Part shown: positions 1 through 47,657 of the stretch, one piece after another
Layout of the letters: each line of letters opens with the position of its first letter
How positions within the stretch are numbered: position 1 is the first letter of the stretch
Assembly (NCBI GenBank): GCA_037138135.1
Contig: JBAXIY010000003.1
Span: 1-47,657 of the forward strand
Length of the DNA stretch: 47,657 nt
Direction: 5' to 3'
From: Verrucomicrobiia bacterium
GTDB taxonomy: Bacteria > Verrucomicrobiota > Verrucomicrobiia > Limisphaerales > UBA11358
Program-made: the position numbers and the translations under genes
Notes under the pieces: model-generated
Seen by the model: only the letters and a program-made list of their open reading frames with translations
Databases searched by the model: none
What the model was told of the DNA's origin: nothing

Positions 1-1
1 C

Positions 2-370
2 GGCGAACAACCGCCCGAAGCCAGTTTCTCCGAGCGCGTGCGCGTGATGTGCCGGCATCTGGATTTGATGATTGAAGTTTTTGGCGAGGAACTCGGCTGC
101 CGAATGTTCCGTAAAGTCGCGCCGTGGTATGCCAAACGTTTCGGCCCGTGCCACGAATTCAATAAGAAGGTCGTGCAAGTCGCGACCAAAGCGCAATTCC
201 ACGAGATTCTGGAAAGCTACATCCGCTGGCGAAAACAATTTTTGGATGAACGCGGCGAACTGCTGCCGCGTTTTCAACAAGCACCGCTAGTGGCGTCCTT
301 CATGCGCGAACCGGATTCAACCACGCGCACGCACATTCCCGTTCCGAAAGGGCCGGTGGAAGTTTGGTGA
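2..370 (+). CDS. tRNA-dihydrouridine synthase (DusB-like), C-terminal part, truncated by window edge
   Basis: Frame open from base 2. Translation GEQPPEAS..ERVRVMCRH..FGEELGCRMFRKVAPWYAK resembles the Dus C-terminal helical domain. Confidence 0.65.
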   Translation, partial: GEQPPEASFSERVRVMCRHLDLMIEVFGEELGCRMFRKVAPWYAKRFGPCHEFNKKVVQVATKAQFHEILESYIRWRKQFLDERGELLPRFQQAPLVASFMREPDSTTRTHIPVPKGPVEVW

Positions 371-373
371 GAA

Positions 374-1915
374 CTAATAAACCCGACGCAGATTTGACGG
401 CAGGATTCCCAGTTCGTCGCGGTATTTCGCCACGGTGCGGCGCGCAATGTTGATTCCCTTCGCCGTCAGCATCTTCACCACTTCCTGATCGGACAACGGC
501 TTGGCGGTGTCCTCGGCCTTGAAAATTTCGGCGATCATGTCCTTGACGCTCGTGTTGGAAACGTCGGCGCCATTGGCGTTTTGCAGGCCGGCGGTGAAAA
601 AGTATTTCATCTCAAACACGCCCTGCGGCGTTTGGATGTATTTGCCCGAAACGGCGCGGCTCACGGTGGTCTCGTGCACGCCGACAACATCGGCAACTTG
701 CGACATCGTCATCGGCTTGAGATGCGCAACGCCTTTTTCCATGAACTCGCGTTGGCGTTTGACGATTTCCTTGCCGATGTTGCAGATGGTCGTCTGGCGT
801 TGGTGCAAACTCTTGATGAGAAATTTTCCGGCGCGAATTTTTTCGCGGATGTAATTTTTCACTTCCGCATTGTTTTCGCCGGCGGACATCAAATCCTTGT
901 AAACATTGCTGATGCGCAGATGCGGAATCTGCTCGTCGTTGGTCGTGACGGTGAAATCGTCGCCGTTCTTCACCACAAAAACTTCCGGCGCGACGTATTG
1001 CTCGACAACCGGCAGAAAGGCGCGACCAGGTCGCGGTTCCAGCCGGCCAATGCGCGCAAGGGCTTCCTGAACGTCGTCCACGTCTTGCCCGGTGCCGCGC
1101 GCGATTTCGGGAATTTTCCGTTTGCCGAGCGCCTCCATGTGGTCGCGGATGATGCGATACTCAAGGGTTTCCTGTTTGCCGGCGCGTTCGAGTTGGAGCA
1201 TCAGACATTCGCGCAAATTCCGTGCCCCAACGCCAGCGGGCTCAAATCCTTGAACTACTTTCAGCACCGCCAGAATTTTATCCCCTGGAAGATTGGTGGT
1301 GCCGGCCAGTTCCTCGACCGTAGCCATGAGATAGCCAAAATCATCAATATTGCCGATGAGCAATTCCGCCACTCCAGAATCTTCTCCGCTCAAATTGGTG
1401 TCCCGCACCTGTTCCATCAAGTGTTGCGCCAGCGACGCCTCAACGGTGATGGAGTTGAACATGAACTCACGCTTTTCTTCGTCCTCGGCGGAAGAACGCG
1501 TCACGGTGTTCGCCTGTGAAAAATGGTCGCGCCAGTCTTGATCCATCTGCACCAGCTTTTCAAATTCAGCCTGAAAATCGTCCGCCGACTCATTTGCCAC
1601 CCGTTCGGCAGCGGCGTCAAATTTCAAATCCTCCGGCGGTTCGGCAGGATCAGCCGTCATTGAAATTTCAGTTTCGTCACCACCAGAGGCGTCTTCGGCA
1701 GCGGCAGACGCCTCCCGCATGTCTGATTCCTGCTCCGGCACTTCTTCGAGAACGGGGTTTTGCTGGAGTTCCTGCTCGACCAGCGCTTTGAGTTCCAACG
1801 AGGGAGCCTGCAGCAACGCCAGCGATTGCTGGAGTTGCGGCGCCAGCACCATCGATTGCGTCAGTCTTTGCGAGAGTTGTAAGCCAGGTCCCATCTGCGC
1901 GGCAACATAACTCAA
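374..1915 (-). CDS. rpoN: RNA polymerase sigma-54 factor
   Basis: Q/L-rich region I (LAPQLQQSLALLQ), HETTVSRA helix-turn-helix, RpoN box ARRTVAKYR. Start is TTG 1915 or ATG 1894. Confidence 0.98.
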   Translation of the reverse strand: MSYVAAQMGPGLQLSQRLTQSMVLAPQLQQSLALLQAPSLELKALVEQELQQNPVLEEVPEQESDMREASAAAEDASGGDETEISMTADPAEPPEDLKFDAAAERVANESADDFQAEFEKLVQMDQDWRDHFSQANTVTRSSAEDEEKREFMFNSITVEASLAQHLMEQVRDTNLSGEDSGVAELLIGNIDDFGYLMATVEELAGTTNLPGDKILAVLKVVQGFEPAGVGARNLRECLMLQLERAGKQETLEYRIIRDHMEALGKRKIPEIARGTGQDVDDVQEALARIGRLEPRPGRAFLPVVEQYVAPEVFVVKNGDDFTVTTNDEQIPHLRISNVYKDLMSAGENNAEVKNYIREKIRAGKFLIKSLHQRQTTICNIGKEIVKRQREFMEKGVAHLKPMTMSQVADVVGVHETTVSRAVSGKYIQTPQGVFEMKYFFTAGLQNANGADVSNTSVKDMIAEIFKAEDTAKPLSDQEVVKMLTAKGINIARRTVAKYRDELGILPSNLRRVY

Positions 1916-1938
1916 TCCCTTGGAATCTCAAGCGATTT

Positions 1939-1954
1939 TGGCATGAATCCCGCT
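1939..1954 (+). promoter_or_regulatory. putative sigma-54 -24/-12 promoter upstream of hpf
   Basis: TGGCATGAATCCCGCT has exact GG-N10-GC spacing and a good -24 element, about 60 nt upstream of the hpf ATG. The -12 element is imperfect (CCGC vs TTGC). Confidence 0.5.
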
Positions 1955-2015
1955 GTAAATATTTCACCAAAAGGAAAAACTGGATTTTCCTGAGCTGAGG
2001 GCGCATCCTTTTTCT

Positions 2016-2366
2016 ATGAAACTGATTCTCTCCACCCACAATGTCACGCTAACCAAGGCGATTGAAGACCATGTCATCGCCCGGCTCGAGAAATTGGATC
2101 ACATGGATCAACGCATCGTGGACGCGCGCGTCACACTCGAACACGACAACACCCGCGTGCCGGAAAAACAGTTCAGCTGCTCCATCCGCCTCGGCGTGCG
2201 CGGACCGGACTTGTTCGCCAAGGACATCGAAAGCGACCTTTACGCGGCGATTGATGCCGTTGAGAAAAAAATCGAAGCGCAAATCCGCAAACGCCACAGC
2301 AAGGTCAAAGCAGCGAAACATAAAGTTGGCGCCCGTTCCAAACGCACCCGGCAGGAAGCGGATTAA
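2016..2366 (+). CDS. hpf: ribosome hibernation promoting factor / RaiA (sigma-54 modulation protein)
   Basis: HNVTLTKAIEDHV...DLYAAID..EKKIEAQIRK; adjacent to rpoN. Confidence 0.93.
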   Translation: MKLILSTHNVTLTKAIEDHVIARLEKLDHMDQRIVDARVTLEHDNTRVPEKQFSCSIRLGVRGPDLFAKDIESDLYAAIDAVEKKIEAQIRKRHSKVKAAKHKVGARSKRTRQEAD

Positions 2367-2369
2367 GCA

Positions 2370-3617
2370 ATGATTTTACGGGCAAAAATAATTCTTCCAA
2401 TCACCGCGCCGCCCATCGAGGACGGCGCGGTTTTGATTGATGGCAATAAAATCCGCGCCGTCACGGCGTGGAAAGATTTGCGCCCGCACCAGCGCGAAAA
2501 AGTTCTCGACCTTGGCGAAGTCATACTCCTGCCCGGCCTCGTCAACGCCCATTGCCACCTTGATTACACCGACATGGCTGGTGAACTTTCGCCACCCAAA
2601 GCCTTTACCGAATGGATTGCGGCCATCACCGCGCATAAGACCGGCTGGAGTTATTCCGATTACGCCCGCTCGTGGCTACGCGGCGCACATCAACTTTTGA
2701 AAACCGGCACGACTACCGTCGCCGATATCGAGTGCATGCCTGATTTGCTCCCCGAAGTTTGGGACGCGACGCCGCTGCGCATTTTTTCCTTTCTCGAAAT
2801 GACCGGTATCAAGTCGCGTCGCGCGCCCAAAGACATCTTGCGCGAAGCTGTGGTGACGATGGATTCGCTCAAACATCCACGCCATCGTGCTGCACTTTCG
2901 CCGCACGCCCCCTACTCTACTTTGCCGGAACTGTTGCGCCTCACCGCCCGCACTGCGCAAAAACGTAAATGGCGCGTCAGCATCCACGTCGCCGAATCCA
3001 CGCAGGAATTCAACATGTTCCAAAATGCGGAAGGCGAAATGCACGACTGGCTCAAACGCAACGAACGCGACAATTCCGACTGCGGCCTCGGCTCGCCCGT
3101 CGCGCATCTGGCGCGAAATAAATTGCTCGGCGAAAATGTTCTCGCCATCCACGTCAACTGCCTTGCGCGCGGCGACGCCACCTTGCTCGCGAAAAATAAA
3201 ACCCACGTCGTCCACTGCCCGCGCAGCCACGACTATTTCAAACATCCAAAGTTTGAGCGCGAACGCCTCGCCAATGCCGGCGTGAATCTTTGTCTCGGCA
3301 CCGACAGCCTCGCCACCACGCGCAAAACCGGAAAACAAAAACCGGAACTGGATATGTTTGCGGAAATGCGCGCTCTGGCCGATGCCGACCCAAAACTTTC
3401 TCCGGAAACGATTTTGCAGATGGCTACCCTCAACGGCGCACGCGCCCTCGGTTTGGCTGGAAAAATCGGCACGCTGTCGCCCGGGGCCTTGGCGGATTTA
3501 ATAGCGATTCCTGCTCGCGACAATCCGGACAAACTTTACGAATCCGTTTTGGGTAACGCCGGCAATGTCACCGCCAGCATGATTGAAGGCCGCTGGGCTA
3601 TTCCGCCGGTTCATTAA
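2370..3617 (+). CDS. metal-dependent amidohydrolase (nucleoside deaminase-like; possibly aminodeoxyfutalosine/MTA deaminase)
   Basis: LPGLVNAHCHLD, PHAPYS, IHVAES, HCPRS, LGTDS and ATLNGARALG motifs. Confidence 0.85.
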   Translation: MILRAKIILPITAPPIEDGAVLIDGNKIRAVTAWKDLRPHQREKVLDLGEVILLPGLVNAHCHLDYTDMAGELSPPKAFTEWIAAITAHKTGWSYSDYARSWLRGAHQLLKTGTTTVADIECMPDLLPEVWDATPLRIFSFLEMTGIKSRRAPKDILREAVVTMDSLKHPRHRAALSPHAPYSTLPELLRLTARTAQKRKWRVSIHVAESTQEFNMFQNAEGEMHDWLKRNERDNSDCGLGSPVAHLARNKLLGENVLAIHVNCLARGDATLLAKNKTHVVHCPRSHDYFKHPKFERERLANAGVNLCLGTDSLATTRKTGKQKPELDMFAEMRALADADPKLSPETILQMATLNGARALGLAGKIGTLSPGALADLIAIPARDNPDKLYESVLGNAGNVTASMIEGRWAIPPVH

Positions 3618-3644
3618 GCGGGCAAAACCTTTCCTGAGTGGTTT

Positions 3645-4802
3645 TTAAATTCCCCGATTCGCCCGCCACAACAACACCGCGCCGACGGCTTGGAAGATGA
3701 AGTTAGGCAGCCAAAAAATCAGGTGCGGATAAAATTCTGGCCGCGACGCCAGCGATTGTCCCAACATGATAAAGGCGTAATACACCAGCACCAGAATCAA
3801 CGCGATAGCGATGCCGATGTTCGTCTCGCGCCGGTGAACGCGGATGCCCAGCGGAATGCCGACCAGCGTAAAACCAAAACAGGCAAACGAAAACGCCACT
3901 TCACGATTCATCGCCACGCGCACCGGTTCAGTAAAGTCTTTCTGCTGCCGCAACCCTTTCAGTTGCGCGCGAAAGCCGTCCGGTGAATTGGTGCCGACGG
4001 GCAGACGTAAGTTTTCCAGCGTGCGTAGTTCTTCCCGCAGTTGCAGAAACGTCATGTCATTGATGCTCGGCTTATTCACGCGGTTGGTCGCCTGACTCAT
4101 GCTTAAATTCAAGGTCAGCGAGGGGAAAGAATTAATCGCGTCGCCATGCTCGCCGACGGTGACGCTCGTCGCGTCATACAAATCCAGAATCAACTGGTTG
4201 TTCGCGCGATCCGGCTTGAGCTGGCCGCTCGGTGCGCGCAAGGTCGTGTCCACATTCGTATCGTTTTGCAACCGATAAATCATCACGTTCTTCAACTTGC
4301 CACCGTCGTTTTTCTCGACGTAAAAAATGTAGCCTTTGAAATCCGTGATGAACCGGCCGGCGGGTAGTTGTGCGTTGATGATTTCTGCGCGGAGTTCGCG
4401 GATCATGCCGAGATAGGCCACGCGGCAGCGCGGGCCGAGTTCCATGTTGAACCACGCGCTCAACGTGCAGCAGAACAAGCTCAACAACAGCACCGGCATG
4501 ATGAGCGACATGAGGCTGACGCCGCTGGCCCGCGCCGCCGTGAGTTCCTGATCCGCACTGAACCGGCCAAACACCAGCAGCGTGGCTGTGAGCATTCCCA
4601 TCGGCAGCGCGAAAACCCAGACGAACGGAATCAAATAAAGGATCGCCTTCACCATCAGCAGTGGACTGACGTGGCTGCTGGCGAGCAGCGTGAGGATTTC
4701 ACGCAGCGCATTACCAATCAGCAGCACGGCGGTGAACACCGCCACCGTGAGGAGCAGCGTGACGAAGACCTGACCGACGAGATATTTTTGCAGTGTTTTC
4801 AA
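3645..4802 (-). CDS. LptF/LptG family LPS export ABC permease
   Basis: 3 TM + periplasmic beta domain + 3 TM; LPMGML...[19 protein letters not shown] and WLPN motifs; TTG start. Confidence 0.9.
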
Positions 4803-4851
4803 TGGATGTTGCCGAGCGCAAAGTGACGGATTTGCCAGCCTTGCGCCAGTG

Positions 4852-4888
4852 AAAATAAAAACGGCGACCGACTGGTGCCGATCGCCGT
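4852..4888 (-). terminator. intrinsic terminator closing the cytochrome cluster
   Basis: Minus-strand stem ACGGCGAUCGG / UCGGUCGCCGU followed by UUUUAUUUU, 30 nt after the stop at 4919. Confidence 0.75.
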
Positions 4889-4918
4889 GGATAATATTTT
4901 CGCCGACAATTAACGGTT

Positions 4919-5710
4919 TTACTCCACCGTCACTTGGGCGTCGTCCAGAATCACGGTGTATTTGTAGCCTGCACCGAAGTCCTTGTTCAAAGTAACGATG
5001 CCGGTCACCAGCACGGTGTCGCCGAGTTTGGCCGGAGTGCTGGTGGTGACGGTCAAATCGTTGTCGCTTTTATCGGCGCTACCGGAGCCGTCGCGGATGT
5101 GCAGCCAGTTTTTGCCCATGATCTGGGCGTTATACTTGACGACTTTGCCGCGCACGGAAACGGATTTTCCCGCGAGCATTTTCTGGCCGGAAAAGATTTC
5201 CGAAACGGTTTTGCCACCGTCGGCGCGCTTGATGGCGGTCAAGTCAACCTTGGCGGGAGCGGCGGCGGCGGGCTGACCGGTGAGCGAGGGGTGACCTGGT
5301 GGCAAGGCCGGAGCGGGCGCGTCGGTTAACGGCGGATGGCCGGGCGGCAACGCGGTCGCGGGGGCAACGGCGGCGGCGTCATTGACGGTGATGCTGCCGG
5401 TGAAATAGACGACATCAAAATCGCGCTTGAGCGATTGGCTGTGGTAATTGGGCATCGGCATGGCGGCACTGACGGCAACGGCATCGCCGACCTTCACGGC
5501 GAATTGCGTGGTGGCCGCCCACAATTTGTTGCTGCCGGTATCCACGCGCACATAGGTGTAGCCAGAAGTGTTCATGGCCTCGACGACTTTTCCAGAAAAG
5601 CTGGTGGCTTCCGCAGCCGCAACAGGAGCAGTCGCCGCGTCTTGGGCGGTGACGAATGGAACGGGGGCAAACAGCCCGGCGAGGAGGATGAGGTGTTTCA
5701 GGTTTTTCAT
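4919..5710 (-). CDS. NrfJ-like exported double OB-fold protein with two LPPGHP motifs
   Basis: Signal peptide; [21 protein letters not shown] and [23 protein letters not shown] domains separated by a Pro/Ala linker. Confidence 0.65.
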
Positions 5711-5779
5711 AAAAGTTTTTTTAGTCTAATTCTTTCTACCGGTCATAACAATAATTTGCGATTTTTCGGCCGCATATCT

Positions 5780-7540
5780 TCAATAGCTTTTGGCATTGTG
5801 TGCTTTATTTTGCCCTGAAGCATCATGGCAACTCAAGGTGCAGTTTCCGTGGTTGACGCCGGTAGAAGTGTATTTCAAAACCCCATTACGCGGCAGGACG
5901 TAAGTGGTATTGAAATTAATCAGGTGCGGCTGACCGGCAGCGTGAGAGTCATGGCAGGTCGTGCAGGCGGCTCTGAATTCCTCAATGTGTTTGCGGTGAT
6001 AACGCCAGCTCGTGGTCTGCTCGCTGTCCACCACCGTGCTGCTATGGCACTTGTAGCACAACGCAAAATTCGCCTGATTATAGGCCGTGCCATCCGTCAA
6101 CAATTGCCGGCGCTCGAGCAACGGAATGTAGGCGGAACCGTGCGGGCCTTGGGGAACGGTGCTGCCGCCGCCCGCCGCCTGATCGTTGTTATGGCAGTCG
6201 CCGCAGTAGGTGAGACTGGAAATGGTCCACGGCAGAATGAGGCTGGGCACGAGGGAATTTTTCCCGATGGCTTCTACAGGATGAAAAGAGGTGTTGCCGA
6301 CCGTGAATTCCAAGCGCGTGTTCGTCTGGGGAAATTGCCGTTGCACCCGAGCAGGACCGCGATTGCCGCTGTCGCCGTGGCAACGGAAACATAATTCATA
6401 TTCGTTCTGGATCTGACGGACTTCGGCGCCAGCAGCATTGACACCACGCACACCAGTGAGCGAAGCCGGGGCGGCGGGTGCAATGGGCGTCACGGCGCCG
6501 GAAGATTTGGTCGCGTGCGGATTATGGCAATCTTCACACGCGACGTGGCGCGGCGAATTGATTACATCCTCGGTCGGATCATGCACCCCGGCGGTCAATT
6601 GGATGGGATGCACGCTTGCCTTGTTGAACTCGGTGGCCAGGTTCTTGGCCGCCACGGTTCCGCTGTGACAGGAGAAACAATTTTGCTGATCGGGCGTGAA
6701 ATTCAATAACCGCTTGGCGGTTTGGGCAGCGTGCGGACGATGACAATTTTCACAGGCATTGGCCGCCACCGTGGTTTGCGTCGTGTGCGGCCAGGGATTT
6801 TCCCCGGAACCATTCCAAGTGGCCGTGGAGGTGGCATGGACGGATGCGTTCCATTGATTCGGCACATGGCAATCCTGACACAAGGCCGAAGCGGTATTGG
6901 CCTTCACCAGAAAACTTCCGTATTGGTTATTATGTGGATCGTGGCAGGAAGTGCATTGCATCTGGCCGTTGCGATCCAGGCGCACGTCCTGCACCAGCAG
7001 GCTGGGATCGCGCAACTCGCCGTTGGCCGTGACCAGTGAGGAATTGTAAACGAATGATACGGGATGATGCGCAGAAAGATCGGTGCCTACCAATGTCCGG
7101 CCGGCCGGAATCGTGACCGCGCCCGAGGGCATCGCAATGGACGCCGGGCGGCTGAACACCATACCGAGCGCCACCGTGCCATCATGACAACTCAAGCACA
7201 GTTTGGAGGAACCTGTCGGCTGGCCGACGGCGGCTTTGAGGGTGGAACTGGTGTAAGGCGTGTAGGCAGCGGTGGACATCTGATGATTCCACAGCGGACC
7301 GTCCGAGGAAGCGCTGTGCGGCGCGTGGCAAAAGACACAGACATCGGCTTCGGTGGCAGAACGGATTGTTCCGGGGCCACTGATGGCAAGATTGTGTTTT
7401 GAATAGATGATGCTGTTAGGATTTTGTCCAAACGAAATCGGAACGGCGAAAAATAGACCCACCCAGCCAGTCAGCAGCAAGCACGCAAACAGCCTGTAGG
7501 CGGCCAGCGCGCGTGGGTTGAGGTCAGGCGAATTTTTCAT
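5780..7540 (-). CDS. 12-heme c-type cytochrome with N-terminal OmcE-like tetraheme module
   Basis: 11 CxxCH (CVFCH, CLSCH, CTSCH, CQDCH, CENCH, CFSCH, CEDCH, CFRCH, CGDCH, CYKCH, CTTCH) plus CTLSCH (CxxxCH); N-terminal hydrophobic signal. Confidence 0.93.
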   Translation of the reverse strand: MKNSPDLNPRALAAYRLFACLLLTGWVGLFFAVPISFGQNPNSIIYSKHNLAISGPGTIRSATEADVCVFCHAPHSASSDGPLWNHQMSTAAYTPYTSSTLKAAVGQPTGSSKLCLSCHDGTVALGMVFSRPASIAMPSGAVTIPAGRTLVGTDLSAHHPVSFVYNSSLVTANGELRDPSLLVQDVRLDRNGQMQCTSCHDPHNNQYGSFLVKANTASALCQDCHVPNQWNASVHATSTATWNGSGENPWPHTTQTTVAANACENCHRPHAAQTAKRLLNFTPDQQNCFSCHSGTVAAKNLATEFNKASVHPIQLTAGVHDPTEDVINSPRHVACEDCHNPHATKSSGAVTPIAPAAPASLTGVRGVNAAGAEVRQIQNEYELCFRCHGDSGNRGPARVQRQFPQTNTRLEFTVGNTSFHPVEAIGKNSLVPSLILPWTISSLTYCGDCHNNDQAAGGGSTVPQGPHGSAYIPLLERRQLLTDGTAYNQANFALCYKCHSSTVVDSEQTTSWRYHRKHIEEFRAACTTCHDSHAAGQPHLINFNTTYVLPRNGVLKYTSTGVNHGNCTLSCHDASGQNKAHNAKSY

Positions 7541-8595
7541 AGCTTGCCGGTGTATCGAAAAATTTGAATGCGGTGGTTGTAAGCATCGGCCACGAAGATT
7601 TCGTTCGCGGCGTTGATGGCAATGGCGTTGGGCAGCCAGAACTGGCCGGGCGCCGAACCCGCTTCACCCCAGGCTAGCAGCAGGCGGTCGCGGCCATCAA
7701 AAATCTGCACGTTGTCGAACAGCGCATCCACCACATACACATGACCAGCGTGATCCACCGCCACACCTTTGGGCCGGGTGAAGTGGCCGGGACCATCGCC
7801 CACGCTGCCAAACGCGCGCAGAAACTGGCCTTGCACGTCGAAGACCTGGATCCGCTCGTTCAAGGAATCCGTGACGTAGATGCGGCCCACATCATCCACG
7901 CTGACGTGGGTGGGAAAATTGAATTCGCCCGACCCTTTACCGCGCCGCCCAAACTTGGAAATAAATTCGCCGCGCACGCCGCAGATGACGACCTGATGCA
8001 ATTGCGAGTCCGCGATGATGAGCCGGTCGCCGGCGAGAGCCAAGCCGGTGGGACGCGCCAGTTCGTTGGTGATGGCGAACTGTAATTTGCCTTTTTCGTC
8101 AAAGGCGAGCACTTTACCCAGCGCCGAATCGGCGACGTAAAAAGTTTGCTCGCGATGCACGGCAGCGACCGGCGAAAGGAAGTGTTGTTTGCCAACGGAA
8201 TTCCAGTGGAGCCATTTTTTGTGAGTCAGGTCGAGATAGCTGACGGTATTGGCACCGGTATCGGTGACCAACAGATTGCCCGCTGCGTCCAGCGAAATTC
8301 CAAACGGCTTATCCAGATTATGTTTGTCGCCACTGACGCCGGTAATCCAGTTGGCAAAACGCATCAGCATGAAGGGTTTTACGCCAATGTCGGCGGGGCC
8401 GGCAATGGCGCGAACATAAACGATGTAAGGTTCGGCGGGCGGCGGCGGCCAGGCGGGTGCATTGGTCGCGGAGGGAGCGGCGAATCCGATTCCGACGGCG
8501 AACAGCCAGAGCCAGACCGCGATCCAAACGCGCAGCCCACAGCGCGTCGGGCGCAGCGGATTCGTCGGCGGTTGAGATTGAAAAATCGGCGGCAT
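7537..8595 (-). CDS. NHL-repeat 6-bladed beta-propeller, exported
   Basis: Repeated F..P.GVAVD..G.VYV.D..N.RIQVFD units; WPPPPAEP N-terminal motif; 4-nt overlap with the next gene. Confidence 0.92.
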   Translation of the reverse strand: MPPIFQSQPPTNPLRPTRCGLRVWIAVWLWLFAVGIGFAAPSATNAPAWPPPPAEPYIVYVRAIAGPADIGVKPFMLMRFANWITGVSGDKHNLDKPFGISLDAAGNLLVTDTGANTVSYLDLTHKKWLHWNSVGKQHFLSPVAAVHREQTFYVADSALGKVLAFDEKGKLQFAITNELARPTGLALAGDRLIIADSQLHQVVICGVRGEFISKFGRRGKGSGEFNFPTHVSVDDVGRIYVTDSLNERIQVFDVQGQFLRAFGSVGDGPGHFTRPKGVAVDHAGHVYVVDALFDNVQIFDGRDRLLLAWGEAGSAPGQFWLPNAIAINAANEIFVADAYNHRIQIFRYTGKL

Positions 8596-8597
8596 GG

Positions 8598-10616
8598 CTA
8601 GAAAGTTCTTTTCAGGTAAACGTAAAGGCGACTGGTGTCAAACTCCTGATCGGGCTGACCGGGCGTGGTCGTGCTCTGGCCGTTGTATTCGTAACCGGCG
8701 CGGACGCTTAACTTGCCGCGCGTCCACGTCATGCCCGTCCGGCCTGAGCTAAGATATTGTTTGGTGCCTAACACGTCTTGAATGTTATAGCCGCCTTCCA
8801 CAAACCACGAGAGCGAAGACAGAAACTGAATGCTGTAGCGGCTGAGAAATTGATATTGGTTCTGGCTGCCGCTATCGGGATACGTATAGGAGGATTGATT
8901 CAACGTCACGCTGAAGGTCGAAGTGTCCGACGGCTGACAATTGAACATCTGAAATAAGCGCCAGGCCTGATACGCGGTGAAATTCGAATTGTAATCTTCA
9001 TATTCCGCCCCAGCGCGAAACCAGTGCCAGCCGTAATCCACGCCGCCTACCCAGTCAGTGAGTGTTTGCGTCTGCACCTGCGGCGGCGCATTGTTATCCA
9101 GCCAATTCAGCCGACCATAGATGCCAAACTTGTTGAATATATCCAGGCGAATTTGGGCGGTGGCGTTGAGCGAGTCGAATGAAGCGGTGTAGAGCGAATC
9201 GCTTTCGTAAGTCACCTTCACCACATCGCCGCTGTGCAAAATGGTGCTGGTGGGCACCAGCAAAATCTGCGTCAAGTCCCCGACCTGCACGAGTTGGTAA
9301 TCCACATTCAATTGGGTCGGTATACCGCCGGGACCTTTCACGACCACGGAGGACAAAATCACATTCGGATGATCGAGAAATGTCGGCGGACCGACCAGAT
9401 TCAACTGATGCGGTTCATCAATGGTGGTGAGGACATCGCCGTAGGAATTTTGATCCTGATGATCGGCGATGGCACCAGCCCCGATGGTCAACCGCCCCCA
9501 AGTCCCAAGTTTTTTGGTGTAATTTTCCGACACGCCAAAACCATAGCGGTCGTAGGTCGAGGAACTCCCCCCACCCGAATAATCTTGGTAGTTGCCGTGC
9601 ACATCCACTTGGGAAGTGAGGCTCTCATAGAGATGATGCCGGATGCCGCTAACGCCCTGCACCGTCGAATCCGTGACCGGATGCAATTGGTTGTGGCTGT
9701 AATCCACCGAATAAAAACTATCGAGATTAGGCGTGTGGGTGACGTTAACATTCTCGTTGGCGGTGACGGTCTGTAACTGTTGTCCCGAGTAATCCGACTC
9801 ACTGAAGCTGGCCCCGGTGGTGGCAACAATCTGCTTGTGCGCCCCAAAAGTTTCCGAATCCGAAATGCCGACCGACTGATTCAGGCTGGACGAGGTAGAA
9901 CCGACTTTGTTCGTCGTGTTGTAACTGTTGTTGACCGTGTTTTCAAATTGGTTGATGTGGTAAGTCAACGATGTCTGGCCGGATTGCCGGTGGTCGGCGC
10001 CAAAGAAATTGAAATACGTTTCCGAAACCTCCGTGAAATCGTTCAAGCCCGTGTCTTGCTCGTTCCGATACCCCGCGTCCGCCGTCATGGTCACCCGCTC
10101 ACTGTTGTAATTGACCACGCCGCCATAGCGCAGGCTGTCCACCGTGAAGGTATTGAACGAACCGTAGTCGCTATAAGTATGGTCTTGCGTCGCGAAGAAA
10201 GAAGCGTTGTAAGGTTTGGCCGAAAGAAAATTGAGTTGCGCCAGATACCGCATCAATTGCTGGCTGTCCTTGGTAGTCTGCGTATAACCCGGCCCCGTGG
10301 AAGACGATTGATTCCACCCCCACCCGATGTCACCACCCAAGTCAAACGTGACCAGATTTGGGTGATAAACATAACCCTGAGTCTGTAGTCCAACCAGCGG
10401 CGTCAGTGAAAGCTGATTGTAGGTGGAAGTTACGCCGTTATTGCGCGTGGTCTGGTGCGTGCCCTGCACTTCCATGCCAACACTCGCTTGCGGCGGACGC
10501 ATCAACTGGAACCAGCCCAATTCTTGCGACCGTCCCGTCCGCGCCAATCCCAGTGCGATGCCCACACCCAACAGGCGGGTGAACCAGCGACTGTGATGAT
10601 CTCCGGAAAAATTCAT
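8598..10616 (-). CDS. outer-membrane beta-barrel porin of a porin-cytochrome complex
   Basis: Signal peptide; Y/N/S/T/G-rich alternating amphipathic strands; C-terminal RLYVYLKRTF ending in Phe; flanked by multiheme cytochromes. Confidence 0.8.
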   Translation of the reverse strand: MNFSGDHHSRWFTRLLGVGIALGLARTGRSQELGWFQLMRPPQASVGMEVQGTHQTTRNNGVTSTYNQLSLTPLVGLQTQGYVYHPNLVTFDLGGDIGWGWNQSSSTGPGYTQTTKDSQQLMRYLAQLNFLSAKPYNASFFATQDHTYSDYGSFNTFTVDSLRYGGVVNYNSERVTMTADAGYRNEQDTGLNDFTEVSETYFNFFGADHRQSGQTSLTYHINQFENTVNNSYNTTNKVGSTSSSLNQSVGISDSETFGAHKQIVATTGASFSESDYSGQQLQTVTANENVNVTHTPNLDSFYSVDYSHNQLHPVTDSTVQGVSGIRHHLYESLTSQVDVHGNYQDYSGGGSSSTYDRYGFGVSENYTKKLGTWGRLTIGAGAIADHQDQNSYGDVLTTIDEPHQLNLVGPPTFLDHPNVILSSVVVKGPGGIPTQLNVDYQLVQVGDLTQILLVPTSTILHSGDVVKVTYESDSLYTASFDSLNATAQIRLDIFNKFGIYGRLNWLDNNAPPQVQTQTLTDWVGGVDYGWHWFRAGAEYEDYNSNFTAYQAWRLFQMFNCQPSDTSTFSVTLNQSSYTYPDSGSQNQYQFLSRYSIQFLSSLSWFVEGGYNIQDVLGTKQYLSSGRTGMTWTRGKLSVRAGYEYNGQSTTTPGQPDQEFDTSRLYVYLKRTF

Positions 10617-11983
10617 GGGCCAACCGCCGCCACCTTTCCGGCCGCCGGATTCAGCGCGCTGGCTTTAAGCAGCGATTTGTTATTCCCAACGTGCGGATCG
10701 TGACAGAGGGTGCAGGTCTTGCCCGCCGCCCCAGCGTGGCCTTTGACCGCTTGTAAATCCTTGTCGTCATGGCAATCGCCGCACAGCTTCAAAATATTTT
10801 TGGCCAGTAAGCCAGTCTCCGTTGATTGATGCGGTTTGTGGCAACCGGTGCAATCTTCAACCACGTCGTGCTTGAATTTGGCCTTCTCCAAAAAGTTGTC
10901 GTGGCAATCCCAACACAGCGCCGGTGCGGATTTTTTCACGAGCGCCTTTTTGTCCGTTGCGTGGGGGTTATGGCAGGCCAGACAATCGCCATCGCCCACG
11001 GGTTGATGCACCACCTTGGCGTTCTTGGCCTGAATGTCATCGTGACAATCCGCGCAAGTGTCCTTCACTGTTTTCTTCAACAGCCCTTTTATTTGGGTGG
11101 CGTGCGGATTGTGACACGCCAGACAATCGCCATCACCAACGGGCTGATGCACAAACTTTTTCTTAGCAATCAGGTCGTCGTGACAGGCGGCGCACGTTGC
11201 TTTCACCGGCTTTTTTAGGAGCTTCGGAATTTTCCCGGCGTGCGGCGTGTGACATTCCAGACAATCACCATCGCCGACCGGTTGATGCACAAATTTTTTC
11301 TTGGCCGTGAGATCGTCATGGCAATCAGCGCAGGTTTCTTTCACGGATTTTTTCAACAACCCTTTGAAATTGGTCGCGTGTGGCGCATGGCAATCCAGAC
11401 AATCACCAGATTCCACCGCCTGATGCTTGACCTTGCCGGCCGCCAGCGGATCGTCGTGACAAGTGAGGCACAGCGCATTGCCCGGAGTCAGCAGTAATTT
11501 TTTGTTGAACGATTGATGCGGCGCATGGCAGCTCTTGCAATCACCCTCCTCCACCGGCGGATGTTTGACTTTGCTAGCGACAAATTTTTTCTGCAGTTCC
11601 TGATGGCAGGCAAAACACGCTTCGCCCGGCTTGCCCTTCATCGTCTGGGAAAACGCCGATTCATGGCACGCCGTGCAATCGCGCTTCGCGTAAGGCGGAT
11701 GCACGATGAGCGGCGGGCGCGCCGGCGCCGCCGGCGTCGTCACTGTGACTTGGCCGGTGGCATTGGTGGTCGAAACGGGCGTCACCGCCGTGGTCGCTAC
11801 CGCATTCGTCGCGCCCGGTTGCGGCACGCCATCGAAGAAAAATGTCAGCCACTTCTGTTTGGTTTCCGTGGCGCAGCCCGCCAGAATCACCAGACCGCAC
11901 AGCAACCCAGCCAGTCCACTGCCAGTGCGACAGCGGCGGCGAAAATCAGTTTTTCCCAGAGGCGATTTCATGTGGTCGATCAA
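10613..11983 (-). CDS. 15-heme c-type cytochrome lipoprotein (doubled-CxxCH repeats)
   Basis: Lipobox ILAGC; 15 CxxCH motifs in H.PV..GDC..CH.PH...LLK....C..CH repeats. Confidence 0.93.
   Translation of the reverse strand: MIDHMKSPLGKTDFRRRCRTGSGLAGLLCGLVILAGCATETKQKWLTFFFDGVPQPGATNAVATTAVTPVSTTNATGQVTVTTPAAPARPPLIVHPPYAKRDCTACHESAFSQTMKGKPGEACFACHQELQKKFVASKVKHPPVEEGDCKSCHAPHQSFNKKLLLTPGNALCLTCHDDPLAAGKVKHQAVESGDCLDCHAPHATNFKGLLKKSVKETCADCHDDLTAKKKFVHQPVGDGDCLECHTPHAGKIPKLLKKPVKATCAACHDDLIAKKKFVHQPVGDGDCLACHNPHATQIKGLLKKTVKDTCADCHDDIQAKNAKVVHQPVGDGDCLACHNPHATDKKALVKKSAPALCWDCHDNFLEKAKFKHDVVEDCTGCHKPHQSTETGLLAKNILKLCGDCHDDKDLQAVKGHAGAAGKTCTLCHDPHVGNNKSLLKASALNPAAGKVAAVGP
10920..11470 (-). 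repeat. intragenic tandem repeats of a ~46-aa diheme unit
   Basis: GACAATC anchor recurs at 10981, 11122, 11260 and 11398 (periods 141, 138, 138 bp); HQPVGDGDCL appears three times. Confidence 0.9.
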
Positions 11984-12005
11984 TTCACCATGACGACGAT
12001 GCGGT

Positions 12006-13085
12006 TCAGTTCTTTTTCAAGAAACCATAGACGCTGACTTTCTGGCCGCCATACTGGCTGGTGACGAGAATGAGGTATTCGCATTGATAGCCGGGGGCGA
12101 CATACTTCTGAAAATAGCTGAGGTTGTCGTAATCCACTTTCACGGCCGCCGGTAAAATCACTTCGCCCTGCGTGCTGGCACCCGCCTGACCAAAGAACAG
12201 CAGCAACCGGCCCTCCGTATCAAAAATCTGCACGACCTGCGTGGCCGCATCCACGACATAAGCTAGTCCTTGACGATCCACCGCCACGCCCTTTGGACGC
12301 GCAAAGAGGCCCGCCGCCACGCCCTGACGACCAATCGTCCGCAAATATTTTCCCTCCAGATCAAACACCTGCACCACGTTGGCGCCGGTATCGGACACCA
12401 ACAACCGATTGCCTGCTTTATCAATCGCCAGATTCGTGGGACCGAACAGTCTGCCTTCATTCGTATTGCCGGTGCGCGGAATCGTGAACAGAAGTTGATG
12501 ACTCGTCTTGCCATAAACCCGCACGGCATGACCACTAAGATCGGTGACGTAAAGCCGGTCCGCCGTAAGCGCGACATCCGACGGCTTCAGTTCATCCTTC
12601 TTCCCGATGGCCTCAATAAAAGTTCCATCTTTCCCAAAAATCAAAACCTGCTGGCGGCCAGTGTCCGCCACATAACGCGTGCCGTCCTGATCAATGGTGA
12701 TGTTGATGGGCAACCGCAATTTGCCTTCACCTTGCGGTTCAAATATAGCGGCTCGGCGCGTTTGCAAGTCAAACACCTGGATCAAGCTGCCCACCGTTTC
12801 GCAAACAAAGATTTTCCCGTCATGAAAAGCCAGTCCATAAGGTTTCACCAGCGGGTTGAGCATCTTTTGATCGCCTGTGATAAAATCGGCAAACCCATGA
12901 GACCGTCCGAGGTTGGCCTCCGCTGCGAAAGCGGTCAGGAATTGAATGCGCGGCTCGTCCGGCTTGGGTGGGAAAAAAGTGTAAGTCTTGGGAGCTTTGG
13001 GGGCGGTGGTGCAACCATTCAGCAGCGCCAATAACAGGCAGACGTTGCCCAGCGCCTTGATGTGCGATTTAGTTTTGGTGTTCAT
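12006..13085 (-). CDS. NHL-repeat beta-propeller lipoprotein
   Basis: Likely start ATG 13085 (MNTKTK); lipobox LLNGC; FFPPKPDEPRIQFL motif; NHL blades. Confidence 0.9.
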   Translation of the reverse strand: MNTKTKSHIKALGNVCLLLALLNGCTTAPKAPKTYTFFPPKPDEPRIQFLTAFAAEANLGRSHGFADFITGDQKMLNPLVKPYGLAFHDGKIFVCETVGSLIQVFDLQTRRAAIFEPQGEGKLRLPINITIDQDGTRYVADTGRQQVLIFGKDGTFIEAIGKKDELKPSDVALTADRLYVTDLSGHAVRVYGKTSHQLLFTIPRTGNTNEGRLFGPTNLAIDKAGNRLLVSDTGANVVQVFDLEGKYLRTIGRQGVAAGLFARPKGVAVDRQGLAYVVDAATQVVQIFDTEGRLLLFFGQAGASTQGEVILPAAVKVDYDNLSYFQKYVAPGYQCEYLILVTSQYGGQKVSVYGFLKKN

Positions 13086-13242
13086 AGTGAAATTGCTTTT
13101 AAGCTTTACCAATATTTTACCCCGGCAAACCAATCCGACTCACCATAAATTGTCCAAGCCATACCAATTTCTGACCACGCATCCCTGCGGCTAGAAATTC
13201 ATCGCCAACATCGAAGATTTACTCGTTCATACCACCAACTTG

Positions 13243-13281
13243 AAAAAGCGGGCTTTGGTCATATTTTCGACCAAAGCCCGC
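13243..13281 (-). terminator. intrinsic terminator after the PKD cytochrome gene
   Basis: Perfect 13-bp stem GCGGGCTTTGGTC (13248-13260) / GACCAAAGCCCGC (13269-13281), followed by UUUUU on the minus strand. Confidence 0.88.
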
Positions 13282-13307
13282 CTGAATTCAGAACTTAAGG
13301 CGATCCA

Positions 13308-16300
13308 TTATGGAGTCACGATAATGTAGTTAGTGCGCGTCAACGTGTTCGTTACGCCAAGGTTAATCGCCTTGAGCGTGACCGTATTAGTGCCAGCACT
13401 GAGGTAGGTGTTGGCCACATACCGGTTAGTGGAAGTGTTGCCGTCACCAAAGCTCCAAGCATAAGCCGTCGCATTAGAACTAAGATTGTCAAACACCACC
13501 GTCAACGGCGCCTTGCCGCCCGTGATTTCGCCGATGAAGGACGCCACCGGAGCCGCTTTCGCGACGACGTAGCTGGTGCGGGCCAACTGGTAGGTCACCC
13601 CGTTATAAACCCCCGAGAGCGTCACCGTATAGGTGCCGGCGTTGGTGTAGTTATTGACCGGATTGGTGTTCGTGGACGTTTGGCCATCACCAAAGTTCCA
13701 GAGGAGGTTGGACATGCCAGCACTCTTGTTGGTGAAGGAAACCGCCATTGGCACCACACCCAACGTGACACCGTTGGTGAAGTTTAGCCCGCCAACAGTG
13801 ACGTAATTATTGCTGCTCACCGATATGCTACCACTTCCAGACATATTGGCCCTCAAAGATGGCGAATATACACCGGGAATGGTGTAAGTATAGCTGACTG
13901 GCAACGTATCCGTCGTTTCCAAGCGGTCAGACGAGAACGTCCAGCGCCACCAATCAACACTGCCCGTATTGACGCTCTTGTTGGTGAAGTTCACCGTCAA
14001 CGGTGCCAGACCAGCCGTCACATCGGCGTTGAAGCTTACGGTCGAGAAGTCCCGGACTTTAATGTAAGACGAACGCGTCATTGTGCTCCCCGTAGCCGTG
14101 TCGGTATAACTCACGTCATACAGACCGGCGGCACTATAGGCATAGGTCACATAATTCAGAGCTTGGGTAACAATCGTGCCCGGGCCACCGAAGTTCCATG
14201 TGCCACCCGTCGTGGCGCTGAGGTTAGTGAACGTGACATTCGTTCCGACATAAGTCGTGATAAGCGCAGCATAAGTGACTGGATAGACCGAGAAGCTGGC
14301 TTTGTAGGCAGGAGCGGCAGTCATCTGCCCCACCACTAGAGCCTCGGCATTGGTCAACATGGTCTTGGTAAAGGTGGGATTATGCACCCCATAGCTACCA
14401 TCATGAGCAACCATGTAGATATTGAACCGAGCCTTGCGAATGGCGTCCGGAATCACCAACTGCATATTGTCGTTGGTTCCAGTCGGCACTCCGCCGGTCA
14501 ACTTGGGATTAAAAGCCGAAGGCGGACCTGCAACAGCCGCGCCGCTGGGATTGCCCAATTCACCCGGCGTGGTGTATTCCCAAGCCATCGAACCATAGTT
14601 CGTCCGCAGGATGTCCGGAGCCAGTCCGGGCGTAATTGCCCATTGATTCAAAAGCGACACCACGCGGGCGATGCTATTCGATTCCTGATACTGGAGATCC
14701 TCGATTTTTCCAAAGAACGCCTCGTCAGTCAGACCTGAATGGCACTGCACGCAGTTCTGGAAGTCCACTTCATAGGTGTGGCCGGTGACTTTGGTCGTGG
14801 CATTCACGTCATAAATCGGCACGTGGCAAGTAGCGCATTGATTCGTGTTGCCAGTGGAACCGTGAGCGTGAATGGTGGCCGTCAGGTAATAATTCGTGTC
14901 AGGTTTACCAACCAGAATATTGTATTGCGGCGAAAAATGCGGTGAGCGGCCATAGCCGGAGCTATTGGTGCTGTAATTGGTCACTCCGCCGACGACATAA
15001 GGAATCAGCGGCGACATCAACTTAATTCCCGAAACATTGTTCGTCGAAGTAACGACGTTCGTGGCTAATACTGTTTCCCAGGGCGTGTTTGGATCGGGCG
15101 TCACGCTAACCACATTGGTCGCCGTGCTAATCACTGCGTTGGTGACCAAGGTATAGGCCTGACCATCCCAACTAGCGCCACGGGAATTGTGACATTGACC
15201 GCAGACCTGAATTTTCGCGTTATACGTGCTGTCGAACGTGGTGTTGTTGTAAACGGTGTTGGTGGTAAAAGCTCCTAACGCATTGGTCGAGCGCAACGTT
15301 CCCAGATAGGAATCCGTTGTCGTCGGCATGGTATAGAAGTTGGTGGACCAAGTGGTGTAACGCAACTGCGCGATGTTATTCGTGGAGTGCGGATCATGGC
15401 AGGTCGCACAGACAGCAGTCCAAGCCGCGCCATCATTGGGTGCCGCAAAGTTAATTGGATGATGCGGCTGGCCGGAAAGCGCGTCATTATATTCGCTCAA
15501 CATCGCGTAGCGTGTGGCCGCCGAATGGCAGACGCCGCACTGGGCCGCGCGGGATTGGCCGGGATCAACTGCCGAGCCGGGCACGAAGCCGCTGTTCAGA
15601 ATACCGGACGTGGCATTAGTCACGCCAATGACATTGGTATTGCCCGCAGTGGTGATGACCACGTTGGTATAACCCGAGTAAACAATTTTATTGGTCACAT
15701 CGGTGGCGCCGGCGATTACGGTCAAATTGGTCACCGCGTAGCCATAATAAACCTTGGTTCCAATGATCACCGTGTTGGTGAAGTAGTTGGTAAAGGCGGC
15801 GTTTCCATACTTGATGTCCGCATTCACTTGGGCATGCAGACTTTCCGCATATTCAGTATAGGTGGGATGGTGGCTATCCTGATGGCAACTACCGCAGATT
15901 TTTGGATCAATGGTGATCGCCGGACGAATCAGGGCATGATCGCTGTTCTTGTGCCAGCCCGCCGGGCCATGGCAGCTTTCGCAGCCGACGTTGGCTAGTT
16001 GCGGCGTGGTCGAACTAGAAGTGAAACCGGTCGGCTGATTCATGCCCACCGAGTGACACTGCACACAGCTGGCGTTATTGCCCATGCCGATGGCTTGAAG
16101 CGTCGCCAGTGCGCTGGCGTGGTGGGTGCCCGCATAATTGGTGTAAATATTTCCGTGGCAGCCGGCACAATCACCGGAACCGGCATAAAAATTCGTCTGG
16201 TTCAGGCGAAAATACCAGTTGTTACCAGATTCTGGTCGCGCCGCTGTGACCGACCAAGCATAGTCGGTTGCTTCAGTGCTGACGAACGGAAACCAGTTAA

Positions 16301-16565
16301 CCAGATTGGTCGTGGCTTCAACAGTGCTCCAGCCGCGCATACCATACCAGGAAAACGTCACGTTATTGGTGCCGTAGTCTGGGACAATCGTCGTCTGTCC
16401 CGGCACGCCACGGGTGCCGTTTGTAGCTTCATTCTCCACCGGAATAGAGGCCGGCCAGCGATACATGTCCGCGCGCGCAGTGGACGCAAACATCCCGCCC
16501 AGAGCCAACCCAGCCGTCAAGACGGCCAAAGCGTGGCGCAGGGAGGTTTGATAGATTTTTTTCAT
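13308..16565 (-). CDS. 9-heme extracellular/surface cytochrome c with four C-terminal PKD domains
   Basis: Signal peptide (..TARA); CAGCH, CVQCH, CESCH, CGSCH, CGVCH, CATCH, CGQCH, CATCH, CVQCH; ARFNIYMVAHDGSYGVHNP helical end; PKD motifs (APLTVNF..WNFGDG..Y..AGTYTVTL). Confidence 0.9.
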   Translation of the reverse strand: MKKIYQTSLRHALAVLTAGLALGGMFASTARADMYRWPASIPVENEATNGTRGVPGQTTIVPDYGTNNVTFSWYGMRGWSTVEATTNLVNWFPFVSTEATDYAWSVTAARPESGNNWYFRLNQTNFYAGSGDCAGCHGNIYTNYAGTHHASALATLQAIGMGNNASCVQCHSVGMNQPTGFTSSSTTPQLANVGCESCHGPAGWHKNSDHALIRPAITIDPKICGSCHQDSHHPTYTEYAESLHAQVNADIKYGNAAFTNYFTNTVIIGTKVYYGYAVTNLTVIAGATDVTNKIVYSGYTNVVITTAGNTNVIGVTNATSGILNSGFVPGSAVDPGQSRAAQCGVCHSAATRYAMLSEYNDALSGQPHHPINFAAPNDGAAWTAVCATCHDPHSTNNIAQLRYTTWSTNFYTMPTTTDSYLGTLRSTNALGAFTTNTVYNNTTFDSTYNAKIQVCGQCHNSRGASWDGQAYTLVTNAVISTATNVVSVTPDPNTPWETVLATNVVTSTNNVSGIKLMSPLIPYVVGGVTNYSTNSSGYGRSPHFSPQYNILVGKPDTNYYLTATIHAHGSTGNTNQCATCHVPIYDVNATTKVTGHTYEVDFQNCVQCHSGLTDEAFFGKIEDLQYQESNSIARVVSLLNQWAITPGLAPDILRTNYGSMAWEYTTPGELGNPSGAAVAGPPSAFNPKLTGGVPTGTNDNMQLVIPDAIRKARFNIYMVAHDGSYGVHNPTFTKTMLTNAEALVVGQMTAAPAYKASFSVYPVTYAALITTYVGTNVTFTNLSATTGGTWNFGGPGTIVTQALNYVTYAYSAAGLYDVSYTDTATGSTMTRSSYIKVRDFSTVSFNADVTAGLAPLTVNFTNKSVNTGSVDWWRWTFSSDRLETTDTLPVSYTYTIPGVYSPSLRANMSGSGSISVSSNNYVTVGGLNFTNGVTLGVVPMAVSFTNKSAGMSNLLWNFGDGQTSTNTNPVNNYTNAGTYTVTLSGVYNGVTYQLARTSYVVAKAAPVASFIGEITGGKAPLTVVFDNLSSNATAYAWSFGDGNTSTNRYVANTYLSAGTNTVTLKAINLGVTNTLTRTNYIIVTP

Positions 16566-16620
16566 AAGTTTTTTAGTGGTTTGGTTTCGTGGCGGTCAGA
16601 CCGCATTAAAACCTACGGGT

Positions 16621-17373
16621 TTACTTATTGTGGCAACTGCGGCAGAGCAAACTGCCCACACCGCCCTGCGTGCCGTTAATTTTGACCAGCTTGGGATTGC
16701 TGTTGATGTCAAACGGTGTGCCTTCCTGATTGTGAACGTCATGGCAGGAACTGCATTCCAACGCGTGATTGGCACCGAGCAAAAATCCTTTGATGGTCAT
16801 GTCATTACCCGGAACGAAGGTGCCGTTATCGGGCGTCAGCACCGTCCGCGTGTCGGGGTTATACAACCATTTGTCCTGATTAGGTCCCGCGCCGACGATG
16901 GAAGCATCGTAGGTCAGAGAAATCGGATGCGAGTGGGTCAAGTCCGTGCCCAGATTGGCGCTGTTCGTAATCGTGATGCCTACCCCGCCGACGGTGACAC
17001 CGCCATAAGTATTGATGGCCACTGTGCCGTCATGGCAGCTCAAGCAAGCCTTGGAAGGGCCGTTTGGTTGGGCGGCAATGGTCGCCTGTAGCGAAGTGGC
17101 CGTATCTCCGAGCGCGGTGACGTTGGCCGTATTATACATCTTGAAGGTAGAAGCCGTGGTGGCGTGCGACCAAAGCGGAATCACGCTGCTATCGGCATGG
17201 TGAGGCGTATGGCAAGCGCTACAAACGCTCTTGGGATCTGCCGGATCGTTGTTCCAGCTGCTGCCAGCCGGGCCGGAAAAATCATGTGGACTACCGACGA
17301 CGCTCGCCCGAGCGGTGAGGGTTAACAGTGTGCCCGTAAGCACAGTCAGAGTGATGAGGTTGAGTGTTTTCAT
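16621..17373 (-). CDS. omcE: tetraheme cytochrome c, OmcE-like (candidate cytochrome nanowire subunit)
   Basis: 250 aa with signal peptide. Motif order PHDFS / CSACHTPH..IPLW..TASTFKMY / CLSCHDG / ANLGTDL..HP / LECSSCHDVH / GSLLCRSCH.K matches the Geobacter OmcE sequence as I recall it. Confidence 0.82.
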   Translation of the reverse strand: MKTLNLITLTVLTGTLLTLTARASVVGSPHDFSGPAGSSWNNDPADPKSVCSACHTPHHADSSVIPLWSHATTASTFKMYNTANVTALGDTATSLQATIAAQPNGPSKACLSCHDGTVAINTYGGVTVGGVGITITNSANLGTDLTHSHPISLTYDASIVGAGPNQDKWLYNPDTRTVLTPDNGTFVPGNDMTIKGFLLGANHALECSSCHDVHNQEGTPFDINSNPKLVKINGTQGGVGSLLCRSCHNK

Positions 17374-17552
17374 ATTTATATTTAGGTTGTTCAGTTTAAC
17401 TACGCGCGTTGTGTTGTTGTTCGATTTGATTCGGATTGGTCTGCTCGCGGGTGGATATCAGCACCGCGTTTCCAACAGCAGACGCGCCCAGCGACCAACC
17501 GGTCGGCTCACATCCACTGTCAAATTGGTTAAAGTTTTTCATATGTTCTGGT

Positions 17553-18617
17553 TCAGCCATGACAAAGCACTAGTCCGCCAGCGGACACCACTACGGCAGG
17601 CTTCGTGAATGGCGAATTAAAACGCGCCATCAATTCCGCCGTATGTTCGGCGATGATCTGCTCGCACAAGGCCAGTTCCTGGCTGCGATTCTTGGTGTTC
17701 TCACGAACGACTGCTTCAAGATCGTCAATGTCGTAAAGGAAAACGTTCGGAAGTTCCGCCACTGCCGGATCGATATCGCGCGGCACCGCGATGTCCACGA
17801 GCACCAGCGGACGATTGCCGCGCGCCGGTAAAATTTTTGCCACATCCTCGCGCTTCAAAACAATTTCTGGGCTGCCGGTCGAGCTGACCAAAATATCAGC
17901 GTCCATCATCGCCGCCGCCGAATCTTCGATCCGCACCGCGCGCCCGCCAAATTCCGTCGCGAGCTTTTCTGCGCGTTCCACCGAGCGGTTGGCCACTAAC
18001 ACCGTCTTAGCGCCACGCTTAGCCAGATGCTTCACGCAGGCTTCACCCATTTTGCCTGCACCCAAAATCATGACCGTCTTCGAACTCAAGTCGCGGTCAA
18101 ATACTTTCTCCGCCAGTTCTACTGCCACGCTGCCGACCGACGTCGCGCCGCGGCCGATGCCGGTATTCGTGCGGACCGCCTTGACTACCGCAAACGCCGT
18201 CTGGAAGAGTCGATTCATTTTCTTACCAACGAGGCCGGCGTCTTTCGCGGCTTGATACGCATTCTTAACCTGTCCGGTAATTTCCGTTTCCCCAATCACA
18301 AGGGAGTCAATGCCGCTGGCGACAGCAAATAAATGTTCTGCTGCCGCCGCGCCTTCCTTGACATAGAGATGCGGGGTAAAATCAAAATCGCTGCCCGTGA
18401 GTTCCTGAAACAGCTGCTGGACGCGACCGTGAATCCAAGTCGAGACTCCGTAAATCTCCACGCGATTGCAGGTGGAAAGCAGCACCACTTCTTCCAGCCC
18501 GCCGCGCAACTTGAGCCGGCAGCCGCTGCATTGCAGGCGCGAGCGCTGGACGGCCAACTTCTCACGCACCTCCACGGGCGTGGTCTTGTAGCTCAATCCG
18601 GCAACAAAGATTTTCAT
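17553..18617 (-). CDS. hemA: glutamyl-tRNA reductase
   Basis: LSTCNRVEIY, HLF.VASGIDS.VIGE.EI.GQVK, GAGKMG, DIAVPRDI motifs; short C-terminus (354 aa). Confidence 0.96.
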   Translation of the reverse strand: MKIFVAGLSYKTTPVEVREKLAVQRSRLQCSGCRLKLRGGLEEVVLLSTCNRVEIYGVSTWIHGRVQQLFQELTGSDFDFTPHLYVKEGAAAAEHLFAVASGIDSLVIGETEITGQVKNAYQAAKDAGLVGKKMNRLFQTAFAVVKAVRTNTGIGRGATSVGSVAVELAEKVFDRDLSSKTVMILGAGKMGEACVKHLAKRGAKTVLVANRSVERAEKLATEFGGRAVRIEDSAAAMMDADILVSSTGSPEIVLKREDVAKILPARGNRPLVLVDIAVPRDIDPAVAELPNVFLYDIDDLEAVVRENTKNRSQELALCEQIIAEHTAELMARFNSPFTKPAVVVSAGGLVLCHG

Positions 18618-18751
18618 AACTTGATTTAAAACCTGACAACAACTGCTTGAAGTAAATCTAAACGGATGAAAAAAACGCGCTTACCATATATTGCTATTTA
18701 CCACGCAACATTTGGCGAGATTAACTTTTAGATTTTGACTTACGAGCAGCA

Positions 18752-20479
18752 TCATATTTCCTTACCGCTTTCCAAAACGCTGGATTTATCGGAACGCCGC
18801 TGGGCGGCCGCCGGCTCGAGCGGGTGTTCGTGCGCTTGAAATTCCTCGGAAATGCGACCGTCCAGGCAGGCTGTATTTAGCGGATAAACTTCGGGATCAA
18901 AGATGACATGGTAGAAGTGCCAGACGACGATCGCGAGGCAGGCCAGCACCGCTTCGTAGTAATGAATGGTCGTCGCCACGGCCACCACCCAGCGGGGAAA
19001 ATATTGCGTCACGTCAATCTTCAGCCAGATCGCCAGACCGGTCGCCCCCATGATGATGGTGCCCCAGACGACCGCCCAGTATTCCATTTTTTCGGCATAG
19101 CCGAAGCGTCCGATTTTGGGTTTATCCTTTGTAAATCCACCTAAATATCGCACCGCCTGCCAAACGTCGGCCAGATCTTTTTTCACCGGAAATAGGTCCG
19201 CCACCAACTTCCTTCCGTCGCGTGTGGCGAGAAGATATATTAAATGATACAGGCCGATGGCCAGCATCACGATGCCCGCGACGCGATGCGACCAGCGGCG
19301 AAACGGCTCACTGGAGCCCAGAACCTTGGCCAGCCAGGAGTCTGGAAATTTCAACGCAAAGCCGGTGACGGCCAGCGCCATGAAACTCGTCGCCAACACC
19401 AGATGTTGCCAGCGTTGCGAGGTGGTCATTCGGACCACCGGCCGCTCGGTCATCCGTAAACGCGCCGCGGTTTTTTTTATGAACAGAATGCCGTTGTGGG
19501 CCAGCATTGCGCCGATGGTGACAAAAATGAGCGTAAGATAAATGCGCCGCGTCCAGTTATTCAACCGGCTGCCAAAATCCGTGCCGCCCGCCTGCCCGTC
19601 CGGTGCCACATGGATTTTACCCTGCGAAAATTCCTGATTCGCTCCCGGATGACACTTGCCGCACGTCGTGACGAGATTGATTTTGTTGATGGTGGAATTG
19701 GTATCCGCCGACGGCAGGATTTTATGATAGCCGTGGCAGCTCGCGCAGTTCGCCGCCACAGTCGAACCATATTGCGCCGCCAGCCCGTGATAGCTTTCAA
19801 AAAAGGTTTTTACGCGATCAGCGGGCAGATTGAATTTCGTATTCAACCGCTCGGACGCATGGCAGCGACTGCAAACATCTTCCGAAATCGCCATGGCCGA
19901 GCTGCTTTTGAGCGAACGGATTTTATGTTCGTCATGGCAGCCGGTGCAGGTGGGCGCGTCGTGCGATCCCGCCATGACGGCCTGACCATGCACGCTGACC
20001 TGCCACTCGCGCGCCTCCCGGTCGTGACACGCGCCGCAGGTTTCGGCCTGCCGGGAAAAATAAATCGGTGAGGTCGGCGAATCGGCGGAAGCCATCTCGT
20101 GTGAATCATGGCAATCGCGGCACGTGGCCGCATCAGCATGCCCAGACTTCAACGCGAGGCCGTGAACACTGGCGTTAAAACTTTCAGTCTGGCGCGCGTG
20201 ACATAAAGCGCAATTCACCATGGCCACCGGCTTATTATCATCCGGGTGCTTGGCAGTCAGGTCGGCGTGGCAGCTGATGCAGGCGTTGGTCCGGTGCGCG
20301 GACAATTTGAATTTCGCCACATCCACAAAGAGTGAAACCGGCTTGCCGGCGGCATTGGTTTTGACAAGCGTGTTATCGCCATGGCAATCAAGACAGTCGC
20401 TGTCCTTCACACCGCCAAACATCGGCGTCACCACTAGGCCGAGCGCCAGCAGAAAACAAAACAGGGGATTCATTTCCAT
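18752..20479 (-). CDS. cbcL: CbcL-like inner-membrane quinol oxidase: 9 c-type hemes fused to a cytochrome b domain
   Basis: Likely start 20479 or 20473. Motifs CLDCH, CISCH, CALCH, CRDCH, CGACH, CTGCH, CSRCH, CASCH, CGKCH, then TM helices with b-heme His (RWQH, WSHR, IHYYEA..WHFYH) and EKMEYWA. Confidence 0.85.
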   Translation of the reverse strand: MEMNPLFCFLLALGLVVTPMFGGVKDSDCLDCHGDNTLVKTNAAGKPVSLFVDVAKFKLSAHRTNACISCHADLTAKHPDDNKPVAMVNCALCHARQTESFNASVHGLALKSGHADAATCRDCHDSHEMASADSPTSPIYFSRQAETCGACHDREAREWQVSVHGQAVMAGSHDAPTCTGCHDEHKIRSLKSSSAMAISEDVCSRCHASERLNTKFNLPADRVKTFFESYHGLAAQYGSTVAANCASCHGYHKILPSADTNSTINKINLVTTCGKCHPGANQEFSQGKIHVAPDGQAGGTDFGSRLNNWTRRIYLTLIFVTIGAMLAHNGILFIKKTAARLRMTERPVVRMTTSQRWQHLVLATSFMALAVTGFALKFPDSWLAKVLGSSEPFRRWSHRVAGIVMLAIGLYHLIYLLATRDGRKLVADLFPVKKDLADVWQAVRYLGGFTKDKPKIGRFGYAEKMEYWAVVWGTIIMGATGLAIWLKIDVTQYFPRWVVAVATTIHYYEAVLACLAIVVWHFYHVIFDPEVYPLNTACLDGRISEEFQAHEHPLEPAAAQRRSDKSSVLESGKEI

Positions 20480-20535
20480 GATTTTCGGCTGGCATCGGCG
20501 AAAGCGCTGCCCTCGATTTGCCAACTTCTCGCCTG

Positions 20536-20562
20536 TTTTTGATGCCAATTCACCATCAAAAA
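20536..20562. promoter_or_regulatory. inverted repeat, candidate operator upstream of cbcL
   Basis: TTTTTGATG-N9-CATCAAAAA, perfect 9-bp arms, in the divergent cbcL/aspC intergenic region. Confidence 0.45.
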
Positions 20563-20629
20563 AAATATTTTGAACACTTTGGCGTCGACTGGGTCAGATG
20601 CTATGTAGATTGGTTTAGGGTTTGGGTTG

Positions 20630-20677
20630 AAGCGCCTGACTATTTATTGGGTTTTTAGTCAGGCGCTTTTTTATTTT
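20630..20677 (+). terminator. intrinsic terminator with no upstream plus-strand CDS
   Basis: 13-bp stem AAGCGCCTGACTA (20630-20642) / TAGTCAGGCGCTT (20656-20668), followed by TTTTATTTT. Confidence 0.7.
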
Positions 20678-20757
20678 AAGGTTGGTTAACTCCGCAACGG
20701 CTAATTCCCTTCTTGCACTGAAGCTGATTCATTTTATTCTTTCCGCGCTAAATTCTT

Positions 20758-21933
20758 ATGAACTACAAAATATCTCCACGTGCCGCGTCCCTTGCCCCGT
20801 CGCTCACTCTGGCCATTGATTCCAAGGCGAAAGCGATGAAGGCCGCCGGCGAAGATGTCGTTGGTTTTGGCGCGGGCGAACCGGACTTTGACACGCCGCA
20901 GCACATCAAGGACGCCGCCGCCAAGGCGCTCGCCGCCGGTTTTACAAAATACACGCCCAGCAGCGGCATTCCCGAATTGCGCGAAGCCATTGCCGCAAAA
21001 TTTCTGCGTGAGAACGGACTGACTTACAAGCCATCCCAAATCATCGTCTCCTGCGGTGGTAAACATTCTTGCTACAACGTCATCCTTGCGACGTGCGAAG
21101 CGGGCGACGAGGTAATCATTCCCGCGCCATATTGGTTGAGCTATCCCGAGATGGTCAAACTAGCGGGCGCAACCCCGGTGATTCTTCAGACGACGGATAA
21201 GACGGAGTTCAAAGTCACGCCGGAACAACTTCGCGCCGCCATCACGCCGAAGACACGCTTGTTCGTGCTCAATTCCCCCAGCAATCCAACCGGCTCCGTT
21301 TATACGCCGGAAGAAACCAAAGCGCTCGGCGACATCTGCGTGGAAAAGGGCGTCCTCATCATGAGCGATGAAATCTACGAACATCTGCTTTACGACGGCG
21401 CGAAGGTGAAGAGCGTCGCCAGTTTCTCGCAAGCGCACTATGACCACACGATTATTGTTCACGGTTTGGCGAAAGCGTATTCGATGACCGGCTGGCGTTT
21501 GGGTTTTCTTGCCGCGCCAGAGCCGATTGCCAAGGCCATCGATGCCGTCCAGTCACACAGCACGAGCAATCCGACGTCGTTCGCGCAAAAGGGTGGTGTC
21601 GAAGCGCTCAATGGTTCGCAAGCGCATTTGCCCGTCTGGCTCGCGGAATACGATAAGCGCCGCCGCTACGCGCACGCCAAGTTGAACACCATGCCCGGCA
21701 TCACCTGCGTGAATGCAAAAGGTGCGTTCTATTTGTTTCCGAACATTTCCAAGACCGGCCTCAAGTCCGCCGAGTTCTGCGCGAAGTTGCTGGAGCAGGA
21801 AAAAGTCGCCGCTGTTCCCGGCATCGCGTTCGGTGCGGATGATTATATCCGCCTAAGCTACGCCACCAGTCTCGCGAACATTGAAAAAGGTCTGGAACGC
21901 ATGGACAAGTTTTGCCGCGCGCTGGCGAAATAA
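20758..21933 (+). CDS. aspC: PLP-dependent aspartate aminotransferase (class I/II)
   Basis: GEPDFDTP, NSPSNPTG, SDEIY, AKAYSMTGWRLG motifs. Confidence 0.92.
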   Translation: MNYKISPRAASLAPSLTLAIDSKAKAMKAAGEDVVGFGAGEPDFDTPQHIKDAAAKALAAGFTKYTPSSGIPELREAIAAKFLRENGLTYKPSQIIVSCGGKHSCYNVILATCEAGDEVIIPAPYWLSYPEMVKLAGATPVILQTTDKTEFKVTPEQLRAAITPKTRLFVLNSPSNPTGSVYTPEETKALGDICVEKGVLIMSDEIYEHLLYDGAKVKSVASFSQAHYDHTIIVHGLAKAYSMTGWRLGFLAAPEPIAKAIDAVQSHSTSNPTSFAQKGGVEALNGSQAHLPVWLAEYDKRRRYAHAKLNTMPGITCVNAKGAFYLFPNISKTGLKSAEFCAKLLEQEKVAAVPGIAFGADDYIRLSYATSLANIEKGLERMDKFCRALAK

Positions 21934-21951
21934 ATTTAGCATCCGCCTGAA

Positions 21952-22440
21952 ATGGAAGCTCAGGACACACTGGTCATCATCAAGCCGGATTCGTTCTGGC
22001 GGAAACTGGATCAAGCGGTCGAGCAACGTCTGCTGTCGCTCGGATTGAATGTGGTTTCATCGCAACTGCTGGCTGGCTCCGAAAATTTGCCCGAGGAAAA
22101 ATGGCGCGAGTTTTATTTTCCAGCCATTGGAAACCGTCCGCCTTGTCTTGAAGGCACGGCCAAATACATGACTTTTGGTCCAGTAAAGCTGATTCACTTT
22201 CGAGGCGTTGACGCCATTCAAAAAGTCCGGAGGCTCGTGGGCGCAACGCGTCCGTGGCAAGCCGAGGCGGGAACCATTCGCGGCGATTTCTGGCCGGGCG
22301 CGACAGAAGCCAACGCCACGCATCGCCTGAAATTCCAACAGCCGGGCGACGACCAGTTTTTGTTCAACCTGATCCACGCCTCGGATTCGCCGGCAAGTTT
22401 TGCCCGAGAGATTCAGTTTTTTAAGCGGCTGCCATCTTGA
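21952..22440 (+). CDS. ndk: nucleoside diphosphate kinase (atypical)
   Basis: TLVIIKPD, VRRLVGAT.P..A..GTIRGDF, NLIHASDS with catalytic His. Confidence 0.8.
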   Translation: MEAQDTLVIIKPDSFWRKLDQAVEQRLLSLGLNVVSSQLLAGSENLPEEKWREFYFPAIGNRPPCLEGTAKYMTFGPVKLIHFRGVDAIQKVRRLVGATRPWQAEAGTIRGDFWPGATEANATHRLKFQQPGDDQFLFNLIHASDSPASFAREIQFFKRLPS

Positions 22441-22469
22441 ATCTGCATTTACATCCGGCAAAAAAAGGG

Positions 22470-24242
22470 ATGGCAAGAATTCCCGTAATTGATGAATATG
22501 ACGTCATGGCCGACGAGCAAGACAACACAATCGCATTGGTTTCCGTGGGGAAAATCCAGAAGGAATGGTATGACCTTACCCTGCGCGTGGCCCAATCGGA
22601 AACGGAACGCGCCGCGCTGGAACAGGAAAACAAGACGTTGCGGTCGCTGCTGGAGCGCGTGATTGAACACCGCCAGAAATCCCACAGCGAACTGGTGACC
22701 ATTCTCACCACGCTCGTCAGCAAGCTGCCGCTCAATGACGTGGGCGTGATCGTCGCGCGCCTGATGGAGCACAACCAGCACGTCACCGAGGTCAACGCGA
22801 GTCTCGTGAAGGGCAAGCTGGACGATATTTTGCTCCAGCCCGCCCTGCTCAAAAATCTCGACAAAACCAAGCGCGAACTCGCCGAGGCGGCCACGCTGGC
22901 GGTGGAACAACTGCTCCAGTTGGAAACCCCGTTTGAGGCGGATATGCTGCGCTCTCTGGTCACGCAGCCAAAAAATTTCTTTTCGCCCGCCGTCGTCCGC
23001 GCGAATCGCGGCTTCGTCAAAGGCCAGTTGCCGCGCGAACGTGTGCTTAAAGATTTTGGTGCGGACGCGCTGATTTTTTTCAAGGACGTGACGACGGATG
23101 TGAAATTTAATCCGCGCCCCAAGCCGGAAGAAATCATGCTCGCCTTCAAGCCGGACTTCGCCGAACTGCTCCGGCAAAATCCCAGTATCGCTGCGGACCA
23201 TCGCAAAAAATTAGAGACCTTGTATCAGGTCATTGGCCAGAGCCGCGAAAACAACGAGCACGCCCGCGCCCAGAAAAAAGCGTTTCTGCGCCTGTCATTT
23301 TTTCTCGAACTGCTGCATTACTACGAAAATCAAAGCACCGAATCGCCGGATGTGGTTTTCGCCCAGCGCCTGCCGCCGCTCATCGAGCAACTGATCCTCA
23401 CCGGCGAACACACCACGCTAGACGAAAATCTGATTCTTGCCGGCGAAGCCATGCTCGCGCTGATCATCAATCTGGATCATCGCAAAGCTGTCATCAACAA
23501 CATCGGCAAGGCTGGCGGTCTCGCCCGCACTTTGCGCTACACGCTGGCCTTTCGCATCGAACAGCTTTCCGACCTGGATCCGCTGACGGTCGAATGCGTG
23601 AAACATTTGATACCTCAAGCGAGCGCCCCGACCGCGACCGACCTCGCCAACCTGCTGCGACTTTTTAATCCGCACATGCAACAAGCCACGATTCGGGCCA
23701 TCGCCGCCACCGATCGGTTGCGCAAGGAAGACGCGGAAAAACTGGGCAAGGCCGTCGCCCAGGAACTTGGCCTGAAGGAAGTTTTCGCCCATCTAAACGA
23801 AAAATCCTCCCTCACGCCAGAACGCGAACGCCAACTCGCTTGGGATCACATCAAAGATCTCATCGGCTCCCGCGCCACGCCCAACGAAGTTATTGCCACC
23901 ATCCGCAAACGGCTGCACGGCCGCTACGACGCCGACGAGGTGAAAGCCTGTTGGCTCGTGCTAACGGAAGCGGACGCCATGGTGTTTGTCCGCGTGTTTT
24001 GCCTGTTTCCCTATCTGCCCGATGGTCAGGCCGACCCCCTCGCCCGCCCCATCTTGGAAACTTTTGTCACCCGTCTCACGCACGAAAAATACGCAGCAGT
24101 TTATACCAAGACCGTGAACGCGCTAAAAAATCTTTTCAAGGTCAAAGCCGACAGCCCCGCGCTCGTGAACTTCATCGCTCTGACACGCTGGGTGGATGCC
24201 GCCGCTGCCGAGAAGATTTCTAAAGACGTCGGCTTGGTCTGA
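22470..24242 (+). CDS. hypothetical all-helical protein with N-terminal coiled coil
   Basis: Long ORF with typical codon usage; start uncertain (22437, 22470 or 22506); no recognised motif. Confidence 0.8.
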   Translation: MARIPVIDEYDVMADEQDNTIALVSVGKIQKEWYDLTLRVAQSETERAALEQENKTLRSLLERVIEHRQKSHSELVTILTTLVSKLPLNDVGVIVARLMEHNQHVTEVNASLVKGKLDDILLQPALLKNLDKTKRELAEAATLAVEQLLQLETPFEADMLRSLVTQPKNFFSPAVVRANRGFVKGQLPRERVLKDFGADALIFFKDVTTDVKFNPRPKPEEIMLAFKPDFAELLRQNPSIAADHRKKLETLYQVIGQSRENNEHARAQKKAFLRLSFFLELLHYYENQSTESPDVVFAQRLPPLIEQLILTGEHTTLDENLILAGEAMLALIINLDHRKAVINNIGKAGGLARTLRYTLAFRIEQLSDLDPLTVECVKHLIPQASAPTATDLANLLRLFNPHMQQATIRAIAATDRLRKEDAEKLGKAVAQELGLKEVFAHLNEKSSLTPERERQLAWDHIKDLIGSRATPNEVIATIRKRLHGRYDADEVKACWLVLTEADAMVFVRVFCLFPYLPDGQADPLARPILETFVTRLTHEKYAAVYTKTVNALKNLFKVKADSPALVNFIALTRWVDAAAAEKISKDVGLV

Positions 24243-24746
24243 TCAGCGGAGAAAATCCCGTTGCAGCCGCGTCATCAGGTCGTTGACCGCCAGCATCAAT
24301 TCGCCATGCTGCTCCGCGCTGGCTTCGTCCGCCAGATCAATCGGCGCACTCATCGCCTCAGCATAACGATGCGTAAGCGCCATCCGTTCATCACGCTGGC
24401 CGAGCGAACGCAGCAGCCCGCGCACTTTTTCCGTCTGAATTTTTGCCGTGGAAATTTTCTTCAGCGCGGCAGCGGCGGCGAGTTCGCCTGCATCAACACG
24501 TTTTAACAAACCGCATTCGAAAGCGCGGCAACGCTTCGGTCGGTCGGCGTATATACCGCAGAGCTTTCCATCGTAACACGCGCACGGCTGTCCGAACGCA
24601 AGCTTCCCCTGCCCTTTCTTTTCCAACGTCAAGCCTAGCTGCTTCAAACGCTTTGCGTCATCGCCTGCGCGCAATTCGACGTCCGCAAATAGCGTGCTGT
24701 CGCAGCACAGGCCGCAGTTCGGACACAGTTGTTCAATGCCGTTCAT
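24243..24746 (-). CDS. YkgJ family cysteine-cluster (CxxCxxCC) protein
   Basis: CPNCGLCC...PC....CGIYADRPKRCRAFEC. Confidence 0.88.
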   Translation of the reverse strand: MNGIEQLCPNCGLCCDSTLFADVELRAGDDAKRLKQLGLTLEKKGQGKLAFGQPCACYDGKLCGIYADRPKRCRAFECGLLKRVDAGELAAAAALKKISTAKIQTEKVRGLLRSLGQRDERMALTHRYAEAMSAPIDLADEASAEQHGELMLAVNDLMTRLQRDFLR

Positions 24747-27280
24747 CGCCAGAAATGTTTCGGATATTTTCGCGCCAGTTCGGATTTTATTTTCGGATAA
24801 TGCTCGCGCCAGAAATTCGCCAGGTCTTGCGTCACCTGAATCGGTTTCATGCCCGGCGTCAAAATGTGCACGGTCACCGGCACGCGACCGAGTGCGATTT
24901 TCGGCGTCTGATTCACATCGTAAAGCTCCTGAATTCGTAGCGAGATGAATGGCGACTTGCCGGTTTCATAATTCACCTTGGGCGTGCGGCCATTCGCCAG
25001 CGTCAACCGTTCCGGCGCATGTTTATCCAACAGTTCTCGCTGCATGGGCGAAAGCCACGACATCACAATCGGTTTCACTTCACGTTCCTTGATGTCTTTG
25101 TAACTCACCGCACCGTGACAAAGTTGCTCGATGATGGATTTTTTATCTTCATCGGTGATGGCCGGCAACTGTAAGTCAGCACATTCCTTGCACAACAAAT
25201 TCAGGCGCGCGAGCCATTGCTCAACATGATGATCCCAATTCGGCAACAGCAAACGACCGACCAAAATTTCATCTGCCAGTAAACGCGCAGCAGCGTCGGC
25301 GGGCGGCGGGTCAATGCGTTTGGCCGCCAGCGCCAGATCACGAAAACGTAATAGTTCTGCGGCCAAAACCCGTTTTTGCTGTGTGTCGAATTGAACATGC
25401 AAGTCGGATTTGATGTCGTCAGGAAATAATTCGCGCAGCCACTCCACCTCAATCGCCGTGCCGAGCGAGAGGATGGTGTTCACCTCACGGTCGCGACCTT
25501 CAATCTCGCGAATTTCTGCCGCGACGAACAGCGGACGGTTCTGCACCATACTTTCGCGCGCAAGCACGCCACGCCGTCCGTGAACGAGTTCGCAGCGCAA
25601 CGTGCCTTGATCCAACCGCCGCGCCACGCGGTCGCTGAAGCCGATAAGAATACATTTCTGTAAATTTTCGTCCTTCACCTCATTGGGTTTTGTGTCGAGA
25701 CCTTCCGCTTTCGCGATGCGAAGAAATTGATCGAACAACGGTCCGACTTGTTTGGCTGTGACGGCGTGGATGCCCAGCTTGCGGCACGCATCCACGCGGA
25801 ATTGGTTGTTGAATGCGAAACTCCACGCGCGCATGAGAATCCAAAAATCGGAAGTCGCCTGTTCGCCGAGCAAATCTTCGCGAGCGGAATCCACTTCTTT
25901 GCCGCAATTTCGCAAAAGCAAATCTCGTCCTTGCGTCAGCGCCGCCACGAGACACGCCTGATAAACACAGCCGTATTCCTGAGCCGCCAACAGCATGCGC
26001 GCGTAACGCGGGTGCAAAGGAAACGCCAACATTTTCCGGCCAATTGGCGTGATGGTTTTGTTCTTATCGAGCGCACCCAAGTCCGCGAGCAATTCTTCCG
26101 CGTGCGCGAGTGAAACCTCATCCGGCTTTTCTAACCAGCGGAATTTCCGCAAATCATCCACTCCGGACGCTTTCAGAGTCAGCACAACTTCGGACAAATC
26201 GAGCCGCTTAATCTCCGGCAATTCCTGCACGGCGCGGTGCGCATGTTCCTCGCGCGACCACAGACGCATGCAAACGCCCGGAGCGGTGCGTCCCGCACGT
26301 CCGGCGCGTTGGTCGGCGGACGATTGTGAAATTTTATCTATCAGCAGCGTGTTGATGCCGCGGTTCGCGTCATAGCGCGCGACCCGCGCTAGTCCGGAAT
26401 CAATGACCAAGCGCACGCCGTCAATCGTCAACGAGGTTTCGGCAACATTCGTGGCGACGACGACTTTGCGTTTGTCATAACGCGCGACGGCAGCGTCTTG
26501 ATCGCGCGGCGGCAATTCACCGTGCAGCGGTAGAAGAATAAATCCTTTTGCCTCGCTCGTGTGGCGAATGGCCTCGATGGTCTGCGCAATTTCAAAACCG
26601 CCGGGCATGAAAACGAGCACGTCGCCTTCACCACCGCGATGGACATATTGGCTGAACGCATCCGCCGCCTGTTCCCAGACCGGACGTTTGTCAACGTAGG
26701 CGGGCAGTTCGGCATATTCGTGTTCCACCGGAAACATCCGACCTTCGGACGCGAGCTTGGCACACGGCGAAAGATATTTTTCCAACTCGCCCGCGTTCAA
26801 CGTCGCGGACATGACAGCAAGCATCAGGTCGGGCCGAAATTTTTCCTGCTGGTCAAGGGCCTGCGCGAGCGTGATATCGCCGTAAAGGTGGCGCTCGTGA
26901 AATTCGTCGAACAGAATCGCCGAGACGCCGCGCAGTTGCGGGTCGTCAATCGTCTGGCGCAACAAAACGCCTTCGGTCACAAAACGGATTTTCGTTTTCG
27001 CCGACGTGACATTTTCAAAGCGGATTTGATAACCGACTTCCTCGCCTAGCTTCACGCCAAGTTCGTGCGCAACGCGTGCGGCCAGCAAGCGCGCCGCGAG
27101 TCGTCGCGGTTGCAGGACGACGACCTGTCCATCTCCGAGCAATCCGTGCTTGAGCAACATCTGCGGAACCTGCGTGGATTTGCCAGAACCGGTTGGCGCT
27201 GACAAGATGAGGCGCTTGTCACTTTGCAGTCGAGCGATGATGTCGCGCTCGATTTCGTAAATGGGCAAACGGTCGGCCAT
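24743..27280 (-). CDS. hrpB: ATP-dependent helicase HrpB
   Basis: APTGSGKST, DEFHER, MSAT, QRAGRAGR; C-terminal P.QVTQDL.NFW..YP....EL..KYPKHFW. Confidence 0.95.
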   Translation of the reverse strand: MADRLPIYEIERDIIARLQSDKRLILSAPTGSGKSTQVPQMLLKHGLLGDGQVVVLQPRRLAARLLAARVAHELGVKLGEEVGYQIRFENVTSAKTKIRFVTEGVLLRQTIDDPQLRGVSAILFDEFHERHLYGDITLAQALDQQEKFRPDLMLAVMSATLNAGELEKYLSPCAKLASEGRMFPVEHEYAELPAYVDKRPVWEQAADAFSQYVHRGGEGDVLVFMPGGFEIAQTIEAIRHTSEAKGFILLPLHGELPPRDQDAAVARYDKRKVVVATNVAETSLTIDGVRLVIDSGLARVARYDANRGINTLLIDKISQSSADQRAGRAGRTAPGVCMRLWSREEHAHRAVQELPEIKRLDLSEVVLTLKASGVDDLRKFRWLEKPDEVSLAHAEELLADLGALDKNKTITPIGRKMLAFPLHPRYARMLLAAQEYGCVYQACLVAALTQGRDLLLRNCGKEVDSAREDLLGEQATSDFWILMRAWSFAFNNQFRVDACRKLGIHAVTAKQVGPLFDQFLRIAKAEGLDTKPNEVKDENLQKCILIGFSDRVARRLDQGTLRCELVHGRRGVLARESMVQNRPLFVAAEIREIEGRDREVNTILSLGTAIEVEWLRELFPDDIKSDLHVQFDTQQKRVLAAELLRFRDLALAAKRIDPPPADAAARLLADEILVGRLLLPNWDHHVEQWLARLNLLCKECADLQLPAITDEDKKSIIEQLCHGAVSYKDIKEREVKPIVMSWLSPMQRELLDKHAPERLTLANGRTPKVNYETGKSPFISLRIQELYDVNQTPKIALGRVPVTVHILTPGMKPIQVTQDLANFWREHYPKIKSELARKYPKHFWR

Positions 27281-27335
27281 GAAGTTGAAAGATTAAACGA
27301 ACCGGCGACCGGACAGAAATTTTTCCACAGAATTT

Positions 27336-28229
27336 TTAACTCGCCGCCAGCTCTGCAGCCCGCACGGTATTTTGCAACAGCATGGCAATCGTCATCGGGC
27401 CAACGCCTCCGGGATTGGGCGTGATTTTTCCGGCGATGGGTTGGACGTTCGCATAATCCACGTCACCGACAAGTTTGGTGCCGTTCTTGGAAGTTGCGTC
27501 GGGAATGCGATTCACGCCCACGTCCATGATGACCGCACCGGGCTTGACCATGTCGGCTTTAACAAAATGCGCCACGCCAATCGCCGCAATAATGATGTCT
27601 GCGCGCAGACAATGTTCTTTTACATTCCGCGTTGCCGAGTGGCAAATCGTCACCGTGGCATTGGCGTTTTTGCCTTTCTGACAAAGCATCGCCGCCATTG
27701 GCTTGCCAACGATGTTGCCGCGACCGAGCACGACGACTTCCGCGCCATCGGTCTTCACGCCGGAACGAGCGAGCAGTTCCATCACGCCCGCCGGGGTGCA
27801 TGGTTTGAAACCCGTTTCGTCGCCCAGCATCAATTTACCAACGTTCACTGGATGAAAACCGTCAACGTCTTTCGTTGGCAGCACGGTGGAAAAAACTACT
27901 GATTCACGGATTTGTTTCGGCAAAGGCGCTTGCACCAAAATGCCATGCAGGTGGGCTGCGGAATTTAATTTGCCGATAAGTGCGAGCAAATCTTCTTCGG
28001 AAGTTTTTTCCGGCAGGATATGTGTTTCCGAGACGATACCGAGTTCCGCGCAGGCTTTTTCCTTACGACCGACGTAAACTTTTGAGGCCGGATCTTCGCC
28101 CACACGCACGAACGCGAGACCGGGAACAATGCCGCGTTGTTTCAACGCCGCAACTCGCGCCGCGAGTTCCTGCTGGATTTGCGCCGCGATGGCGCGTCCA
28201 TCAACGACGTTGTTGGGATTTGCTGCCAC
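27336..28229 (-). CDS. folD: methylenetetrahydrofolate dehydrogenase/cyclohydrolase
   Basis: VGEDPASKVYV, KDVDGFHP, PCTPAG, GNIVGKP, PGGVGPMT; likely GTG start 28229 overlapping the upstream gene. Confidence 0.95.
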   Translation of the reverse strand: MAANPNNVVDGRAIAAQIQQELAARVAALKQRGIVPGLAFVRVGEDPASKVYVGRKEKACAELGIVSETHILPEKTSEEDLLALIGKLNSAAHLHGILVQAPLPKQIRESVVFSTVLPTKDVDGFHPVNVGKLMLGDETGFKPCTPAGVMELLARSGVKTDGAEVVVLGRGNIVGKPMAAMLCQKGKNANATVTICHSATRNVKEHCLRADIIIAAIGVAHFVKADMVKPGAVIMDVGVNRIPDATSKNGTKLVGDVDYANVQPIAGKITPNPGGVGPMTIAMLLQNTVRAAELAAS

Positions 28230-29382
28230 GGGTATTCTGTTCGATGCCACGGGGACTCCCGACTGGGTTCTCAATCGCGGGCAAATTGGTGTCGAGAACG
28301 TAAATTTTCTGAATGGTCAACACCGGCGTTGCCGCCCAACGAGGTGAAATACCTTCCTCGCCCGTAACAATGATTTTAAAATTACGGTAACGACCAATAT
28401 CCAGATTGGTGCTGGTGGAGTAAAGGTAGTTGATGGCATTGCCGCTGTCCCAATCGAAAAGCTCATAGGCCGTCGGCGCCACGATGCTAACCGATGAACG
28501 CACATACCCTTCGTGCGTGACCACGCGGGGCGGCGGCGGATTGGTATCTGTTACCGTAGCGACGGCATTTGTGTCGATTACTGCTGGAACAGCGACGGGA
28601 GTCGTAGTATTAGTCTCGGCTACGGCAGCAATCGGCGGCTCCGGAACAATGGCTGGCGCCTCCGTCACGGTGCTGGCGGTGGGCGGCGGCGTAGCAGCTA
28701 CCGGCGTTTCAACCACTACGGGCGTTGAATTAGTCGGCTCAACCACCGGCGCAGCCTCTTGCTTCAAAAACATGGCCGCCACAAATGCGAAAGCATTTGT
28801 CGGCGTCTCGATTTGTGACCAATCTCCTTTGGCACCTAATTCACTAATTGCCGCGCCCTTTTCTAAAATACCCAGCACGCTATAATTTTCGCCCGGACCC
28901 GCGCGCAAATTCAGCTTCTTCACCGAAACAATTTTATTGGTTGCATCGATGAACCGAGAGTTCACCCAGACTTTTGTGTCAGCCGGCAATGAAATTTTTG
29001 CCCACTGCGCTGGTTCGTCAGCGGCATGTTTATCGAGATTAAGTTGAGAAATAACCGTAACCGTATCGCCAGCTTTCAAATGGCCGATCACTTCACCCTT
29101 CAGTCCAGCTTGACCGCGCACATTAAGATTTTGCGACACCACCGTCGCTGAACCCGCCACCAAGGCAACGGTCGGCTCGGAGATTTTTTTTACGGCTTTC
29201 TTCTTGTGGACGACGGGCGCTTTTTTGACCGGTGCAACCACAGTAGGGGTTTCCGCTGCCACCGGGGCGGCCGTGCTGACCATGGCGGGCGCGGGAATTT
29301 CCGGCAGTGCGTTCGTGTTCACCTGCGCCACCGCAGTGGTGGCCAGTATCGTTCCCAAAACTAACCAGCAGTTCGTTTTCAT
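28201..29382 (-). CDS. exported SH3b-domain protein with Pro/Thr/Ala-rich linker
   Basis: Signal peptide; two SH3b motifs (LNVRGQAG.., LNLRAGPGENYSVLG..W). Confidence 0.8.
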   Translation of the reverse strand: MKTNCWLVLGTILATTAVAQVNTNALPEIPAPAMVSTAAPVAAETPTVVAPVKKAPVVHKKKAVKKISEPTVALVAGSATVVSQNLNVRGQAGLKGEVIGHLKAGDTVTVISQLNLDKHAADEPAQWAKISLPADTKVWVNSRFIDATNKIVSVKKLNLRAGPGENYSVLGILEKGAAISELGAKGDWSQIETPTNAFAFVAAMFLKQEAAPVVEPTNSTPVVVETPVAATPPPTASTVTEAPAIVPEPPIAAVAETNTTTPVAVPAVIDTNAVATVTDTNPPPPRVVTHEGYVRSSVSIVAPTAYELFDWDSGNAINYLYSTSTNLDIGRYRNFKIIVTGEEGISPRWAATPVLTIQKIYVLDTNLPAIENPVGSPRGIEQNTRGSKSQQRR

Positions 29383-30089
29383 AAATCAGTAGTCAAAGTT
29401 TTTATTTCCGACGGATTCAACGTCCGCCATTTGCCCGGCTTCAATTCGCCGAGCCGGATTTTTCCAATCTGCGTCCGCTGCAATTTCTTCACCGTGATCG
29501 CCTGCGACTCAAACAGCCGCCGCACCTCGCGGTTCTTTCCTTCGCCTAATTCCAGTTCCACCACGCTTTTAGAACGGGTTCCCGAAACGATTCGTGCCGC
29601 CAACGCCTTTAATTTTTCACCTTCATGAAAAATCCCGCGCTTAAATAATTCCAGCATCGCCGGTGTCACTTCGCCTTCCACGCTGACTAGATACCGCTTC
29701 CGAACCCCGTAACGCGGATGCGTCAGGCGCAGGGCGAATTGTCCATCATTGGTGAGAAAAATCAATCCTTCGCTGTTGTAGTCCAAACGCCCGACGGACT
29801 GGACGGTTTCCCATTCGCGCGGCAGCAACTGGTATATGGAGGGGCGATCAAACTCATCTTTGCGCGAACATACACAGCCCGGCGGCTTGTTCAGCGCAAC
29901 GTAAATCAAGTTTTTCGCGCGGACGGTTTTGCCATCCACCGCCACGGAATCCCGTCCGGGATCCACTTTGGAACCAAGCAGACGAACAACCTTGCCGTTG
30001 ACGGCCACGCGCCCTTCCAAAATAATTTTCTCGCCGGCCCGGCGTGAAGCCACACCGGCATCGGCGAGAAATTTCTGAAGGCGGACCAC
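29379..30089 (-). CDS. rRNA pseudouridine synthase (RsuA/RluB family)
   Basis: S4 domain RLQKFLADAGVASRR; VGRLDYNSEGL; EGKNREVRR. Likely GTG start 30089. Confidence 0.93.
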   Translation of the reverse strand: MVRLQKFLADAGVASRRAGEKIILEGRVAVNGKVVRLLGSKVDPGRDSVAVDGKTVRAKNLIYVALNKPPGCVCSRKDEFDRPSIYQLLPREWETVQSVGRLDYNSEGLIFLTNDGQFALRLTHPRYGVRKRYLVSVEGEVTPAMLELFKRGIFHEGEKLKALAARIVSGTRSKSVVELELGEGKNREVRRLFESQAITVKKLQRTQIGKIRLGELKPGKWRTLNPSEIKTLTTDL

Positions 30090-30093
30090 AAGC

Positions 30094-30159
30094 GGTGATG
30101 AGTTATGAGTGACCAGTGACGAGCGAAAACCCATCACTCACCACTTGCCACTCATCACT
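30094..30159. repeat. inverted heptamer-repeat hairpin (GTGAnnA x4 and its complement)
   Basis: GTGATGA GTTATGA GTGACCA GTGACGA, short loop, then CCATCAC TCACCAC TTGCCAC TCATCAC. Confidence 0.65.
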
Positions 30160-30163
30160 TTTT

Positions 30164-30319
30164 TTACGCTTCCGGCTTGGTCTTGCGCAGGCTGGTGATC
30201 TTGTCGCCGGCTTTGCGTTGACCGCGCTTTTCAAGGAGCGCCGTGCGTTCAAAACGTTTGAGGACATTGCGCTTGCCACCCAAGGTGGACGCCGCGCGGA
30301 GGCTGGGATGTTGTGACAT
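30164..30319 (-). CDS. PVC-superphylum small basic protein (51 aa; absent from the ORF track)
   Basis: Manual translation: MSQHPSLRAASTLGGKRNVLKRFERTALLEKRGQRKAGDKITSLRKTKPEA*. Confidence 0.9.
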   Translation of the reverse strand: MSQHPSLRAASTLGGKRNVLKRFERTALLEKRGQRKAGDKITSLRKTKPEA

Positions 30320-30516
30320 AAATTATTTGGTTCTGACTTGGTTTAATCGTTAAAACGAGGGACTAGCTTATCAGAACTAAAGTCGGCGGCAACCGCAAAT
30401 TACGCGGCAGCCAGGAATTTTCATCCGCCGCCGGCACGGGCGCAGTCGGTTGTTAAAATTTCCTTTGGCTGCTGAACATTCAAATGCTAGTTTGTTCACA
30501 ACATCAAACAAAAAAT

Positions 30517-31722
30517 ATGAAAGAAAATCAGCCTGCCACCTCCCGCCGACATTTTCTAAAATCCACTCTGACGCTGCCGGTCGCCTTGGCGGCTGCACCA
30601 TCATTGTTCACCTCGTCCGCCGCCGCCGCCGCCCCGTCCGCCGGGGCGCTACCGCGCCGGCAGTTGGGTAAAAACGGACCGCAAGTCACGATCTTGAGTA
30701 TGGGCGGCATGATGGCGGCGATGAGCCCTGATTATCTGGACATCGCGTGGTCCATGGGGATTCGCTATTTTGATAACGCAGATTGCTACATCAAGGGCAA
30801 GTCGGAGAAAATCGTTGGCCAGTGGCTGGCTAAATATCCCGAGCGTCGGCAGGAAATTTTTCTCACTTCCAAGGATCATCCCAAAGCGCCCGAAGAGCTG
30901 CTGGAGATGATCGACCGCCGGCTGGCTGCCCTGGGCACCACGTATCTCGACGCCTTTTATATTCACGGCATTGGCGGTGAGAACAAACTGGGCTGGCCAA
31001 AGAGCGATGCTTTCCGGAAAACTGCCGAGGCGCTGAAAAAATCCGGCAAGGTCAAAATGGTCGGGTTTTCCTGCCATGACAAATTGCTCACGGAGTATTT
31101 GCAGGCGGCGGCGGAAGGCCACTTCGTGGACATTATCATGCTGGCCTACAATCCGTTTTACGAAAAGGGCGGTGCATTTGATAAAGCCCTCGACGCTTGC
31201 CACCAGGCCGGCATCGGCCTCGTGGCGATGAAAACCATGCGCCAGACCAAGGATGTGCCCAAACGCCTGCCGGAATTTGACAAGCTGGGTCTCACCACGC
31301 ATCAGGCCGTGCTGCATTCCGCCTGGAGCGACCCGCGCATTTCCGCCGTCTGCAACATGATTGACAATGTCGATCAGATGCAGAGCAGCACTACCGCCGC
31401 GCGCAGCTACAAAGAGCCGCTCAAGACCGCGCACATGGAGTTGCTCAAGGAAACCATCATCGCCAGCCGCCGCACGATGTGCACCGGCTGCCCGTCCTGC
31501 GCGGCCCTGGCCAAGCAAACCGATTTTGCTTTCCACGACATTTCCCGCTATGTCACCTACTACGAACAGGACGGCAACGTCGAGGCGCGGGAATATTACC
31601 ACGCGTTGCCGGCGTTCGTTCGCGATGCGTCGAAGGTGGATCTCGCCGCCCTGCGCGACGGCTGCCACTTCAAGACCGACTATCCCGAAATCATCCGTCG
31701 TGCCGAGCGCTATTTCGCCTGA
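30517..31722 (+). CDS. Tat-exported aldo/keto reductase with C-terminal Fe-S motif
   Basis: SRRHFLK Tat motif; GIRYFDNADCY, SK and FYIHG AKR motifs; CTGCPSC..C. Confidence 0.88.
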   Translation: MKENQPATSRRHFLKSTLTLPVALAAAPSLFTSSAAAAAPSAGALPRRQLGKNGPQVTILSMGGMMAAMSPDYLDIAWSMGIRYFDNADCYIKGKSEKIVGQWLAKYPERRQEIFLTSKDHPKAPEELLEMIDRRLAALGTTYLDAFYIHGIGGENKLGWPKSDAFRKTAEALKKSGKVKMVGFSCHDKLLTEYLQAAAEGHFVDIIMLAYNPFYEKGGAFDKALDACHQAGIGLVAMKTMRQTKDVPKRLPEFDKLGLTTHQAVLHSAWSDPRISAVCNMIDNVDQMQSSTTAARSYKEPLKTAHMELLKETIIASRRTMCTGCPSCAALAKQTDFAFHDISRYVTYYEQDGNVEAREYYHALPAFVRDASKVDLAALRDGCHFKTDYPEIIRRAERYFA

Positions 31723-31804
31723 TTGAGGAGCCGTGACGACCGCGATTCCTTGAAACCTAAAGGGTTGGCCAGCGTCTGGTTTCGCAGGTGGAAAATTGAA
31801 TCAA

Positions 31805-32962
31805 ATGGCGAACGAGCAAAAAAGCAGCCCGATCAACCGCCGACAATTCATTCGCACCCGCGTTCCCGCGGCTGAACGCGTTGCCAGCGCGGTCATCGTC
31901 ATGCTGCTACTCGGCATCGGCATCACGATTGCCATCAAAGGAAAACACTTTGACCCGAATCTCTACGCCGTTCGCACCGACTCGTTGAAATCCACTGCGG
32001 CCGCCGTCGAAGGCAAAGGAGGAACCGCGCGATCAGCTCCCGAAACCAAGACGGTTCCCGCCGAAGCCCCAAAAGCGGTCGTTGCTGAAGAAACTTCACC
32101 CGAAGGTGGCACAGAACATCCCAGCGACGCACCCAAGCCAGCCGCGAAAGGCGAGCCAATCGAGATTTCCCTGGCCGGCACCAAACCGATGGGCGATACG
32201 GAATTTTACAGCTCGGACAATCTCTACGAAAAAATTGACGGGCGCGCGCCGGCTTACCAAAGCTTCAATGTTCAGGCCTTGCGCTGCCGTTCCTTTGCCG
32301 TTGTCGCGGCCGCGGGCAGTTTCGTGGATGTTTACGAATACCGGTTCGACTCGCCGGTGGATGCCTTCGGCATGTTTGCATTAGAACGCGACCCGAAAGG
32401 TAAGCCGCTCACCATCGTGCCCGATGGTTACGCCGCCGAGATGGGATATTTCTTCCGGCAAGGCGCGGTATATGTGCAGATTATCGCTTCCGATCTGAAA
32501 CCGGAAACGCTCGCCATCGCCAAAAGCCTGGCCGACATCCGCGCAAAGGATTTGCCGGTGGATGAAAAAGGTCTCGCCGGCCGTCGTAAACTGCCGACGG
32601 ATGGCCTAGTCGCCGACAGCGTTTCCTATGTTCCGGAAAACGCTCAGGGTCTTTCGGCGTTAAAGGAGGTGTTTGAGGCGAAATACCAGTTTGACGGTGG
32701 GGAAATTCCATTTTTCATCATGGTCGCGTCGCCCGATGACGCGGTAACCGCAGCAAAATCATTTCAGGATTTTTGCAGCAAATTTGGCACAGTGGAAAAC
32801 CTGCCGACTGCCAGCGGCGCCAAGCTTTTCCGCGCCCAGGTTTTCGGCAAATGGAAAGTCGTCTATCAGCGCGACGGCGAACTCGGCGGCGCGTTCGATG
32901 CCGACGACGGCGACAAGGCGCGAGCGTTCATCGAAAAGTATTTGCGCGGTGAGCTTAAGTAA
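31805..32962 (+). CDS. membrane-anchored periplasmic protein (DUF6599-like)
   Basis: Single N-terminal TM; NLYEKIDGRA..Y and DVYEY...DAFGMF motifs. Confidence 0.6.
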   Translation: MANEQKSSPINRRQFIRTRVPAAERVASAVIVMLLLGIGITIAIKGKHFDPNLYAVRTDSLKSTAAAVEGKGGTARSAPETKTVPAEAPKAVVAEETSPEGGTEHPSDAPKPAAKGEPIEISLAGTKPMGDTEFYSSDNLYEKIDGRAPAYQSFNVQALRCRSFAVVAAAGSFVDVYEYRFDSPVDAFGMFALERDPKGKPLTIVPDGYAAEMGYFFRQGAVYVQIIASDLKPETLAIAKSLADIRAKDLPVDEKGLAGRRKLPTDGLVADSVSYVPENAQGLSALKEVFEAKYQFDGGEIPFFIMVASPDDAVTAAKSFQDFCSKFGTVENLPTASGAKLFRAQVFGKWKVVYQRDGELGGAFDADDGDKARAFIEKYLRGELK

Positions 32963-32983
32963 ATAGCATGTTTAAAGGATAAA

Positions 32984-34003
32984 ATGAGTTCACCGAACCA
33001 GAACAATTATTCGCCGCCGCCGGGCGCTTCCGTGAGCCGGCGGGAATTTCTCGTGCGCCTCGGCATCACCGGCGCGCTCGTCGCCGGTTCCGGAGTCGCC
33101 GCCCGCAAGCTGTGGCAGCCGAAACATTTCGTCCCCGGTTTTGAAGAGCAAAAAGGCATGCAACTGCGCAGCTACGCGCCGGAAATCAGCAAGGTGCAGC
33201 CGTCGCTCGCCATTGCACACGGAACGGAACATGAGAAAACCATCCGCGCCGCGATGACAGCACTGGGTGGCATGAGCCGCTTCATTCAAAACGGCGACGT
33301 GGTGATGATCAAACCGAACGTCGCCTTCGACCGTCCCCCTACCCTTGCCGCCACCACCCATCCCGACGCGCTGCGCGCCGTGGCCAAACTCTGCTTTGAG
33401 GCCGGCGCACACAAAGTCATTATCGCCGACAATCCGATCAATTCGCCGACTGGCTGTTTTCTTAAGAGCGGTCTGACCGCCGTCGCCGCGGAAATGAATC
33501 TGGATTTGCTGTATCCCGAAACGAATTCCTTCGCGCCGCTGTCGCTGTCCGGCGAGGTTTTGAAGGAGTGGACGTTCTTCAACACGCCGTTCAAGCGGGC
33601 GACGAAAGTGATCGGCCTCGCGCCGTGCAAGGACCACAATCTTTGCCACGCCTCGATGACGACGAAAAACTGGTATGGCTTGCTCGGCGGGCGGCGCAAC
33701 CAGTTTCATCAACACATCCACAGCATCGTTTCCGATTTCGCACTGATGATGAAGCCGACGCTCGTGATTCTCGACGGCATGAACGTGCTCATGAGCAACG
33801 GCCCCACCGGCGGTCGCCTCTCGGACGTGAAGCCGATGAACACCATCGTCGCCGGCACGGACATGATTTCCGTGGACGCCTACGGCTATTCGCACTTGCT
33901 CGAACGCGACATTGCCGAGTTAACTTACCTCCACAAGGCGCAAGCGCGTGGCCTCGGCAACATCAACTGGAAAGACACGATCTACAAAGAGGTGACCGTG
34001 TGA
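32984..34003 (+). CDS. Tat-exported DUF362 protein
   Basis: SRREFL Tat motif; GGMSRFI..GD.VMIKPN, T.P, KDH......KN.YG, S.D.V..D motifs. Confidence 0.88.
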   Translation: MSSPNQNNYSPPPGASVSRREFLVRLGITGALVAGSGVAARKLWQPKHFVPGFEEQKGMQLRSYAPEISKVQPSLAIAHGTEHEKTIRAAMTALGGMSRFIQNGDVVMIKPNVAFDRPPTLAATTHPDALRAVAKLCFEAGAHKVIIADNPINSPTGCFLKSGLTAVAAEMNLDLLYPETNSFAPLSLSGEVLKEWTFFNTPFKRATKVIGLAPCKDHNLCHASMTTKNWYGLLGGRRNQFHQHIHSIVSDFALMMKPTLVILDGMNVLMSNGPTGGRLSDVKPMNTIVAGTDMISVDAYGYSHLLERDIAELTYLHKAQARGLGNINWKDTIYKEVTV

Positions 34004-34893
34004 AGTTCAAATTCAATCTCCAAGACCTGCTCAAGCTCCGCAACGTCCGCCGCGTGGCGCAGGTGTTTTTCTTCACGCTGTTTTTGTTCTTCGTCTTCGT
34101 CACCGACCTGCGCTATCTCAAAGGCTATCCGGTCTCGCTGTTTCTCGAACTCGACCCGCTCGTCGCGTTTGCCACGGCTATCACCACGCACACGGTTTAC
34201 ATGGGGCTGCTGTGGAGTCTGCTGCTAATCATTCCGACGCTGCTGTTCGGGCGCATTTTCTGCAACTGGATTTGCCCCTACGGTATCCTGCATCACTTCA
34301 CCGGCTGGCTGCTCGGCAAACGTCGCGCAGAGGAACGCGAGCGCATCGAGGCCAACCGCTACCAGAAATTGTATTCGCTGAAATACGTCATCCTCATCGC
34401 CATGATCGCCGCGGCCATCGGCGGCACGCTGCAAATCGGCTGGCTCGATCCTATTTGTCTTTTCCATCGCTCCATGAGCACGGTCATTTTGCCGCTCATC
34501 AATCTGTTTGTGCCGTCGAGCATTTATGTCCGGCAATACTTTCATGTCGGCGCCTGGATCATTGGTTTTATGCTGCTGTTTCTGGTTGGCATGAACGTCC
34601 TCATCCCACGGTTTTTCTGCCGCGTGCTGTGTCCGCTCGGCGCGTTTCTCGGCACGCTTTCCTCGGTGGCGCTCTGGCGCATTGACCGCGATACCGCCAA
34701 ATGCGTGGACTGCGACTTGTGTTTAAAAAATTGCGAAGGCGCGTCCGACCCGCAAACGCAGCTTCGCAAAAGTGAATGTTTCGTCTGCTTCAACTGCATC
34801 GAAGACTGCCCGGAGGACGCGCTCTCATTCAAATTCATGCCCCCGACGAAAGGGCGCAACCCCAAACCAAACTTAACTGTGCCGCAGGACTAA
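34000..34893 (+). CDS. NapH/MauN-like 4Fe-4S integral membrane protein
   Basis: GTG start overlaps the DUF362 stop; GRIFCNWICPYG, RFFCRVLCPLG, CVDCDLC..C and CFVCFNCIEDCP motifs. Confidence 0.88.
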   Translation: MKFKFNLQDLLKLRNVRRVAQVFFFTLFLFFVFVTDLRYLKGYPVSLFLELDPLVAFATAITTHTVYMGLLWSLLLIIPTLLFGRIFCNWICPYGILHHFTGWLLGKRRAEERERIEANRYQKLYSLKYVILIAMIAAAIGGTLQIGWLDPICLFHRSMSTVILPLINLFVPSSIYVRQYFHVGAWIIGFMLLFLVGMNVLIPRFFCRVLCPLGAFLGTLSSVALWRIDRDTAKCVDCDLCLKNCEGASDPQTQLRKSECFVCFNCIEDCPEDALSFKFMPPTKGRNPKPNLTVPQD

Positions 34894-34896
34894 CGC

Positions 34897-35676
34897 ATGT
34901 TCTGGAACAAAAAAAAGAATCCCTTCGCCCCGCTCAAGCGCGAAGTTGCCGCGCCAGCCATTACCGGCCGCCGCGCCTTTCTGGGCACGCTGGTTGGCCT
35001 CGCCTTTTACGCCTTTGGCCGGACGTCCGGCGCGAGCGCCCGCAACTACGACAAAAAAGTTATCCGCCCGCCCGGCTCCGTGGAAGAGATCGATTTTCTG
35101 AACCGTTGCATCAAGTGCGACCAGTGTATCCGCGTCTGCCCAACCAATGTGCTGCAGCCCGCGCTGATGGAATCCGGCCTCGAAGGCATCTGGACGCCCA
35201 TCCTCAACATGAAGATTGGTTTCTGCGAGGTGAACTGCACGCTCTGCGGTCAGGTCTGCCCGACGGGCGCCATCCAGCGCATCACCATCGAAGAAAAAAC
35301 CGGCACCGGCCCGTTCGTCAAGGAAGGCCCGATCAAGCTCGGCACCGCGTTCTTCGACCGCGGTCGCTGTCTGCCATGGGCGATGGAAACACCCTGTGTC
35401 GTCTGCGAAGAAGTTTGTCCCGTTTCGCCGAAAGCGATTTTCTCGCGCGAGGTCACCATCATCAAGCGCGATGGCAATCCCATCACGCTGCGCCAACCTT
35501 ACATGGATCCCGCACTCTGCATCGGCTGCGGCATTTGCGAGCACGAATGTCCCGTCACCGACGAAGCTGCCATCCGCGTCACGGCCATCGGCGAAACCCG
35601 TTCGCGCGAACGCCGCCTCTTGATGGACGGCGGCGTAACCAGCGCCGTGAACGATCTGGAAAAACGGCAACGCTAA
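34897..35676 (+). CDS. NapG/MauM-like polyferredoxin
   Basis: GRRAFL; [22 protein letters not shown]; four Fe-S cysteine groups. Confidence 0.88.
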
Positions 35677-35691
35677 AAACCCTTACGAATA

Positions 35692-35907
35692 ATGCCCTCT
35701 GGAGAACGCCCCCGCACCTGCCGCGCCTGCGGTAAGAAGTTTGAATATCCTTCCAACGACAGCGGCGCCACGCGCCATCACTGCGAAGATTGTGTGATCG
35801 TTCCGCCAGAAACGCAGAAAATTCTGGAACGCCTCAGCAGCCGCGTGACGCAATTGGAAAACCAACTCCGTAGCCTTCAGGAAAAACCCGCTGCGCCAGC
35901 ACCTTGA
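35692..35907 (+). CDS. small zinc-ribbon plus coiled-coil protein
   Basis: CRAC...HHCEDC followed by a heptad helix; directly after the operon. Confidence 0.6.
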   Translation: MPSGERPRTCRACGKKFEYPSNDSGATRHHCEDCVIVPPETQKILERLSSRVTQLENQLRSLQEKPAAPAP

Positions 35908-35930
35908 TCGCGATGCACGCGAATGTGATC

Positions 35931-36013
35931 TGGTGGGCAAGCGTCCTCGCGAGCTGCGAACGGTTTGAAGCCTGGCCAATTCCAAACGGCTCGTCAGGAG
36001 GCTCGACCTACCA
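35931..36013. repeat. REP-like imperfect palindrome between convergent operons
   Basis: TGGTGGGCAAGCGTCCTCGCGAGCTG pairs with CGGCTCGTCAGGAGGCTCGACCTACCA; inner GTTTGAA / TTCCAAAC. Confidence 0.6.
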
Positions 36014-36033
36014 ATCTAACCATGAGCAAAAGT

Positions 36034-36864
36034 TTACTTTTTCCCCAGAATTTCGTTCGTGCTACCGCGACGGTAGCCCTGCAAATCTAGCGTGACGTGC
36101 GCGTAGCCAATTTGTTTTAAAGCACCGGCAATCTTGTCCGCCACACCGTCCACCAAAAACTTTTGCATCTCCGCCGGACCCACTTCAATGCGGGCGAAAC
36201 TTTGTTTCTGCATTTCGTGGTGCCGCACACGCACGTCATGGAAGCCGAGGTCGCGCAGCGCGTATTCTGCCAACTCAATCATGCGCAGTTTTTCGGGTGT
36301 CACGGTTTCCCCGTAGGGCACGCGCGAACTCAAGCACGCCATCTGCGGCTTGTCAGCCGTCGGTAGGCCGAGCTGCGCGGAAAGCTCGCGGATTTCCGCC
36401 TTGGTCAAACCGGCCTCCTTCAACGGTGCGCGCACTTGGAATTCCGTCGCCGCCTGTGCGCCCGGGCGGAAGTCGCCCACGTCACTCGCGTTTTCGCCGT
36501 AGGCAATCACCGCAAATTTTTCCGCCTTGGCCAGCGGCGTCAGTTCCTCGAATAATTCGTGCTTGCAGAAGTAACAACGGTTGGCCGGATTGGTCGTGTA
36601 ATTTTCGTTGGCAAACTCCTGCGTGTGCAGCACACGGACGGGGAAGGAAAACTTTGCCGCGATGTCGAGCGCCTCCGCCAGTTCACGGCGCGGCAAACTC
36701 GGCGAATCAGCAATCGCCGCCAGCGCGCGATCGTCCAGCACCTCATGCGCGACGCGTGCGAGAAACACCGAGTCCACACCACCGGAATACGCCACGAGAC
36801 AGGAGCCATAGCTTTTCAGTAAGGCCCGCAATTTCTCTAGCTTGTTAGTCGCTGCGCTCATCAC
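36034..36864 (-). CDS. larE: NPN cofactor sulfur transferase LarE (three-Cys, likely [4Fe-4S] type)
   Basis: SGGVDS PP-loop, RCYFCK, D.RPG, ACLSSR, DL.GYR.GS.N motifs. Confidence 0.94.
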   Translation of the reverse strand: MMSAATNKLEKLRALLKSYGSCLVAYSGGVDSVFLARVAHEVLDDRALAAIADSPSLPRRELAEALDIAAKFSFPVRVLHTQEFANENYTTNPANRCYFCKHELFEELTPLAKAEKFAVIAYGENASDVGDFRPGAQAATEFQVRAPLKEAGLTKAEIRELSAQLGLPTADKPQMACLSSRVPYGETVTPEKLRMIELAEYALRDLGFHDVRVRHHEMQKQSFARIEVGPAEMQKFLVDGVADKIAGALKQIGYAHVTLDLQGYRRGSTNEILGKK

Positions 36865-38237
36865 TTCAGTTTTTTGGCGCTTTTCTCCACGGCTGCGAAG
36901 ACCTGCTTGACTGGGACTTTCGCCTTAGCCGCTAGTTTTTTTACCGTTTCAAATTCCGGCGCGATCTGGACTGCTTGACCACCAAGTTTTCCAATCTTTA
37001 CCGTGGCATTTCCAAACGGCGTTTTCACTTCGGCAAACTCGCGCTGTAGCTTGCGTCGCTCGGCAACGGTTTTGCGCACGCCGAACGCCGTCGTTTCGCG
37101 CAGCATCAATTCGCAAAATTTGTCCGCATCGGTATCCGCGCACAACACGGTCAGCAACACGCCAGGCCGGTTTTTTTTCATCTGAATCGGCGTGTGAAAC
37201 ACGTCCAACGCGCCGGAGTTAAACGCCGATTCAACGAACGCGCCGAGAATTTCACCGCTGCAATCGTCGAGATTCGTTTCGAGCACGGCCACCCGGTCGG
37301 TTTCCCAATCCAAGTTGGTTGCCGGTGGCGGGTTGAAAGTGGCGGGTTGAACTGCGACGCCAGCTTTGGACTTTGGTCTTTGGACTTTAGACTGCGTTCC
37401 CAGCACTGCCCGCAGCACATTCGGTCGCGTCTTGTTATCGCGTGTGCCAAGGCCAAAGCCGATTTTCTCGGCCACCAGATTCTCCATCGCGCCGAAGCTT
37501 TCGACGAATTCCGCCAGCAGCGCCGCGCCGGTGGGTGTGACCAGTTCGTGCGGCTCGTCGCATTGCGTAATCCCGATGCCACGCGCGCCGAGAATCGCCA
37601 GCGTGGCCGGGGCGGGAACCGGAAAACGGCCATGCGCACAACGAATCCACCCGGTGCCTTCGACCACTGCCGAGGCGAACACGCACGGCTTACCGAGCAA
37701 CTCCAAGGCGATGGCGGCGCCGACGATATCCACAATCGAATCCACAGCACCAACTTCGTGGAAATGCACTTCGTTCGGCGGTAGTCCGTGAATTTTTCCC
37801 TCCGCCACGGCGATGCGTTGAAAAACGGCGATGGATTTCTGTTTCACCCAGGCGGAGAGCTTGCTGCGCGTAATCAGCTGTTTGATCTCGGAAAAATTTC
37901 TTTGCTCTTCATGCGCATGATCGTGGTGGTGCTCCTCTTCGTGATGATGATGTCCGTGCTCGTGCGCGTGTCCGTGGTTGTGATCGTGTTCTTGCGGATG
38001 TGCGTGGCCATGCTCGAGTTCATGCATGTGGTCATGCTCATGCGCGAGGTGAACCACAAACTTCACCCCAGCGATGGCGGATTTTTGCCCGCGCGAAATG
38101 TGGAGGTGATAGCCATCGAGTTTGAGCTTCTTCAGTTCCCGCTCCAGCTTGCTGACGTCCACGCCGAGATCGAGCAGCGCGGCAATGAACATATCACCGG
38201 CGATGCCGCTGAAAATATCGAGGTAAAGAATTTTCAT
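36861..38237 (-). CDS. larC: NPN cofactor nickel insertase LarC (fused C1-C2)
   Basis: SGIAGDM, long His-rich tract, [39 protein letters not shown]. Confidence 0.95.
37317..37393. repeat. heptamer tandem repeats inside the larC linker
   Basis: CTTTGGA CTTTGGT CTTTGGA CTTTAGA (37364-37391) and GTGGCGGGTTGAA x2 with 14-nt period (37325-37351). Confidence 0.7.
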
Positions 38238-38992
38238 TTTTGAGAAATCAGCGCGTTAATCTGGCTCGCCGCGTAACCCGCGCCGAAGCCATTGTCAATG
38301 TTCACAACCGTCACGCCGCTGGCGCAACTATTCAGCATGGCGAGCAAGGCGGCGATGCCACCGAAGCTCGCGCCGTAGCCGATGCTGGTCGGCACCGCGA
38401 TGACGGGCTTGGAAACGATTCCCGCGAGCACGCTCGGCAATGCGCCTTCCATGCCGGCGACGGCCACGATGACGTTCGCACTTTGCAACTGTTCCATCCG
38501 GGCCAGCATCCGGTGCAAACCGGCCACACCAACGTCGTGAATGCGCTCAACCTGGTTGCCCATAATCTCGGCGGTCACGGCCGCTTCCTCGGCCACCGGT
38601 AAATCACTCGTGCCGGCGCAGACCACGGCGATAAAACCGGCGCGTTTCGGCAACGGCTTACTCTCAATGGTCACGCAGCGGGCGGCGGCATGATGGACCG
38701 CGAGCTTGAATTTTTTCTTCAGGCGGCGCGCGTGTTCGTCCGTGAGCCGTGTGGCCAGGACTTGCTGCCCGTGTTCCATTAGTTTAGCGGCGATCTGGAC
38801 CACTTGCTCGGGTGTCTTGCCAGCGCCGAAAATAACTTCCGGGAAATTTTTTCGGAGCGCCCGGTGCGTGTCCACTTGGGCAAAGCCGAGGTCGGCCACG
38901 GGCGCAGCCTGAAAGGCACGCAGCACTTTTTCGCGCGAAACGGTTCCGGCGCGAAACTGCTCCAGCAATTGGGCGGCTTCAGTCGTTGTCAT
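38234..38992 (-). CDS. larB: NPN cofactor carboxylase/hydrolase LarB
   Basis: [54 protein letters not shown]; start ATG 38992. Confidence 0.95.
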
Positions 38993-39058
38993 CGTGTGAC
39001 AATGCCCCACGCATCACCGGCTGTCACGCGGGAAAACAACGCGAGCGGGATCCGGCCT

Positions 39059-40297
<1,239 letters not shown>

Positions 40298-40409
40298 AAA
40301 ATTAAATCGAAGGCCGAGACGATAACAATTTTTTCTCGTCGCGCAAGAAAGCGATTCACGGCAAATGCTCCGCTTGCACTTCTCATCTTCACCGCCTACT
40401 TTCACCGCC

Positions 40410-41591
40410 ATGAAATATCGTCGCTTCGGCCGGACCAATTTGCAGATGCCCGTCATTTCTTGTGGCGGGATGCGCTACCAGCATAAGTGGCAGGACGTGC
40501 CGCCGGCGCAAATCCCCCGCGCCAATCAGGAAAATCTCGAAGCCACCATCCATCGTGCACTCGAACTCGGCATCAACCACATCGAGACCGCGCGCGGCTA
40601 CGGCACGTCGGAAATGCAGCTCGGCGCGTTGCTGCCCAAACTGCCGCGCGACAAAATGATTGTGCAAACGAAAGTCGCACCGCAGGCCACGGCGGAAAAG
40701 TTTCTGGAAATTTTCGAGACCTCGATGAATTATCTGAAACTCGACCACGTGGATTTGCTCTCGCTGCACGGCATCAACAACCGCGAGACTCTCGACTGGT
40801 CGCTGCGCAAGGGCGGCTGCCTCGAAGCCGCGCGCAAACTGCAAAAGGCAGGCCGCTGCCGGTTTATCGGCTTCTCTACCCACGCCACTACGGACATCAT
40901 TTTGGAAGCTGTCAACACTTGCGAATTTGATTACGTGAACCTCCACTGGTATTTCGTCAACGACCTGAACTGGCCCGCCATCCTCGCCGCGACCAAGCAG
41001 GACATGGGCGTGTTCATCATCAGCCCGAACGACAAGGGCGGCAAACTTCAGGAACCCGGTGAGAAAATAAAATCGCTTTCCGCGCCGCTCACGCCGATGC
41101 AGTTCAACGACCTTTACTGCCTCGCGCGGCCGGAGGTTCACACGCTGAGCTGCGGTGCGGCCAAGCCGACGGATTTTGACGAACACGTCGCCGCGCTGGA
41201 ATTTTACGACCGGATTCCCGAAACGATTGCGCCCATCGAAAAACGCTGGCGCGCGGAAATGGAAAAAGTTCTCGGCGCGGACTGGTGCGCGCGGTGGCAC
41301 GCTGGCTTGCCGAATTACGTGGACGTGCCCGGCCAGATCAACGTCACGGAAATTTTGCGCCTCTGGACTTACGGTAAGCCGCTGGAACTCACGGCGTGGG
41401 GCAAAATGCGCTACAACCTGCTCGGTCAGGCCGACCACTGGTTCCCCGGCGAGAACGCCGCGAAGGCGCCGTCGCTCGATCTGCGCGCCGCGCTGAAAAA
41501 CAGTCCGTTCGCCGACCGCATTCCCGCCATCCTCGCCGAGGCGCACAAAATATTTTTCGAAAAACCGGTGGAACGCTTGAGCAAGAGCTGA
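40410..41591 (+). CDS. aldo/keto reductase family protein
   Basis: [38 protein letters not shown] motifs. Confidence 0.9.
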
Positions 41592-41594
41592 AGC

Positions 41595-42502
41595 TTAAGC
41601 GCGCCAGGAAAGTTTTTTCACCTGCGCATGTTCGGGATGATTCGCGTCGAGCGAACGCAGTTCAAATTCCGCGCCGCCGGCCGCCAGCGTGCAGCGCACC
41701 CAACCGCTCGGCCGGCCGGCCTTGAAGGCGTAGCCGGTCGGCGGCAGGTTCACCAGATGCACGCCGGCGCATGCGCCTCCACGCGCCAGTCGTGTGTGTG
41801 GCCGAACACATACGCCTTCACCGCCGGATACCGCGCGAAGATTTCCACCAGCGCGGCGGAATCCTTCAGCGCCGAATTCGCCCCGGGCGATTGCAAATTG
41901 TGATGGCCGACGATGATGGCCGGTTTTTCCTTTCGCGCGGCCAGTTCGGCATCCAGCCACGCAACCTGCGCCGCGCCGAGTTCGCCGGGCGCGGCGTCCG
42001 TGGCGGCGAGCGAATCCAGCAAGAACCAATTCGCCCAATCCGTTTCTAAAACCGAGCATTGCTTCTGCGGAACGGCCTTTTGCCGCACCGCGTCGCTGCG
42101 AAAGGCGGACCAAAAGTTTTCCCGCTGGTCGTGGTTGCCGAGATTCAGATGAATCGGCGCGAGCGAGCGCACCGGCTCGATCAATTTGGCGAACGTCGCG
42201 TAATCCGCCGGCAAGCCGGTTTTGAACGCGAGGTCGCCGTTCACGAAAACGGCGGCGGGTTTCGCCGGCCACGCGGCGAGTTCGCGCCCGCAGGCGGCGA
42301 GGTTGTCCGCCACGTTGACGCCGTTGTGAAGCAGCGCGGCATCGGCGGCGACGTGGCAGTCCGAGAAAAAGGCGAAGGTGTTGTTGTCGCGCGCCCCGCC
42401 GAACAACCCGGCGTAACCGGAAGCCGCCGCCATGCCCGCGCCGGCCAGCGCCGCGCGTTTCAGGAAGACGCGGCGGGAAAGTTGCGGCAGCGTGACCGGC
42501 AT
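41595..42502 (-). pseudogene. Tat-exported metallophosphoesterase with a frameshift near 41768 (pseudogene or sequence error)
   Basis: SRRVFLK; SDCH, NGDL, GNHD, GHTH motifs in one frame ending at 41750. The natural C-terminus (GVHLVNLPPTGY..GW..) continues in another frame to 41595. Confidence 0.75.
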
Positions 42503-42506
42503 AAAA

Positions 42507-43082
42507 CTAAGTTTGCCGGTAAATTTGCGGATGCAAAACGCCAATGAACGGCAGATTACGATAGCGCTCTGCGTAATCCAGTCCGTAGCCAACCACGAAC
42601 TCATCCGGTATCTCAAAGCCGACATAGTCTGCCTTGATATCTTCCACACGCCGGGCGGATTTGTTCAGCAGCACACAGGTCTTGATACGACGCGGCTTGA
42701 GCGCTTGTAATTTGGGAATCACACGGCTCAAGGTTTTGCCTGTATCCAGAATGTCATCCACGAGTAGCACGTCGCGGCCACGCACATCAATGCGCAGTTC
42801 CTTCGTGAAAACCAACTCGCCGGATTCGGTGCCGGCACCGTAACTGGAGACACCCATGAAATCGAGGCGCAGCGGCAGGTTCAAATACCGGATCAAATCC
42901 GCGAGGAACATGACCGTGCCGCTCAGGAGCGAGACGACGACCATTTCGTGCCCGCGAAAATCCTTTTCGATTTCGCGCGCAAGGATTTTGATGCGCTTGG
43001 CAAGTTGCTCGTCGGTGATGAGCACGTTCTGAACCTCCTTGCGCCAGCGTGGCGGAACGGCAGTGTTAAGTTTGGCGCTCAC
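42507..43082 (-). CDS. hpt: hypoxanthine phosphoribosyltransferase
   Basis: VLLVDDILDTGKTL PRPP motif; FVVGYGLDYAERYRNLP. Confidence 0.95.
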   Translation of the reverse strand: MSAKLNTAVPPRWRKEVQNVLITDEQLAKRIKILAREIEKDFRGHEMVVVSLLSGTVMFLADLIRYLNLPLRLDFMGVSSYGAGTESGELVFTKELRIDVRGRDVLLVDDILDTGKTLSRVIPKLQALKPRRIKTCVLLNKSARRVEDIKADYVGFEIPDEFVVGYGLDYAERYRNLPFIGVLHPQIYRQT

Positions 43083-43085
43083 ACG

Positions 43086-43466
43086 TCAGATATGTTTGGA
43101 ATCGTTCTCGTCCTTCTTCACATAGCCGCTGTCCTGACGCTGAAAATTCACAGCGTTCTTTTTGACGTAGGCGGCGAACACGTCGTCCGCGCTCATGCCG
43201 AGCACTTGCGCCATGCTGATGAGAAAATGAAATAAATCCACGACCTCGACGCGCGCGTTTTGCTCGTCGAACTTCTGATACTTCGCCCACCATTTCCACG
43301 GCACGCTGTCGGTGAGCTCGGCCATTTCCTGTTGCATGGCGCGGGTGTAATTAAGCAGCCACTTGGTTTTTTCTTCCTCGCTCATGCCGTCGGTTTTGAC
43401 GCCAATGCGTTCGTTGAGGGCTTTTTGCATCCGGAAGAGTTCGCGTAATTGATCAGGATTTTCCAT
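43086..43466 (-). CDS. dimeric (all-alpha) dUTPase family protein
   Basis: E.AEL....WKWW......ARVEVVD.FHFL.S....Y..KN.VN..RQ..GY; start ATG 43466. Confidence 0.85.
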   Translation of the reverse strand: MENPDQLRELFRMQKALNERIGVKTDGMSEEEKTKWLLNYTRAMQQEMAELTDSVPWKWWAKYQKFDEQNARVEVVDLFHFLISMAQVLGMSADDVFAAYVKKNAVNFQRQDSGYVKKDENDSKHI

Positions 43467-43479
43467 GCCGAAGTTTAAC

Positions 43480-43503
43480 CGCCAAGACGCCAAGGACGCC
43501 AAG
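43480..43503 (+). repeat. short direct repeat CGCCAAG x3
   Basis: CGCCAAG-A-CGCCAAG-GA-CGCCAAG in the intergenic region. Confidence 0.6.
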
Positions 43504-43619
43504 AAAAATTCAAAATTTTTGCAGAATTAAAAACGGTCGGACTTGATGAACTCACTGTCGCAACGGTTCAAATAATTTTTTCGCTTTGAACTTGGCGCGC
43601 AAAGCCCTATACCAACACG

Positions 43620-44240
43620 ATGCTGCCGACACTTTTAGCCAATGGCGGGCCGGTCATCTGGCTCATCCTGATTGCCGCCGCCGCCGCCGCCGTCGTGTTC
43701 ATCGAACGCGCGCTATTCTGCCATCGTTCGCAGATCAACTCCGCCGAGTTTCTGAATGGCGTTCGCACCGTCATCAAACGCGGCAACATCGTTGAGGCCA
43801 TCGCGATTTGTGATGCCACTGCCGGTCCCGTCGCGCGGCTGGTGAAGGCCGCCATTCTCGCGCGCGAACATGGCCGCGACCGAGTGCGCGAAGCTGTCGA
43901 GGAAGCCGGCCTCACCGAAGTGCCGCGCCTCGAAGAAAAATTAAATCTGCTCGCGACCATCGCGCAAATCGCGCCGCTGCTTGGGTTGTTCGGCACAATC
44001 GTCGGCTTCATTGATGTCTTCGGCCAGATTGAACAGGCCGGACTTTACGCGCACATCGAAATGTTATCGCATGGCGTTTGGAAGGCGCTCGTGTGCGCCG
44101 CCGGCGGCATCGCCGTCGCCATTCCCGCGCATGCCGGATACAATTATCTGGTGAGTCGCGTGAACAAAATCGTGTTGGACATGGAACGCGCTGCTGCTGA
44201 GATTGTCAACATCGTCACTGAAAACGGCAACGGCAAATGA
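43620..44240 (+). CDS. exbB: MotA/TolQ/ExbB proton channel protein
   Basis: TIAQIAPLLGLFGTIVG; ALV..A.GI.VAIPA. Confidence 0.88.
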   Translation: MLPTLLANGGPVIWLILIAAAAAAVVFIERALFCHRSQINSAEFLNGVRTVIKRGNIVEAIAICDATAGPVARLVKAAILAREHGRDRVREAVEEAGLTEVPRLEEKLNLLATIAQIAPLLGLFGTIVGFIDVFGQIEQAGLYAHIEMLSHGVWKALVCAAGGIAVAIPAHAGYNYLVSRVNKIVLDMERAAAEIVNIVTENGNGK

Positions 44241-44656
44241 AATTCCCGCGCTCCGCCAAAATCCTGCGCAGCCAGTTCGACGTCGCGCCGTTCGCTTCCG
44301 TCTTCTTTGCGTTGTTGATTTTCCTGTTGCTGGCCGCGTTGCTGCCCGTATCCGGTTTGCGGATGAATCTCACACCGCCTGTCGCCGCCGATTTACCCGG
44401 CGTGGATCGTCCCGTCCTCACGATCGCGGTGGATTCGCAGAACCGTCTCTATTTTGAAAATCAGATTGTCACCGAAGCAGTATTAAAAACCACGCTCGCC
44501 GCCGCTGCCAAAAGCACGCGCGTCCCGCTCTCCCTCGTCATCCACGCCGATAAAGCCGTCCAATATGATGAGCTGGCCCATCTTGCCTTGCTCGCGCGCG
44601 CGCCGGAAATCGGCATCACTAATCTGTTGCTCGCGACCCTGCCCGCCTCGCCATGA
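44237..44656 (+). CDS. exbD: ExbD/TolR biopolymer transporter
   Basis: N-terminal TM (APFASVFFALLIF) and IHADKAVQY motif; overlaps exbB. Confidence 0.82.
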   Translation: MKFPRSAKILRSQFDVAPFASVFFALLIFLLLAALLPVSGLRMNLTPPVAADLPGVDRPVLTIAVDSQNRLYFENQIVTEAVLKTTLAAAAKSTRVPLSLVIHADKAVQYDELAHLALLARAPEIGITNLLLATLPASP

Positions 44657-45408
44657 ACGCGCCGTCCGTCGAAACGCATCCGTTGACGACGCTGCCACCA
44701 GCCACCGGCTGGAGTTGGAAAAAAATCTTTTTCCTTACCCTCTTCGCCTTGACCGCGCATCTGGCGTTCGTTTTTTTACTGGGAGCCAAAAAGACCGCCG
44801 CCCCGCGCCAGCCAACAAACATTCCCGTGTTCCGCCTCGCTGACAGGGACAACGAACTGATCCGCTTGACCGACCCGACTTTGTTTGTGTTACCGCACAC
44901 CAAAGATTTCGCCCCAGCCGGCTGGTCGCTGCCGCCGGATGCCACCCATTCGTTTGGCTACACCGAACCGCCGGCATTTCTTCCGCTCAACCCGGAAGCT
45001 TTGGGCGCGGCGTTCCAAAACTTCATGCAGACCAACCGTTTTGAGCTGGCGAAACTGAACTTCAAACCGGAGCCGCAACTCGCCCTGCCGCCACCGGCGA
45101 TTGCAGCCGTTTTACCAGCGACCTCGACCTGGCAACTCACCGGCGAAATTGCCGGCAGGAAATGTCTCAACCCGCCCGCACTCGGAACCGAAATGTTGAA
45201 CGATGTGCTTGCCCCCAGCCGGGTGCAATTGCTCGTGGATCAAGCCGGGCGCGTCCTCTCAACCGTGCTGCTGGAAAGCAGTGGTTATGATGCCGCCGAC
45301 CAAAAGGCGCTGGCTTTGGCGCGCGCCTTGCAATTTGTCCCCGCCGAAAAATTGGCGTTCGGTGAAATGATTTTTAACTGGCACACCGTGCCCGTCAGCG
45401 CGCCATGA
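44653..45408 (+). CDS. TonB-like energy transducer
   Basis: N-terminal TM with His, Pro-rich middle, C-terminal VDQAGRV....ESSGYDAADQKAL. Confidence 0.7.
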   Translation: MNAPSVETHPLTTLPPATGWSWKKIFFLTLFALTAHLAFVFLLGAKKTAAPRQPTNIPVFRLADRDNELIRLTDPTLFVLPHTKDFAPAGWSLPPDATHSFGYTEPPAFLPLNPEALGAAFQNFMQTNRFELAKLNFKPEPQLALPPPAIAAVLPATSTWQLTGEIAGRKCLNPPALGTEMLNDVLAPSRVQLLVDQAGRVLSTVLLESSGYDAADQKALALARALQFVPAEKLAFGEMIFNWHTVPVSAP

Positions 45409-45629
45409 GTATTGCCACGCTACTGATGATTTATGTTGCGCTGACGCTCGGCGCGCTCTGCGCTGTGGGGATATATTCCGAACTCGAACGCCGACGCTTC
45501 GGCCCCGCGCATCCCGAAGACCGCGTCTTCCGCTGCGCCAAATGCGGTTTGGTTTACACCGACGACGCGGACGTGGACCGCTCGCGCTGCACTCAATGCG
45601 GCAAGCTCAATGAGCCGGTGGTGTTTTAG
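45405..45629 (+). CDS. small membrane-anchored zinc-ribbon protein
   Basis: TM helix followed by CAKC...CTQCG; 4-nt overlap with the tonB-like gene. Confidence 0.7.
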   Translation: MSIATLLMIYVALTLGALCAVGIYSELERRRFGPAHPEDRVFRCAKCGLVYTDDADVDRSRCTQCGKLNEPVVF

Positions 45630-45632
45630 GGA

Positions 45633-45663
45633 AGCCAGCAGTCAGTCGTCAGTCGTCAGCAGC
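45633..45663. repeat. left heptamer-repeat arm flanking the four-helix-bundle gene
   Basis: AGCCAGCAGTCAGTCGTCAGTCGTCAGCAGC; 24/31 identical to the reverse complement of 46048-46078. Confidence 0.75.
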
Positions 45664-46037
45664 TATTCGCGTTCGTGACCGCGGCCGATGGATTGAAGAT
45701 AGGAAGTTAATTGCGGGGCAAGATTGTCCACCACCGGTTTCAACTTCTTAACTTCCGTTGGCGTTAGCAAATTTCTTTTGAAAGCTCTCCGCAGGAAATG
45801 TTGCGTCTCGTTCAGCGAACCCCGAGCGATTTTTACAAAACGTCGGTTGTCTTGAAAACTATGTCGCCCAGCGCCTTCGGCAATGTTAGCACCAACGCTA
45901 TCCGCACTGCGAACAATCTGCCGACCAACCGTGTCTTTGGAGAAGGCGTCCCACTTCGATACGATGTCCCAAATGGCATCTGCCAGTTCTTCCGAAAGTT
46001 TATACACCCGAAGATTTTCAAAATTTGATTTGCTCAT
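45663..46037 (-). CDS. four-helix-bundle protein (23S rRNA IVS-encoded protein family)
   Basis: FENLRVY, QIVRSADSVGANIAEG.GR, RFVKIARGSL.ET motifs. Confidence 0.92.
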   Translation of the reverse strand: MSKSNFENLRVYKLSEELADAIWDIVSKWDAFSKDTVGRQIVRSADSVGANIAEGAGRHSFQDNRRFVKIARGSLNETQHFLRRAFKRNLLTPTEVKKLKPVVDNLAPQLTSYLQSIGRGHERE

Positions 46038-46047
46038 ATCTTCAAAG

Positions 46048-46078
46048 GCTACTGACCGCTGACTATTGGCTGCTGACT
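46048..46078. repeat. right heptamer-repeat arm (inverted) flanking the four-helix-bundle gene
   Basis: GCTACTGACCGCTGACTATTGGCTGCTGACT; inverted partner of 45633-45663. Confidence 0.75.
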
Positions 46079-47642
46079 AACTCCCCGTCTTCAATTCCAC
46101 GACATCGTGCGGCGCGGCTTCACGCTGGCCGGCGGGGCTGACGCGGATGTAGCGCGCCTTCGCGCGAAGCGATTCCAAATCTTTCGCGCCGAGATAACCC
46201 ATGCCGCTCTGGATGCCGCCGATGAGTTGCGCCAGCACGCGATCCACCGAGCCGCAGACTTCCTTCAACGCCTCGATGCCTTCCGCGGCGACCTTGCGCG
46301 TGGTGTCAGATTTTTCGTGGCCGTAACGCGCCGCGCTGCCGGATTTCATCGCCGCAATGCTGCCCATGCCGCGATAATGCTTATACATTTTCCCGCTAAT
46401 CTCCACAACTTCACCTGGTGCTTCGGTGCAACCGGCAAAAATGCCGCCGCAGATTACCGCGCTGCTCAAGGTCAATGCCTTCACGATATCACCTGATTTC
46501 GTGATGCCGCCATCGGCGAGTATGGAAACGCGTTTTTTCGCCGCCGCGCGCGAGCAAATATAAAGCGCGGTCATCTGCGGAATGCCGACGCCGGCGACAA
46601 TCCGCGTGGTGCAAATCGAACCCGGCCCCTGCCCCACCTTGATGGCGTTCGCACCGCAGTCGGCGAGATATTCCACGCCCGCCGCGCTGGTGACGTTGCC
46701 GGCGATGATGGGCAATTTGGGGAACGCGTCGCGCAATACTTTCACCGTATCGCCCACGCCTTTGCTGTGACCGTGCGCCGTGGAAACGGCCACGACATCC
46801 ACGCCGCGTTCCACGAGCGCTTCGACGTGGCTCAAAATCCGTTCGCGATCCAGGCCGCCAAAAGCGTTGCGCGTCGCACTTACCGCCGCGCCGCAAACCA
46901 GCCGGAACTGCGCGTCGCGCGCGGGCTTGAACTGCGCCTTGCGCTCCTGCGTGATGCGCTCGACATCGCTCATCGTGATCAGGCCATGCAGATGATCGTC
47001 GTCGTCCACCACGAGTAGTTTGTGGATGCCGAGATGTTCGGTGAAAAACTTGTCTGCTCGCGCGATCGGATCTTTACCGAGTTCTTTTTTGGTGATGGTC
47101 TGAACCTGTTTACGCGGCGTCAGCGCCTCAATGACTTTCTTGGTGGCGTAACGCGGCTTGACGACGTGGCCGGAAAGCAGTCCCAGCAATTTCCCCTTTT
47201 CATCCACGACGGGAAATGTGCTGAACCCGAATTTCTTTTCTTCAATCAGCTTGAGCACGTCGCCGATGAATTGGTCGGGGGCAATTTTAATCGGATCCTG
47301 GATCAAACCCTGCACGTGATATTTCACGCGGCTGACCTCGGAGAGTTGCTGGCGCTCGGGCATGTTGTAATGAATCAGCCCGAGACCGCCATTCAGCGCC
47401 ATGGCGATGGCCATGCGCGATTCCGTGACGGTGTCCATGTCCGCCGAAATCGCCGGGATGTTCAGTTGCAATCCGTCCGCCAGCGTGGTGTCGAGCTGCG
47501 TGTCGCGCGGCAGCACTTCGGAATAAAGCGTCGCCAGCGTGATATCGTCGAAGGTGAGACCGACCTTGCTATTTGCGGCGTAGAAGGAATCCGCCTTTTG
47601 ATAGAACGTGTCGTCGAGATGAGAAGTGCGCGTCGCTGCCAT
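46077..47642 (-). CDS. guaB: inosine-5'-monophosphate dehydrogenase
   Basis: [17 protein letters not shown] pair, [24 protein letters not shown]. Confidence 0.96.
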
Positions 47643-47657
47643 GTCAGAAAATGCCTG

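Follow-up and report, generated by a model that had tools for sequence, protein, structure and literature searches.

Among the closest described systems to the locus analysed here are cytochromes encoded beside large outer-membrane barrels. OmcE, known from Geobacter sulfurreducens (GSU0618, structure 7TFS) and Desulfuromonas soudanensis (9YUQ), is a free-standing subunit of approximately 200-230 amino acids that ends two residues past haem 4, and NHL propellers and a large barrel are found in its genomic company. According to the accessible part of Petersen et al. (PMC13712944), a cluster with a barrel and beta-propeller lipoproteins is the criterion for OmcE homologues. UetJ is encoded in uetABCDEFGHIJ of Candidatus Tenderia electrophaga and Gallionella, where it follows two NHL genes in a cluster with the extracellular tetrahaem UetA and the large barrel UetC. 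The available text describes it as carrying a signal peptide and eleven CXXCH motifs and as lacking any further named domain (10.1101/2022.05.06.490989), with 11-12 haems in a second account (PMC10734462), and the accessible portions of these two papers do not link UetJ or UetA to OmcE. From the same phylum and habitat type as our locus, the EET4 cluster of Limisphaerales (Fiorito et al. 2026, 10.64898/2026.05.27.727921), compared here by its text description, and the 'novel porin-MHC' of bog Verrucomicrobia (He et al. 2017, PMC5615132) are syntenic sets of an extracellular MHC, a periplasmic MHC and a porin, which the accessible text of both papers reads as Mtr-like conduits. A figure legend names 'OmcE-like ... 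MHCs' with 8-13 haems (10.64898/2026.05.27.727921; PMC5615132), and the main text of the former, in its accessible part, makes no mention of nanowire, tetraheme, NHL or propeller. The start, the termination and the cellular wiring of cytochrome nanowires are openly named as a gap in the parts of the literature available to us (PMC13712944; PMC12307469).

The window, that is, the whole stretch of 47,657 nucleotides that was analysed (contig JBAXIY010000003.1, assembly GCA_037138135.1), comes from a lake Verrucomicrobium and contains a gene for a 12-haem c-type cytochrome, P0001. Table 1 lists this gene, its parts and its neighbours.

Table 1. Features of the 12-haem cytochrome locus, in order of position in the window
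Feature	Position	Strand	Basis or remarks
Terminator-like hairpin closing the operon	4861..4888	(-)	12 pairs, T-run; strongest terminator-like site of the scan
Secreted haem-less protein, 263 aa, last gene of the operon	4919..5710	(-)	No Pfam/NCBIfam family
12-haem c-type cytochrome P0001	5780..7540	(-)	ORF and translation, 586 aa; UetJ-like by layout
Module 3, haems 9-12 including the CxxxCH haem	5783..6355	(-)	Residues 396-586
Module 2, haems 5-8, likely to be another OmcE-like module in diverged form	6356..6856	(-)	Residues 229-395
Module 1, OmcE-fold tetrahaem head (modelled), haems 1-4	6857..7423	(-)	Residues 40-228
Sec type I signal peptide of P0001	7427..7540	(-)	Approximately residues 1-38, read from the sequence; probable cleavage after SFG
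NHL beta-propeller 1 (NHL1)	7537..8595	(-)	Pfam NHL 3.3e-27; 4-nt overlap with the 12-haem gene, translationally coupled
Putative outer-membrane beta-barrel (porin), 672 aa	8598..10616	(-)	Composition, C-terminal Phe, alternating segments
15-haem lipoprotein cytochrome, paired-CXXCH / DmsE-MtrA type	10613..11983	(-)	15 motifs; PF09699 4.9e-89
NHL beta-propeller 2 (NHL2), lipoprotein (LLNGC)	12006..13133	(-)	Pfam NHL 1.6e-18
9-haem cytochrome, 1085 aa, three PKD domains	13308..16565	(-)	Motifs and Pfam
Standalone OmcE-like tetrahaem, 250 aa, predicted partner	16621..17373	(-)	7TFS E 3.3e-17
hemA (glutamyl-tRNA reductase, haem synthesis)	17553..18617	(-)	TIGR01035 2.5e-114
9-haem cytochrome c fused to dihaem cytochrome b	18752..20548	(-)	9 motifs; PF01292 7.9e-16

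The translation of the 12-haem gene contains 11 CxxCH motifs and one CxxxCH motif in the order CVFCH, CLSCH, CTSCH, CQDCH, CENCH, CFSCH, CEDCH, CFRCH, CGDCH, CYKCH, CTTCH, CTLSCH. The last of them, CTLSCH, is the CxxxCH motif, and both the number of haems and the final motif were as the initial annotation had them. All 12 motifs were invariant in an alignment of 50 family sequences, and the AF2 model of P0001 had a pLDDT of 83 and a pTM of 0.81. An invariant N-terminal His is located 5-12 residues past an AxA-like site in 50 of 50 family members; the 7TFS model likewise begins at residue 30, beside the first His of OmcE. A lipobox-like string was found in four of the 50 members, in none of them in register. 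Judged from these sequences, the 12-haem protein is a secreted, non-lipidated cytochrome.

The N-terminal part of P0001 was compared with OmcE at the levels of sequence and fold. Searches with phmmer matched the head to 7TFS (E = 3.2e-23) and to 9YUQ (E = 6e-19), Foldseek matched it to the OmcE structure (E = 7e-7), and VIA superimposed it on 7TFS with Z 13.4 and rmsd 2.7 over 176 of 202 residues at 36% identity, model residues 48-226 being equivalent to residues 30-231 of the 7TFS chain. All eight His columns of OmcE were conserved at 98-100% across 81 heads; in P0001 they correspond to H49, H72, H75, H119, H159, H200, H203 and H225, and the distal ones are H49, H75, H159 and H203. Comparison of the head with the tetrahaem family by hhalign gave E = 1.4e-55. 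As modelled, an OmcE-fold tetrahaem makes up the first 180 residues of the mature protein, with all four CxxCH motifs and the four distal His kept, and the assumption that the N-terminal module adopts this fold was thus borne out. BLASTP aligned the 12-haem protein with the standalone tetrahaem at 33% identity (76/233, E = 2e-22), collinearly over the four haem motifs, a resemblance of sequences that is far beyond chance. The motif series said to be shared by haems 1-4 and the standalone tetrahaem was also recovered, every quoted string being found in the two proteins. In a search for shorter proteins with the head as query, the best 120 matches were mostly contig-end fragments of the 12-haem family together with tetrahaems, none of them bearing a Geobacter name. 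NF041028 had no match in any of the 14 control genomes. The head shares its fold, four CxxCH and four distal His with OmcE; however, P0001 continues for 360 residues and eight more haems where OmcE ends, and because of this length and these additional haems it was not filed as an OmcE subunit.

The eight remaining haems form, in the models, a long rod that is predicted with confidence (pLDDT 91.7 for the C-extension modelled alone). Module 2, in which H235, H270, H311 and H342 are invariant, matched the tetrahaem family in hhalign with a probability of 98% and E = 5.7e-14 over 134 columns, collinearly over eight of eight His, and VIA placed residues 9-164 of the C-extension on residues 30-231 of 7TFS, but at a Z of 2.8. 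As a control, module 2 was compared with the unrelated 15-haem (paired-CXXCH) family; the resulting E of 1.3e-14 over 70 columns shows that profile scores of this type are inflated among multihaem proteins. Modules 2 and 3 matched each other with E = 1.1e-10 over 77 columns, and module 3 matched the tetrahaem family with E = 3e-5 over 46 columns only. A clean triple OmcE repeat was weakened by these results, since module 2 scores equally well against the 15-haem family and module 3 scores weakly. An OmcE-like origin of module 2 is nonetheless favoured on a single point, its collinearity over all eight His. The description of P0001 as an OmcE-like module plus an eight-haem extension therefore holds for the fold of the head and for the number of further haems, but the extension is not foreign to the head: it looks, from its sequence, as though additional, diverged copies of that tetrahaem module make up part of it. 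Module 3 ends in a small beta-sheet (strands at residues 556-585 of the AF2 model) and a near-invariant C-terminal Tyr.

The rod was aligned by VIA with residues 78-319 of MtrA (MtrCAB, 6R2Q chain A) at Z 8.0, rmsd 4.8, 202 of 265 residues and 26% identity, a borderline match, as a Z of 8 is the VIA guide's own border for a 'common arrangement'. The full 12-haem model gave Z 7.7 with MtrA, and OmcS reached Z 6.8 on the rod model. MtrA was found only in the wide VIA search; Foldseek with the full model returned no match for the extension, its best being OmhA at E = 0.55. P0001 also matched TIGR03508 weakly (57.0 bits, cut-off 192.2) and, being below the cut-off, is not a member of the DmsE/MtrA decahaem family, to which the 15-haem lipoprotein of the operon is a much better match (182.7 bits, cut-off 192). 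PF22113 (MtrC/MtrF domain II/IV) matched P0001 residues 376-533 with 46.7 bits against a cut-off of 30. The MtrC chain was absent from the results of the Foldseek and VIA fold searches, and TIGR03507 had no match in P0001.

The genes for NHL2, the 15-haem protein, the putative barrel, NHL1 and the 12-haem protein follow closely on one another, overlapping by 4 nt or separated by no more than 22 nt. This spacing indicates that the 12-haem gene does sit in the porin operon, as stated in the initial annotation, with the porin being a putative barrel. The 672-amino-acid protein had no Pfam or NCBIfam match. It has 22 alternating-hydrophobic segments compared with 11.1 +/- 2.8 in 200 shuffles, a signal-like N-terminus and a C-terminal Phe, from which we infer that it is a beta-barrel; the genes equivalent to it are called beta-barrels in the accessible text of PMC13712944 and 10.1101/2022.05.06.490989. 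A Porin_4 cluster at 0.89 in the Atlas is a lead only. The 15-haem protein carries the lipobox LAGC, and the true start of its gene is probably an ATG 12 nt inside the annotated ORF. The 9-haem/cytochrome b fusion is likely the inner-membrane quinol oxidase that feeds the system, and we take its layout to resemble that of Geobacter CbcL. The gene for the 263-amino-acid haem-less protein adjoins the 12-haem gene in several phyla, and its look-alikes in the Atlas are unnamed or GW-like. A search for a sigma-54 promoter near the cluster gave one site (45317, one mismatch) against 2.55 expected by chance, and such a promoter was therefore rejected; rpoN is located at 374-1915.

The 12-haem locus has the large barrel, putative here, and the beta-propellers that Petersen et al. 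used to recognize OmcE homologues. P0001 and UetJ have in common the eleven CXXCH motifs, the signal peptide, the lack of another named domain, a model in the shape of a long bar and the position after two NHL genes. The PPIase, cupredoxin and c7 trihaems of uet are missing from the P0001 cluster, which has the 15-haem lipoprotein and the 9-haem PKD protein instead. P0001 fits 'UetJ', or the extracellular multihaem cytochrome of omcE-type clusters, a match made by layout.

The 12-haem protein is a member of a large and widespread family and not a rare fusion: 550 representative clusters were found (E<=1e-30) in at least nine phyla. Its company almost always includes an OmcE-like tetrahaem encoded on its own, a pair of NHL propellers, a multihaem lipoprotein of the periplasm and a putative barrel of approximately 670 amino acids, as in the published omcE/uet cluster type. 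Of 80 loci, 64 had a homologue of the barrel, 57 had a standalone OmcE-like ORF and at least 50, by a strict ORF test, had an NHL1-like gene as the immediate upstream neighbour of the 12-haem gene. When only the 36 loci with at least 9 kb on both sides were considered, 34 had the standalone ORF, and in the two exceptions an OmcE-like ORF was present but below the cut-offs. Co-occurrence with omcE-like genes, rather than independence from them, is therefore what these loci show. The heads and the standalone tetrahaems each fell into a clade of their own (SH-aLRT 99 and 98), and the two clades travel together; the clade of the heads is also apart from the true OmcE orthologues. Separate clades travelling together are what an anchor subunit should show, according to the accessible text of Petersen et al. 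(PMC13712944). The 9-haem PKD gene was found between the tetrahaem and NHL2 genes only in Verrucomicrobial loci, as an insert of Limisphaerales-type clusters.

A split form of the gene was also found. In all eight Thermodesulfobacteriota loci that were fetched, an NHL protein, a tetrahaem and an octahaem are encoded by adjacent genes, with the NHL gene preceding that of the tetrahaem, and the octahaem matches P0001 residues ~250-586. This adjacency argues that the octahaem and an OmcE-like unit act physically as one. The Geobacter pair omcP/omcO might be a further case of the split form. No 12-haem gene is part of the canonical OmcE clusters L133 and L142 (7TFS E = 3e-37 and 4e-46), so OmcE wires need no such gene in cis. 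Larger cytochromes also use OmcE-like modules as internal parts (a tandem of four in P0243; in P0210, a head preceded by 12 extra haems), and the head of P0001 may thus be just a wire segment.

The 12-haem protein and the standalone tetrahaem were then modelled together without haem. In three of three runs the free haem-1 face of the 12-haem protein was placed on the haem-4 face of the tetrahaem with an ipSAE of 0.77, compared with 0.27, 0.00 and 0.00 for the controls; the pass mark is one that 58 of 80 solved complexes attain, against 2 of 110 mismatched pairs. The runs agreed in at least 96% of contacts, with a partner pLDDT of at least 84. The modelled interface comprises residues 40-54, 65-84, 109-114 and 189-204 of the 12-haem protein and residues 82-95, 138-149 and 234-250 of the tetrahaem. 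The predicted contact has the head-to-tail geometry expected of an OmcE-type contact, a likeness and no proof of binding. The suggestion that P0001 presents an OmcE-type polymerisation face gained from the modelled docking, but the pass may reflect memory, because the OmcE filaments (7TFS, 9YUQ) are solved structures.

Then, we hypothesized that the 12-haem protein may well be the end piece by which the tetrahaem is connected to the porin-cytochrome conduit, a reading that we put forward tentatively. The N-terminal, haem-1 face of the head would bind the C-terminal, haem-4 face of the tetrahaem, as neighbours do in the OmcE filament. Since the haem-4 end of the head continues covalently into haems 5-12, only the haem-1 face is free. 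The C-terminal rod would lie in or on the putative barrel and meet the 15-haem lipoprotein, and electrons would pass from the quinol oxidase to the 15-haem protein, through haems 12 to 1, to one or more tetrahaems and to the acceptor. A bolder form of this proposal, to which we give limited credence, is that the protein is the missing anchor of OmcE wires, a covalent stub of up to three OmcE-like modules whose haem-1 face completes and terminates, or seeds, the filament and whose MtrA-like tail connects the wire electrically to the barrel, and that the split tetrahaem and octahaem, encoded away from omcE, do the same job in Desulfuromonadia-like genomes. The location of the split pair would explain why no anchor candidate is seen inside omcE operons.

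An alternative that we consider rather unlikely is that P0001 acts as a conventional cytochrome on the outer face of a porin-cytochrome conduit, similar to MtrC or OmcB. The head would then be no more than an inherited four-haem block, the tetrahaem would work apart from it, at the surface or as a diffusible cytochrome, and no filament would be formed. The reuse of OmcE-like modules inside many larger cytochromes and the PF22113 match are in agreement with this alternative. MtrC and OmcB are lipoproteins; in contrast, the anchor of MtrC/OmcA-type proteins is absent from the 12-haem family, which has type I signal peptides instead. The four distal His of the heads, including the one at the extreme N-terminus, are kept at 98-100%, which counts against this alternative, and the strict pairing with an OmcE-like gene across phyla and the head-to-tail complex model are left unneeded by it. 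The accessible literature lends the outer-face alternative some further weight: OmcE is among the families that gain haem motifs by fusion (10.1101/2025.05.29.656830), and a Limisphaerales cluster was modelled as an Mtr-like conduit (Fiorito et al., 10.64898/2026.05.27.727921). A ninth conserved His (H70), present in 97% of 60 sequences of the clade of the cluster's standalone tetrahaem and in none of six true OmcE orthologues, points the same way. Nine His are associated with a self-satisfied, non-extending unit in the available part of Petersen et al. (PMC13712944), whose nine-His candidate is Dsoud_2415.

If a filament is formed, the 12-haem protein could instead sit at its far end as a tip or cap, with the eight extra haems touching minerals or humics. 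The modelled docking geometry suits a tip as well as a base, and in chaperone-usher pili tip subunits generally consist of two domains. However, the best structural match of the rod is the porin-threaded MtrA and no surface reductase, and the 12-haem gene is translationally coupled to the barrel-NHL genes; a tip is accordingly improbable in our estimate, and the base, or anchor, is weakly favoured over it. Terminator and tip subunits of those pili, such as PapH and FimH, contain a subunit-like module with an extra or altered part, are encoded with the major subunit and are confined to one end of the polymer. Their likeness to the 12-haem protein is a works-like analogy only, with no relation in sequence or fold, and the comparison with chaperone-usher pili was raised, in the accessible text, by Petersen et al. 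(PMC13712944). OscC and OmcT, described in the available part of PMC13194489 as OmcS-like proteins of the omcS companion operon (osc), are another works-like analogy.

A reversed wire, in which the head points toward the periplasm, the tetrahaem is a periplasmic carrier and the C-terminal beta-sheet end is outside, would agree with the MtrA-like rod, the arrangement of all 12 haems in a rod and the lack of a lipid anchor. The 10 haems of MtrA span a membrane, which was also counted in favour of this arrangement. We regard it as very improbable, as the operon already provides a 15-haem lipoprotein dedicated to the periplasm, OmcE and the proteins related to it are extracellular (accessible text of PMC13712944), and an extracellular location is predicted for UetJ as well as for UetA (available part of 10.1101/2022.05.06.490989). 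Least credible of all is a thicker wire made of the 12-haem protein itself, with 12 haems per subunit: a free donor-type N-terminal face is kept and there are cytochrome wires whose subunits hold 4, 6 and 8 haems (PMC9473688), but the C-terminal end, with its CxxxCH, beta-sheet and conserved terminal Tyr, is unlike the haem-4 end of OmcE.

For the question of how such wires are attached, the 12-haem family is a concrete, widespread and co-inherited candidate of defined polarity, since one end only can bind a subunit. The MtrA-like (borderline) extension with its apparently tetrahaem-derived parts, the split-gene form and the docking model are new here. Should the anchor idea fail, omcE/uet-type electron-transfer clusters still have in this family a widespread outer cytochrome component, one whose modular build links the OmcE-type and Mtr-type haem wires.

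An RNA-library contig of 193 nt was identical to positions 6132-6324 in the 12-haem gene, with DNA carry-over being possible; the rest of the gene had no contig in RNA run X20, and such contigs cannot rank expression. This contig, as a hint of expression, and the tight coupling of the barrel, NHL1 and 12-haem genes were counted for the anchor role. The 9-haem PKD gene was also covered by identical RNA-library contigs. By their record titles, the genomes in which the family was found are from lake, peat and sediment. Ignavibacterium album, of which a cultured strain exists, is named among the carrier loci (L056).

A motif count in the translation of the 12-haem protein (P0001) confirmed eleven CxxCH motifs followed by a terminal CxxxCH, behind an N-terminal type I signal peptide. 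Both this protein and the standalone OmcE-like tetrahaem of the same cluster contain the motif strings quoted in the initial annotation, and a pairwise alignment collinear across the four haem motifs (33% identity, 76/233; E 2e-22) bore out its claim that haems 1-4, here called the head, repeat the tetrahaem. When all PDB chains were searched with phmmer, the sole cytochromes matched by P0001 were the OmcE proteins of G. sulfurreducens (7TFS; E 3.2e-23, with query residues 41-225 aligned to chain residues 23-230) and D. soudanensis (9YUQ; E 6e-19); one antibody chain was hit at chance level (E 0.14). The standalone tetrahaem matched both structures (3.3e-17 and 2e-11) more weakly than the 12-haem protein did. 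An AF2 model of P0001 built from a 50-sequence alignment (pLDDT 83, pTM 0.81) had 7TFS as its only significant Foldseek match (E 7e-7), and VIA-align placed residues 48-226 on 7TFS 30-231 (Z 13.4, rmsd 2.7 Å, 176/202 residues), so that the model supports the OmcE fold proposed for the N-terminal module. The eight OmcE His columns, four in the motifs and four distal, are conserved at 98-100% in 81 heads of a 175-module joint alignment. The head is OmcE-like.

The 12-haem family alignment holds 15 conserved non-motif His, nine invariant (H49, H203, H235, H270, H311, H342, H420, H518 and H533) and six at 90% or more (H75, H159, H320, H332, H467 and H515), which are sufficient for bis-His ligation of all twelve haems within the chain. 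In all sequences of the 50-member alignment the first invariant His, H49, lies 5-12 residues past the likely cleavage site; strings resembling a lipobox appear in just 4/50, out of register. The family ends in a near-invariant Tyr (...KSY; 5783-5800, minus strand, last column of the family alignment), following a three-stranded sheet that surrounds the CxxxCH haem. This ending might be a docking motif.

Modelled alone from a 58-row alignment, the extension (haems 5-12) reached pLDDT 91.7 and pTM 0.90. Its best match among 48,161 PDB representatives was MtrA of the Mtr complex (6R2Q_A; Z 8.0, rmsd 4.8, 202/265 residues, 26% identity), followed by OmcS (Z 6.8), OmhA (5.2) and OcwA (5.0). The full P0001 model matched MtrA at Z 7.7, and by the tool's guide both MtrA scores are borderline. 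OmcE 7TFS fitted extension residues 9-164 (P0001 234-389) at only Z 2.8. Blocks of the 12-haem family alignment were also compared, profile to profile, with the tetrahaem family. The head block scored E 1.4e-55, haems 5-8 a probability of 98% (E 5.7e-14, 134 columns) and haems 9-12 just E 3e-5 over 46 columns. As a control, haems 5-8 scored E 1.3e-14 over 70 columns against the family of the 15-haem lipoprotein, showing that haem motifs inflate such E-values. Haems 5-8 are nevertheless collinear with the tetrahaems from H235, which falls on the N-terminal His, through CENCH-RPH, CFSCHSGTVA, VHPIQL and CEDCHNPH to CFRCH, and only this eight-His collinearity favours a true second OmcE-like module.

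Relatives of P0001 are numerous. Of 8000 candidates scored in a word-indexed search, 6290 passed E<=1e-3, and the top 120 had 56-87% identity and lengths of 467-650 aa. An exhaustive search of 1.84 billion representatives gave 5749, 3595 and 550 relatives at E-value cut-offs of 1e-3, 1e-10 and 1e-30, respectively. With one genome per species, 424/456 pattern matches encoded a relative. By record labels, the best 80 of these 424 came from Verrucomicrobiota (the closest), Ignavibacteria, Calditrichota, Bacteroidota/Chlorobiota, Nitrospirota, Candidatus Thiodiazotropha, Thermodesulfobacteriota, Kiritimatiellia and Acidobacteriota; with Verrucomicrobiota closest, the window itself probably belongs to a lake bacterium of Limisphaerales type. 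L013 and L027 have typical Verrucomicrobial synteny, at 56-58% identity, and carry the label 'uncultured Bifidobacteriaceae', probably a mislabelled bin.

The ORFs of these 80 loci were compared one by one with the window proteins by BLAST. One gene core is conserved in two orders: tetrahaem, the beta-propeller NHL2, a periplasmic cytochrome of 5 to 23 haems, a putative barrel of ~660-700 aa, the propeller NHL1 and the 12-haem protein; or NHL1, 12-haem protein, tetrahaem, NHL2, pentahaem and barrel. A standalone OmcE-like ORF (4 or 5 haems, <330 aa) was found in 57/80 loci. Of the 23 others, 21 have <9 kb on at least one side, and since the tetrahaem lies 8.3-9.2 kb from the 12-haem gene in the Verrucomicrobial order, short flanks may miss it. 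Where at least 9 kb was available on each side, the ORF was present in 34/36 loci; the exceptions carry an OmcE-like ORF in a 380-aa stop-to-stop frame, over the length cut (L017), and a 216-aa one with two motifs (L051). The refuting case named in the initial annotation, fusions that occur independently of omcE-like genes, is thus not borne out by these loci. Eight loci (L041, L047, L048, L061, L064, L065, L071 and L072) also encode five-haem OmcE-like proteins of 218-231 aa, in agreement with the '5-heme OmcE-like' proteins described from a PSI-BLAST search by Petersen et al. (PMC13712944). Four (L024, L028, L032 and L038) have a second, very divergent paralogue with 13 haems in a 780-985-aa frame (e.g., L024:13693 onward), whose head lacks the N-terminal His (0/4); in L024 and L028 it is followed by a large NHL protein (577-764 aa).

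Further forms came from 401 sampled Thermodesulfobacteriota genomes, of which 46 had a match at E<=1e-10. Two canonical omcE-type loci (L133 and L142; 10-haem, 8-haem, NHL, tetrahaem, NHL) encode true OmcE orthologues (full length to 7TFS, E 3.2e-37 and 4.1e-46), and their multihaem cytochromes are both of the paired-CXXCH type, outside the 12-haem family. In 8/8 further loci fetched from this sample (L116-L123; e.g., L116:9464-12562), three genes stand side by side, for an NHL protein, a 4-haem OmcE-like protein (225-332-aa frames) and an 8-haem protein (365-447 aa), the last corresponding to P0001 residues ~250-586 with the same ending, ...KSY or ...KGY. Two genomes carry this split form and a canonical locus elsewhere (G067, L123 and L133; G256, L118 and L142). 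The split trio has conserved genes on its 3′ side, encoding proteins of ~405 aa, ~570-610 aa (with the ending RVTFVE/D) and ~320 aa. The 175 modules in a quick maximum likelihood tree (LG+G4, SH-aLRT support only, midpoint root, some long branches) comprised 85 heads, the 8 split tetrahaems, standalone proteins with four haems (60) or five haems (8), and 14 tetrahaems of the Thermodesulfobacteriota sample. Heads and split forms made one clade (89 rows, support 99), within which the split tetrahaems nest (group support 96), matching 7TFS at only 1.6e-18 and 2.1e-14. The standalone proteins of the 12-haem clusters made another (72 rows, support 98), and six true OmcE orthologues fell outside both. 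Head and partner are therefore old paralogues travelling together. The gene fission argues for an OmcE-like unit and an octahaem that function as a single body.

The main alternative is that P0001 is an ordinary outer-face conduit cytochrome, MtrC- or OmcB-like, whose head is an inherited four-haem building block with no filament involved. It gains from concatemers, which show that the module can serve as a plain wire segment: P0243 has four tandem OmcE-like modules (1400 aa, 16 haems) and P0269 three. The family unit is also C-terminal in proteins of 24 haems (P0210, 12 of them preceding the head) and 46 haems (P0244). In P0147 an NHL propeller is joined in front of the 12-haem protein, which may be genuine or may stem from a frameshifted gene call.

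Complexes of the mature 12-haem protein (39-586, 50-row alignment) and mature tetrahaem (24-250, 44-row alignment) were modelled. The ipSAE was 0.77 in 3/3 runs and 0.27, 0.00 and 0.00 in controls, above a mark reached by 58/80 solved complexes and 2/110 mismatched pairs, counts that are only approximate here since the alignments were our own. Between runs, at least 96% of contacts are shared, with partner pLDDT of at least 84. The confidently predicted interface joins the haem-1 face of the head (40, 43-45, 50, 52-54, 65-69, 72, 74-84, 109-111, 114, 189-204) to the haem-4 face of the tetrahaem (82-95, 138-149, 169, 210, 234-250), most tightly H75 and neighbours with 147-149 and 65-68 with 238-244. 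The geometry is head-to-tail, as the architecture allows, with head haem 1 beside tetrahaem haem 4. As OmcE filaments are already solved structures, the pass may be memory of them, and the model shows likeness, not binding. A counter-point to the tetrahaem as a wire subunit is a ninth conserved His (H70 in PLWxH), found in 97% of 60 tetrahaems versus 0/6 true OmcE orthologues, which have Arg there in the 7TFS alignment; 28% of heads have it, P0001 (H86) among them. It could mark a self-satisfied, non-extending unit in the terms of Petersen et al.

The initial annotation was thus right in its observation and partly borne out in its interpretation. The analysis establishes fold, haem ligands, family, synteny, gene fission and a predicted interface. 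The 12-haem protein would be a terminal unit joining the porin-cytochrome conduit to the tetrahaem, a reading we place slightly below an even chance; it would bind the tetrahaem, in a given orientation, and contact the barrel, and the tetrahaem might polymerise. A base position is favoured over the tip because of the MtrA-like rod, the need for a protein socket where there is no lipid anchor, the translational coupling of the gene to barrel and NHL1, and the separate periplasmic 15-haem partner.

The protein is UetJ-like and belongs to an omcE/uet-type cluster. Such clusters are already in print, and probably the family too. A porin-MHC cluster was first noted in bog Verrucomicrobia (He et al. 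2017, PMC5615132), and conserved, transcribed Limisphaerales clusters ('EET4') were described by Fiorito et al. (10.64898/2026.05.27.727921), with 'OmcE-like' MHCs of 8-13 haems named in a figure legend and a reading as Mtr-like conduits. In the Tenderiales preprint (10.1101/2022.05.06.490989), uetA-J comprises the tetrahaem UetA, barrel UetC, NHL proteins UetH and UetI, and the 'undecahaem' UetJ, with eleven CXXCH and a bar-like model, and UetJ and UetA 'may interact'. UetJ candidates of 11 and 12 haems are given in the Gallionellaceae pangenome (PMC10734462). The Desulfuromonadia omcE cluster of Petersen et al. 2026 (PMC13712944) groups OmcE with two multihaem cytochromes, two lipoproteins of beta-propeller type and a large beta-barrel, and which component serves as anchor, terminator or tip of the wire is a question that the authors raise. 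Apart from this question, a search on UetJ with OmcE, OmcE-like fusion or anchor found no link between the 12-haem protein and a filament end in the literature searched. The proposed terminal role, a possibility of just under one half in our judgement, is specific, testable and still unpublished.

Genes of the 12-haem cluster and its downstream flank in the window
Feature	Position	Strand	Remark
rpoN (sigma-54)	374-1915	-	just downstream of operon
LptF/G permease	3645-4802	-	just downstream of operon
Secreted haem-less protein, 263 aa, Cys-free	4919-5710	-	last gene before terminator
12-haem cytochrome (P0001)	5780-7540	-	ORF, 586 aa
9-haem cytochrome with three PKD domains, 1085 aa	13308-16565	-	between tetrahaem and NHL2
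Standalone OmcE-like tetrahaem	16621-17373	-	

hemA and a gene joining a 9-haem cytochrome c to cytochrome b lie upstream of the cluster. The operon closes with the gene of the 263-aa protein and, after it, a strong terminator-like hairpin. A scan of the window found no sigma-54 promoter consensus near the cluster. Among the loci compared, the 9-haem PKD gene was seen in Verrucomicrobial ones only. DNA of the 12-haem gene is present in lake and freshwater metagenome runs of several studies, at least half of the sampled words occurring in 4/20 runs listed. The RNA library of the probable source sample contains an identical contig of 193 nt from within the 12-haem gene (6132-6324). From the PKD gene it contains seven contigs, six of them identical and the other with one mismatch. 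These contigs hint only weakly at transcription, as they do not allow genes to be ranked and may stem from DNA carry-over. Within the cluster, identical contigs cover the PKD gene best.

The 263-aa protein has two ALPPGHP(P/S)LT repeats. Its homologues adjoin the 12-haem gene in Verrucomicrobiota, Nitrospirota and Bacteroidota-type loci, and its look-alikes in the Atlas fall in unnamed, 'tRNA_anti-like' or GW-domain clusters.

What the first reader, a model, noticed from the sequence alone, without database searches (positions are those of the whole stretch)
16621..17373. OmcE-type cytochrome nanowire subunit outside the Geobacter lineage
Seen: a 250-aa secreted tetraheme with four candidate distal His (PHD, CHTPH, HSHP, CHDVH) that ends right after the last heme (CRSCHNK). 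Established: G. sulfurreducens OmcE is a tetraheme that polymerises into extracellular filaments. The motifs IPLW..TASTF, CxSCHDG, ANLGTDL..HP, LECxSCHxVH and GSxLCxxCH are colinear with OmcE as I remember it. Inference: this organism may build cytochrome nanowires.
Basis: partly seen in the sequence, partly recalled or inferred. Interest (0 to 1): 0.9.

Follow-up and report, generated by a model that had tools for sequence, protein, structure and literature searches.

The report
OmcE-type nanowire cytochrome cluster, Verrucomicrobiota
A freshwater Verrucomicrobiota-like bacterium carries a true relative of the Geobacter OmcE "nanowire" cytochrome inside the full gene set that goes with such wires, which extends a known system to a new, environmentally common group but does not show that filaments are made.

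Summary
ORF 16621-17373 (-) encodes a 250-aa secreted tetraheme c-type cytochrome. It is a sequence homologue of both solved OmcE filaments (7tfs E 3.3e-17, 9yuq E 2e-11). It keeps all four CxxCH motifs and all four distal His. An AF2 model superposes on 7tfs (Z 12.1, 176 of 202 residues).

[quoted passage not shown] A CbcL-like quinol-oxidase fusion, hemA and a 9-heme PKD cytochrome lie beside it. The same core set recurs in 28 of 80 related loci, from 8 labelled phyla, including a Geobacter sp. MAG.

Filament formation is inferred, not shown; the homo-oligomer fold gave no verdict.

It is a new member of a known kind. An mBio 2026 paper already lists cluster-associated OmcE homologues in five phyla, though not Verrucomicrobiota.

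The most novel lead is the cluster's conserved 11-heme cytochrome (5780-7540). It begins with a complete OmcE module (7tfs E 3.2e-23) and is a candidate filament anchor or tip.

The parts
16621..17373 (-). OmcE-family tetraheme c-type cytochrome, 250 aa (P0001). Putative filament subunit.
   Evidence: 7tfs E 3.3e-17; 9yuq E 2e-11; ligand conservation; model; 7tfs Z 12.1. RNA-library contigs 16730-17054 and 17267-17426, with no differing letters.
18752..20548 (-). CbcL-like fusion: 9 CxxCH in the N-terminal part plus a cytochrome b (Ni_hydr_CYTB/FdnI-type) membrane domain. Putative inner-membrane quinol oxidase feeding the pathway.
   Evidence: (PF01292 7.9e-16 on residues 373-552; c7/c3 heme domains), (9 CxxCH). 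Homologues adjacent in L003 (79% id) and L013 (63% id).
17553..18617 (-). hemA, glutamyl-tRNA reductase (heme biosynthesis), between the CbcL-like gene and the OmcE-like gene.
   Evidence: GlutR_N 8.3e-45, Shikimate_DH 2.8e-44.
13308..16565 (-). 1085-aa multiheme cytochrome (9 CxxCH) with C-terminal PKD domains. A lineage-specific insert in the cluster, probably surface-exposed.
   Evidence: (PKD_4 1.3e-24, Cytochrome_C554 1.9e-18). Homologues found only in L003 and L004 among the 80 loci. RNA-library contigs lie across 13336-16561.
12006..13133 (-). NHL-repeat beta-propeller with a lipobox (LLNGC). First of the two cluster propellers.
   Evidence: NHL 1.6e-18, 6-bladed propeller 1.8e-13; sequence. 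Homologue next to the tetraheme gene in most loci.
10613..11983 (-). Multiheme lipoprotein with 15 CxxCH and a lipobox (ILAGC). Putative periplasmic or conduit cytochrome.
   Evidence: (Paired_CXXCH_1 4.9e-89, 8 stretches).
8598..10616 (-). 672-aa outer-membrane beta-barrel (P0122), about 28 long strands, C-terminal ...KRTF.
   Evidence: No Pfam hit. AF2 pLDDT 88.7, all-beta. Foldseek hits are large outer-membrane barrels, among them MtrB 6r2q_B at rank 7, LptD and the FimD/PapC ushers. 36 of 41 homologues end in F or W. Homologue present in the Geobacter sp. locus L048 (2e-22).
7537..8595 (-). Second NHL-repeat beta-propeller, 352 aa. It has a signal or anchor segment; no clear lipobox was seen.
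   Evidence: (NHL 3.3e-27).
5780..7540 (-). 586-aa 11-heme cytochrome (P0123). Residues 41-225 form a complete OmcE-like tetraheme module, followed by a 7-heme MtrC-like part. Candidate filament anchor or tip.
   Evidence: 7tfs E 3.2e-23 over chain 23-230; 9yuq E 6e-19; 34% id to P0001 over the whole module; PF22113. 46 of 51 homologues carry 11 CxxCH. The N-modules form one clade. The L048 Geobacter sp. homologue hits 7tfs at E 6.6e-29.
4919..5710 (-). 263-aa secreted protein of no known family, at the cluster's end. Membership in the system is uncertain.
   Evidence: No Pfam hit, sequence. Homologues lie within 10 kb of the tetraheme gene in L005, L039, L051, L067 and L076.

Best explanation
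The gene encodes the stand-alone subunit of an OmcE-type cytochrome system in a freshwater Verrucomicrobiota-like bacterium.

Shown here:
- It is a Sec-type secreted, bis-His tetraheme c-type cytochrome, homologous in sequence and predicted fold to the two OmcE proteins solved as filaments.
- It sits in an orthologous copy of the omcE gene cluster: beta-barrel, two beta-propellers and multiheme cytochromes.

Inferred pathway:
1. The CbcL-like cytochrome b/c fusion takes electrons from the quinol pool.
2. The 15-heme lipoprotein and the ~28-strand barrel carry them across the outer membrane.
3. The 11-heme cytochrome with its own OmcE module connects to the outside.
4. The 250-aa subunits polymerise head to tail. 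One of the four conserved distal His completes the coordination of a heme in the neighbouring subunit, giving a continuous heme chain.
5. That chain hands electrons to extracellular acceptors such as Fe(III) or humic matter.

The propellers are assumed to help assembly or anchoring.
For: Sequence homology:
- 7tfs E 3.3e-17 and 9yuq E 2e-11, with nothing else below E 0.1.
- This is as good as the stand-alone tetraheme of a Geobacter sp. cluster scores against 7tfs (1e-15).

Ligands and ends:
- H30, H58, H149 and H214 plus the four CxxCH are invariant in 57 homologues and kept in 92-98 of 98 stand-alone homologues.
- The C-terminus ends exactly 2 residues after the last CxxCH, as in 94 of 98 homologues. 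The full-length alignments show the same for 9yuq and 7tfs.

Fold:
- AF2 model pLDDT 79, pTM 0.78.
- The only Foldseek hit is 7tfs, probability 1.00.
- VIA Z 12.1, rmsd 3.5 A, 176 of 202 residues.

Cluster:
- The published hallmark set is OmcE, a large beta-barrel, two beta-propeller lipoproteins and two multiheme cytochromes (PMC13712944 section 8). All are present in the window.
- All five core parts occur in 28 of 80 related loci, and 3-4 of the 5 in 28 more. The set includes the Geobacter sp. locus L048.

Other support:
- The genome has a ResB-type cytochrome c maturation gene and 14 ORFs with 3 or more CxxCH.
- Contigs from two RNA libraries of one freshwater sample cover the OmcE-like gene and the downstream 9-heme gene with no differing letters, apart from one letter in one X7 piece. 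They leave about 6.5-13.3 kb of the same stretch uncovered, while a DNA run covers all of it. This is a weak hint of transcription.
Against: - No filament has been seen for this protein or for any Verrucomicrobiota.
- Only two family members have been shown to polymerise. OmcE-like tetrahemes are very common: 3425 clusters at 50% identity at E <= 1e-3.
- Identity to 7tfs is only 28-32%. Foldseek TM is modest (0.42/0.51). The N-terminal third of the model is poorly confident (block means 52-65 for residues 11-70).
- Filament interface loops are reported as not conserved among homologues, so interface residues other than the His ligands cannot be checked by sequence.
- The RNA evidence comes from contigs of one sample, in libraries that can hold DNA.
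- The cluster is rare in the organism's own phylum as sampled: 3 of 401 genomes, own included.
- The physiological role of cytochrome filaments is itself disputed (PMC11077965; title and abstract seen in the listing).
Confidence: 0.65

Rival explanations
1. The protein is a non-polymerising tetraheme. It would serve as a surface or periplasmic electron carrier of a porin-cytochrome conduit, the model proposed for Verrucomicrobia by He et al. 2017. It would resemble OmcE by descent only.
For: - He et al. read comparable Verrucomicrobia clusters as a novel porin-multiheme cytochrome complex (10.1101/150078, passages seen).
- The barrel model matches MtrB among other large barrels.
- The family is huge and mostly uncharacterised.
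- A ninth, often conserved His (H70, 77 of 98 stand-alone homologues) could in principle close the coordination within one chain.
Against: - Position 70 alternates H/R/K: R in 33 and K in 7 of 52 fused modules, R in the close relative L004, and R in both solved OmcE sequences as printed. That fits a basic contact rather than an iron ligand.
- The N-terminal His30, the strict two-residue C-terminal tail and the whole omcE cluster are conserved exactly as in the filament formers.
Confidence: 0.25
2. The system works in the opposite direction. It would take up electrons from Fe(II), reduced humics or a partner cell rather than export them.
For: - Heme chains are reversible conductors (established knowledge).
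- OmcE-like clusters also occur in MAGs labelled as sulfur or iron oxidiser lineages: Thiobacillaceae, Ca. Thiodiazotropha, Ca. Tenderia.
Against: The adjacent CbcL-like cytochrome b/c fusion resembles the Geobacter quinol oxidase used for outward transfer. This rests on the domain architecture; the CbcL function is recalled. No oxidiser-type Cyc2 or similar gene was looked for.
Confidence: 0.08
3. The ORF is a chance open frame or a decayed gene.
For: None found.
Against: - 3870 database proteins match at E <= 1e-3, many at 60-82% identity over the full length.
- All functional residues are intact.
- RNA-library contigs lie on it.
Confidence: 0.01

Closest known systems
OmcE of Geobacter sulfurreducens (PDB 7tfs), the tetraheme filament subunit
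   Same: - Four CxxCH, four distal His, an N-terminal His arm and a C-terminus two residues after the last heme.
- Colinear motifs and the same predicted fold (Z 12.1).
- The same kind of gene cluster.
   Different: - 28-32% identity.
- 250 against 232 residues, with longer loops around residues 80-105 and 155-200.
- His instead of Arg after the PLWN motif.
- No block of glycosyltransferase genes was seen next to the cluster in the window. Such a block accompanies the Geobacter type.
- The host is a Verrucomicrobiota-like freshwater bacterium.
OmcE of Desulfuromonas soudanensis WTL (PDB 9yuq), which forms bundled anti-parallel filaments
   Same: Homologous tetraheme (E 2e-11). It has the minimal cluster type without glycosylation genes.
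   Different: Weaker similarity than to 7tfs. The bundling loops are reported as not conserved in any homologue, so bundling cannot be predicted here.
Putative porin-multiheme cytochrome clusters of freshwater and peat Verrucomicrobia (He et al. 2017; Fiorito et al. 2026 preprint, EET3/EET4)
   Same: Same phylum and humic or freshwater habitats. The reported clusters combine a >=20-strand porin with periplasmic and extracellular multiheme cytochromes. A figure legend of the 2026 preprint calls one predicted cytochrome 'OmcE-like'.
   Different: - Those papers treat the clusters as new or sequence-divergent conduits. He et al. state that homologues of the Geobacter outer-surface cytochromes are absent. 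The word 'nanowire' occurs 0 times in the 2026 preprint.
- Whether their clusters are the same as this one could not be checked. Their figures and supplements were not available to me.
Chaperone-usher pili, as an analogy for assembly
   Same: A secreted small subunit is encoded next to a large outer-membrane barrel. The barrel model also matches the FimD/PapC ushers (ranks 23, 40, 41). PMC13712944 raises the analogy itself.
   Different: No chaperone or usher sequence family was detected. The subunits are heme proteins joined through His-Fe ligation, not donor-strand exchange.

Membership tests
OmcE-type nanowire cytochrome | About 200-250 aa with exactly four CxxCH heme-binding motifs | tested here: met
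   250 aa, 4 CxxCH. 82 of 97 stand-alone homologues from the loci also have 4, and 14 have 5.
OmcE-type nanowire cytochrome | Significant sequence similarity to solved OmcE filament subunits | tested here: met
   7tfs E 3.3e-17 (query 12-221), 9yuq E 2e-11. The next PDB sequence is at E 0.78.
OmcE-type nanowire cytochrome | Four further conserved His that give bis-His ligation of all hemes (PMC13712944 section 7) | tested here: met
   H30, H58, H149 and H214 align with His of 7tfs and 9yuq. They are invariant in A1 and kept in 96, 92, 98 and 97 of 98 stand-alone homologues.
OmcE-type nanowire cytochrome | OmcE fold | tested here: met
   This rests on a predicted model only. AF2 pLDDT 79. Foldseek finds 7tfs alone (E 1.1e-7). 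VIA Z 12.1, rmsd 3.5 A, 176 of 202 residues. 9yuq is not in the fold library, which holds entries up to April 2026, so it was not compared.
OmcE-type nanowire cytochrome | [quoted passage not shown] | tested here: met
   for the window. Searches show orthologous order in 28 of 80 loci, including Geobacter sp. L048. A lipobox is seen in one propeller only.
OmcE-type nanowire cytochrome | Export signal | tested here: met
   Read from the sequence: a hydrophobic N-terminus ending ...LTARA/SVVG, which is helix 2-17 in the model. No dedicated signal-peptide predictor was available.
OmcE-type nanowire cytochrome | Head-to-tail polymer in which a His of one subunit ligates a heme of the next | not testable with these tools
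   The property is stated for OmcE in PMC9473688 and PMC12954529 (passages seen). It needs a structure or a multi-copy fold with the full heme load.
OmcE-type nanowire cytochrome | Extracellular location and electron conduction | not testable with these tools
   This needs an experiment.
Mtr/Pcc-type porin-cytochrome conduit | MtrB/OmbB-type barrel sheathing an MtrA/OmaB-type periplasmic decaheme | tested here: inconclusive
   The barrel model matches MtrB (6r2q_B, TM 0.33) no better than TonB receptors, LptD or ushers. No Pfam family for the barrel. The DmsE/MtrA-type NCBIfam TIGR03508 was scanned only on the OmcE-like, 1085-aa and CbcL-like proteins and stayed far below its cut-off. The 15-heme lipoprotein and the 11-heme cytochrome were not scanned against NCBIfam. 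Pfam PF22113 (MtrC/F domains II/IV) hits the 11-heme cytochrome at 3.4e-12.
CbcL-type inner-membrane quinol oxidase (the neighbouring gene 18752-20548) | Multiheme c domain fused to an FdnI/HydC-type dihaem cytochrome b | tested here: met
   PF01292 on residues 373-552, plus c7/c3 domains; 9 CxxCH. That this is the CbcL architecture is recalled, not taken from a call. No direct comparison with Geobacter CbcL was made.

The most novel reading that the evidence does not exclude
The cluster's best-conserved gene may encode the missing terminal subunit of OmcE-type wires. It is the 11-heme cytochrome at 5780-7540, with homologues in 51 ORFs of the 80 loci, including a Geobacter sp. cluster.

Its mature N-terminus is a full OmcE module that keeps all eight heme ligands, so it can join the polymer at one end. 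Its C-terminus runs on into seven more hemes, so no further subunit can add behind it. That would wire the filament to the barrel as a base, or to minerals as a tip.

If the reading is right, OmcE-type wires with a dedicated adaptor are a common outfit of at least eight labelled phyla, among them abundant freshwater Verrucomicrobiota, Bacteroidota, Ignavibacteriota and Planctomycetota.
Probability: 0.35. Interest if true: 0.7.

Novelty: new member of a known kind. Interest (0 to 1): 0.5.

Why it matters
Cytochrome nanowires have been solved from only a few cultured organisms. Here the full OmcE gene set appears in an uncultured freshwater Verrucomicrobiota-like genome, with RNA-library contigs lying on it. 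The same set appears in MAGs of at least eight labelled phyla.

This ties the "novel porin-cytochrome clusters" reported from humic lakes and peat to a structurally known wire. It gives concrete targets for testing long-range electron transfer to humic matter or iron in carbon-rich waters.

The in-cluster OmcE-module fusion also makes an open question about how such wires start, end or attach directly testable.

Tried and rejected
- Homo-oligomer prediction (collected). Two copies of residues 24-250, with alignment A1 and four hemes, scored 0.32, 0.23 and 0.16 against a mark of 0.42. The tool's verdict was 'no answer' and the controls were not run. I count it neither for nor against binding. 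Only half of the eight heme sites could be filled under the ligand cap.
- Pfam and NCBIfam gave no family above cut-off for the OmcE-like protein. No curated OmcE family was hit in these libraries.
- The promoter and terminator scan of 13100-20900 found no more sites than shuffles do: 4 against 5.4 and 8 against 9.4. It yielded no operon boundaries.
- Base composition is flat across the window, GC 0.53-0.60. There is no compositional sign of recent transfer.
- Taxon names by protein search. The Verrucomicrobiota assignment therefore rests on two things. One is the labels of the nearest homologues. The other is RpoN identity to labelled MAGs.
- RNA contigs leave about 6.5-13.3 kb and 18.5-20.6 kb of the laid stretch uncovered.
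- The paper search was badly framed, because OmcE was not required, and gave nothing usable.
- The original OmcE structure paper (PMC9357133) is not held. I therefore could not read which of the four His crosses to the neighbouring subunit, and I make no claim on it.
- I could not place the two solved OmcE sequences in my tree, because PDB chains are not stored proteins. I compared bit scores instead. They give a mixed picture: 7tfs is nearest to the fused N-modules, and 9yuq is nearest to the L048 stand-alone protein.
- Supplements and figures of PMC13712944, He et al. 2017 and the Fiorito preprint were not visible. They may list Verrucomicrobiota homologues or describe the 11-heme protein.
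Full report
WHAT IS THERE

The minus-strand ORF 16621..17373 encodes 250 residues. It begins with a hydrophobic signal-like segment ending ...LTARA/SVVG. It carries four CxxCH motifs (C51, C110, C207, C244) and stops two residues after the last heme His.

Against all PDB sequences, phmmer finds only two real matches. One is 7tfs, the G. sulfurreducens OmcE filament (E 3.3e-17, query 12-221). The other is 9yuq (E 2e-11). By its date, its title 'Putative multiheme cytochrome c' and its 16 chains, I take 9yuq to be the Desulfuromonas soudanensis OmcE bundle of PMC13712944. The next sequence is at E 0.78.

Pfam and NCBIfam have no family for the protein above cut-off.

LIGANDS AND ENDS

I aligned 57 full-length homologues taken from the two large protein searches. 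In that alignment, H30, H58, H149 and H214 are invariant, and so are three of the four CxxCH motifs. The second motif (C110-H114) is kept in 90% or more of the rows.

I also aligned 98 stand-alone homologues and 52 N-terminal modules of a fused form, all taken from 80 genomic loci.
- The four motifs are invariant.
- In the stand-alone set, the four His are kept in 96, 92, 98 and 97 of 98.
- In the fused set, they are kept in 51, 50, 50 and 52 of 52.

This is the pattern the 2026 structure paper gives for OmcE homologues: four CxxCH regions and four further heme-coordinating His (PMC13712944 section 7).

In OmcE, one interfacial heme takes its second His from the neighbouring subunit (passages of PMC9473688 and PMC12954529). 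I could not read which His this is, because the original paper is not held.

A ninth frequent His, H70, is not a likely ligand. The position alternates between basic residues.
- Stand-alone proteins: H in 77, R in 7 and K in 1 of 98.
- Fused modules: R in 33, H in 8 and K in 7 of 52.
- The close relative L004 has R.
- Both solved proteins have R, as printed.

Ninety-four of 98 stand-alone proteins end exactly two residues after the last motif. The alignments show the same for 9yuq and 7tfs.

FOLD

An AF2 model built on the 57-row alignment has mean pLDDT 79 and pTM 0.78. It is weak over residues 11-70.
- Foldseek finds 7tfs and nothing else: E 1.1e-7, probability 1.00, TM 0.42/0.51.
- VIA-align gives Z 12.1, rmsd 3.5 A over 176 of 202 residues, spanning model 29-249 and chain 30-231.

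NEIGHBOURHOOD

All of these genes lie on the minus strand.

| Coordinates | Product |
|---|---|
| 18752-20548 | CbcL-like fusion of a 9-heme domain with a cytochrome b |
| 17553-18617 | hemA |
| 16621-17373 | the OmcE-like gene |
| 13308-16565 | 1085-aa 9-heme cytochrome with PKD domains |
| 12006-13133 | NHL beta-propeller with a lipobox |
| 10613-11983 | 15-heme lipoprotein |
| 8598-10616 | 672-aa protein without a Pfam family |
| 7537-8595 | second NHL propeller |
| 5780-7540 | 586-aa 11-heme cytochrome |
| 4919-5710 | 263-aa secreted protein of no family |

The 672-aa protein folds with pLDDT 88.7 as an all-beta barrel of about 28 long strands. It matches large outer-membrane barrels: TonB-dependent receptors, LptD, MtrB at rank 7, and the FimD/PapC ushers. 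It ends in ...KRTF, and 36 of 41 homologues end in F or W.

[quoted passage not shown] The window holds exactly this set, plus the PKD cytochrome and the CbcL-like gene.

RELATED LOCI

Of these, 513 encode a relative, and the best 80 were kept with 10-kb flanks.
- tblastn and blastp of the window's cluster proteins show the same gene set and near-identical order in many of the loci.
- All five core parts (stand-alone tetraheme, propeller 1, barrel, propeller 2, 11-heme protein) occur in 28 of 80 loci. Three or four of the five occur in 28 more, many of them cut by contig ends.
- By NCBI label, the complete sets lie in Bacteroidota (7), Pseudomonadota (6), Ignavibacteriota (4), Calditrichota (3), Planctomycetota (3), Verrucomicrobiota (2), Thermodesulfobacteriota (2, one an uncultured Geobacter sp., L048) and Nitrospirota (1).

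The paper lists five phyla: Thermodesulfobacteriota, Pseudomonadota, Aquificota, Campylobacterota and Nitrospirota. Verrucomicrobiota and several others in my list are not among them. The paper does say that similar tetrahemes are 'widely distributed'.

The PKD cytochrome is found only in the two closest loci, L003 and L004. A full-length CbcL-like neighbour is found in L003 and L013.

WHOSE GENOME

The window is contig C3 of a 3.08-Mb, 90%-complete assembly.
- Named homologues of the tetraheme are labelled Verrucomicrobia or Verrucomicrobiota.
- The window's RpoN is 81% identical to that of the L003 genome.
- It is 71% identical to that of a 'Verrucomicrobiota bacterium' (L013).
- It is 64% and 81% identical, over its two matched pieces, to that of a 'Verrucomicrobia bacterium' (L004).
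- It is 49% identical to that of an Opitutae MAG and 40% to that of the Geobacter sp. MAG.

So the host is Verrucomicrobiota-like and not a Geobacter. This is an inference from labels. The tools gave no direct taxonomy.

In a sample of 401 genomes of its phylum, only 3 have a match at E <= 1e-10, the window's own included. The system is therefore patchy in the phylum. GC content shows no foreign island.

The DNA is held almost whole by freshwater and lake metagenome runs of four coded studies, X1-X5. X1 may be the source of the assembly.

EXPRESSION HINT

Contigs of two metatranscriptome libraries, X6 and X7, come from the sample that may be the source.
- They lie on 13336-17426, which covers the PKD cytochrome and the OmcE-like gene. 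None has a differing letter, apart from one letter in one X7 piece.
- One further piece lies on 6132-6324, in the 11-heme gene.
- Low depth is also recorded on hemA (X7, bins 17476-18523).
- Nothing lies on about 6.5-13.3 kb, although the DNA run X2 covers all of it evenly.

The uneven cover argues against plain DNA carry-over. However, these are contigs of one sample, so I rate this a weak hint of transcription and nothing more.

MECHANISM

Shown:
- Homology to OmcE.
- Conserved ligands.
- Predicted fold.
- An orthologous gene set.

Inferred:
- The electron path runs from quinol through the CbcL-like protein, the 15-heme lipoprotein and the barrel.
- From the barrel it continues through the 11-heme cytochrome and the polymer of the 250-aa subunit to the external acceptor.
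- The polymerisation itself.

THE FUSED OmcE MODULE

Residues 41-225 of the 586-aa cytochrome match the whole of 7tfs (chain 23-230, E 3.2e-23) and 9yuq (E 6e-19). That is better than the stand-alone protein scores. They align with P0001 over all four hemes at 34% identity.
- Homologues of 500 aa or more occur as 51 ORFs in the 80 loci, and 46 of them have 11 CxxCH.
- Their N-modules form one clade: 49 rows, support 96. The tree was made with FastTree and has no bootstrap.
- The Geobacter sp. homologue hits 7tfs at E 6.6e-29 over chain 13-232.

The discussion of PMC13712944 asks what anchors or tips the filament. [quoted passage not shown] This protein is a candidate. A figure legend of the Fiorito et al. 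preprint calls some predicted 8-13-heme cytochromes of Verrucomicrobiota or Acidobacteriota clusters 'OmcE-like'. The resemblance may therefore have been noticed, but without the nanowire reading. In the held library the phrase 'OmcE-like' occurs only in these two works.

COMPARISON AND NOVELTY

This is an OmcE-family member by every sequence-level criterion I could test. It sits in the cluster type that the literature treats as the mark of nanowire competence.

It is not a new kind of system. It is a new member in a phylum not listed for it, and it links the Verrucomicrobia 'novel porin-cytochrome' clusters to the OmcE system. He et al. 2017 explicitly found no homologues of the Geobacter outer-surface cytochromes in their genomes.

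None of the listed papers states that Verrucomicrobiota carry omcE-type clusters. Subscription papers, figures and supplements were not searchable.

VERDICT

- Observation: confirmed.
- Interpretation: supported at the level 'may build nanowires'.
- Confidence that the protein is an OmcE-family cluster subunit: about 0.95.
- Confidence that it polymerises into a wire: about 0.65.
- Interest: 0.5.

Noticed in passing
window 5780-7540 (-); L048:16458-18131: The cluster's 11-heme cytochrome starts with a complete OmcE-like tetraheme module (7tfs E 3.2e-23; the Geobacter sp. homologue E 6.6e-29). It is the best-conserved gene of the cluster across phyla, at 38-59% identity.
   Followed up: partly
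L003 (CAZHIM010000082.1): This MAG contig is labelled 'uncultured Bifidobacteriaceae'. Yet it carries the closest copy of the whole cluster (tetraheme 69%, CbcL-like 79%), and its genome has an RpoN 81% identical to the window's. An outer-membrane barrel and sigma-54 do not fit an actinobacterium, by established knowledge, so the label is probably wrong.
   Followed up: partly
P0132 (1400 aa), P0184 (965 aa), P0139 (594 aa), P0153 (459 aa): Database proteins with three or four separate OmcE-like stretches in one polypeptide. These may be tandem 'pre-polymerised' OmcE modules.
   Followed up: no
loci L009, L017, L025, L040, L062 and others: Many clusters hold two to four stand-alone OmcE-like genes. 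14 of the 97 stand-alone homologues from the loci carry five CxxCH, which matches the five-heme OmcE-like group mentioned in PMC13712944 section 9.
   Followed up: no
window 4919-5710 (-): A 263-aa secreted protein with an Ala/Pro-rich linker and no Pfam family. Homologues lie within 10 kb of the tetraheme gene in L005, L039, L051, L067 and L076.
   Followed up: no
window 11065-11232 (inside the 15-heme lipoprotein gene): One low-depth DNA contig of run X2 replaces 166 bases by 28 other letters, in the repetitive paired-CXXCH region (tables 5 and 5c). It may be a strain variant in the number of repeats, or an assembly artefact.
   Followed up: no
window 17553-18617 (-): hemA, the first committed step of heme synthesis, sits between the CbcL-like gene and the OmcE-like gene, inside a run of five cytochrome genes holding 48 CxxCH in all.
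   Followed up: no
G000 contigs C42, C269, C45, C8, C343, C21, C73: Nine further ORFs with 3-11 CxxCH lie outside the window, three of them on C42. These are possible additional electron-transfer loci in a 3-Mb genome.
   Followed up: no
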